Source: Hormiphora californensis (lineage: Eukaryota; Animalia; Ctenophora). From it: a stretch of DNA of 64,000 nucleotides. Position numbers and translations under genes: made by a program. The stretch is from the NCBI GenBank assembly GCA_020137815.1, contig CM035354.1:2046001-2110000 (forward strand), read 5' to 3'. The stretch's first letter is position 1; the number at the start of each line of letters is the position of its first letter. The notes beneath the pieces are model-generated. The model did not search any database, was not told the DNA's origin, and was given only the letters and a program-made list of their open reading frames with translations. Shown here one piece after another: positions 1 to 64,000 of the stretch.

Positions 1-22
1 CACCAAGAGAGACTAAAACCAG

Positions 23-457
23 AGATTGCAGAGAGTGCAGGGACTAACTGACTCTACCATGCCGCCCCTATCCTGCACCGATCTAATAGGATTGTGTGTG
101 TCTGCCGAGTGCAATGCTACGCTTGAAGAGGTTGATGTAAAGAAGGCACTAGATCTACTCACCTGTGCGGCCCGAGATGACGCTGTTACTGATGTCCAGT
201 TTGAGAGGTTGAGATTAGCGATTTGGAGGGCAGTAATTGAACGAGATGAATGGTGGGAAAGAAGATCAGGACCTGAGAATATTGATGAGACATTGTTCTA
301 TCGGTCCATCATCCTCGCATACAACTCCGGCCTCGTTATCTCACACATTCTTCCCGGTGTGGAGGATTTGATCGGGGAAATCGCTGATAAGCAGAAGGAA
401 TTCGTTTTGCGTTCGGGCTACGAACAAATGGCCCAGATGGGACTGATTAGCGTTTAA
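23..457 (+). CDS. NUP133: Terminal exon of nucleoporin Nup133-like gene (C-terminal helical domain)
   Basis: LIGLCV..EC..E.DVKKALDLL..LRLAIW..RDEW..LPGVEDL..EFVLRSGYE resembles the Nup133 C-terminus as I recall it. An in-frame stop at 14-16 implies an acceptor near 21-31. Confidence 0.75.
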   Translation, partial: RLQRVQGLTDSTMPPLSCTDLIGLCVSAECNATLEEVDVKKALDLLTCAARDDAVTDVQFERLRLAIWRAVIERDEWWERRSGPENIDETLFYRSIILAYNSGLVISHILPGVEDLIGEIADKQKEFVLRSGYEQMAQMGLISV

Positions 458-1288
458 CTTTTCTTAACTGTTTTAATGTGTGACAATATATCTATTTTAA
501 CATCACTTTCCGTTAATAAAATAACCGCGACTCAAGTTGTGTGCCCCAGGGTGCGTCCCTTTGAACGATGGTAAACGCGGGAATGACATTGTGTAGCGCG
601 CGACAACAAAATATCGAGTTTCAGCATCGGACGCACGCGCAAACACTCTGCACACTCTCACTGATTTCCCACACACACAGACCTGTCTACGAAATACAGA
701 TCACGTCTCAACGACAACTAGTCATTCCTTGCTCCGTAGTTTATTCGACGCTTTTTGACCGCCCCGAAAAATAAAAACAAGTCATTCTCGTATTTAGAGA
801 CAAAGTAAATAATCAGCTGATGTGTATCATATCTGTCGAGTGTAACATACAGAAATAACAAATCCTTCACACACTCATAGAAATGTTATTGTCATGGAAA
901 AGAAACGTCAGGCTTAAAGATAAAGACCGCCAAGAATAGAGATGATACTGTTTCGACCAAGGTAGGTTTATGTTTCTTTCTCTATCCCCTGACGTAGGTA
1001 TTTTTCCCACGGTAATCTTGCCGTCTTTCGTTCAATCTGAATGGAGAACGAACGAGAGAAAAAAGATATATTGGGGAGATATTGTAAACAACAAGTGTAG
1101 TTGGGCCGGGGATTTTCATAGTTACGGAATTTATAGTTGCAAACTGCTCCTCGTCACAGATACATTGCCAGTGATTGTTACGTATTTGGCATCTTCCACG
1201 CCTCTTTCTTCCCTCACTCAATTACATACCTACTCTCTCTTTCTCAGTCTCCCTCTGTTAAATATCTGAGTTAAGATTAAGTTGTGCC

Positions 1289-1363
1289 CTGTCTAGCGGC
1301 GCCGACCCAATCTGAGCGCACTGAGAAGTGAGAATCAAAACGGGGCCGGTTGCCGCCAGACAG
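1289..1363. mobile_element. MITE family B copy (CTGTC...GACAG)
   Basis: TIR-like ends; degenerate 8-bp TSD gttgtgcc/gcagtgcc. Confidence 0.7.
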
Positions 1364-1634
1364 GCAGTGCCACTTTTTGAGTCTGTGCCACTCTTTGCCA
1401 CACTCTGTTGCCACCTTTGTCTCCGGACTCCGTAACCTTTTACCTTTTACCTCGCTCTTACCTTTACTTCCCTGAGCGACCTGACAGTTTTGAATAAGCA
1501 ATTCAAGGACATCCCATGCGACATTATATAGTTTACCAAACAACTATCCGAAGCGAAAACTAGTCCCTCAATACTTGCCTGGTATAGGTATGGCCTCGTT
1601 GACGATGTAGGGCCCCGCTGATAACTATCCGAAG

Positions 1635-1716
1635 CTGTCTGGCGCCGCGACCCATCTGAGCACACTGTCGCGTGCTCAGATTGAGAATCAAATTGGGGTC
1701 TGGCGCCGCCAGACAG
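1635..1716. mobile_element. MITE family B copy, hAT-like
   Basis: ctgtctggcg...cgccagacag TIRs with perfect 8-bp TSD atccgaag; lies between two copies of an ~80-bp duplication of the gene's stop-codon region. Confidence 0.85.
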
Positions 1717-1738
1717 ATCCGAAGCGAAAACTAGATCC

Positions 1739-4175
1739 TCAATACTTGCCTGGTATAGGTATGGCCTCGTTGACGATGTAGGGCCCCGCTGACAACTTTG
1801 AAGCTGTGAATATCGGGGGAAGGGTGATTGTCTTTCGGAGCTCCAACTTTTTTCCGTTGTCACTGAGGTATATTGGGATAAAGACGCTTTTAGTTGAAAC
1901 TGGGTGTTTGGTGGGCACGGGGGTACAGTATAGTAGCGGGCATGTTATTGTTTTTAACCTGGGTGTAGTAAGAGAGATGGTCGAGCAAGCTGCAGGGCTC
2001 TAGTGCTCTAATATACCTGTAGCAGGAACCGACCGAATCAGGAAATACTGGTCCCTGATTGGCTGATAACCAGTCACGTGACCTAAATAACGAGTTCTGA
2101 TTGGTTGTTTACTTGTTTCGGTCGGTTCCTGGTACCTGTAGGTTACGATGGAGGTCCCATCTTGTGTTAGTTTGTAGATTGTCCCATTGAAATACGCCAA
2201 GTCACCACTATCCTTCCTTTTTGTGTACATGTACGCTCTAGAGGCGTCTGTTCCGACATAACTTCTGCAAGAGAGAGAGAGGGGGAATAAGTGATCGTCA
2301 GAACCCGCTTTGCGCGATTGGAGGGCCTGGTACCACGTTCTACCCAATTTTATTGGTTGCTATGGTTACTCATTACCTGACCATTCGGTGGTCGAAGTTG
2401 GTTACAACGAGCAGATCAGCGTCAATACCAGCAATAGCAACCCCGGTAAGGTGTTTCAGTGTTAGATCCATGCTGTATCCTCTCTTGCCAGTCAGCCTGA
2501 AACATATGGTGATTAGAGATGCAGCTTTTAGCACATTGAATGTGGCCAAATATGTGACTCAGATTGCTATACGTCAAATCTGAATAACAGATAGATAGAT
2601 GATGCCTGAAACATTTCAGCTGAAAGAATCTCAACTCGTGTTTAGTACAACTACAATCTACATTGTCTATAATATAGAGCTATAAAAATATTACCTGCCC
2701 ACGGCGGTATCACATGTAATCCACACGTCTCCCTCTGGAGTTACTGACAGATCATTGGCTCCCTCGCAACTGTATGTTGTATACGATAGTAAACTGAGGG
2801 GGCACTTTACCCCGTTAGATTTACACAATAATTAGTGATTGTTACCATTAGTTACACTATTTTTACCATTAGTTACACTGTTGTAACTATCGGTTACATT
2901 ATTGTAACCATTGGTTACACTATTGTTACCATTGGTTACACTATTGTTACCATTGGTTACACTATTGTTACCATTGGTTACACTATTGTTACCATTAGTT
3001 ACACTATTGTAATCATTGGTTACACTATTGTTACCATTGGTTACACTATTGTTACCATTGGTTACACTATTGTTACCATTGGTTACACTATTGTTACCAT
3101 CGGTTACACTATTGTAACCATTGGTTACACTATTGTTACCATTGGTTACACTATTGTTACCATCGGTTACACTATTGTAACCATTAGTTACACTATTGTT
3201 ACCATTGGTTACACTATTGTTACCATTGGTTACACTATTGTTACCATTAGTGGTAACCATGGTAACCATGCGCGGGTAACTCATGACAATTGATACGTTG
3301 TACTACCTGTTACCAGAGCCGCCCGTTGTTTTCGATTGCCAGGTTTCAGTTTCATTCGACCAGTAGTGGAGAATTCGGGCCGTTGATACTAAACGGAGCA
3401 ACGTATTGTTATTATAGCAAATCAAATTTTACAGTATACTATTATGTTGTGTGAAAATCTAGGGTAAGTTTTGAACGTTTCGACACGTCGGTATGAAGGT
3501 TTTAGGTAACTCTGCCTGGCATATATCATCGGGTTTGCCCTGTCTGGCGCCGCGACCCATCTGAGCGCACTGTCAAATGGGGTATGGCGCCGCCATACAG
3601 GGTTTGCCTAACCACCTATAGAGAGCGATCTGTTACTTACATGTCCAGATTATTGACCCATCTCTTCCCACTGATATAGCCTTGAAGTTCTCATGTATTT
3701 CAAAGTTTGGAACGGTGTGTGCGTGATGTAGCTCCTCTCCACCCGCTGGCATCTTGTAAACCGTTTTCTTGTCCACAGCCCATAAGTCACCTGATGAGAG
3801 ATTTTGATGTAATTCTTTTTGTTCTCATCCTTATCTTGTGGGGTTCGTGAAATCTCCTGAATGGTATGGTTCGCACAAGGCGTGGCGATTGGGCTACCAT
3901 GATGGTCAAGTCTTTGTGGTATGCAAAGCCTAAAAATATGAGGTATATTTAGTTAGAAACTACTAGTACTAACCATTGCTAGCAATCTCAGCGTCTACAA
4001 TTCCAGTGCCCACAACCACCCAGTTATCTCCCTCATCCACACTGATCCTAAGATGCCCCTCTGTGTCCACCACAGCATAGTAGGGACCCGCTATGCTGGG
4101 TACCACGGTTGTAGCACACAACACAAACAGAATCAACATGCCTGCAAGAATGTTGTGAACACTGGCACATGACAT
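1739..4175 (-). CDS. Secreted protein with tectonin/NHL-like beta-propeller repeats (about 7 exons)
   Basis: Signal peptide MLILFVLCATTVV. Phase-consistent exons include GDLWAVDKK..AISVGRDGSIIW, NDLSVTPEGDVWITC, LTGVAIAG and GDLAYFNGTIYKL; last exon 2016-1739 ends PIPGKY*. Confidence 0.6.
2023..2131. mobile_element. MITE family A (109 bp, TIR CAGGAACCGACCGAA), copy forming almost an entire intron
   Basis: TIRs; flanking repeat atacctgtag/gtacctgtag; predicted minus-strand intron 2135-2017. Confidence 0.9.
2833..3268. repeat. 21-bp intronic minisatellite (gttaccattggttacactatt)n, about 20 copies
   Basis: Direct reading; lies within predicted intron ~3306-2794. Confidence 0.95.
3540..3600. 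mobile_element. MITE family B copy (internally deleted)
   Basis: Perfect 8-bp TSD ggtttgcc. Confidence 0.85.
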
Positions 4176-4298
4176 GATAGGGCAGATAGAGGGAGAGAGA
4201 GAGAGAGGGGAAGAGTAGGGAAAGATGGAGAGAAATAGAGAGAGAGTGGGAAAGAGAGACAGACAGAGGGATAAAGAGAGAGAGAGAGTAGAGAGATA

Positions 4299-4339
<41 letters not shown>

Positions 4340-4413
4340 CGAGAGAATCGAAAAGAATAAAGTACAGACGAACTGATATTGGTTCTCTCTTTCCCCCGTC
4401 CTCTCTCATACTT

Positions 4414-4454
<41 letters not shown>

Positions 4455-4850
4455 CTCGAATATCGAACAGACGAAGAAAACGATGTTTTTTATGTTTGCC
4501 TTTTCCGGTTGAAGAACTGAAGAATACTGTTACTGACCGGCACACGCGAGGGTAATGACATTAGCCATTCTGACACGCACTACCACCCAACAGCTGGGCC
4601 AACACCTCACAAAACGTCTTGTTTCATCAAAATGTGAAAATTATCTTACAAAATCTAATTATATTGTTCAAAAATAAAATTCTTCTTCTTCTTATTAGGT
4701 GAAGTTTATGTTGTACAAGTACAAGAAGAAGAAGAATATACTGTAAAATGTGTGTGTGTGTGTCCTTCACGTATAGCTCACTAAAATCTTGTTATGTTTA
4801 TGTGGTTAACGGAGCTAATTAAAAATTCACAGCTTCTCTCTCTCCTGACA

Positions 4851-7800
4851 TCATGCTGATTTTGAAATAGAAGTTGTGGCAGTTGTCATATGCCGTAACT
4901 TCCGAGGTTGTGCTGCAGGGGTCTTGGACTGGTTATCAATGTATCTCTTTCGGAGGTAGAGTAGACCCCAGACTAACATGAGGTAGATCACTATTCCCAT
5001 CATCACCAGGAAGTACCTAGAAGGAATGAGTATGAAGGAATGAGTATGAGATTAATCATAACAAGGGGGATTCTCTAGACTTAAACTAACCTGAACACTA
5101 TTCGATCGGTGAGATTGGATGGGGTGTGTTTTCTAAACCACCGGACAGTCCTGACCACCACCTGGGTGGGGATGTGTTACTGTTAGGATATGTTGTCAGC
5201 GGCACCGCTAGTGCGCTTCTTTGTGTGGGACCATGTGGCGAGGAGCGAGTTCCTAATATAAGGATTGCTGTCACCTGGGTGGGGTGTGTAGTGTTCCAGG
5301 GGAGGTGTATCCTGCCACTAGTTCGCCCTCGTATACCAGGAGTGGGGCAGTCAGGGGCATCGTCCATCCTCCTCTTCCTTCTGTCATCTGAAGAGAGAGA
5401 GAGATAGTGGTTTTGTTAGTACTTTTGTTAGTGGTATCGGAGAGGGGCATCCTCCCCTTCCTTCTGTCATCTGGAGAGAGAGAGAGATAGTGGTTTTGTT
5501 AGTACTTTTGTTAGTGGTATCGGAGAGGGGCATCCTCCCCTTCCTTCTGTCATCTGAAGAGAGAGAGATAGTGGTTTAGTGCTTTTGTTAGTGCTTTTGT
5601 CCATCCTCCCCTTCCTTCTGACATCTGGAGAGAGAGAGATAGTGGTTTTGTTAGTACTTTTGTTAGTGCTTTTGTTAGTACTTTTGTTAGCACTTTTGTT
5701 AGTGCTTTTGTTAGTGATCGGGCTTCTCTAACAGTGCCGAGAGATCACTGATCAGAAAGGAAAATTTGAATAGAGACGAGAGGTATTCTTTTGGCAAAGT
5801 TTCAATTGAACCCGTCGAGAACAAACACGTTCTCCTTCCGTGTGACGAAGATAAACTACAGCTAGCTCTCCTACCAGGAACCGACCGAATTAAGTAAACA
5901 GCCAATCAGAACTCGTTATTTAGGTCACGTGACTGTTTATCAGCCAATCAGGGACCAGTATTTCCTGATTCGGTCGGTTCCTGTTTCCTAGTAGGAGTCC
6001 TACCTGTAGCTGCGGCTCTGTAACTATTTGATTATCCCCAGCACGAAGGATGAATTTAGCTCTGTCAGGCTTCAAATCTGAGCTCCAATCTATCCGTATT
6101 TCCTCGTCTGAATGGAAATAGAACACGTCATTCTGTGTCGACTTTGTAGAGAGGATAATAGGGCGACGCGACTGCTAATCAAATTACCATTAATTTGATG
6201 TGCAGTAAGGTACATTGGGGCAGCAGCTAGGTTGATCAAGTTAGTGGTATGGACCTCAGTGTAGTTGTGTACCGTCCCATGTACAATCTTCCCGACCTTG
6301 TACTGCATTATCGGAGATCCCTGATCCCCTGAGTCGTACCTGTTTGGGAATGTTGGCATGAGAAACGGAGCCTGATTCAGGCGACTGCTGAAATGCAATC
6401 GAAATTCGTGTCAAGCAAATCAAATTTTCCCATAACTGAGGAGGTTGGCATGTGCTACACTCCCCTCATGCACATACACCCCCCGCAGCGATCAGGAGCC
6501 TGCAGCGTATCCCAACTGAAGAGGTTTGGTTAACTAAAATACCTGATATGTATCCAGGTGTTATTGACGTCCTCTGTGTTCCTCCTTGCTGCACCAAGTT
6601 CCCAATATACCACCCTGTAGTGATGGTCCTCACTCTCCGACCAGGAGAGGGTGAGCCGGCCCCGCTCTTCTATAAAGGCCCTCAGCCCCTCAGGGGGAAC
6701 GCTCTTATCTTGCCTGGGATATGAGAAAGTGCAGTGTTACGTAATATGAAGTAGGTACATTTCACGTCCAAGTGCCCCAATCTTTCAAATACCCAAAAGG
6801 TTTAAATTTGGAATTTCACGTGAATCGTTTATACAGCAAATTATATGTAGATCTTTTTTTCACTCACTTCAAATCAACAGTAGCACTTGATGCCGGGCCG
6901 GATCCCCCTGTGGCAATAGCTCGTACAGTGACGTTGTATTGTTGACGGGGTATCAGGTCCGTAAAGAGGTAGGATCTAGCAGCATATCCCAATCGCTCTG
7001 CCCTCAATTGTAGCGCTTGGCGTTTAACCCGGTCCACTGCAGTAGTAGTTGCTATGATTTATATAATGAGGATTATTAGGATTTAGGACATTAATGATTA
7101 CTAGCTTGAATAACGAATATATCACTACTTGACTAAGGAAGTATTCAGGTACTTAGTCAGATCACGTACGCGTACGTGATCTGAGATCACGTACGCGTAC
7201 GTGACTTAATATTAATCATACTTACCATTTCCTTCCAGTTCTTCAAATGGTTCAGCCAATATTTCAAAGGCCCTTAGCAGCCCATTAACTTCCAACAACA
7301 CCGGAGGTTCCCATTCCACTAGAAACTCACTGACACTGACAATATTAACTGCCAAGTTCCGTACGGGTGCATCGGGTTTCAGGGCTCCCGTCCTTGCTAT
7401 GATGGGGTTGCTGGATGGTCCGACACTTCCCCCAACCCGGGGGGACACCTCAACAAGATACTCGGAGTAGGGTTGGACAGTTACAGTGGTGGTATAGAGA
7501 CTAGTTCCCGGTTCAGAGTCAACTCGGACCGTTCTGTTAGTGTCACCTGCAGCACCGGACATAGAGTTCACAATATAAAACTCGCACTCTGTGGATCCCC
7601 ACTGTAGGTCCAGGGTTGAGGAGGTAGAGTTGGTTAGTTGGAGGTTGCTGGGGGCTGCTATCAGGAGGTTAAATGGAGGCCATGTAAAGGTTGGTGGAGT
7701 TTCACCGTAGCTGTTGGTTGACCCCACACCAAGGCGTACCTGCACCGGGAGGAAACCATTAGTTAGACCGAAACAAGTAAACAACCAATCAGAACTCGTT

Positions 7801-10800
7801 ATTTAGGTCACGTGACTAGTTATCAGCCAATCAGGGACCAGTATTTCCTGATTTGGTCGGTTCCCGATACAAGCACTGTGTTACCTCTGTGAGTCCCTCA
7901 CGCCGTTCAATGACAGTATCATTAGATGTCAGACCACGTCTTAACAATCTCCTCCCTTTCTCCCACCAGCATTATAAAGTTAAACAGCTCCCCTTCTCGT
8001 GCCTCCCAGTCAATCAAGAGATGAGTTTTATTTAGGTTTCCCACGTAGGGTGCCCGCATCTTCTTCGGACGTCCTGCAGACATCAATTAGCTGGATAACA
8101 TTACGAAACTCTCTCATTAATTTGCTGGATAACATTTCGAAACTCTCTCCTTTTGAAAATGATTTTGTATTTTATTACCTTACTCTCGTTAATTAAGCTC
8201 GCATATTTCAAGAAACTTTTAAATAAGAAACTTTTTTTCTAGGAAACTACAGGTGTAAGCAATCCAAAAACAAAAAGAATTTCTCCTTTATCAAGAAACT
8301 AAACAAGTTAGGGGTGTTCTATTTTGTTGTGGTGTCTCTGAATTGTGTGATTTACATTTGAAAAGTTTCTTATAAAAAAGTTTCTTACTAAAGCGTTTCT
8401 TAAAAAACGAGAGTAAGGTATTTTGTATTTTATTATTATTTTATTATTCAAAATGATTTTGTACCTACCCCTCACTGTTAGATGTACATTGTGATACTTG
8501 CATCCCTTTTGGGTGCACGCAGCACAGGTTAGCAGCGACGCAGTGTTCTTAGTCACGTTCCTAGAGAGGAAGAGATAATATCATATTGAAATGTAATGAG
8601 CTGGGTGCCCTACTGAGCTGGGTAGAGTCGTGTTATAGCGAGCAGTTAAAATCATACCCTGTCAGAGCATTGGCCTGACCCATTCTCGTTTCTCTCAAAT
8701 ATGCGCGCGAGAACTGTGGTCAGAGCATTGGCCTGACAGATCATACCTTAGTACTGCAACAGGATTATTTTGGGCTAGTTTCCGCTCCCTGACCCCATCC
8801 CAACTTCTCCATTCGTAGCTTATTGGTGCCCAACCCTCTGCGTTGCATCTAGTTTCAATATCTCGCCCCTCATCTGTCACTATTTCTTCGCTCTGAAAGT
8901 ATTGGTGAATCGGCAATCGGTGAAAATCTTTTACTAGAGTCACGTTCAATCGAGCTGCTGTATGATATTGGTATAGCTATTTTATAATTCCACTAGTACC
9001 AGTGGTATCCGGTTGGGGTTGGTGTATGTAATACCATGTTGATGAAGCGGAGAAAGTCCAGTCTTATTGTAGTTTGTGTCGTGCTGCTCCCCAGGGAGTT
9101 CCCAGCTTCACACACGACTATCGTGTTGTTTAGGGTGTGCACGGGTGTAAGGGTTAATCGGCTCTGATCCCCCAGGACCCTCTCAGAGGTATACCACTCA
9201 GTCTTGGCCGTTGGGTTCGCTGTAACATGCATTTTGGTTATTTCCCCGCCCTGATGCTTACGGAATTATAGATGACAGATGTTTTGGTTGTGAAAATTTA
9301 GAAAGTCGAGTGGTATAAGACTACGAGTTGTATTTTGTTACCTTTAACGTTGCAATCAATAGTGAGAGATATACCAATAACACCATGGGTCTCTTGAGGG
9401 AGGAACACATAAGGTGGGCCTTTGATCGACGCATACACTCCTATCTCGTCCGATTTTCCTGCAGGAGTGCCCCATCTCAGTAAAATATGTAATTATATTC
9501 TCGATACGTAGGCCAGTCGCTTTTTGTCATTTTGGGGCCATTTGGTGAACTGAGACATAACAAAGGTTTTCCACTTGCATTGTACTCCTATGGGGTCCCA
9601 TAAACACCAAAAAAATTTTCCACTCCAACCGAGGTGAAGAAAGTGCCTAAAATGGCCACGCCCTTAATTGCCTGTATTTTCAGCCTTGGCCAAAAAAGCA
9701 ACTTTGCTTTGGATTGGAGTAGAGACAAAAATGAGGGCACTAAAATGTGTAGAATGAGCAGCAGAATCGATTGGGACCAAGCAGAAGTTTCTATCTTGTC
9801 AGCTTCGAGAGATAATTGGATAATTAAGTATGCGCATAACCGTTTTTGAGCCATATGGCTATAGCCACTCAGGAGCGGTTTCGACAATTTACTTTCACAG
9901 GAGCTTGTTCAGCATATAAAAATTAGTGGGGGTAACAAATATGAAGTTTCTATCGCATAAGGTCAATGCGTTATTCAACTTCAAAGTTCGAAAAATGAGG
10001 GGAAAAAGTCGAAATTTGGTCATTTTCCCTCATTTTCCACTCATTTTTTGATCTTTTAAGTTGAATAACGATTGACCTTATTCGATAGAAACTTCATATT
10101 TGTTACTCCCACTAATTTTTATATGCCGAACAAGCTCCTGTGAAGCAAAATTGTTAAAACCGCTCCCGAGTGGCTATAGCCATATGGCTCAAAAACGGTT
10201 ATGTGCATACTTAATTATCCAATTATCTCTCGAAGCTGACAAGATAGAGATTTCTGCTTGATCCCAATCGATTCTGCTGCTCATTCTACACATTTTAGTG
10301 CCCTCATTTTTGGCTCTACTCCAATCCAAAGCAAAGTTGCTATTTTTGGCCAAGGCTGAAAATACAGGCAAAAGGGCGTGGCCATTTTGGGCACTTTCTT
10401 CACCTCGGTTGGAGTGGAAAATTTTTTTGGTGTTTCTGAGACCCCATAGGAGTACAATGCAAGTGGAAAACCTTTGTTATGTCTCAGTTCACCATTTTAG
10501 CAAAAAGCGACTGGCCTAACGTTGGTTCTGTAATCTATTCATGCTACCTTTGCGCTTAGCATACGTGATCTCAATCGTGACACCTCTCTCCATCTGTCAT
10601 GTGCTGCAGTTGAGGGGCCTGCATGCCACCCCCTCTCTCCTTGGCACCACGTACAGGGTATAGCGCGACGTGCCATCCCCTCTCTCCTTGGCGCCACGTA
10701 CAGGGTATAGCGCGACGTGCCCAACCTCTCTCCTTGGCGCCACGTACAGGGTATAGCACGACGTGCCCATCCCCTCTCTCCTTGGCGCCACGTACAGGGT

Positions 10801-13589
10801 ATTATAGCGCGACGTGCCCACCTCTCTCCTTGGCGCCACGTACAGGGTATAGCGCGACGTGCCCAACCCCTCTCTCCTTGGCGCCACGTACAGGGTATAG
10901 CGCGACGTGCCACCCCCTCTCTCCTTGGCGCCACGTACAGGGTATAGCGCCACGTGCAGGGTATAGCGCGACCCAACCTCTCTCCTAACCTGGAAGTGTG
11001 CACAACACTGATCCCACATGAACACTACTCGGTTCTGGTATTCGTATGTAGTCCGGTCCCACCAGTACCCCAGGCAGATCCCCCGCCGGTTCACCGTTTA
11101 TCAGGAACAAATACACTGCCGTATTGGCCATGGAACACCGCATCTCTATCGGCCCTGAGCCAACTGCAGCTGTTGGTGGGTCGATAGAACCCGTTAATGT
11201 CGCATCTGTCACCTAGACAACGGAAAGTTTGATTTATCTACTGCAAGCAGGTGGTCCGATTTTCTCGCTTGATCCTTACCAGGAACCGACCGAAACAAGT
11301 AAACAACCAATCAGAACTCGTTATTTAGGTCACGTGACTGGTTATCAGCCAATCAGGGACCAGTATTTCCTGATTCGGTCGGTTCCTGATCCTTACCTGG
11401 GTGTATCGAGTTGTCACGGTTTGATTGTTTTCGTCTTGTACCAAACACTGGTAAAATCCCATCCCAAATATTTGAAGTGTCATGTCTTCGTTCAATGACA
11501 AAACCTCGTTCTTTCCTAGAGATGAAAGAGAGATAGAGAGATATATTTTTTCCTGGAAAGAGAAAGGGCTTGCTGCTTTTGTATGATGGTTATATACCTT
11601 TGGTGGACCGGAGAGACAAGTTGTCTCGGGGGTAACCATAGTAACTACAGTTAAGGAACAGCTCCCTGGCGTCCGTAGAGAATAATGTTACGTTGTCATG
11701 GTAGAAAGTGGGCTCACTTGTTAGCAGGGTTATCTCACTCACAACCGGGGAACGAGGGTGATAGACACTCTTTATCACACACTCGTATTCCCCTAGAGAC
11801 TCTTGCCTCCCTCTTACCTGTGTGGATGTTTTTAGTAGTTAACTTTTCTTAGAAAGATTCCTCAGTGATTATATATCGCATTCTCGTTTGTCTTGTTGAT
11901 AATCAGTATTTATACTAATCAGTGATTCATGTACCTCTATAGAAACTTGCTCCCTCCCCATCTGAAGGACTTCCTGTCCCTTTATTAGTTTGATTAAAGG
12001 AATGTTGTGCTTGTGCTGAACATGTAACGTTTATTCTTCCACCCAGTGTCAGCTCAGTCGGTTGTGTCAAGTTTACTTGTAGATCACCTGACGCCGGGAA
12101 AGTATGGCTTTTAAACAGGATTTGGGACACGTGCTAAAAAGATCATCCGGGTGAATGTCGGCAGACACTTTAAGAACTATTAATAGTATCATAAGCCCCC
12201 CATTATTATTGAAGCTTGTATCACCCCCCCCCCCGACATTACCTGGTGGGTGTTCACAGAGTGCTCTTCTGTAGAAAGCTGGGTTATCCCAGTTAACCCT
12301 CTGCCCCACATCTCCTTGAGAGGATAACACGAGACGAGTCACATTGGACACACTCCAGGAGTTGGGAAACTCGATCACCTCTCCATCCCAACATTGGTAG
12401 CTTGTAGGTCCTAGATCAGAAAGGTCAGTTGACTGAGTTCAGCCTCTTGAAATTATAGTTCTAATGATTATTTCCAACTCTCCCTGATTTTATGGGAATA
12501 CTAAATGGCTAATATAATTGAGCTCATAACCAGGAACCGACCGAATCAGGAAATACTGTTCCCTGATTAATTAGCTGATAACCAGTCGCGTGACCTAAAT
12601 AATGAGTTCTGATTGGTTGTTTACTTGTTTCGGTCGGTTCCTGCTCATAACTTACTTGTAACGTGTCTAATCCCCAGCCAAGCCTCACCAACTCCCTCCC
12701 TGTTCAGTACACCCACTGCTCTTCTCAAATCCCCCTCACTCCGTGGACAGAGCAGTTTACACTCAACCCCACTGGGGAGGCCCTTAGATTGACTTAAGTA
12801 GACCTCTCCAGCCAAGAAACGAGGTGGAGAGTTTTTAGTAAAGGGTACAGTACAAAGGAAGGAGTGATTCCCGGCTGTATTTTGGTGGGATACGGTTGCC
12901 AGGTTACGCTCCGTTAAAATGCGGGGTTCTGGTGAGTTGCAGGGGGAACCACTACCCCAACCCTGGATCTCAACACCCTGTACAAATACTGTCTCCTCAT
13001 GGGTCGCCTGCAGTAGGGCTATCGCTTCCTAGAAGTAGATTGTATTTACATGGGTTTAGAGTAGTTGGTTAGTGAAATCGAACTTCAAAGGCTTGGTAGG
13101 GGGTCCACAACTGTTTGGCGCCGCGACCCCATCTGAGCGCACTGTCGCACGGTCAGATTTGAGAATCAGATTGGGGTCTGGCGCCGCCAGACAGGTCCAC
13201 AAATATTTTGTATAATTCAACTCATCAGACGAATATCTGTCAGTGGTCAGGCATGTCGGGAAGTGTGTCTTACCTGAAGCTGGGATATTGTTGTAATACA
13301 CGGTATAGTTCCACCCAAGAACTCAGTACAATACTGAAGGGCACCTTCCCACGATAGAGGCTTGTTGACTATCAATATCTCGGTAGTGGGTGGTCCACCT
13401 ACATTGAATAATGATTGTTTAATAATTAATAATTAATGCTCTATCCAAGTCACAATTGCTGTATGATCAAAGTGAATTGACAAAATCAAGTAACCTACCT
13501 TTCACGGGGAAGCTGAGATACCCGATAAGCAAGAGTAGTTTCGTAAAATATGAAACTGTCAAACTAGGGAATTCTGCTTTGATTCGCAT
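4851..13589 (-). CDS. Multi-exon type-I membrane protein: signal peptide, two C-type-lectin-like domains, several Ig domains, FN3 repeats, TM helix, short tail
   Basis: Exon 1 MRIKAEF..LLLLIGYLSF. CTL motifs LSWEGALQYC..GG, AWLGI and WDG..F.NSW. Ig motifs GFYQCLV, VVCEAGNSLG and CNAEGWAPISYEW. FN3 motifs APSNLQL..LQW..PYSEYLVEV. TM YFLVMMGIVIYLMLVWGLLYL-RKR, stop at 4851. Exons at 5.7-6.7 kb are not fully resolved. Confidence 0.75.
5366..5713. repeat. ~82-bp tandem repeat spanning a 3' splice site
   Basis: Three extra copies of cag|atgacagaaggaag (minus strand) on the intron side of the acceptor at 5388-5389. Confidence 0.85.
5875..5983. mobile_element. MITE family A copy
   Basis: 109 bp with TIRs; degenerate TSD tctcctac/tttcctag; about 20 nt from a donor. 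Confidence 0.9.
7745..7866. mobile_element. MITE family A copy, degenerate, filling most of a 145-nt intron
   Basis: Core matches family A; predicted intron 7884-7740. Confidence 0.8.
8177..8419. mobile_element. TIR element (accttactctcgtt...aacgagagtaaggt) with long flanking direct repeat
   Basis: 14-bp TIR, subterminal aagaaac repeats, and attttgtattttatt on both sides. Confidence 0.75.
8659..8739. mobile_element. MITE family C (ctgtcagagcattggcctga...) at a donor site
   Basis: Perfect 8-bp TSD atcatacc, which is G|GTATGAT on the minus strand. Confidence 0.85.
9509..10518. mobile_element. ~1-kb foldback-type non-autonomous DNA element (intronic)
   Basis: taggccagtcgctttttg...caaaaagcgactggccta with ~480-bp inverted arms and mirrored ORFs 9634-9849 and 10189-10371; TSD ambiguous (TA or ACG). 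Confidence 0.9.
10620..10985. repeat. ~42-bp GC-rich intronic minisatellite next to a donor
   Basis: About 8 copies of ctctctccttggcgccacgtacagggtatagcgcgacgtgcc; the flanking exons join in frame (LPG|KSDEIG). Confidence 0.9.
11280..11388. mobile_element. MITE family A copy at a donor site
   Basis: Perfect 8-bp TSD atccttac, which is GTAAGGAT on the minus strand. Confidence 0.95.
12531..12643. mobile_element. MITE family A copy
   Basis: Perfect TSD ctcataac; 12 nt inside the intron from the donor. Confidence 0.95.
13111..13194. mobile_element. MITE family B copy
   Basis: Perfect TSD gtccacaa. Confidence 0.85.
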
Positions 13590-13714
13590 GTTAGAGATAG
13601 AGAGATATAAGAGCAACTCAGTCAAGAGTTAGTTGGCAGATTTTGGTGGGATAATTATGAGAGTGGGAAACTGGAGTGAAATGACAGCATTGATGATCGC
13701 CTGACGCCTGCATT

Positions 13715-13993
<279 letters not shown>

Positions 13994-14108
13994 TTCCCTA
14001 TTCAGTCATGCTATAATCCCATTGACAAGATTCTATCTTTGCTTGCTAGACAAAAGAGACATGATATGATGTTATTTCGACGCACTGTAATTAGCTAACC
14101 GTACTTAA

Positions 14109-15413
14109 GGGTACACCTGGCGTTTTTCATCATCGAGTGCCCAACCAAATGACTTCACCGGGGTTTAGGTCATACAAAATGGACCTCAAATATGCAATTT
14201 TAGCCCTAAAGTCGAATTCATATTTTTGCTACAGCCTATTTTCAAAGTGGCGTTTTTTCAATTTTTGTTGGGATTTTTAACCTCAGGACCACTTTTTTTG
14301 AGATAGAAACATTAAATTCTTGGAATTTAAAGAGAATATAAAGGTGAATAAGCCCAAAGAAGGATTTTTGAAATGGAGCTTATTTCTGGCCATGAGAGCG
14401 GTTTACTTTTTTGCTTCTTTGACACGCTGGCTGAGAATGTTCCCATGCTTCATTAGAGATGAAAATCTGGAAATAGTTGCTCAAAACGATCATCTATGTG
14501 GCCCAAAAATTTTGGAACTTTCCCGCCAAAGATACGGTGTACAGAGCTTGTTTTGTGAAACCCGTCTTTTTGAAAAAGAGGGAAATTCCCTGTATCTCAA
14601 AAACGGATGATCGTAGAGACCTGCGACCACGCTTAATCGATTCAGAAGGTCCGATTTTGGGGGGGGGTCTTCTGAGAGACATTTTGCTCCTACTCCAACC
14701 GTTTTTGCTGTAATTGCAAAAAACCAATTCTATGAAAAGGGGGAACAACTCTATTCCAGTAGCCTGCTTCGGGCTGATTTCCCCCTTACTTGCTGATACC
14801 TTTTTCACAATTACAGCAAAAACGGTTGGAGTAGGAGCAAAATGTCTCTCAGAAGACCCCCCCAAAATCGGACCTTCTGAATCGATTAAGCTTGGTCGCA
14901 GGTCTCTACGATCATCCGTTTTTGAGATACAGGGAATTTCCCTCTTTTTCAAAAAGACGGGTTTCACAAAACAAGCTCTGCACACCGCATCTTTGGTGGG
15001 AAAGTTCCAAAATTTTTGGACCACATAGATGATCGTTTTGAGCAACTATTTCCAGATTTTCATCTCTAATGAAGCATGGGAACATTCTCAGCCAGCGTGT
15101 CAAAGAAGCAAAAAAGTAAACCGTTCTCATGGCCAAAAATAAGCTCCATTTCAAAAATCCTTCTTTGGGCTTATTCACCTTTATATTCTCTTCAAATTCC
15201 AAGAATTTAATGTTTCTATCTCAAAAAAAGTGGTCCTGAAGTTAAAAATTCCAACAAAAATTGAAAAAACGCCACTTTGAAAATAGGCTGTAGCAAAAAT
15301 ATGAATTCGACTTTAGGGCTAAAATTGCATATTTGAGGTCCATTTTGTATGACCTAAACCCTGGTGAAGTCATTTGGTTGGGCACTCGATGATGAAAAAC
15401 ACCAGGTGTACCC
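14109..15413. mobile_element. 1.3-kb palindromic non-autonomous element, TTAA TSD, GG...CC ends (Kolobok-like)
   Basis: ttaa|gggtacacctgg...ccaggtgtaccc|ttaa with ~610-bp arms. RR..YY termini plus a TTAA TSD fit Kolobok rather than piggyBac. Confidence 0.85.
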
Positions 15414-15417
15414 TTAA

Positions 15418-15867
15418 AGGTTGACAAGATACCTAAAACTTTTCGTATATCGTCTTATTTTGATTTATCATTAATTTTCAGCATTTTTTCAGAATTTTTT
15501 GTCGGCTAGAAATATGTGCAAAATAGGGGGTCTACTGATAAACGAGAGGCGCAATTTAAAAATTGATACCGTAATATCTCCGGTTCCTGATGAGATACAG
15601 AAACCGTTTTGGTAGCGTTGGAAAGGTCTTATTGAGGCCAATCCAACGCAACCAAGATCAAGTAGCTATCTTTTGAGGAACCGGAAACGTGAATTTCAAT
15701 TTGCGAGACGCAGTGAGTGTGCCCAGTAAAACCAGTGCTGACAATATCGGTAGACCCCCTATTTCGAATTTTTTTCTAGCCGACAAAAAATTCTGAAAAA
15801 ATGCTGAAAATTAATGATAAATCAAAATAAGACGATATACGAAAAGTTTTAGGTATCTTGTCAACCT
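15418..15867. mobile_element. 450-bp TIR element, TTAA TSD, AG...CT ends (Kolobok-like)
   Basis: ttaa|aggttgacaagatacc...ggtatcttgtcaacct|ttaa with >90-bp TIRs; shares the TTAA at 15414-15417 with the previous element. Confidence 0.85.
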
Positions 15868-16138
15868 TTAAAAATATGCACTTCTTCAGTCGCTTTGAGT
15901 TTTCTGAGTGCACTGAGAATCAAAACGACAAAACGGGAGACCAATTTCAGTTGTTGAGTAAGGGGTGGTATTCAACAAAATTTCGGGGGGTGAGGGGTGG
16001 GGGGATTGCATGACCAAGGAATATCCGGGGCGATCAGATTCAGAATTTCACGGGAAATATGTACTGTCTCTCACTCACCAATTGTGTCCAATTGAAGTAC
16101 TAACTCAATCCAAATATCCCAGAAATACAACGCTAGTA

Positions 16139-17341
16139 CAGGGTGTCCCACTGTCTTTGCGTGACCTGCGATTTTGGGTCATGACCGGGCTCCATTAAAC
16201 TAACCAAAACTCATCGAAAAATTGGTCAAAATGGTTCTAACAAAAACCAGTTTTCTAGAGAATTGTCTGGCGAACATTTTGGTTGCAAGATTGACTTTCC
16301 AAGTCTTACCAATCGTCAGATATATCGTCGTAAAGTCAAAATTACGTGTTCATGAAATCCGACCGGGGTTCACGTTTTGAAAAATTCACAAATGCAAAGT
16401 TGCTCGGATCACATTGCATCCCTCATAAGAGTTGTAGGAAATTGTCTGGCGGTCATTTTGGTACCCGGGTTTTTATCCTAGCTCAATGTTTAGAGTGTCT
16501 TATGACTGTCAGAACTGGAATTTTCCCAAAAGTGGTCTTAGGTATCGCATTGCATTTTGCCCTGTTATGAAGCTCATAGCTGCTTGAATAACATCTTAGT
16601 GCATGATAGGGTTGAGATAGACCACTTGCGTATCCTACACATTAACAGGGGCCTTGCCAAATCGTCATAACAACCCTGTCAAGTGTCTAGATGAAATTGA
16701 GACGATATGTGCTGATTATCATGGGATTACACACGACACCGAGCCACCTAATTAGGGGTTGTGAGCCGATACCAACTAAGACTCAGCATAGAAAAATCTT
16801 CATGTTCCTACAGTCATAAAGCAACTTAAACGTAGAGCTATGGAAAAAACCATGGTATCAAAATGAACCTTAGACGATTCCAATGAAGCTCTTGTAAATT
16901 TCAAATCATTTTACCCATTTGTTGATGACACGTGATCCCCTCAAAAATGCTGGTTGAATTTCGTCTTTAGACAGTCATAAGACACTCTAAACATTGAGCT
17001 AGGACAAAAACCCGGGTACCAAAATGACCGCCAGACAATTTCCCACAACTCTTATGAGGGATGCAATGTGATCCGAGCAACTTTGCATTTGTGAATTTTT
17101 GAAAACGTGAACCCCGGTCGGATTTCATGAACACGTAATTTTGACTTTACGACGATATATCTGACGATTGGTAAGACTTGGAACGTCAATCTTGCAACCA
17201 AAATGTTCGCCAGACAATTCTCTTGAACACTGGTTTTTGTTAGAACCATTTTGACCAATTTTTCGATGAGTTTTGATTAATTTGATAGAACCCGGTCATG
17301 ACCAGTAATCGCAGGTCACGCAAAGACAGTGGGACACCCTG
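16139..17341. mobile_element. 1.2-kb Tc1/mariner-like non-autonomous element with long TIRs
   Basis: ta|cagggtgtcccactgtc...gacagtgggacaccctg|ta with ~370-bp arms. Confidence 0.85.
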
Positions 17342-17494
17342 TAGTAGTAGTTCCTATTCCAATTGGCTTCATTCACCGTTATGCCAAGGCATCCACATAA
17401 AAAACAAGTACATAGTTTCATTTTGAGAAAAATGGTTTAAGTTTTAACATGCTAATTTTAAAGACTTCAATACTATCAATACTTCAGTCCCCAA

Positions 17495-17543
17495 CTGTCA
17501 GAGCATTGGCGCGAGAACTGTGGTCAGAGCATTGGCCTGACAG
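17495..17543. mobile_element. MITE family C short copy
   Basis: Perfect TSD gtccccaa. Confidence 0.8.
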
Positions 17544-17650
17544 GTCCCCAAACATTCAGTAGCTCTGATTTGAGGTGTTGTCAGACGTCAGTGAGATCGA
17601 ATCCGTCAACCGTAGCTGAATGCTCTGAGTCCTGAGAAGATCCAATTCGT

Positions 17651-18680
17651 CTACTGGAGCTCGGGAACGTTGTCTTCAAACTGTCCCATTATATTCCCTG
17701 CAGGGTAGTACTGGCAGCAAGTGTAGATCCAGCCGCTAGCATTCTCAGAGGCATCAGTGACTGAACATCCCAACTTCTGAGTACCCTTCCATACCAGCTG
17801 AGAAAGAGGTCTCGTTAGTTCACAAATAGTGTTCTCTGAGCTGTTTGGATCTACGAGATGTACCGGATAGAATTAGAATAAAATGAAACAGGAAAAGAGC
17901 CAAAATATCATGGATGTGTTCCGGTTGGCTCCATTGCAACCTATTGCAACCTTATTCTATATGTGAGATCGATCTCGGTCGCTGCGCATCAATGTGGCCA
18001 AGTGTTCCGGGTGCTGCCCTAAAAACATCCTACAAAAAGGGTGGGGTATGTTACCGCATCTCTGTATACCTGTGTGAAGTGTCCAACACTAGAGCTGTAT
18101 CCCGGGTAGTTCCAGTTGTAGTTATCTATCTCATTATACCAATCATCAACTGACTGATTTGGCACGTCACTGGCGGGAGTTCCCCATGACATCGCCAGAT
18201 TCTCACCATACCTTGCAGAGGTGAGGGGGTGTGAATTAGTATCATTCTAGTAAATATGTTACAAAGTATTTTGTGGCATACTACAAGTATCTAATTTCGA
18301 ATCTCCAAATACCCGGAGGAGCTGTGATAGAAGGCGTTCTCCCTCGCGAGTTTTGAGCAGTGAGCAGCAGCGGACGCTTGGATGGTAGTATCAATAGTTA
18401 AGGCAGGTGAGCCGTGTAGAGCCCGGTATTCGTTGGTCCTCTCCAGTATATCCTCTTCTGTGTCGCCCCTTTTGATAAGTTTTCCAATCCAACTCATAGT
18501 ACTAGATTTACTATAATCGGATAGGCCTCTTTTGACAAGTCCCGCCGAAATACACCTATTAGAGGAGTCGGTAGTTAATGATAAAATTTCAGGTCGCTTT
18601 CAGTATAATTATGATGGTTATGTTTTAATTGTAACTTACCCAACCAATACTACTACAACGATGAGAGTTGCTCGGAACAT
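17651..18680 (-). CDS. Secreted CAP/SCP (GAPR-1/PR-1-like) protein, 4 exons
   Basis: MFRATLIVVVVLVG|CISA..NEYRALHGSPAL..YHS..|GENLAM..WYNEI..GHFTQ|LVWK..LGC..CQYYPAGN..NVPELQ*; CAP motifs present and splice phases consistent. Confidence 0.92.
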
Positions 18681-19479
18681 TTCAAAGTAATCGGAGTAAC
18701 ACAGTCAAACAACCAATGAATTAATTCTCATGTTTTGATTTCTAGTTTTTATAGTTAACCGGAGCAGGAACTTGTTTAGACAACTTTCATTGTTTATAGA
18801 TGCTTCCTTTGAGGTCCATGTGGTAGTAGCCCGTCTATGCATTGCCAGTAGATCTACACAACCCACTAGAGTCTATAATGGTATCTGGATCAGAATAAGG
18901 TGGTCTATAATTGGCACTGTCTCTAGTGGGTTGTGTAGGTCTCTTGGGCAATGTCGTGTTGGTGAAATATAAAGGCTCACATACTATAACAAAAAAAAAA
19001 GGGGGGGTTTTTAAACTGTAAATTGAGCCCCGGAATGCAGAAAAAAGAAAAGGCCGTCAGCGCGTGAGCGGTTAGAAATGTTTTTTTAAAACTTTGGTTT
19101 AAAAAATCACCCTTTTCTACAAATTTAAACATATTCATCTTTGGGGAAATTCCAGTTATTTGACCATTTTTATTATTCTGGCAAAATTGGGGTAGGGCCC
19201 AGGGATTGCTTCAGCACTTGAGGGGCTTTTATCCCTTTCTCATTGTTTAAAGTTCATTTAAAAATCTTTTACCACGGGAAACATTTGGGTTTTTTTAAGT
19301 CGATTCTATAGAAATTGGACAATTAAAAAAAATTTTTACGGTCCCCACCCCCCCCGCCCAAAATTTGTCAATTGGAAACAAGAAGCAATTTGGTGGTCTA
19401 CCCCTAATCTCCCTTCAAAAAAAAAACCCCATTTTGGGAACGTTTGCACACCAATCAAGGGGCCCTTCGGGCCCCATTT

Positions 19480-22400
19480 GGGGGACATTGGGTCCCCCAT
19501 TTGGGGGATATTTGGACCAATCGGGGCACATTCCCCGGGCCATTGGGTCACATTCAGGTCACATTGGGACCATTCAGGACACAAGGGGGGAATTCAGGGG
19601 CCCCCCAATTGGGACACTTAGGACAGATTTAGGAATTTGGGTCAAATCAGGGGGCCATTTGGCACATTCGGAACTTCGGACACTTCGGACACTTGGACCC
19701 CCAAATTTAGGACACATTTAGGCAATTCAGGACACTTTAGGGCCACAGGCACATTTAGGGGCACTTCGGGAAATTTAGGAAAAACATTTGGGAACATTGG
19801 ACACATTCGGGCACTTGGGACACATTTAGGGCACTTTAGGGCCATCAGGGGAATTTAGGGCACTTCAGGACACATTCAGGACACATTCAGGGGCCTTCGG
19901 GGCACATTTAGGAAATTTGGTCACACGGGACATATTCGGAACCCCTTTAGGACAATTGGGTACACGGGGCATTCGGGGAAAAATTGGGGGCCTTGGGGCA
20001 CATTAGGACACATCAGGACACATTCAGGCACTTGGGGCATATTCAGGACACATTCAGGTCACATTCGGGACACATTCAGGACACATTCAGGTCACATTCG
20101 GGACACATTCGGGTCACATTCGGGACACATTCAGGACACATTTTAGGGCACATTTAGGACACCCGGGGACACTTCAGGAAAAACAGGGCAATTCGGGGCC
20201 ATTCAGGGCACATTCAGGGCAATCAGGCAAAGGAAACATTCGGGTCACTTTGGGGACATCAGGACACTGGGGGCAATAGGGCCATTTGGACAATTAGGGC
20301 ACTTGGGTCACATTAGGGGACATTCAGGACCCCAAATTGGGTCACTTTAGGACACATTCAGGGCACATTTAGGACACATTAGGTCACTTCGGGTACTTCA
20401 GGGCCATTAACACTTTGGGAATTCAGGACAATTTGGGACACATTGGGACTATTCAGGCAATTCAGGACCTTGGGCATATTGGCACATTGGGAACCCTTGG
20501 GTCACATTTGGCCCCTTAGAACCATTCAGGACCCATTCGGGACCATTTGGGCACATTCGGGGGTATTCGGACACTTCAGGACCATTCAGGACACATTTAG
20601 GACCATCGATTTAGGACACATTCGAAACCTTCAGGGCACATTAGGACAATTCGGGTCACTTAGGGCACATTCCGGTCCATTCAGGGGGAATTCAGGCCAA
20701 TTCGGGTCACATTGGCACTTCGGCACATTCAGGAACTTCAGGGCACATTTAGGCCCATCAGGAGTCAGGACCCTTTAGGACCTTTTAGGGAAAATTCGGC
20801 CATTTAGGACCAATCAGGACCATTCAGGGAAAATTGGCAATTCGGGCACATCAGGACATATTCGGGACACTTCGGGCCATTCAGGACCAAATTGGAATTT
20901 CGGAACCCTTTGGGTCACATTTTGGGGCATATTCAGGACACATTCAGGACACATTCGGGACACATTCGGGTCACATTCAGGACACATTCGGGACATATTC
21001 AGGACACATTCGGGCACATTTTGGGGCATATCAGGACACATTCAGGAACATTTGGGACATATTCGGGCACTCGGGAAATTTGGGGCAATTCGGCAATTCA
21101 GGACCATCAGGACACTTTGGGGCAATTCGGGTCACATTCGGGGATATTAGGAAATTTGGCACATTTGGGCCCTTGGAAAAATTCAATTAGGAACCCTTCA
21201 GGACACATTCAGGGCACATTAGGACACTTCGGGTCACATGGACACTTCCCGGTCCATTTTAGGGCACATTCAGGGACATTCAGGACACATTTGGGTCACA
21301 TCAGGGCAAAATTTAGGGCCATTAGGACAGATTTGGACACATTGGGGGACATTAGGAACAAATTGGGACACATCGGGCAGATTCAGGAACATTCGGGACA
21401 AATTTTAGGGAAAATTTTTAATTTAGGCAGGGGGGACAATGGGACACATTGGGACACCTTCGGGACCTTCGGGAATTTAGGACACATTTTAGGGCACATT
21501 AGGACACATTCGGGTCACATTTAGGAACCCTGGGTCACATTCGGACCATTTTGGACAATTCAGGACACATTTGGGTCACATTTTTAACCAATTTAGGCAC
21601 ATTCAGGGAAAATTAGGACACTTCGGGTACTTAGGGAACTTAGGGCACATTCAGGCAGATTTAGGGGCATTGGGTCACATTCGGGCAAATTTGGGACCCG
21701 GGAAATTCAGGGCAAATTCAGGAAAATTTAGGGCACATTCAGGAACATTAGGACACCTTCAGGCACATTTAGGACACATTTAGGGCCATTCGGACACATT
21801 GGGGGACATTCGGACACATTTAGGACAATTTAGGCACATTTAGCAAATTTTGGGTCCTTTTGGACACTTTGGACACTTCAGACAGATTTCAGGAAAACAT
21901 TGGGGGGCCCAAATCAGGAAAAATAATTGGGGGCAATTTTAGGAAATTCAGGAACACTTTGGGCACATTCAGGACACATAATTCGGGGGGGTTCGGGACA
22001 ATTGGGACCAAAACGGGGCAACCGGGGGAAAATTTGGGACTTTCAGGCACTTCAGGACACTTCAGGGCACATTGGGAAAAATTTCAACACATTAGGACAA
22101 TTCAGGACCAATTTAGGGCCATCAGGCACTTGGGCCTTCGGACACATTTGGACACATAGGGCACATTCAGGACACATTTTTGGGGCCTTCAGGCAAATTT
22201 TGGACACATTCAGGACAGATCAGGACACATTCGGGGCCTTAGGACATATTCGGGACACATTGGGAAAATTTAGGACACATTATGACGATTCAGGAATTTT
22301 CGGGAAAATTCAGGCCTTCAGAATGTTCGGACACATTCAGGGGAAATTCAGGGCACATTCAGGAACCCTTCAGGACACATTTCGGCAATTCAGGACACAT

Positions 22401-23720
22401 TCAGGACACATTTAGGACACATTCAGGGGGCACATTCAGAACATTCAGGAAACATTTAGGACACACAGGACATATTTGGGACACATTCAGGGAAATTCAG
22501 GAACTTCAGGACATATTCGGAACATTAGGACCATCAGACACATTAGGACACATCAGGACCATTCAGGGCCCCATTAGGACAATTCGGGTCACATTAGGGC
22601 ACTTTAGGACAATTCAGGGCATCAGGACACATTGGGGGCCCCATTAGGACCAAGAAAATTCGGACAATTTAGGACATTGGGTCACATTTGGACACATAAA
22701 AGGGGGCACATTCGGACAGATTCAGGGGCCATTTGGGGGCAATTTAGGACACCAAAATTTAGGACAGGGTTTTGGGGAAAATTCGGGAACATTCGGGGCA
22801 TTCGGGACACATTCGGGACATATTTAGGGCCACAGGACCATTTAGGACAATTTGGGACATTCAGGGGAAAATTTAGGACACATTTAGGGAAATTCAGGGG
22901 TTGAAAAGGGCACCCTTCAGGCAATTCAGGGAAAATTGGCACATTTGGGTCCATTTTAGGACACATTTTGGACCATTTTAGGACGATTTAGGGGACTTCG
23001 GGGTCACATTTTAGGACACCTAATTGGGGGCACATTGGGGAAATTCGGACACATTGGGACACATCAGGAAACAAATTTAGACAGTTGGGAAAATTCGGGA
23101 CACATTCGGGAACCCTTCGGGACACTCGGGACACATTGGGACATATTCAGGACAATTAGGACACATTCAGGACATATTCGGGAATATTAGGACACCCTCA
23201 GGGCACTTTAGGACACATTCGGAAACATTCAGGAGTCCAATCAGGCACTTCAGGACACATTTAAACATTCGGACTAGGGGCACTTCAGGACCTTTAGGAC
23301 CATTCAGGGACCTAGCGGACCTCAGGACCATTGGGCTATTCAGGACACATTTGGAACATTCCGGGGCTGCAGGAACATTCAGGAATTTCGGGACACATTA
23401 GGACCATTCGGACACATTTAGGAAAAAAACAGGACACATTAAAAATTGGGCCCAAAATTCAGGCACATAGGAACATTGGAAGTTAGGGCCCCTTCGGGGA
23501 AAATTCAGGACACATTCGGGAATATTTTGGAACTTCAAAACACTTCGGCACATGGGACTATTTAGGACCATCAGACCATTCGGGCCATTCAGGAACTTTG
23601 GGGAAAAAAAGGACACATTTTTGACAATTCAGTTTAATCAGGAAATTTAGGACATATTTAGGACCCCAGGGGCACCCTTCATTATATTCAGGACACATTT
23701 GGGACAAATGGGGGCACATC
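19480..23720. repeat. Degenerate 11-12-bp satellite (ggacacattca)n, probably low-accuracy consensus
   Basis: Clean units at ~20045-20140 and 20930-21010, scrambled elsewhere; homopolymer-biased flanks. Confidence 0.85.
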
Positions 23721-25519
23721 TGAATAATTTCCATACTTGGCAAAAGTCCCGAACCCCGTCCCGAATTGTCCCCCAAGGTCCCGAACCGCCCCCAAACTTC
23801 CCCCCCCCCCAATCATCTCCATTCCTAGGTATACGTTGTTTAGTAACGCCAGAGGAAAATGTGACGGTACGGCCCAAAAATGACGATACGAAATTTGTGG
23901 GCCGAGGGGGAATACCATTACCCCAATCGGACTCAGTGCTTACATCGAGGCTGAGCATCAACCAAATACCAGTAATCGATATTCGATAGGGTACTTGCTC
24001 AACAATTAATCCCAATTGGACTCCCATGTAGTTGTACGAATGTACCTGTATCTCAAAAGGGAAAAATTCTACAGCCGTTTGAAATTAGTAACAATTTTTA
24101 GTTGTCACCCGTTACAATGTAGACGTTATAGGTGCGAACTCTCCGGGCTGAACTAACCCTTATTAGTTATTATCCAAGACAATTATATTGACTGTTAATT
24201 GTTTAATTGTTTAATTTCTCTATTTAAAATACTTTGTTCTACGAATATCAATTAAATCTCCCAACAATGCCGAATTGAAATACGGTCTGATCCCGATTTA
24301 CCGGGATGCTCGGACTTGGGGGAACTGTGCGGCGTGCCAGACCCTGTTTTGATAATGATTCTCTTGAGTGCAATCCGATCGGCCGGCAGGTGCCGCCTGA
24401 CACTGACAGGGGGAGTGTTTCACGGTCGCTTGTAGTGGGAAAACGAAAGATACAGTAAGACGACGCACAACCGTGACCAATCAGGGCGCTAGTACGTGCT
24501 GACACAGTGACACATGAACTAATTTTTGCCGTGCATTATGCACCGTGTGCGTCTCCTTACTGTATTTTCATTACGGTAATTTGACTACAAGCAGCACTGT
24601 TTGCCCGGTAAATCCGCTTGCCTGAGCCCCCGGTACGTCGGGTGGAATATTGTTTATTCTCTAAATCGGCGGAAATTTATCCGGTAAAACCTATCAGTGT
24701 CACTGTCAGGCAGGATTGCGGACAGGGTCCGACTGTACAAGGTGACTAGATTTAAAACGCGAGAACGCCATCATGGGACTATAAGTCATAGTATGACCAT
24801 GGTCGTGATGAGTATCACGATGGCGTTCGAGCGTTACAGCTAGTCGGCGCCTAGCCTTTGATTTGTAAACCGTTTGTCTGCAGGCGGCACTGCACTGACC
24901 CGTTCTGAGCGCACTGTTACGATATGAGAATCAAAACGGGGTCTAGCACCAACAAATAACAAACCATAATAGGTTCCCTTCCGATTAAAGTCCATTTTTT
25001 CAACTGTTCACCACCTTTTAGTGTTGGGATTTGTTTGGTGTGTGCATCAAAAATTAAAATATTACACGAGCACGAGTTTGGGGTAAACAGTTGAAAAAAG
25101 GGACTTTGATTTGATTGCAAATTATAAACACAGAATCTTGTAACAGAGAGAAGAGAGAATGCAGTGAAATTGGTAATATTTACATCACTGGATAAAGCTC
25201 AATAATTTAGGGGGCTCCACTTCTGGCGCAGATGCCGAGATATTGAAGTATTTTAGAGCCAGCCCTTTTAACACACACGCTTTACAGGTAGAAAAAGTGA
25301 TATATATTTACGAGTCTCTAGCACCACACAAGCGTAATCAAAAGATCCAAGTTAGATGCACAATTTGCGATAATTCACTCTTGTTTTATGAGAGAAAAAG
25401 TCCGAATATATTCATTAACCCGTGTGAATCTTGAAATGATTCTGTGGAACACGGGAGGGTACATTCGTCCCTATATTGAAGTTCCAATATCATTGAGTGG
25501 TGCGGTAGAGGTGTGATTC

Positions 25520-26490
25520 CTAGCTGCGTGCCTTGGCATGTTCTTCACTGTCCACCATGACAATGTTCCTAGATGCAGCAACCAGCTGTACCACCGAGAT
25601 AACACTCTGAGGGGGGTAGCAGGGGTTAACGACCGAGATAACACTCTGAATGGGGGATAACAGGGGTTAACGGCTGAGATAACACTCGTAATGGGGGGTT
25701 AGTTAGTGATAGGGACATGGTACAGTGACTGGTTAAATGAAGAAGCGGTTAGGTAACTACTAACTATAGAACACAGCTGCAGTACTAGGATGTCACCACT
25801 AACTAATGTAACAACATGAGAATATGGTCAGGCCAATACTCTGACAGAGTAACAACATGGCTCGCAGTTTACCTTGATGACCATGATGGGTGCACAAAGA
25901 AGGGCAGTAGACCTGAACAGGGCATAACCACCCACATCTGGTCCCTCTGAGAATCGGAGCAGGTACAGAGCCGCAAAGAACAACTCATTTCCTGTGGAGA
26001 GGGAGGGGGAGGTAAAAACGCTGTAAATTTCGACAAAATGAACAAGAGCTACAAAACAGGGCCAGACAGAAAAAGGGAAGGGCAACACTTCCTTTTCCCT
26101 TACCAGCGCACATTCCGAAAAGTACAGTTCGGTTTGTGTAGTAATAGTAGAGGATGGGGTTTTCAGTCAGATCGATCTGCTTGTGTGAAGTTGCTCCTGA
26201 AGAAAGAGAGAGAGGGATGTATTTAAAATAGGCAAGTTATGGAATAATTCCCCAATCCCCGGGCCACAAACTTAATTCTTATCTATTATACTAAGGAGCA
26301 TCTAAGGTATCCTAAAAGACGTGATCCCTGATGGGTTGTCACCCCCAAAATAACAACCCCAGCTGGGTGATACCAGTATCACCTTTCCCCCAATCAGACA
26401 AATACCCGTACACCAGCGTAATGGCGTCCTTATAATCAAACAAACAAACAAACAAACAAACAGACAGACAGACAGACAACAGACAAACAA

Positions 26491-26545
<55 letters not shown>

Positions 26546-26554
26546 AACAAACAA

Positions 26555-26594
<40 letters not shown>

Positions 26595-27407
26595 CTCCAC
26601 GTATAACTAACCAGCGTAGTGAGAAGCAGTGAGGTGAATCCAGTGACTCCAGATATCCAGGACAGCATAACATTGGAAGAAGAGGAAGTAGTCGGGGTAT
26701 AGAACACCCAGTGCCATCACCAGACCCAGGGTACTGCACCTGTGTTGGAGGGGGGGGGGGTATCAAATGGGGGAGGGGGGTATCAAATGGGGGAGGGGGG
26801 GGGGGTGATTTAGACAAGGGTACTGCACCTGTGTTGGGGGGGGGGGGGTGATTTAGACAAGGGTACTGCACCTGTGTTGGAGGGAGGGGGTATCAAATGG
26901 GGCCGGGGGGGGGGGGGGGTATCAAATGGGGCCGGGGGGGGGGGGGGGTATAAAATGGGGGAGGGGGTATCAAATGGGGGAGGGGGGTGGTATCAAATGG
27001 GGGAGGGGGTATCAAATGGGGGAGGGGGGTGATTAGCTTTCACATCTAGTAGAAACATCTAGTAAATTGTCCTCCCACTCTCTTCCTAGTAAGATCAGGA
27101 GAGGGTCAGAAGACATAGAGGGGCAATTAACTAACTAAATATTAATTAACTAATTAATTAATTACCTGTCAGTTAGCATGTCAAGCATTCCCCCAAACTT
27201 GCTGCTCTGCCCCAGAAGCCTGGCGGCATGGCCATCAAAAGCATCCAGGAGTTGACTGAGTAGATAACAGGCTACAGTGATAGTATACAATTCAGGATTC
27301 CGCATGTAGTAGAAAGCAATGAACATGAGGATGACACGAGCATATCCGATGAGATTTGGAACGAAGAGGAATACATTGGGTTGGGAGGGTGCCATTCTGG
27401 GTTCCAT
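25520..27407 (-). CDS. CDIPT: Phosphatidylinositol synthase (CDP-diacylglycerol-inositol 3-phosphatidyltransferase), 5 exons
   Basis: NVFLFVPNLIGYAR; CDP-alcohol phosphotransferase motif DAFDGHAAR..QSSKFGGMLDMLTDR; LDIWSHW; SHKQIDL..NPILYYYY..LFGMCAGNELFF; ends EHAKARS*. The start may be ATG 27395. Confidence 0.95.
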
Positions 27408-27433
27408 TGGAAGAGTGAGAGGGTTAGAGAGTT

Positions 27434-33126
<5,693 letters not shown>

Positions 33127-33192
33127 TGGGAAGCTATTAGAATAGTGAACTAACCTGATATAGACGATCTCATGAATAAAACGCCATTTACT

Positions 33193-33497
33193 GGGGGGGG
33201 TGACACGTAACACTTTGTAACACTTTGTAACATGTAACGTGCACAAAATATTTTCTGCACATGTTACAAAGTGTTACATGTGTTACAAAGTGTTACAAAG
33301 TGTTACAAAGTGTTACAAAATGTTGCAAAATGTTACAAAAAATGCCCATTTTGTAACATTTTGTAACACTTTGTAACATTTTGTAACATTTTGTAACACT
33401 TTGTAACACTTTGTAACACTTTGTAACATGTAACGTGCACAAAAAGTTTTCTGCACATGTTACAAAGTGTTACAAAGTGTTACGTGTCACCCCCCCC
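33193..33497. mobile_element. Palindromic MITE with G8/C8 termini and internal 10-bp (actttgtaac) repeats
   Basis: ggggggggtgacacgtaac...gttacgtgtcacccccccc; TSD tttact (6 bp). Confidence 0.85.
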
Positions 33498-34250
33498 TTT
33501 ACTGAGCTAGCTATAAACAATTTTAATTTCAATTAATAATTTGACGTGGAGCCTCACAGTGGAGACTGTGCAAATTAATGAGAGAAATTCATCATTTGAC
33601 AACTTTTATGGGTTGATGCGTGTCCCATAAGTGAAATGTGAATCTATCCACTAACAACAAGCCCAATTTGATATCGAAGCGCAGTCGGGATTCGGGCCAA
33701 GGACAGCGGGACGTCAGACGTGCTACCCTGAAACCGGTTTTGCAATGACCTAAGACGTGATCCAATCATTCCCTGAGTCAAATAATATGTCTAATCATCC
33801 TTTGATCGCCCCTAAGCCCGAGCAGACGAGCTTTTAGATCGAAAAAAGATAAAATCGTACAAAAACAATTCGCCAAAAAAGAATTGGTTCAAGCCAAGTA
33901 ATATATATAAGCTCAAGCTCAATTTCAACCGCGCGGCGCGGCACCACGACACAGTGCAACCTGTTCAACAACGCGCCATCCGTTATTTTCATCAAGTTAA
34001 ATTAGCTATTAATTAACTGATAATTGATGAGGAGTAGTAGCCATCATCAGAAACCAAGTTAAACGAAAGAAATAAGTTGGTTTAATAAAATAGATAAAAC
34101 AATTACACCACTGAGATCAAAAATAGAAAACAAAAGAGTAAAACTAAATTTAAACTCTTTGAGTCAAACTTTGAGTTTGATTTTGAGATTCGGGACGCAA
34201 CAGGCTGTCAGTTCCTTTGCTCCACCCTCTCTCATCACAATAAAAACAGG

Positions 34251-36704
34251 CTACCAATACCACACATTCAAGGCAACAGAAACACAAAATACCACTCTGC
34301 TAATCAGTGATCCAGTCACTGAACTGTTTTCAATTTCTCCAGTTCCATTGCCGCTGACATTGTTATTGGTGATTGTGGTGTCTAAAACTTCCAAGTTTGC
34401 AAGCTCTACTTCGTTACCCCCGGCACTAGGACTTTCTGACACGTTTAGGGATGACGTTGTAGCAAGTTTGGGAGTCAGGGTCGGACCCACGTCATCAGAA
34501 GCTTTCAATTCAACACAGTTCACAATCATATTGTTCCAGCGGGAGTGGGAACTGCAATACTCGAGAACTGAAAAAATTAGTAAGATATTATACTGTTATT
34601 AGTGAGAGCACTGAAAATGAAGAATAGAACTCTGAATTACAAACTTTTTTCCTGACTTCTATATTCTAGTAAAATTTAGAAGTCTAGAAATTTATAAATC
34701 TAGTAGAATTCTTACTTTTAGTTTTTTCATAGCAAACATATGCAGCCTTCCTTTGCACTCCAAAGAAATCATAAGTTTGTCCATCCATAAAGGGGACCAT
34801 TAAACAGTTTGTCCCAGGCTCACAGGGCCCCCTCTGGTGTGGATCCTCAGCACAACTATCCGGCATTGAAAGTAGTGGGTTCTGACACAGGGGACAGCCA
34901 CTGGCAGGGTGAACTGGGAGGGGAAGGGGACGTTTGGAAGTGGGGGGGGGGGGTAGACGATCATGGGACTAATCAGTGATCTAGTATCATGACAATTGAT
35001 AGTTTGCAGGAACCGACCGAATCAGGAAATACTGGTCCCTGATTGGCTGATAACCAGTCACGTGACCTAAATAACGAGTTCTGATTGGTTGTTTACTTGT
35101 TTCGGTCGGTTCCTGATACTAACCATCTGTGAAGGGCTCTGTGTTTGAGGGTGTTCCGGTGGGTGCAGCACTACTACTGGCTCCAAGGTTCAGGCCCACG
35201 GAGTCCGTCCCTGATTCAGTCGCATCTTCAACTGAAGTGGAAACTTGTCAACTTATTACATAGTAGTACCTACCAATAATGGTAGAGGACCATGCTTGAT
35301 CTCTAATTATCTCTAATCCCCCGATTAGCCAATGGCTAATTATCCATTAAAACAAAATGTGGAATGTGTTCTCCCTTTATACCTGGTGACGTTTTGACCT
35401 TGTTAGTATCCGTCACTGCATCACGTGGAGGAGACTGGGTTAGGGCAGGTTTCTCCATGGACAGCCTCACAATATGAGAAGAACACGAGGGATCAACGTC
35501 CTTGTTGCACAGTAAACCTGAGGAGGGCAGGACACGTATTATTGGGTTAAGAGTTTGTGTTTAGGCCTTAGGGAGGGGGCTGAGAATGGAGATGCCATCT
35601 CTGTCCCATCTGCGAGATGGGACAGGGTTTCAGAGTTACCAAAAACTCGATATGAAAGCCCAATTATACCAACAACCAGGACAGTCCATACTATGGATAA
35701 TAATCAATCTATGGACTCCATAGATTGATTATTATTTATCAATTACTGAATACTGTGGTAACCACAAGTTGTGAATACTGTGGTAACCACTGGTAACCAC
35801 AAGGCACAAGTTGTGCCAATTATAGTCAACTACATACCCGGAGATCCACAAAAGTTATGTCTGTGGTAACCACTGGTAATACTGTGGTAACCACTGGTAA
35901 CCACAAGGCACAAGTTGTGAATACTGTGGTAACCACTGGTAACCACAAGTTGTGCCAATAGTCAACTACATACCAGGAGATCCACAAAAGTTATGTCTAA
36001 TGCTTTCATCCGTTAGTATCTCCTCCAGGCAGATCTCCTGATCCACACACTCCGTTTGGCATGTTTCTATACTGCCAGTCTGCCAGTCCCCCGTATCTTG
36101 GTTATAAAGTTGGGGTCCAACCCTCCCCTCAAAGGTGCTACACTTCCAGCAAAGTTCACCTGTAGAAGGGATCGGAGTGGCTTGAGTTAACGAAATTTGG
36201 TGATTAGAGGGTGGGGATGAATGAGTAACAAATGAATTCAGAACAACTGAAAATTACCCTGTCTGGCGGTGAATCAAAACGGGGTCTGGCGCCACCAGAC
36301 AGAATTATATTGTCTACAGCAGATCCTCCCGCAGGGAGTTAGTTGGCGGGGGGGGGGGGGAACAAACAAACAAACAAACAAACCTACGTGTAAGCTGTGG
36401 GATCGGAACGTTCCTTGATTTGTGGCGAGGTTTCCGTTGATTTCTCTTATGGTTGAAGCCACTAACCAGCACCAGACCTGCCAACAGTGGGGAGAGGGGG
36501 GTTACTGTATGGAGTGGCTAAAGAAACAATATGATGCATGCTGCAAAGTAATTAGAAAATTAATTAAACAAATTAATTAAAGAATATGAGTAAGTTCAGA
36601 AGATCACAATAAATGACAATCTTGTTTCACACACACAATATTAATACAAGAAGTTTAAAAAACACGTGATCATTACCGGTTAAAAGAAGGCAAGTGATTT
36701 TCAT
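34251..36704 (-). CDS. Cys-rich, probably GPI-anchored surface protein (paralog A)
   Basis: Signal exon MKITCLLLT; ELCWKCSTF..CQTECVDQEIC (three-finger-like); S/T linker; CPLCQNP..DSCAEDP..GPC..CLMVPF..YVCY; hydrophobic C-terminus RVVFCVSVALNVWYW*. Confidence 0.7.
35007..35115. mobile_element. MITE family A copy, 8 nt inside an intron from its donor
   Basis: Intact TIRs; TSD eroded. Confidence 0.9.
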
Positions 36705-37771
36705 CTTGATTGGGGGGGGGGGGGTTGTCAACTGGTACTATACAGAACTGATACAACAAATCTAAATACACCGCACACAATCACTAATTTTGTGAGTGTC
36801 CGAGTCTCTCTTTCTCTCTCTCTTTCTCTCCTTGGTGTAGTGGCTGAGATCCTGTCTAATTCTTTGTTTAGGAGACTGTAAATTACAATGTAAAATCAAA
36901 ACCGGGGGGTGTGGGAATTAGAGAACAAAAGGTCCCTAATTTGTGACCGCCCTGCTTGAGAGAGAATATGGGCACGTGGTGAAGTACCATGGAACAAAGA
37001 AAGAAATAGATTTACAATTCTCTCGCTCTCGATATATACTAGCCATCTCCCTAAATCTCTCCGGATCTCCCTCTCGTCTGTCTAAAATAACCCTTCCCGC
37101 CCCCCTACTCTCATAATACAAGTCGTGTATTATCCGCGCGATTTTAACGGCGTGTTAAAATTGTGTCATCCAACGCGACCGTCAAAATCGTGCGTGAGAT
37201 TGTTACTTTTAGAATGGGGAGAGAAATTTTAACGGCCGCTGGTGTGTGCGGGTTTAAAATCAAAATTTTAATTTTAATTTTAACTTTGGTGTGTGGTGAC
37301 CCCTACACTATCTAACCCTACAGTATACGATATTCGCTGAGTCGCCTGACAAAGTATGAACAATTCAACCTGACACACATTGTGTCTGCGCTACGTAAAG
37401 TATGAACAATTCAGGCTTTATAACGCCCCTCAGCCGGCCCGTATACAAACTTTCAAGTATATATTTCTGGACAATGCACTGTTTATTGTATTAGTAATTC
37501 CCGTCTAATACTCTATGAATTTATACCGCCCTCCCAGTCTCTACCTAACTCTCTCACTTCCAGGAGCACTACTCGCTAAGAAAGTGACAACGAAAGACAG
37601 TTTAGCACGTGAAATGAGCAACGTGAGGGATGGTACTAAATAGGTTAAACGAGCCCCGTCACACACCAGTGGCTACTAGGGGCTACTATACTACGGCATG
37701 CTACTCTACTGAACAGTGTGTGACAGGAAACTTAATCAACTGCTGTTCGGAGAGAAGAAGTGCACTATTAT

Positions 37772-37880
37772 CAGGAACCGACCGAAACAAGTAGACAACC
37801 AATCAGAACTCGTTATTTAGGTCACGTGACTGGTTATTAGCCAATCAGGGACCAGTATTTCCTGATTCGGTCGGTTCCTG
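37772..37880. mobile_element. MITE family A copy (intergenic)
   Basis: Perfect TSD actattat. Confidence 0.95.
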
Positions 37881-38209
37881 ACTATTATGTTATGTAGCAC
37901 TAGCAGGATGCCCGTGCTGAGAGAACTAACTATCCGCCGGAAAGTGATGAGTAAAGGAGCAATTCGTCTAGTCAGTATAATGCCTTCCCTAACTATGTAA
38001 TCTGCATGCTGGACTAAAAAATGCTGAGGGAATTAGTCTATCTGCAATACAAGTGTGCAGTAATAAAACGGATCACACATGTGTGAGTGTTCAGTGTGTG
38101 GAGCTGTCTAGTACAAAAATTAACCAGGTACGACGCGGATGTAATTTCCAAACGGGTTCCAAACAACCTGATTAGACACAAAGAACTCTCTCTCTCAGCT
38201 CCAGCACAT

Positions 38210-38265
<56 letters not shown>

Positions 38266-38993
38266 TCTCAGATAGATTATTAATGTAACAAGAATAGAAC
38301 TACCGTATTAATAAATAGCTCTCACTGAGCAGCAGCAGTTCCAATTCAGATTAAACTCAGCATTATACTGAGCAGTGCTGCAGGACAGGAATAAAACACG
38401 CATGGCATTCCGCGTCTGAGCTGCAAGTGCAAGTGAATATATGCATTTTTACTTCTCTCTCGACACTTGTGCTAATTCGGGGAGGTATATAGTTGAGAAT
38501 GGAGAGAACTGCTAGATATGCGTTGGATTAAAGAATATTAATTATGATACACAGAACACGTGACTTACAAACACATGTTATATAGAGGACCTGATTTAGG
38601 GTTAGAACATTCACCTAACTGCAGAATAAATCACCAACTGACAATTATCCTTGATGATGTCATAATGATTATGTAATGTCGTAATGATGACATCATGTCA
38701 TCATTACGACATTATGACATTGTAGAGACAATAAACATGACATTGTCATGTTCGTACTTTATTGTCTCTACAACTTGAACTACGATCTTGGGCCAGTGGC
38801 ACTTGGCAGTGGCTATCTGAAGTATGTTAGCCCCCTGGCCCCTGGTTCAAAACGGCCAAAGTCCAATTACAATACCCAAAGAGTCGATAATACTTCCACT
38901 CAACAGTTTAGTTCCAGTTTAGTTCCAAAACGCAACCTAAACAACACCCCTACTAGCACGTGATGCCCATATATGGGCATGTTAAACATCTCC

Positions 38994-40089
38994 CTACCAG
39001 TGAAAAAGTACCAACATCAGTGTCACCCAGAAACACCCAATTTGAAGTCCAACGGCACCACCTGTAGGCTCAGTTGCTACAGCCTTCTCGGTCTCAACCT
39101 TGGGTGCATCGGTCTCAATCTTGGGTACATCGGTCTCAATCTTCGGTTCGGGGACAGGGGTCGGTCCAGTGTCATCAGATTTAAACAATCGGTCACAGTC
39201 AATGCGTGTATCGCCCCATTTAGAGTCTTTACAGGCACGTATATTACCATCTGAAATTATTTTAAAAATGAAACACGCAGTGATTTTAGCCAAGCAAATC
39301 AAGGTTTTGGTCAAAAGACCTCATCAGTGTTTTATAAAGAAATGAATCAATTCCCGTAATTACATAAAAATGTCGATGGGACATACCTTTTTCCACTTTG
39401 TAGCACACATAAGCGACCTTCCGTTCAACTCCAAAGAACTCGTATGTGTTGTCGTCCTCGAAGGGGACCATGAGGCAGCTCTCCCCGGGATCACAGGGCC
39501 CCCTCTGGGTGGGATCCTCAGCACAACTATCCGGCATTGAAAGTAGTGGGTTCTGACACAGGGGACAACCACTGGCAGGGTGCACTGGCAGGGAAAGGGG
39601 GTTGCAACTTGGGGACGGGGCTATAGTGGAAACCACAAATTAGGTAGAATGAAGAGTTGAGGACAATGCTCTAGGACAGGGAAAACCAGGAACCGACCGA
39701 AACAAGTAAACAACCAATCAGAACTCGTTATTTGGTTCACGTGACTGGTTATCAGCCAATCAGGGACCAGTATTTCCTGATTTGGTCGGTTCCTGGGGAA
39801 AATAGTACTTACCGTTTGTTACTGGTGGGGTGGCGGTACTAACACCGGTATAATCTTGTAGTGATGGCCCGGTAAGGAGAGCCAGAACTGAAGAGTGAAG
39901 GGATCGGATTACGAATGTCTGATTGTCGGAATAGTGACATGTTTAAATATATCATGTAGTGACATGACATATTTAAACTGTTCGCACTGACAGTACTACT
40001 GTTTGTAAAATGTATTTCACAAAATATATCGGTCAGGGCACGACAACAAAGATCGAATAAACTTTACCTGACAGAAGTAGTAGATTCAT
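38994..40089 (-). CDS. Cys-rich, probably GPI-anchored surface protein (paralog B), 4 exons
   Basis: MNLLLLS|VLALLTG..; same CPLCQNPLLSMPDSCAEDP domain as paralog A; PKIETD repeats; C-terminus GAVGLQIGCFWVTLMLVLFHW*. Confidence 0.75.
39687..39795. mobile_element. MITE family A copy near a donor
   Basis: TSD gggaaaac/gggaaaat. Confidence 0.9.
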
Positions 40090-40829
40090 GTCTCTCACCC
40101 AACTGGTCGAACTTGATCTAAAATGTACTATTCGAACTTAATCTAAAATGTACTAAAAATTGTTATGTTCTAACCCTCCTTTACATTTATTTGTAAAGCG
40201 AAACAGAGTCTAGCTAGGCAACAAAAAAATTGTGAAGCAGTGTATAAATGTCAATGGTAAAAAAGTGTCGAGAGAGTTGGAAACGAAGAACGTGTGAGAA
40301 ATGAAAGTTTTATAGAGTTAAAATAGTGTGATGATGACAAGTTATTACACAGAACTGACACTACGGGGGTTTCACATGATGAACTCGACAAATATCTAGC
40401 CCACCCGCTTCAGAAGCGAAGAGTTGAGTAACCTTATAAGGGTGTAACCCCGGTCTAACAGCAACTGTATAAGTAGAATATAATACTTTCCTGGAATCAT
40501 GGGGAGATTTATACATTGTATGGGAGTTATTGGCCAAAATGTGAGACAGATTATGACTATTAATGAATATGAATTATATTCATTAGTAATCGGAATCAGA
40601 ATCACATTATCATTGATATTACCATATTATGATCGTTTGTTAAGTCCACTTAACAAGACGTGATGGTGAGATCATTTGAGTATGCAAATTCATAGCAAAC
40701 ATTTACAGAAAAGGATAACATGAAAATTATCTCAACTCAGATCATATGTCTAGTTCTGGCCCTTATCTAGAGTTCATTAAAAATAAGTAATAACGTTCGA
40801 CAAAGGATGGACCGACTTTCCGATATATA

Positions 40830-41585
40830 ACGGGTGACAACTAAAAATTGTTACTAATTTAAAACAGCTGTAGAATTTTTCCCTTTTGAGATACGGCTTC
40901 GGGCCAGTGATAGAACGATTTTTCAGACAATTTTGAATCAGGATAACATAACGGCGATGACTAAAACGTTCATTCTCATAGCGATATCGGATCATTTCCT
41001 CTTGGCCCACCAAAGCATATAGTATGGAGATTTGAAATTTCTATGTTATCAGAAACGACCTTTCCGATAAGATATAATTCTCATAATCGGAAGTCTGGTT
41101 GTCCATGCCACAACCAACATAACTGCCAAGTTTGAAGATTTTGGCTCATTGGGAAATTGGGTTTCCACGGTCATTAATGTTTCGAGAGATGTCGAAAAGG
41201 CGATTTCTCAAATTACCTGTAAACTACGCTTTGTTACAGAAGATTCTGATCAGGAAATTGAGATTTATGAAGTTTGAAGCAACGTTAATTTCGTTCAAAA
41301 TTGTCTGAATAATCATTCTATCGCTGCCCCGAAGCTGTATTTCGACTAGAACAGGCGCTAGAGGTGCTAGAAAAACGTGTAGATTTCACGGACTATATGC
41401 TTTCGTGGGGCAAGAGGAAATGATCGGATATCGCTATGAGAATGATCGTTTTAGTCATCGCCGTACTGTTTTTCTGATTCAAAATTGTCTGAAAAATCGT
41501 TCTATCACTGGCCCGAAGCTGTATCTCCAAAGGGAAAAATTCTACAGCTGTTTTAAATTAGTAACAATTTTTAGTTGTCACCCGT
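40830..41585. mobile_element. Tc1/mariner-like non-autonomous element (TA TSD, ~190-bp TIRs)
   Basis: ta|acgggtgacaactaaaaattg...caatttttagttgtcacccgt|ta; a solo end of the same family lies at ~24046-24113. Confidence 0.85.
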
Positions 41586-42278
41586 TATATATTGGGGCGA
41601 GGACACGTACGCGTTTTCTAGCGATTGGGAGAACTTGCCACGGGGTGGCCCACCAATTGGCTCCATTGCAACCTATCGTCGCGACGTCGATCTCACTCAG
41701 GTATTAATGTGGCCAAGCCCACCAATAGGATGGTAATTCTAGCAGTTGTTTTTCCTTAATCTCGCAATATATCTCTTTAGTCAAAAGCCTTCTCGCTTTT
41801 TCGAATCCGATACCTGATAACCTAACGTGTCGACCATCGCTATAGCTCAAAAATAATTATATCCTGATTCTTAACTCCCCCCTCTCTCTCATACAACTAT
41901 CTCTCATACAACCACCAACACCACAAAAGTAGATCATGTGCTGGAAACAAAAAAACAGAAAATTACACATTTCTATAAAGAAGAAAGATTTCCAGCTCGT
42001 GTGTGCAAAACAATACGGAAATTAATGAGTCAGAACAGAGAACCATGGAGTGGAAGTAGCGAAATTAGAGGATGTACAAAAGAAACACAGGCGCCTCATT
42101 TTCCGAAATTAGAGGATGCCGACTTAGATCTAGATTCTAGAGAGTGGGGTATTATAGAGAAATTGATGTACAGTGAGAGAAATCTAAACCTATTGACTTT
42201 TCAGCACTAATCAACAATAGGATGGCCTAATGAAACAGGTATTGCATTGTGGTTGCACAAGGGTTAAAAAAAAAGAAA

Positions 42279-42314
<36 letters not shown>

Positions 42315-43087
42315 AGCTGAAGAGAGATAGAGAGAGAGAGATGAGAAGGTGACTGAGAGAGACAGGAATTGGAACTTAGAAGTGCACGCAATTGGCGACT
42401 CCTCTCTACGTCTCGCCCATGCTCCATCATGCACGCATTTCCGGTATAGCCACCCTGCATCTACGTATCTCGCATCCTGGAACCAGGTTAACTACAAACA
42501 AGGTGAAGAAGTCAAAAATAATAAAGAGAACTAAAACAACAACACAACCAAAAAGAGACAGGCGAGACAAAAATCGATATTCCTCTCAACAAAAAAGATC
42601 CAGCTGTCAAAACATCGGATTATGGTCCAGGACTGGAGTGGATTAGGTAGCAAATAGAGGAGTACAAAGTTAATCAGGTCTCATTTCACAAAAGATCCAG
42701 ACTAGAGTCATCTAGAGGGGGGAAGAGAATTGAGTAAGTGAGAGAGCAACATGGCATTTCAGCACTTCAAAGGTGGCGTAGGAGAGAAGAGTTTTTGGTT
42801 GCAAGTAGCCAAAAGTACCATGTTTGTGGAAGTGCCTACCGTATCGCATGATGCATGTGCTTCCAAGCTAGGTGGGACATGCCTGTACAGTATCATGTAC
42901 TATAACAAAGACAAGGCTAGGGCCAAGGATTGAAATTATAAAACATGTAATATATGATACTTGTATGAATACAATGTGTGTGCTATGAGACATGCAATGT
43001 CAATTCAAACACCCTATTGATCACATTGTTTCACACACAGTGAGTATACCAACATACAATTTCCTATAATATATATCCTAAATAGTG

Positions 43088-44155
43088 TACAGAATGAATC
43101 ACTCACCTGCAACGTCTACGGGAGGAGAGACCTCGTCATCAGACGGACGACAGGAGCTTCAATATATCAAACTTGAAGTAGACCTGGAGGGGGAAATGTG
43201 TATGGAAACTAAAAAGGGTAGAGGGGGAAATGGGTATGAAAACTATGAAGGGTAGAGGGGGAAATGGGTATGAAAACTAAAAAGGGTGGAGGGGGAAATG
43301 GGTATGAAAACTAAAAAGGGTAGAGGGGGAAATGGGTATGAAAACTAAAAAGGGTAGAGGGGGAAATGGGTATGAAAACTATGAAGAGTAGAGGGGGAAA
43401 TGGGTATGAAAACTATGAAGGGTAGAGGGGGAAATGGGTATGAAAACTAAAAAGGGTAGAGGGGGAAATGGGTATGAAAACTAAAAAGGGTAGAGGGGGA
43501 AATGGATATGAAAACTAAAAAGGGTGGAGGGGGAAATGGGTATGAAAACTAAAAAGGGTAGAGGGGGAAATGTGTATGAAAACTATGAAGGGTAGAGGGG
43601 AAATGTGTATGAAAACTAAAAAGGGTAGAGGGGGAAATGGGTATGAAAACTATGTAGTGCATCAGCCCGGACTGTATTATAATGTCAGAGTTATAATTAT
43701 AGGTTTTACAGTTAGATATTAGGGCCCTGGTTTTATTCTGTAGTCTGTACCATCCCCGGTTGCGGGGTCCGGGGGGGGGGGGGGGGGGGTATGACATACC
43801 CGGTATGTACTCTGTGCGGCACCAACTTTTGGTAATTGATTTTGTTGTCACATACAGATCTTTTGTTAGGGCTTTTTTGCGGAGCCCGGAGGTACCGACT
43901 TGAACAAATCTTTTGCTAGTGGCTGGGCTTACCAAAAATACCTCCCCTTGTAGGAGACGGGCAATACAAATTTGAAATTAAATTGAATTCTCTATCGCCA
44001 GAATAATATAGTAACGGACATATCTTTGCTGATAAAGGGATTTCTGGTAAAGCTTTGTAGTAACGGACATAAAAATGTTTGGAATATTTGAGGACAAAAA
44101 AGAAATCCCATTAGTCCTTAAATAAAAACTTACCAAACAGCACAAATATGTTCAT
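43088..44155 (-). CDS. Possible small secreted-protein gene (exon 1 MNIFVLF|gtaag; exon ~43183-43088)
   Basis: Signal-like micro-exon and canonical splice sites, but the frame is broken in both copies of the duplicated block. Confidence 0.3.
43187..43655. repeat. 31-bp minisatellite (gggtagagggggaaatgggtatgaaaactaaaaa-like)
   Basis: About 15 copies; a garbled duplicate lies at 47975-48435. Confidence 0.9.
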
Positions 44156-44671
44156 GATTGTGTAGAAAAAAACTCGTGGTGTTGACAATTCTCTCACTCA
44201 ATTGATCTTGAAAAGCTGCTCTGGGAGAATATTATGAAAATTTACATATATTCAGTGAAGAATTAAAAATGTTCTCTTAGAGATAGGTACGGTTTATCCC
44301 CCCGTAAAATGACAATGACCGACCACGCACAAGACAACAAATCATTGGAGGATCACTGGGCATCAATTGTAAATGGTATAATATATTTATTATTTTTAGG
44401 AGTTTGAGGTCATAGAAATCGTTGATGGGTTTGGAGTTGTGTTAGAAATGTTTGAAACTTAAAAGTTGTTGCCCGGTGATGCGCCAATACCAATTGACAC
44501 TGTCATTGCTGGATAACAGTGTCACCTGAAGACTAGCAATGACAGTGTAGTATGTTGTAGTAGGCATGGGAGATTATATTCAAGAAAACAAACAGCTAAA
44601 AATTCCCCGATTTCTGGCTCGAGGTAAAAAAATATGTCTAAAAACAAGAATTTAAACGTCACAAAAATTGC

Positions 44672-46544
44672 TTACAGAGTCCTTTCATCAACGTCAATTT
44701 CAAAATCCTCACGGAAAACCTTAGAAACAAACCGGGCTTGTCTTTCTGATAACCAGGGGTCTTCTTTCTTCTTCTTTTTCTCCTGACTCTCCTCTTCTTG
44801 CCGTTGAACATTCTCACTGACCATGGCGGTATCAAAACGCGGTACTTTCCGAGAGAGTGCATCCGAGACACGATTATAAAGGGGCACATCGTAGTCGGAG
44901 AGAAGATTTAGGACGACACCACGTTTACCCATTCTGGCTGTCCGACCTGCCCGGTGCAGGTAACCAACAGTATCCACGGGCAACTGGGCGTTTATCACCT
45001 GATATAAGAAGTGTACTGATTACTGCCAGACCAGCGTTAGTTAGAGGTAAAAGGTTGGTTAGATAACAGGGTGAATAAATCAAGTCTTAATTAATTAGTA
45101 GGGGTTGCTATGGTTACCAATTACTGTCAGGAACCGGACGTTTATACGAAACGAAACGAAAACGAAACGAAACGGTCATTTTTTCACGAAAAATAACCGA
45201 AACGAAAAAAATTTGAGAAAAAATAAACGAAACGAAACGAAACGAACAATTTTTCAGTCTTCATAAACCGAAACGAAACGAAACGAAATTTTTTTCAGTC
45301 TTCATAAACCGAAACGAAACGAAACGAAAAATTTTCAGTCTTCTCAAAACGAAACGAAACGAAAAAAATTTGAGAAAAAATAAACGAAACGAAACGAAAC
45401 GAAAAAATATTGACCAAAAATAACCGAAACGAAACGAAACGATGAAATATTGACCAAAAATAACCGAAACGAAACGAAACGGAAAAAAAATTGAGAAAAA
45501 TAAACGAAACGAAACGAAAAAATTTGGCCAAAAATAAACGAAACGAACCGAAACGAAAAAATTTTGACCAAAAATAAACGAAACGAAATCAAATAACCAA
45601 ACCGAAACGAAACGAAACGAACCGAACGAAACGAACCGAATTTTAAAACCGAACCGAACTGAACCGAAACATCTTGACCGACTGCCAGCTGCAGACAATG
45701 GTGTCATTTTATATTGAGCTGTGAGCACTTGAATCAGTACTTTGATAATTGATACCTGCCTGCCTTCTAGAAAAGAAATCTTTCTTTGTTGGGTCTCTGA
45801 TCTGTTGGCTACTCTCTGATGGATTCTCTCTGTTGGAGAGTCCCAACAGAGAGTCCTTGTTTTGTTCAACCCCTTTTTATTTTATTTACTGCGAATGGCA
45901 GTCTAGCTTGGCAAATCTAAGATATAGTCCAACCAAACTGAATTTTGAAACTGAACAGAATTTCAAAAACCAAACCGAAACGAAACGAAACGAATTTTAA
46001 AAACCGAAACGAACCGAAACGAAAAAATATTGACCTCAAATAACCGAAACGAACCGAAACGAAAAATTTCAAAAAAAAATAAACGAAACGAAAAAATTTC
46101 GATAAAAAATATCCGAAACGAAACGAAAAAAATTGAGAAAAAATAAACGAAACGAAACGAAAAATTTTCGACAAAAAAATATCCGAAACGAAACGAAACG
46201 AAAATTTTTTAGTGTTCATAAACCGAAACGAAACGAAACGAAAAAAATTTGAGAAAAAATAAACGAAACGAAAATTTTTTCAGTCTTCATAAACCGAAAC
46301 GAAACGAAACGAGAAAAAATTGAGAAAAAATAAACGAAACGAAACGAACTGAAAACCCCAAAACGTCCGGTTCCTACAATTACACAGAATTATGTTCTCA
46401 CCATGTCCAGATTGGGAATGTCAAGGCCACGTGAGGCAACATCTGATGCCACTAAGATCCGAACAGTTCCCCGCTGAACTCGTTTTATCACAGCTGCTCG
46501 CTCCTGGATATATGATAGGAAAGAATCAGAGAAAGATTGAGTTG

Positions 46545-46622
<78 letters not shown>

Positions 46623-46679
46623 TATATATATATATATATATAGAGCGAGAGAGAGAAAGAGAGAGAGAGAACAAGCTAT

Positions 46680-46730
<51 letters not shown>

Positions 46731-49700
46731 TATATATATATATATATAGAGCGAGAGAGAGAAAGAGAGAGAGAGAGAACAAGCTATGGTTGGAGGAAGA
46801 AATAGAGTCTGGTAGAACAGACTCAGATGAATTCAATTAGTTGGAGAAGAGCTAAACCAATCAATTCTCTTTAAGATGAAAGTCCTTTTGTTGCTCTGCC
46901 TTACAGCACTGACAAGCGCAGGAAATGTCCGACAAGAATTCCTAGCGTCCCTTGGAAACCTACAGCCCAGCGCTGCCCGATTCCGTCTATATGCTCGAAA
47001 CTTGGATAAAATCTCGGAATTAAACCACGAATCGGGTGGAAAGTGGAGAGCTGGAGTTAACAAGTTTGCTGTCATGACAGAGGGGAGAGAGAGCGTTACA
47101 CAAAGGTCTTAACACTAACTGGGACGATCTGATCTTCCTCCCTCCTCTCCTCTCTCCCTATCTGATGCCCCTACTGAGGTAGATTGGAGGGAGAAGGGGT
47201 TTGTTAGTCCACCCAGGGATCAGGTAGGATGCGGATCTTGTTGGATATTCGCCGCTGTGGCGACTATCGAGAGTAGGGCCGCGGCCGCAGGAAGCAAACC
47301 TCAGCACCTCAGCTGACCAGGAGATTGTGGATTGTGGAAGTCCGTACCGAGATGCCTGCGAGGGAGGGGATCCTCTCAAGGCCCTGGAATATGTGTTCGA
47401 TAGGAAGGCGCTGGCAAGGGGAGGCTGATTACCCGTATATTGGTCGCAGTAACTACAAGTGTATGAGGGATGGTAAGGAGAATGGCCTGACAGGGGGAGT
47501 GAGACAGCGGTACTACGACTACCGATACGGTGCTGATCAGATGATATCTGCACTGGCTGGAGGCCCCATTATTGTGGAATTCAATGCAATTGAACCATTC
47601 ATGTTTTACAGGGAGGGGGTGTTCGACTACCGGGAAGAGAGAGAGGAGAGACAACACACAGACACAGAGAGACATAGAGAGACAGAGACAGAGAGAATGA
47701 GCGACGGGCCCGGCCCTTTTCGGCCGAAGGCCGAATTACATTGACTAGTGAATACAATGTGTGCTAGGAGACATGCAGTGTCAATTCAAACACCCTATTG
47801 ATCACATTGTTTCACACACACAGTGAGTATACAATTTCCTATATATACCTCTAATAGTGGTACAAAATGAATCACTCACCAATGTCGGAGGAGAGACCTC
47901 GTCATCAGACGACGACAGGAGCTTCATATACCACTTGAACTAGACCTGGAGGGGACTGACCACTTAAAGTGTAATGGGAAATGGGTATGAAAACTAGGAA
48001 GGTAGAGGGGGAAATGGGTTGAAACTATAGGGTGAAGGGGGAATTGGTATAAAATAGAGGGTAAGGGGGAAATGGGTATGACTTGGGTGCGGGGGGGGGC
48101 TGGTTGAAGGCACTATGACGGGTAGCAGGGGTAACACCTGGGTATGACAAACTAAAAAGGGTCGGGGGGAAATGTGCCTAAGGGTAAGGGTGCGGGGTAT
48201 GAAGCTAGCTGGTAGGGGAGGTGGGTATGAAAGACTCGGGTCGAGGGGGGTGGGGTTGACCTATGAAGGGTGGGGGGGGAAATGGGTATGCTTGACTGGT
48301 GGGGAAGGGTAGGGTGAAATAGGGAGGGGGTGGTCGTGTATGAAAACCTAGTTTTGAACTAAAAGGGTAGAGGGGGAAAATGGGTATGAAAACACTACCC
48401 GGGTTAGAGGGGGAAATGGGTTATGAAAACTATGTAGTGCATCAGCCGGACTGTATTATAATGTCAGTTATAATTATAGGTTTTACAGTTAAGGCCCTGA
48501 TTTTATTCTGTACTCTGTACCATCCCCCGGTTCGATGCGAGGTACGGGGGGGGGGGGGGGGGGGGGGGTGACATACCCTGTGCGGCAACAACTTTTTTGT
48601 AATTGATTTTGTTGTCACATACAGATCTTTTGTTAGGGCTTTTTTGCGGAGCCCAGAGGTATCGACTTGAACAAATCTTTTGCTAGTGGCTGGGTCTACA
48701 AAAATACCTCCCCTTGTAGGAGACTGGCAATACAAATTTGAAATTAAATTGAATTCTCTTATCGCCAGAATAATATAGTAACGGACAATCTTTGCTGATA
48801 AAGGGATTTCTGGTAAAGCTTTGTAGTAACGGACATAAAAATGTTTGGAATATTTAGGACAAAAAAGAAATCCCATAGTCCTTAAATAAAAACTTACCAA
48901 ACAGCAGAAATATGTTCATGATGTGTAGAAAAAAACTCGTGGTGTGACAATTCTCTCACTCAATTGATCTTGAAAGCTGCTCTGGGAGAATATTATGAAA
49001 ATTTACATAGATTCAGTGAAGAATTAAAAATGTTCTCTTAGAGATAGGTACGGTTTATCCCCCCGTAAAATGACAATGACCGACCACGCACAAGACAACA
49101 AATCATTGGCGGATCACTGGGCAGCAATTGTATAATATATTTATTATTTTTAGGAGTTTGAGGTCATAGAAATCGTTGATGGGTTTGGAGTTGTGTTAGA
49201 AATGTTTGAAACTTAAAAGTTGTTGCCCGGTGATGCGCCAATACCAATTGACACTGTCATTGCTACACAGCGGTGTTATCTGAAGACTAGCAATGACAGT
49301 GTAGTATGTAGTAGGCATGTGAGATTGTATTCAAGAAAACAACCAGCTAAAAATTCCCCGATTTCTGGCTCGAGGTAAAAAAATATGTCTAAAAACAAGA
49401 ATTTAAACGTCACAAAAATTTCTTACAGAGTCCTTTCATCAACGTCAATTTCAAAATCCTCACGGAAAACCTTGGAAACAAACCGGGCTTGTCTTTCTGA
49501 TAACCAGGGGTCTTCTTTCTTCTTCTTTCTCTCCTGACTCTCCTCTTCTTGCCGCTGAACATTCTCACTCACCATGGCGGTATCAAAACGCGGTACTTTC
49601 CGAGAGAGTGCATCCGAGACACGATTATAAAGGGGCACATCGTAGTCGGAGAGAAGATTTAGGACGACACCCGTTTACCCATTCTGGTCTGTCCGACCTG

Positions 49701-51182
49701 CCCGGTGTAGGTACCAACGGTATCCCAGGGCAACTGGGCGTTTATCACCTGGTATAAGAAGTGTACTGATTACTGTCACTGCCAGACCAGCGTTAGTTAG
49801 AGGGAAAAGGTTGGTTAGATAACAGGGTGAATAAATCAAGTCTTAATTAATTAGTAGGGGTTGCTATGGTTACCAATTACTGTCAGGAACCGGACGTTTA
49901 TACGAAACGAACCGAAAACGAGAGAGAGAAGAGATGAGAGAGATCTAGAAGAGAGAGAGGAGAGATAGAGAAGGAGAGATGATTTGAGAGGGAAGAAAAG
50001 GGGAGTAGACAGAGTGGAAAGCGGGGGGAGGCTATTTTAGTAAAGATCATCGCGTTAACTTGATCCCCTTATCTAGCACTCTATAGTTGCTCATTCAGCA
50101 TTTCTCGTATTCATGAATCGATTAGTTGCACTACTATCTTTCCTTCTCTCTTATCTATTCGCTCATCTCTCGTGTATCATGTTGCTCTTTTGGAATTTCT
50201 TTACCAGCTTTTCTTTTGTCTCTGCCTCTCAGGCATTATAGAGCCGAGACCCGTTGAGAGGGTTAGTTGAAGCTTTCCTCAACCTCGATCTGAGACACCG
50301 GGGTTGAGAGAGAACCGCGAAATGGCCGCTTTTTGTGCGTGTGATGAACAAAGAACCTGCACAATAGGGGAGACGCAATGACGAAAGTCGCGATGACGAA
50401 AGTCGCGATAGTTCTTTACGGTATCATACCCGACACTCGTAGAAGAAGAAGAATAGGGGAGACGACTACAAAAAGGAGAGTTTTGAAGTTGATTGTTAAA
50501 GGAGCGAGAGCTTCGGAGTAAAACAGAGAGGAGTCAACAAGAATGGAAGAGATTACCACCACTTGATACATTTCTAACATGACAAGCTCAAGTACATGAC
50601 TCTAAGAGACAGTTGCTGTGTTTTATTTTAATTGTTGCTGTGTTATATTTTAATTGTTGCCGTGATATTTTATGTAGTTTGAAAGTTGTAATCTCGGTTG
50701 TGATAGGAATTCCCCCAAACATAGATTTATCGTGCAAGAGCCCTTTACTCACAGAGCCCGGAAGGGTTCTTGCACGATAAATAGAGGCGCACGGTATTTA
50801 TAGGAGTGTCACCCAATAAGTATGTGTAATGAAGCCGTTGCTTTAATCCACCTTGACAAGGCGGTTCAGGGACCTCAACTTACTGCCACAGAATTAAACA
50901 CAACACACACACACACACAAATACAAACAAACAAACAAACAAACAAACCGCACCCTGACATGAAGCCCAGTTGCACCTCGCATCCCGCGCGCGCCCTTTC
51001 TGTAACAGAATCACGCGCGAAGAACCCTCTCCCGTAGCTCGTTTCGGTAGACCTTCCCCCGCGCCGCCGCCGTTGACTTGGGTGGTGGCAACTTCAGGAG
51101 CACTGCGTGTGCGCCGCTCACACAGCGTACACACACCAACTGCAGCTCAACTCGACGTATCATGCATATTGAGACGAATCAT

Positions 51183-51218
<36 letters not shown>

Positions 51219-54200
51219 CTTCTCTTACGTTTTGTATTGAAGGTGGCTGCAACATAGACCAGTTGTTTTGGTGTGGTAGGGGTGGTAGAGGTCCGGTGAT
51301 ATCTCAAGGGGTCCACCAGGTCGCCCACTATCCGGTATGTTAGGTTCTTTAACGAACCACTGTGGTACACATCCGCCTCGTCTAGAACTAACGTTGGGAT
51401 GTGGCCAAATATCTAGAGGGAATATGAAATTATATAATTGCAATATCATAGAGAATGAAAAGGGTGAAGAGTTTTCAGAAAACTGGAGTACAAATATTGA
51501 ATAAAATGGGGCGCCTAGGAGTGCAGTAGGCAACTTAAATATCCATAAACAAAGCTCATAATAAGATGAAGGGAGCAATATGTCGCCCCACTACAGTAAC
51601 TAGAGGGAACAGTACACAGAGGACAGCTGTAAACAGTTATAGAGTGACCCTCGTTTCACCCAAGTTCACCCAAGTTCATCCAAATTTCGAAAATAAATTT
51701 CGATTTACCAAAAAGTAGGTATCAGGGTAGTAACCCCCCTGATTATGTAATTGACCCAGTAAATTCTTCACATGTATCTCTACCACACGTTATTATAGTT
51801 GAATACAAAATGAATCCATTACCTTTCCGTAATCATAATCCCGTAGTTTGGACATGGTGGTAATGATGAGAGGTGATGTCTTGTCCACATAACTCCTGTG
51901 TTCACTCACACCTTCCCACAAATATGGAGATACCACACCTAACCTAAGGAAGGAGTTGTCTTAACTAAGAGATAGATAAAGAGTTTGACTCACTGCACAG
52001 AGAGCTAGGAGGTACATCGTTAAAAACAGAATCAATAGTAACAAACTACCTTGAGTCGCTTGATACTAAATTATGAACAATTCAAAACATCTCTACCATA
52101 TTATATCTTCACTTACTCAGCGGGACGAATATGTGTAAACATGTGGGCCACTTGTTGACCCAACTCGGGGGTCGGTACAAATACAAGGTGTTGTCTAGTT
52201 CGGCCCTCCAGCATGGAGTTCAACAGGGGTAGTAGGTAACAAAGTGTCTTGCCGCAGCCCGTTTCAGCGTGGCATACGACATGCCGGCCTGCTAGTAGTT
52301 GGGGTATCGCCTGGAGGGATGGGAGGGATGGTAAACTATTGGGGTATCGCCTGGAGGGATGGGAGGGATGGTAAACTATTGGGGTATCGCCTGAAGGGAT
52401 GGGAGGGATGGTAAACTGTTGGGGCTATCGCCTGGAGGGATGGGATGGTAAACTGTTGGGGTATCGCCTGGAGGGATGGTACACTGTTGGGGTATCGCCT
52501 GGAGGGATGGGAGGGATGGTAAACTGTTGGGGTATCGCCTGGAGGGATGGGAGGGATGGTAAACTGTTGGGGTATCGCCAGGAGGGAGGGATGGTAAACT
52601 GTTGGGGTATCGCCTGGAGGGATGGGAGGGATGGTAAACTGTTGGGGTATCGCCTGGAGGGATGGGAGGGATGGTAAACTGTTGGGGTATCGCCTGGAGG
52701 GAGGGATGGTAAACTGTTGGGGTATCGCCTGGAGGGATGGGAGGGATGGTAAACTGTTGGGGTATCGCCTGGAGGGCCGGGAGGGATGGTAAACTGTTGG
52801 GGTATCGCCTGGAGGGATGGTAAACTGTCGGGGTATCGCCTGGAGGGATGGGAGGGATGGTAAACTGTTGGGGTATCGCCTGGAGGGATGGGAGGGATGG
52901 TAAACTGTTGGGGTATCGCCTGGAGGGATGGTAAACTGTTGGGGTATCGCCTGGAGGGATGGTAAAGGGATGGTAAACTGTTGGGGTATCGCCTGGAGGG
53001 ATGGGAGGGATGGTAAACTGTTGGGGTATCGCCTGGAGGGATGGTAAACTGTTGGGGTATCGCCTGGAGGGAGGGATGGTAAACTGTTGGGGTATCGCCT
53101 GAAGGGATGAGAGGGATGGTAAACTGTTGGGGTATCGCTGAAGGGATGGTAAACTGTTGGGGTATCGCCTGGAGGGATGGGAGGGATGGTAAACTGTTGT
53201 GGTATCGCCTGGAGGGATGGGAGGGATGGTAAACTGTTGGGGTATCGCCTGGAGGGATGGGAGGGATGGTAAACTGTTGGGGTATCGCCTGGAGGGAGGG
53301 ATGGTAAACTGTTGGGGTATCGCCTGGAGGGATGGTAAAGGGATGGTAAACTGTTGGGGTATCGCCTGGAGGGAGGGATGGTAAACTGTTGGGGTATCGC
53401 CTGGAGGGATGGGAGGGATGGTAAACTGTTGGGGTATCGCCTGGAGGGATGGGAGGGATGGTAAACTGTTGGGGTATCGCCTGGAGGGATGGGAGGGATG
53501 GTAAACTGTTGGGGTATCGCCTGGAGGGAGGGATGGTAAACTGTTGGGGTATCGCCTGGAGGGATGGTAAACTGTTGGGGTATCGCCTGGAGGGATGGGA
53601 GGGATGGTAAACTGTTGGGGTATCGCCTGGAGGGATGGTAAACTGTTGGGGTATCGCCTGGAGGGAGGGATGGTAAACTGTTGGGGTATCGCCTGGAGGG
53701 ATGGGATGGTAAACTGTTGGGGTATCGCCTGGAGGGAGGGATGGTAAACTGTTGGGGTATCGCCTGGAGGGATGGTAAACTGTTGGGGTATCGCCTGGAG
53801 GGATGGTAAACTGTCGGGGTATCGCCTGGAGGGATGGGAGGGATGGTAAACTGTTGGGGTATCGCCTGGAGGGATGGGAGGGATGGTAAACTGTTGGGGT
53901 ATCGCCTGGAGGGAGGGATGGTAAACTGTTGGGGTATCGCCTGGAGGGATGGTAAACTGTTGGGTATCGCCTGGAGGGATGGTAAACTGTCGGGGTATCG
54001 CCTGGAGGGATGGAGGATGGTAAACTGTTGGGGTATCGCCTGGAGGGATGGGAGGGATGGTAAACTGTTGGGGTATCGCCTGGAGGTGAGGGATGGTAAA
54101 CTGTTGGGGTATCGCCTGAAGGGAGGGATGGTAAACTGTTGGGGTATCGCCTGGAGGGATGGTAAACTGTTGGGTATCGCCTGGAGGGATTGGTAAACTG

Positions 54201-54976
54201 TTGGGGTATCGCCTGGAGGGATGGGAGGGATGGTAAACTGTTGGGGTATCGCCTGGAGGGAGGGATGGTAAACTGTTGGGGTATCGCCTGAAGGGATGAG
54301 AGGGATGGTAAACTGTTGGGGTATCGCCTGGAGGGATGGTAAACTGTTGGGGTATCGCCTGGAGGGATGGTAAACTGTTGGGGTATCGCCTGGAGGGATG
54401 GGAGGGATGGTAAACTGTTGGGGTATCGCCTGGAGGGATGGGAGGGATGGTAAACTGTTGGGGTATCGCCTAGAGGGATGGGAGGGATGGTAAACTGTTG
54501 GGGTATCGCCTGGAGGGATGGGAGGGATGGTAAACTGTTGGGGTATCGCCTGGAGGGATGGGAGGGATGGTAAAATGTTGGGGTATCGCCTGGAGAGAAG
54601 GGAGGGATGGTAAACTGTTGTGGTATCGCCTGGAGGGAGGGATGGTAAACTGTTGGGGTATCGCCTGGAGGGAGGGATGGTAAACTGTTGGGGTATATCA
54701 CCTATAGGTTGTCAACAGTAACACCAATCTTAATGACAGTGGTGTGACACCACTGGTATCTATTGTGGCGGAATGGCTGGACCTGTGCTAAATAACCGCT
54801 CAATAAGTGAAACTAACCCGAGATTGTATAGCAGTGGGTTTCTCGAATTTAATATCTTCTAAGCGTTGAAGGAGTGCGGGATGAAGCCCAAGATCTCCCC
54901 ACTCTGTGGATGTGTAGGCCCGAGAAGTGGAGGGATGACTCCTGCAACACCTTTTTAACACCCTTCCTATTAACAT
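44672..54976 (-). CDS. DEAD-box RNA helicase with a mitochondrial-type N-terminus (DDX28-like)
   Basis: Exon 1 (54976-54818) Q motif WGDLGL..FEKPTAIQ. Exon 2 from 52310 AETGCGKT and VPTPEL. LVLDEAD and AAT (~51410-51230). Motif V VASDVASRGLDIP (46503-46402). Motif VI YLHRAGRTARMG (44998-44672). The motif IV region was not recognisable. Confidence 0.85.
45128..46376. mobile_element. 1.25-kb TIR element filled with (GAAAC)n arrays; TIR begins CAGGAACCG like MITE A
   Basis: caggaaccggacgttt...aaacgtccggttccta; caattac on both flanks; unique core ~45680-45930. Confidence 0.8.
46876..47640 (+). CDS. Papain-family (C1A, cathepsin L-like) cysteine protease; intronless, frameshifted and 3'-truncated here; nested antisense in the helicase intron
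   Basis: Signal peptide; I29-like ARFRLYARNL..GVNKFAVMT; then VDWREKGFVSPPRDQVGCGSCWIFAA, CEGG, YPYIG and FMFYREGVF across frameshifts. The catalytic His/Asn part is missing. Confidence 0.8.
47749..49920. repeat. Direct duplicate of 42966-45165 (includes the helicase last exon), indel-rich
   Basis: Near-identical sequence with many 1-nt indels; ends inside the TIR of the GAAAC element. Confidence 0.9.
52298..54700. repeat. 2.4-kb minisatellite of 31-40-bp units, each a 3' splice site plus 13 nt of helicase exon 2
   Basis: Minus-strand unit agtttaccatccctcccatccctccag|gcgataccccaac, about 65 copies. Confidence 0.95.
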
Positions 54977-55344
54977 GTCTACATGTACATGATGTTAGAA
55001 TATGTATTCGATGTTTTGAGTTCACCAAAACAAATTGAAACGAGAGAGTTAAAAAGTTGTGAAATATAGATTTGTAAAATAGATTATAATGTTGAGTAAA
55101 AATCAAATTTAAAATAGTTGTGTCGTCTATTTTTCAGACTGCCTTCGGGATTTCTTTTTAAACAATTGGACACTTGCTTGTTATTGAAGAGCAACTGTTC
55201 TTTTGTAAACACTGAATAACATTGATGTTTAGTCCGGTTTTGATAATTTGGAGATGGTGGAGGCTGGTGGGGTAGTATATCTTGGTTTCATTGTTCACAC
55301 CAATATTGTTGGAGGGTGCGATATGACATCGAAGACGCTCATTT

Positions 55345-55380
55345 ATTAGACGTTTCGGCTGTACGGCCATTATCAATAAT
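55345..55380 (-). ncRNA. Mirror copy of the minimal hammerhead ribozyme
   Basis: Exact reverse complement of 58655-58690. Confidence 0.75.
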
Positions 55381-55578
55381 GCTATGGGGGAATTTACATT
55401 AGCACATTACATAAGACATCAATATGTACATAGGGGACAAAAGACTGGACCAAACGGCAAACACACACAACATAAACAGAAGCCAAAAAAAACAACAAAC
55501 AACCGAATCCACGATACTGCTCCTTCATAAAAAACTCTTATTTACATTTATTTACACATGAAATATTATAACAAAATA

Positions 55579-57022
55579 CTAAAAAATGAACCCGTTGTTG
55601 CACATTTTGTTCAATGGTGGCCTTAGTCGTGTAATGGCACGGCTCTCTCTGAGATAGGCGTCTATGGGGTCTCTACCCTTATTTATTATATCAAAATTGA
55701 AAATATTGAAGAATGCATCGTATTCCCTTCTCCCTGCTTGTCCGTATATGAGCTCCGGGTGCATCTCATTAGCATGTTCTGCTACTGCGGAGCAGTCCAC
55801 ATGTCCCAATCTGGTGTGAGTCTCGTGCTCGGCGATCCGGTGTTTCAGTGGCCTGCTTGTCACACCTATGTAGGTACCGTTGTTGCATAGGTTGCACGAA
55901 GCACGGTACACTACGTTTTCCGTCGAGCATGGAATGCCATGTTGATGCAGCTCGCATTCACAGTTTTGACTGTTTTCTTCTTTGTTGTTGTAATGGTTTT
56001 TCACCATGCTAGCAACAGTTCTTCCCGAAGATGTTACCACACGGATCGGCAGCCCAGATTCTTTAACTGCTTTCTTCACCTTTCGTAGGGCGCCCTCATT
56101 GGTGTATGGCAGTTTCATGATGTATATTTTGTTGGATTTTTCATCATCTGGTGGGGCCGGGCTTGTAGTCGGGGTGGATAACTGCTTCGCAATTTCCAAG
56201 CTAACAGTTTTTATCGGGTAGCCTGAGTTGACTAGATTTTCTCTCAGTTTTTCAAGGTGAGGGAATGCTAGGTCAACTGTGGAACACCTGTTGAGGATGC
56301 GTTTTGTTTCTGTGCGGATTATATTTAGTTTTATAACTTCTGCACAGTGGGAGTGATAGTTGAGGTAGCTTCCACTGTGGGTGCTCTTCTGAAAGAGTTC
56401 CCACGTTAGAGATGTTTCTCCTCCGTTGTTGGTGGTTCTAACGGTCAGGTCGAGAAAAGAGATTTCTGAGACTCCTACTGCTGGTTCTGTTGCCTCTTCT
56501 CTTGTAAATTTTACTGATGACCAGATGTTTCCGAGTTTTTCAATGAATTTGTCACAGTGTTCACGTTTGGTCCATAGGCTATGACTGTCGTCGACATAGG
56601 TAGCAAGTGAGAGAGGTTTCTCTTCATCGGGCTGTCACGTCCAGTGTCCGGTTGTATAGATGGTCCACAATGATCTCAGCATAGGCTCCTGAACTATGGT
56701 ATCCTGTACCAATTCCAGTAATCTGACGGTAGAAATTGCCTCCACTTTGAATGTACGTATGGCTAGTTACGAACCTGAGCATTTGGATGATGTGCTCGGG
56801 GTTGAAGCCTAACAGATCTATGTTAGGAGTATTTCTCACATAATGTAATACTAGATCCATAGCTCTGTCATCAGTTGGTATCGAGGGGTACATATTCTCC
56901 ATGTCGAAACTAGATTGGTGGGTGTTAGCAGGGAGTGAGTTTTGTAGTGGGATGAGGCAAGAGTTAATGAAAACATCGGCACTTGATACTCGGTGTGTTA
57001 GATTTGGTAGTATTTGACTCAA
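55579..57022 (-). pseudogene. Inverted copy of the PLE ORF with a 1-nt insertion (~56632)
   Basis: Reverse complement of the + copy except for an extra C, which could be a read error. Confidence 0.9.
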
Positions 57023-58456
57023 ATACTACCAAATCTAACACACCGAGTATCAAGTGCCGATGTTTTCATTAACTCTTGCCTCATCCCACTACAAAACTCA
57101 CTCCCTGCTAACACCCACCAATCTAGTTTCGACATGGAGAATATGTACCCCTCGATACCAACTGATGACAGAGCTATGGATCTAGTATTACATTATGTGA
57201 GAAATACTCCTAACATAGATCTGTTAGGCTTCAACCCCGAGCACATCATCCAAATGCTCAGGTTCGTAACTAGCCATACGTACATTCAAAGTGGAGGCAA
57301 TTTCTACCGTCAGATTACTGGAATTGGTACAGGATACCATAGTTCAGGAGCCTATGCTGAGATCATTGTGGACCATCTATACAACCGGACACTGGACGTG
57401 ACACCCGATGAAGAGAAACCTCTCTCACTTGCTACCTATGTCGACGACAGTCATAGCCTATGGACCAAACGTGAACACTGTGACAAATTCATTGAAAAAC
57501 TCGGAAACATCTGGTCATCAGTAAAATTTACAAGAGAAGAGGCAACAGAACCAGCAGTAGGAGTCTCAGAAATCTCTTTTCTCGACCTGACCGTTAGAAC
57601 CACCAACAACGGAGGAGAAACATCTCTAACGTGGGAACTCTTTCAGAAGAGCACCCACAGTGGAAGCTACCTCAACTATCACTCCCACTGTGCAGAAGTT
57701 ATAAAACTAAATATAATCCGCACAGAAACAAAACGCATCCTCAACAGGTGTTCCACAGTTGACCTAGCATTCCCTCACCTTGAAAAACTGAGAGAAAATC
57801 TAGTCAACTCAGGCTACCCGATAAAAACTGTTAGCTTGGAAATTGCGAAGCAGTTATCCACCCCGACTACAAGCCCGGCCCCACCAGATGATGAAAAATC
57901 CAACAAAATATACATCATGAAACTGCCATACACCAATGAGGGCGCCCTACGAAAGGTGAAGAAAGCAGTTAAAGAATCTGGGCTGCCGATCCGTGTGGTA
58001 ACATCTTCGGGAAGAACTGTTGCTAGCATGGTGAAAAACCATTACAACAACAAAGAAGAAAACAGTCAAAACTGTGAATGCGAGCTGCATCAACATGGCA
58101 TTCCATGCTCGACGGAAAACGTAGTGTACCGTGCTTCGTGCAACCTATGCAACAACGGTACCTACATAGGTGTGACAAGCAGGCCACTGAAACACCGGAT
58201 CGCCGAGCACGAGACTCACACCAGATTGGGACATGTGGACTGCTCCGCAGTAGCAGAACATGCTAATGAGATGCACCCGGAGCTCATATACGGACAAGCA
58301 GGGAGAAGGGAATACGATGCATTCTTCAATATTTTCAATTTTGATATAATAAATAAGGGTAGAGACCCCATAGACGCCTATCTCAGAGAGAGCCGTGCCA
58401 TTACACGACTAAGGCCACCATTGAACAAAATGTGCAACAACGGGTTCATTTTTTAG
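57014..58456 (+). CDS. 5'-truncated PLE ORF: reverse transcriptase plus GIY-YIG endonuclease
   Basis: SFDMENMYPSIP, YRQITGIGTG, YVDD, FLDLTV, VVYRASCNLC..YIGVT.R.LKHRIAEH, SAVAEHA and E..AI..LRPPLN. Confidence 0.95.
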   Translation: MTQILPNLTHRVSSADVFINSCLIPLQNSLPANTHQSSFDMENMYPSIPTDDRAMDLVLHYVRNTPNIDLLGFNPEHIIQMLRFVTSHTYIQSGGNFYRQITGIGTGYHSSGAYAEIIVDHLYNRTLDVTPDEEKPLSLATYVDDSHSLWTKREHCDKFIEKLGNIWSSVKFTREEATEPAVGVSEISFLDLTVRTTNNGGETSLTWELFQKSTHSGSYLNYHSHCAEVIKLNIIRTETKRILNRCSTVDLAFPHLEKLRENLVNSGYPIKTVSLEIAKQLSTPTTSPAPPDDEKSNKIYIMKLPYTNEGALRKVKKAVKESGLPIRVVTSSGRTVASMVKNHYNNKEENSQNCECELHQHGIPCSTENVVYRASCNLCNNGTYIGVTSRPLKHRIAEHETHTRLGHVDCSAVAEHANEMHPELIYGQAGRREYDAFFNIFNFDIINKGRDPIDAYLRESRAITRLRPPLNKMCNNGFIF

Positions 58457-58654
58457 TATTTTGTTATAATATTTCATGTGTAAATAAATGTAAATAAGAG
58501 TTTTTTATGAAGGAGCAGTATCGTGGATTCGGTTGTTTGTTGTTTTTTTTGGCTTCTGTTTATGTTGTGTGTGTTTGCCGTTTGGTCCAGTCTTTTGTCC
58601 CCTATGTACATATTGATGTCTTATGTAATGTGCTAATGTAAATTCCCCCATAGC

Positions 58655-58690
58655 ATTATTGATAATGGCCGTACAGCCGAAACGTCTAAT
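58655..58690 (+). ncRNA. Minimal type-I hammerhead ribozyme in the PLE terminal repeat
   Basis: atta-TTGATAA-tggc cgtaca gcc-GAAA-cGTC-taat: U3-A8 core variant, stem II ggc/gcc, 1-bp stem III with palindromic ACGT, stem I atta/taat. Confidence 0.75.
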
Positions 58691-58842
58691 AAATGAGCGT
58701 CTTCGATGTCATATCGCACCCTCCAACAATATTGGTGTGAACAATGAAACCAAGATACGGTTTTGATAAACACACACACAGAATCTGAGCTGTGTGTTTT
58801 CTGTGTCACAGAGATCTATAGATTCCCTCTCATATATTGTGA

Positions 58843-61231
58843 TTAGTTGTTGAAGTTGAGGGCCCCAGTGTGGGTGCTATGTTGCGCCTTCCACGCGTTC
58901 ACATTGATATTAGTGACATTGGCTACAAAACTCAGGATATCCTCAATCTTGACCTCGATATACGATCTGTAACCCCAGCTGTACTGGAAACCATCTCCCT
59001 TGGTGGAGGTAACCTTCTTCCGCTCAATGTACTGCTGTTTACAGAATTCTGTAAATATCTTCTCTACGTCACCAAAGTCAACGTGACCTTCATTCCTGTT
59101 ACATAAGGGGAGAATTATTTGGGGTTTGTTGGGTTTCTCGGACCCGCCTCCCTCTTCTTTACAATATATAGAGAGGGTCAAGTAATGTTGAGGGGGTGAC
59201 GGACGGTGTCATCAGCCCTATACAGCTGATCCAGAGGGTCAAGTAAGGCAAATTTACCTGCTGATCCCCAGAATGTCCAGGGTATCCCAAAGGTCGGCCT
59301 CGTCCAGAGAATTATCGGCCATGTGGATCAGGCTTAGTACCACAGTCAACAGTCCCAGCTGGGAGATATATGGGATTAGGTTAGGTTATTAGGTGAGAGG
59401 GGGATATAGATAGGAGGAGATAGATGGGATTAGGTTAGGTAAGAGGGGAGATATATGGGATTAGGTTATTAGGTGAGAGGGGGATATAAACAGTGGGAGA
59501 GTGAGTTGTATAGTAAGAGGAGGGTGTGTGTGTTGTGGTGGAGAGCAGCATTCCATTTTTGATGAAGTCCCCCCAAGACTAGTGTAGGAGGAGGGGTAGG
59601 GAGTGAGATGGTCTAGTCAACTCACCTGGGGTAGGGAGTGAGATGGTCTAGTCAACTCACCTGGGGTAGGGAGTGAGATGGTCTAGTCAACTCACCTGGG
59701 GTAGGGAGTGAGATGGTCTAGTCAACTCACCTGGGGTAGGGAGTGAGATGGTCTAGTCAACTCACCTGGGGTAGGGAGTGAGATGGTCTAGTCAACTCAC
59801 CTGGGGTAGGGAGTGAGATGGTCTAGTCAACTCACCTGGGTAGGGAGTGAGATGGTCTAGTCAACTCACCTGGGGTAGGGAGTGAGATGGTCTAGTCAAC
59901 TCACCTGGGGTAGGGAGTGAGATGGTCTAGTCAACTCACCTGGGGTAGGGAGTGAGATGGTCTAGTCAACTCACCTGGGGTAGGGAGTGAGATGGTCTAG
60001 TCAACTCACCTGGGGTAGGGAGTGAGATGGTCTAGTCAACTCACCTGGGGTAGGGAGTGAGATGGTCTAGTCAACTCACCTGGGGTAGGGAGTGAGATGG
60101 TCTAGTCAACTGCTGCAACCCATCTGCCTTGCTATCGTTCTTCAAGATGTACATCTTGCCCCTCTTATCATCGATCTGAAACAGCCGGATGATACAGTCG
60201 GACCCCGATTTAGTGGCACCCCGATTTAGTGGCACCCCGATTTAGTGGCAGGATTTTTATCCCCCGATATACAAAAATTAACATTATTTGAACCCGATTT
60301 AGTGGCACCCCGATTTAGTGGCAAGATTTTTTCCCCCGAGGATGCCACTAAATCGGGGTCCGACTGTATAAGCAAGGAACCGACCGAATAATGAAATACT
60401 GGTCCCTGATTGGCTGATAACCAGTCACGTGACCTAAATAACAAGTTCTGATTGGTTGTTTACTTGTGTCGGGGATTGCGAAGATATTGTACAGCACTGA
60501 GCATAGTTTGCATCATTTGGAGCACACTAAGCGTGTGGGAGTATGGTACCAAGAGATCAATGGCACACGTCTAATCAGGGAGGGAACTGAGAAAGCGAAG
60601 ACAAACTAAGCGGGGAGGGGCACTGAGAAAGCGAAGACAAACTAAGCGGGGGGGGGGAGGGGCACTCAGCTGAGTACTGATCTAGATAGTTGATACCTCA
60701 CAAACAGAGAAGTCAAATGTTTCCTTGAGATGTTTCCTAGCACCCTCCAACACTGTAGGAAAGAGTCGGTGATGATCTTTCAGGACGTTCTTTGCCACAT
60801 CTGCCCTCTTTACTGGAATCTGAATGACATCAGTAAATTAAACATCGGCTTATCTACATTGTCAATAGTGAACAAGTTAGTTCTTGTTTTGGAAGGTAAT
60901 GATGAAGGATGTTGTCAGTGGTGTGGTGATTTTCACTGTCACATAGAATGCAGGCTCAAGAGAACAGGTGTACAGTAGCTACTGTACAAGTACTAGTAGT
61001 CTAACCATGTAACAGGCATGATACATGCAAACTAATTGCATGAGTTCATTGTTTGTATTTTTGTTTACTTGTTTTGGTATCAGGTATGCAACACACACAC
61101 ACATACAGACAGACACACACACACATACACTCATACAGACATACACACACACACACACATACAGACAGACAGACACACACACACATACACACATACAGAC
61201 ATACACACACACACACACAAACACACACACA

Positions 61232-61279
<48 letters not shown>

Positions 61280-61694
61280 GACACACATACAGACAGACAG
61301 ACAGACAGACAGACATACTTACATTCTTCTTGTCGGCAAACAGCAGGTACCGTGCTAAATCGATTTCCATTCTTCTTACATCCGTTGTCGACAGTTTGGA
61401 TGCAGCCTGTGTAGAGAGAGAGTGCGTGTGGGGAGAGAAAAAAACACCGGAATTACACAGTTATCATGTACCCCACTTTTACAAGTGCAACCACTACTTT
61501 GTCTCTACCCTCTCTTTCCCAAAAGAAGGGTTAGAGCAACCCACTACAAGTATCCACACACATTGTGCCAATTGCCCCGCACATACCTCGTTGGCTCTGT
61601 TCAACGCCCGTGGATCAGCCCGGGTCGAAGCAGAGGCCGATGAGGTTGAGGCGACGGCATTGTCATCTGCCCTGGCTCTCTTCTGAGCTGTCAT
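58843..61694 (-). CDS. NSMCE3: MAGE-homology-domain protein (NSE3/MAGE-G1 subunit of Smc5/6), 6 exons
   Basis: LARYLLFADKKN|IPVKRADVAKNVLK..FPTVL..A..HLKETFDF, YILKN, LGLLTVVLSLIHM..EADLWDTLDILGI, H..FGDVEKIF.EFCKQQYIE and YSWGYRSYIE. Confidence 0.88.
59593..60111. repeat. 35-bp minisatellite made of the last 31 nt of an NSE3 exon plus GTGA, about 14.8 copies
   Basis: Minus-strand unit gttgactagaccatctcactccctaccccag|gtga. Confidence 0.95.
60195..60366. mobile_element. pogo/Tc1-like MITE (TA TSD, CAGT ends) with internal ccccgatttagtggca repeats
   Basis: ta|cagtcggaccccgatttagtggca...tgccactaaatcggggtccgactg|ta. Confidence 0.85.
60375..60472. mobile_element. MITE family A copy, degenerate
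   Basis: Family core with eroded ends. Confidence 0.8.
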
Positions 61695-62993
61695 TATATA
61701 TCTGACTATTGGAATCTGCTATTGGAATGGAAGGGGATTTGTATGCCCATATATGAAGGATAGTTGGGGATATTAATAATTGAGACTTTGTACTATGCGG
61801 TAAGGCTCTCAAAAACAGAGAGTTTGTTACTTTAACTAAGGGAACAAAAAGTAGCAATGATATGTCCGCCCTGCCGCATAGTGAAGCAAGACAAGGTCGA
61901 TTTGTAAAATCAGTGATACCATGAACAGTAATATACAGAGAAACACATGGCGTGATATATATGATCTGTTATAATGCTCTGATTATTTAATTAAGTCGGT
62001 TATATATAACATACATATTTACATAAAACTGTGTGGCTATAGCCTTTCATATAATTATGTGATTAAGAAATTAGAATCACTGCGCTGGCAAGCGCAAAGG
62101 TGACCACCACCTCCCCCCAGCCGCGTGTGCCAGAAAGCAGTAATAAGTTTTTTCAGTTTTTAGCCAAAAATGGCATTTTGCGACGCCCATAGCGAGGCCC
62201 CCACTTCACCAATCGGCCTGAAATTTGGTATACAGTGTCACGTAGACTAGATCTACTGGAGTTTAAAAGGGCAAGTCTCTATCTCTTTTAGTTTCAGAGT
62301 TATGACATGGTGAAAAAAGCAATAAATGTCCCGGGTCTATATATACATCCATATATATATATATAGATAGACGCTTTTTTACACAATTTGCAGACAATTT
62401 TCTGGAAAAACTACAAGAGATAGACACTTCTCGTTTGTTGCATTCGAAAGATAATCGTTTGAATTGTGTTATTGGACGGTTTTCATGTTCTAGGTCCAAC
62501 CAGAACGTCCTTAAAAACTGTCATAAAGTTAAGACATTTTTCAAATCGACCAAATTTCTTTGAGCTCAATTTACACCCTGAAGACGGTTTAAGATTGAAA
62601 AATGGAGACCACACTTATGAAAGATAATCGTCTAAACTTTCAGAAACTATATTGCGAATTTGTGAAACTCTATTTCCAAGAGTCTTAAATCGCGTCTGAA
62701 GTTTTAAGACTGTATGAAAATAGATATGACGATAGTGCGTTTTTCGCCATAGCGACCTCAAATCTTGTCCAATCGATCTCAAACTTGGTCAGCATCTTTA
62801 TCTAGATGAGCCTGATAATAATTTTTTACTAGCATGACGTTATAACGTCGTGACGTCACGCTATGACGTCACAATGAAGTCAAAATCGAAATTTTCGTAC
62901 TTAAGCGATTCCTGACGGTCTTTACAAGTTCTGCTACGTCCAGACATGTCTTACATCGTATTTCACATCAGAAAATACCAAAAATGAACATAA

Positions 62994-63106
62994 ATTATGC
63001 CAAAAACTAACAGAAATTAGTTGGCTGGAAAGGTGACCACTTTTGTTGTCAAACTGACACCTTTGCCCGGCCCGGGTTACGGAAAGAGAGGGAAAGAGAG
63101 AGAAAA

Positions 63107-63173
<67 letters not shown>

Positions 63174-63300
63174 AAGAAATCATAGTGATCAGAGAGGGAA
63201 ATATAATGATGAAAAAACCCGGAGAGGGCTAAGGTGTCAGTTTGACAACAAAAGTGGTCACCTTTCCAGCCAACTAATTTCTGTTAGTTTTTGGCATAAT
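62994..63300. repeat. 70-bp inverted repeat flanking an (AG)n tract, probably ends of a degraded element
   Basis: attatgccaaaaact...tgacacctt and aaggtgtca...ttggcataat are reverse complements. Confidence 0.8.
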
Positions 63301-63694
63301 ATTATTATATATATTCTGTCAGTTTGTCACCAGCACTGATTCCAATGGAAAGAGAGTTATGAAATAGGATCAACCGATTTTTTGAGTGACTTGAAATCAG
63401 TGCTGTGTATTATTAACCACTATTAAATAACGAAAAAACTCTGTTCACTCAACCCATTTCTGCAAAAACGCCTTTAAAAAAGTCACTCGTTGCACCAGGC
63501 AAGAGGTATGCGGCACTCCAACAATTATAAACCCGTTACACAATCTTGCACCAGGCAAGAGGGCTGCACTCCAACACAATTATAAACCCGTTACACAATC
63601 TTGTACCAGGCACCACCAATCTTGCACCAGGCAAGAGGGCAATGAATTCCCTCTCAATTCTATGAACCCCAATTGTTATTATGAACCCCAATTG

Positions 63695-63991
63695 TTACAC
63701 AATTTTCTCAAGATCAGCCTGCTTTTCCTGGAAATCGTCCAAGTTTTTGTTGATCTCTGCCAACTCATTGTGCTGCTGATGGGCACCCGCTAGTAACGAT
63801 GAAAACGGATCCGGCATGGGCATAGCTCCCCCATTCCGCGACGAATCCCCAACACCTGGACCGTACAACAAACCTTCAAACTCAGAGGCTTTCAACTTGA
63901 AACTGTCAATTTGCCGCCGCAGTTTCGTCACATCAAGTTCATGGGCTTTCCGGAGGGAATCTTTTTCCATCTCGTACTGCTTTTCCTTAGC
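63695..63991 (-). CDS. Terminal exon of an unidentified coiled-coil protein
   Basis: Acceptor cacag|gctaag; open frame with heptad-like E/K/L composition to a stop at 63695. Confidence 0.55.
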   Translation of the reverse strand, partial: AKEKQYEMEKDSLRKAHELDVTKLRRQIDSFKLKASEFEGLLYGPGVGDSSRNGGAMPMPDPFSSLLAGAHQQHNELAEINKNLDDFQEKQADLEKIV

Positions 63992-64000
63992 CTGTGCACA

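What the first reader, a model, noticed from the sequence alone, without database searches (positions are those of the whole stretch)
52298..54700. About 65 tandem decoy 3' splice sites precede the real acceptor of a DEAD-box helicase exon
Seen: intron 1 (54817-52311) is almost wholly an array whose unit is a polypyrimidine tract, CAG and the first 13 nt of exon 2. Exon 1 (..IQSR) joins ..AIPQLLAGRHVVCHAETGCGKT precisely at the last unit. Established: spliceosomes usually pick the first good AG after the branch point. Inference: correct splicing must skip dozens of near-identical acceptors (exon definition, stepwise removal or NMD). The unit is nearly stop-free, so some upstream acceptors could instead add variable P/T/I-rich inserts after the Q motif.
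Basis: partly seen in the sequence, partly recalled or inferred. Interest (0 to 1): 0.82.

Follow-up and report, generated by a model that had tools for sequence, protein, structure and literature searches.

The report
Giant splice-acceptor repeat in comb-jelly helicase
In a comb-jelly gene for an RNA helicase, the end of the first intron and the first 13 letters of the next exon are copied head-to-tail 64 times, but almost every spare splice site would give a broken message, so this is likely an unusually long example of a known, tolerated kind of repeat ('mirage') that is predicted to be cut out with the intron.

Summary
Intron 1 (54817-52311, minus strand) of a ctenophore DDX28-like helicase gene contains 64 tandem units of 30-42 nt, each made of 13 nt of exon 2 plus the intron's last 17-29 nt; 63 end in AG. 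Exon 1 must join the last unit: Mnemiopsis and transcript-like relatives make that same join with no insert. The 'variable insert' idea fails: the last three units carry TAG in all three frames, so no upstream unit acceptor leaves the frame open. That result rests on one extra G (without it 23 of 64 open). This is a 'mirage', an exon-boundary minisatellite described in lancelets (PMC3087553) and human F7. This scan found similar arrays in other genomes (21-53 copies), and four more lie in this window. The likely mechanism is exon definition: each unit has its own branch point, and only the last sits next to a full exon. No RNA or reads of this species were available. The gene's middle exons are missing from this assembly, and a noisy duplicate lies downstream.

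The parts
54818..54976 (-). Exon 1 coding part (53 aa): basic N-terminus, likely a mitochondrial presequence (inferred), and the Q motif ending IQSR; GT donor at 54817
   Evidence: 60% identity to Mnemiopsis P0158 residues 215-247; P0161 has 54 residues to the same point
54703..54817 (-). Non-repetitive 5' part of intron 1 (about 115 nt)
54665..54702 (-). Degenerate first copy of the unit (TAG acceptor-like site at 54702)
52298..54696 (-). Minisatellite ('mirage'): 64 intronic units of 30-42 nt, each 13 nt of exon 2 plus a second AG, a branch-point-like TTTAC, a C-rich pyrimidine tract and CAG
52425..52427 (-). TAG made by a one-base insertion in the third-last unit; it is in exon 2's reading frame and closes every in-frame upstream unit acceptor
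52376..52378 (-). TAG in the second-last unit (C>T variant), second frame
52336..52338 (-). TAG in the last intronic unit (C>T variant), third frame
52311..52337 (-). Authentic 3' splice site (branch-point-like A 22 nt from the end, tract, CAG at 52311)
   Evidence: same acceptor position in Mnemiopsis models P0154 and P0158
52117..52310 (-). Exon 2 (194 nt): motifs I and Ia; strong GTAAGT donor; followed by a short 173-nt intron
   Evidence: Pfam DEAD E=5e-14; top three PDB hits are DDX28
51823..51943 (-). Exon 3
51229..51412 (-). Exon 4 (motif II DEAD; AAT at the motif III position)
46402..46503 (-). Motif V exon
   Evidence: Pfam Helicase_C E=4e-7
44672..44998 (-). Last coding exon (motif VI) to the stop; a frameshifted duplicate lies at about 49760-49440

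Best explanation
The array is a 64-unit minisatellite whose unit spans the intron 1/exon 2 junction of a ctenophore DDX28-like helicase gene, likely born from a short local duplication and expanded by ordinary repeat turnover, and it is predicted to be removed whole with the intron because exon definition would favour the last acceptor, with nonsense-mediated decay likely clearing mis-spliced RNAs. Shown: the anatomy, the unit variants, the premature stop behind every upstream unit acceptor, and the conserved join in relatives. Inferred: (a) origin by duplication of about 30-40 nt across the junction, then unequal exchange or slippage that shuffled 31/35/40-nt variants; (b) U2AF/U2 settle on the last unit because it alone abuts the full 194-nt exon and its strong donor, across a short downstream intron, whereas each decoy is followed by only 13 nt of exon; (c) leaks are degraded. 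No dedicated function is needed.
For: Unit = last 17-29 nt of the intron plus first 13 nt of the exon, which is the described 'mirage' anatomy (PMC3087553 section 16; PMC3902484 passages); both report normal mRNA in lancelets. Variant units recur at scattered positions (31-nt A>G variant x3, 42-nt x2, 36-nt x2 identical) and the longest repeated run is 3 units, the commonest value in 2000 shuffles: a natural interspersed pattern, not block copies. Join conserved: P0158 and 8 of 9 members of the P0161 cluster (519 aa on 1.6-1.7 kb contigs, so likely spliced transcripts) have spacer 19; the ninth is a fragment lacking the region. 0 of 63 upstream unit acceptors are open. Long-upstream/short-downstream intron layout (2507/173 nt) is the class reported to mimic exon definition for 3' sites (PMC9225289 passages). 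Duplicated beta-globin acceptors with 14, 55 or 205 nt of exon spliced only to the distal site, though inefficiently (PMC5389562 passage). Junction copies are common here: 5 of 28 junctions examined have local copies, against 72 of 300 random positions, so they look like a by-product of a repeat-rich genome.
Against: No RNA or read of this species could be examined, so use of the last site is inferred from protein conservation. The same paper found an overall preference for upstream 3' sites, only reduced under exon definition, and the data are human. Repeats can act as real acceptors (CAG expansions, PMC10614865 abstract), and boundary repeats in human duplicated genes often have alternative transcripts (PMC2812944 passages). 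About 155 residues of the gene, including motif IV, are not found in the window, so this copy may be misassembled or broken. Zero open acceptors arose in only 5.2% of 1000 unit-order shuffles, a slight hint of selection.
Confidence: 0.8

Rival explanations
1. Selected fail-safe or rheostat: the three terminal TAG variants were kept by selection so that any mis-spliced RNA is destroyed, and array length tunes how much productive DDX28 mRNA is made.
For: Stops in all three frames sit in the last three units; zero open acceptors in only 52 of 1000 shuffles, mean 11 open; without the one extra G, 23 of 64 would be open.
Against: Only one of the three stops matters, since the other two frames stop in exon 2 anyway (52294, 52266). 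Edge units are known to escape homogenisation. The test is post hoc, p about 0.05. The G is a single base in one assembly.
Confidence: 0.08
2. Assembly artefact or dead copy: the unit number is inflated, or this gene copy is non-functional so that splicing is unconstrained.
For: Middle exons missing (P0161 residues 221-374 unmatched). 47749-49921 duplicates 42966-45165 at 87% with 99 gap openings, like noisy long-read sequence. A 3.5-kb 99.9% palindrome lies at 55278-58757. Several singleton units differ by homopolymer indels.
Against: 22 unit types with recurring discrete variants and no repeated blocks are hard to make by misassembly. The six exons found are open, have GT-AG ends and align to relatives at about 42-72% identity. 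The window has no N.
Confidence: 0.07
3. Upstream acceptors add variable P/T/I-rich inserts after the Q motif.
For: The array body is almost stop-free; two tract-less AGs give open inserts of 35 and 38 residues; 23 of 64 would be open if the extra G were an error.
Against: As assembled, no unit acceptor is open. The spacer is 19 in 109 of 118 homologs and never above 40; an insert here is expected to break adenine/ATP binding (established DEAD-box knowledge, recalled).
Confidence: 0.02
4. Stepwise (recursive) removal, or capture of spliced-leader trans-splicing by the decoys.
For: Leader trans-splicing is common in ctenophores (56% of Iso-Seq reads in Hormiphora, PMC8527503 passage). Two AG|GT sites exist at 54783 and 54702.
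Against: Unit junctions regenerate only a GC site without +5 G, and the GT inside each unit has no donor consensus. An upstream cis donor is present. Leader-joined products would lack the start codon and Q motif.
Confidence: 0.03

Closest known systems
'Mirage' minisatellites of amphioxus (Adh3, globins BflGb6/BflGb9, troponin C, PGBD5); PMC3087553 section 16 read whole, PMC3902484 passages; Canestro 2002 seen only as cited there
   Same: Tandem unit spans an intron-exon boundary and copies the splice signal; BflGb6 is also intron 3' end plus exon 2 start; unit size within the 10-160 bp range; divergent edge units; both acceptor and donor types occur (both in this window).
   Different: 64 units against 2-7 for the globin and PGBD5 cases I read; three main length classes; a ctenophore; length polymorphism and normal splicing are untested here.
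Human F7 intron 7 37-bp VNTR (PMC1557585; abstract and Discussion read)
   Same: Similar unit size; identical splice sites in tandem; only the exon-adjacent site is used although the others are functional.
   Different: F7 repeats a donor 5-9 times; this repeats an acceptor 64 times. The 35-bp array at 59593-60111 in this window is the direct F7-like case.
Internal tandem repeats at exon-intron boundaries of human duplicated genes (PMC2812944, passages)
   Same: Repeat at a boundary that could change splicing.
   Different: Those are often kept in exons as amino-acid repeats; here terminal stops and the fixed motif spacing preclude that.
DDX28 (mitochondrial DEAD-box helicase; PDB 9uu7, 7oi6, 9hcc) and Mnemiopsis ACHWQZ_G009044
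   Same: Best hits for exon 2 and the last exon; same exon 1/exon 2 join; MAGE/NSE3 gene directly upstream in both species.
   Different: Motif IV region is absent from this window; orthology was not tested with a tree.

Membership tests
Mirage (exon-boundary minisatellite) | Head-to-tail minisatellite, unit about 10-160 bp | tested here: met
   64 units of 30-42 nt
Mirage (exon-boundary minisatellite) | Unit spans an exon-intron boundary | tested here: met
   13 nt of exon 2 plus 17-29 nt of intron end; 63 local copies of the junction 16-mer at up to 2 mismatches
Mirage (exon-boundary minisatellite) | Splice signals duplicated in most units | tested here: met
   63 of 64 units end in AG; 63 of 64 have a TTAC branch-like motif
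Mirage (exon-boundary minisatellite) | Homogenised interior with divergent edge units | tested here: met
   Three unit types make up 38 of 64; degenerate 5' copy and private variants in the last three units
Mirage (exon-boundary minisatellite) | Length instability between alleles or cells | not testable with these tools
   No genome held; no run shown to hold the locus
Mirage (exon-boundary minisatellite) | mRNA spliced normally at the authentic site | tested here: inconclusive
   Run X1 laid no contig; only relatives' proteins show the join
Recursive splice site | AG directly followed by a consensus donor | tested here: not met
   Units give AG|GCGATA; only 2 of 136 AGs are followed by GT, both with poor consensus and not in the array body
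Coding VNTR / alternative-acceptor insert generator | Upstream acceptors in frame and stop-free to the exon | tested here: not met
   0 of 63 unit acceptors open; depends on one base
DEAD-box helicase | Q motif and motif I at fixed spacing; motifs II, V, VI | tested here: met
   Spacer 19; Pfam DEAD and Helicase_C; motifs aligned to P0154
DEAD-box helicase | Motif IV region | tested here: inconclusive
   Not found in the window; misassembly or real loss cannot be told apart
DDX28 subfamily | Orthology by phylogeny or reciprocal best hit | not tested
   One-way best hits only: top three PDB hits for exon 2 are DDX28; for P0158, DDX28 ranks third overall and best for the N-terminal helicase domain

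The most novel reading that the evidence does not exclude
A self-fusing mirage: one inserted base in the third-last unit puts a stop in the exon's frame and disarms all 23 otherwise in-frame decoys, which let the array grow to 64 acceptors without making poisoned helicases; allele length then sets DDX28 output through NMD. The array would be a natural titration of the exon-definition rule (and of leader trans-splicing onto intronic acceptors) in one of the earliest-branching animal groups.
Probability: 0.1. Interest if true: 0.55.

Novelty: new member of a known kind. Interest (0 to 1): 0.27.

Why it matters
As a class it is known, so the surprise is modest. Its value is as a test case: 63 near-identical acceptors in three length classes (branch-like A at 13, 17 or 22 nt from the end) compete with one real site, so long-read RNA could measure directly how strict exon definition and NMD are in a ctenophore. 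It also extends mirages to ctenophores as far as my searches show (searches listed no ctenophore case; one search listed 20 of 127 papers), and warns that gene predictors can read such arrays as long fake coding repeats.

Tried and rejected
No whole genome is held, so no genome-wide count. No RNA holder was listed; the one same-label run, X1, laid no contig on exons 2-4 or on the PIS gene's 3' part: uninformative, not evidence either way. RNA structure that would hide decoys or expose the true site: no signal (z = 0.93, 84 of 100 shuffles fold as well). Rfam: 0 matches in 51000-56000. Higher-order block repeats: none beyond chance. Enrichment of junction duplications over the local repeat background: none (5 of 28 against 72 of 300); the junction set was hand-picked, one gene was included because of its array, one donor was placed 2 nt off, and three internal PIS junction pairs or sites seen later were not included. 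G-quadruplex as driver of expansion: 27 motifs with loops up to 12 on the template strand against a shuffle mean of 10.7 (max 18), but 0 with loops up to 7, and 0 in six of the seven other arrays tested: a weak lead only; the CEB1 papers were seen as a search listing. Missing middle exons: not recovered by permissive tblastn. The DNA behind P0001 and P0005 could not be seen; their residues before the exon-2 start look like intron read-through without this repeat, which is inference. Canestro 2002 is not held. PMC8724738 and PMC2115697 passages gave nothing usable. No supplementary files were opened; Additional file 4 of PMC3087553 holds the mirage alignments.

Full report
Observation. The array is real in the assembly: 52298-54696, period 40, 65.2 copies, the top-scoring tandem repeat of the window. 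On the minus strand it fills intron 1 (54817-52311, 2507 nt) except for about 115 nt after the donor. There are 64 intronic units and the true exon start. Each unit reads: first 13 nt of exon 2, AG, a branch-point-like TTTAC, a C-rich pyrimidine tract of variable length, CAG. Lengths are 40 (30 units), 35 (12), 31 (11) and rarer 30-42; there are 22 distinct units. 63 of 64 end in AG. A degenerate copy at 54702 marks the 5' edge.

The gene. Exon 2 matches Pfam DEAD and its three best PDB hits are DDX28. The last exon's best hit is Mnemiopsis leidyi ACHWQZ_G009044, 53% identical, so the organism is very likely a ctenophore; the MAGE/NSE3 gene upstream is adjacent in both species. Mnemiopsis model P0158 joins the exon 1 and exon 2 equivalents exactly as the window's last acceptor does, and model P0154 enters at the same acceptor. 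A cluster of nine unnamed proteins on 1.4-1.7 kb contigs, likely spliced transcripts of another relative, has the same join in 8 of 9; the ninth lacks the region. Of 153 proteins then held, 118 matched a Q-motif-to-motif-I pattern and 109 had a spacer of 19, as the last acceptor gives. So the last unit is the authentic acceptor.

What the decoys would give. I translated exon 1 joined to each of 136 intronic AGs (of 138; two within 20 nt of the donor were left out). Three leave the frame open through exon 2: the true site and two tract-less AGs in the third-last unit (+105 and +114 nt). Every upstream unit acceptor meets a stop, because the last three units carry TAG at 52427, 52378 and 52338, one per frame. 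Only the first matters, as the other frames stop in exon 2 anyway. It comes from one inserted G seen in no other unit; without it 23 of 64 unit starts would be open, adding 40-746 residues. In 1000 shuffles of unit order, 52 gave zero open acceptors, mean 11. This is a weak, post hoc hint of selection; divergence of edge units is also a known feature of such arrays (PMC3087553 section 16). Either way an insert between the Q motif and motif I is unlikely to be functional (spacing data above; role of the motifs recalled).

Real or artefact. Variant units recur at scattered places and the longest repeated run of units is 3, the commonest value among 2000 shuffles. That fits natural minisatellite turnover, not duplicated read blocks. 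Against this, the neighbourhood is imperfect: residues 221-374 of P0161 (392-547 of P0154), including motif IV, have no match in the window; 47749-49921 is an indel-rich 87% copy of 42966-45165; 55278-58757 is a 99.9% palindrome. Copy number and the single G need reads. None were available.

How it most likely works. The scanning rule runs from the branch point that U2 has engaged, not from the donor (established knowledge, recalled). Each unit supplies its own TTAC, 22, 17 or 13 nt from its end in the three main classes, and there is no AG between the last one and the true CAG. The real question is which unit is engaged. Exon 2 (194 nt) has a strong donor, a long upstream and a short (173 nt) downstream intron. 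In human data splice sites closest across the exon are favoured under exon definition, and for 3' sites this long/short class behaves so, although upstream preference is the overall trend (PMC9225289 passages). Duplicated beta-globin acceptors carrying 14-205 nt of exon spliced, inefficiently, only to the distal site (PMC5389562 passage). The F7 VNTR shows the mirror case for donors (PMC1557585 abstract and Discussion). I infer that the last unit wins and that leaks are removed by NMD. Recursive removal lacks its signal; no special RNA fold or Rfam element was found.

Context. The same window holds four more boundary duplications: a 15-copy donor array in MAGE/NSE3 and short acceptor duplications in a phosphatidylinositol-synthase-like gene (two; name from my reading of the translation) and in a gene near 5.4 kb. 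At 5 of 28 junctions against 72 of 300 random positions, they are no more frequent than the general repeat load predicts.

Comparison and verdict. Repeats that span an exon-intron boundary are 'mirages' in lancelets, reported not to disturb splicing (PMC3087553, PMC3902484). The four structural features I could test are met; allele instability and normal splicing are untested. Earlier notes of this scan report like arrays in annelids, octopus, sea urchin and others, up to 53 copies, and exon-end copies elsewhere in this genome; I did not test their loci. This is a new, unusually long member of a known kind, in a phylum where my searches listed no report. Interest 0.27.

Noticed in passing
window 59593-60111 (-): Donor-side mirage: a 35-nt unit (30 nt of the MAGE/NSE3 exon end plus 5 nt of intron) repeated about 15 times at 99% identity; the first donor (exon end 60080) matches Mnemiopsis, and later donors would read into an in-frame TGA at once. 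A close F7-like case.
   Followed up: partly
window 25593-25697, 26750-26890, 5365-5715 (-): Three short acceptor duplications: 1 and 2 extra junction copies in a phosphatidylinositol-synthase-like gene and 3 in a gene near 5.4 kb.
   Followed up: partly
window 27542-28364 and 43187-43652 (-): Arrays (about 22 x 35 nt and 14 x 34 nt) that end right at an apparent acceptor without including exon; the first has pyrimidine tract + CAG in its units, ahead of an exon with the PIS-like start codon.
   Followed up: partly
window 51229-46503: About 155 codons of the helicase (motif IV region) are absent; an indel-rich duplicate of the gene's 3' end (47749-49921 vs 42966-45165, 87%, 99 gaps) sits there, starting at a GA microsatellite. 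Likely local misassembly.
   Followed up: partly
window 55278-58757: 3.5-kb palindrome, 99.9% identical arms, with ORFs of 481 and 351 aa that look like a Penelope-type reverse transcriptase with GIY-YIG nuclease (my reading, no family scan); it separates MAGE/NSE3 from the helicase. Other inverted repeats at 9543-10494 and 14105-15417. Could be an element or a fold-back artefact.
   Followed up: no
window 61700-58840 and 54976-44672; P0154/P0158: MAGE/NSE3 and the DDX28-like gene are neighbours on the same strand here and are fused into one model in Mnemiopsis annotation; possibly an operon-like read-through resolved by trans-splicing.
   Followed up: no
window 52298-54696 (+ strand): Template strand is G-rich with 27 long-loop G-quadruplex motifs (shuffle mean 10.7, max 18), none with short loops.
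   Followed up: partly
window 19500-23450: Large degenerate 10-11 nt repeat region (about 260 copies at 19999-22633), not examined.
   Followed up: no
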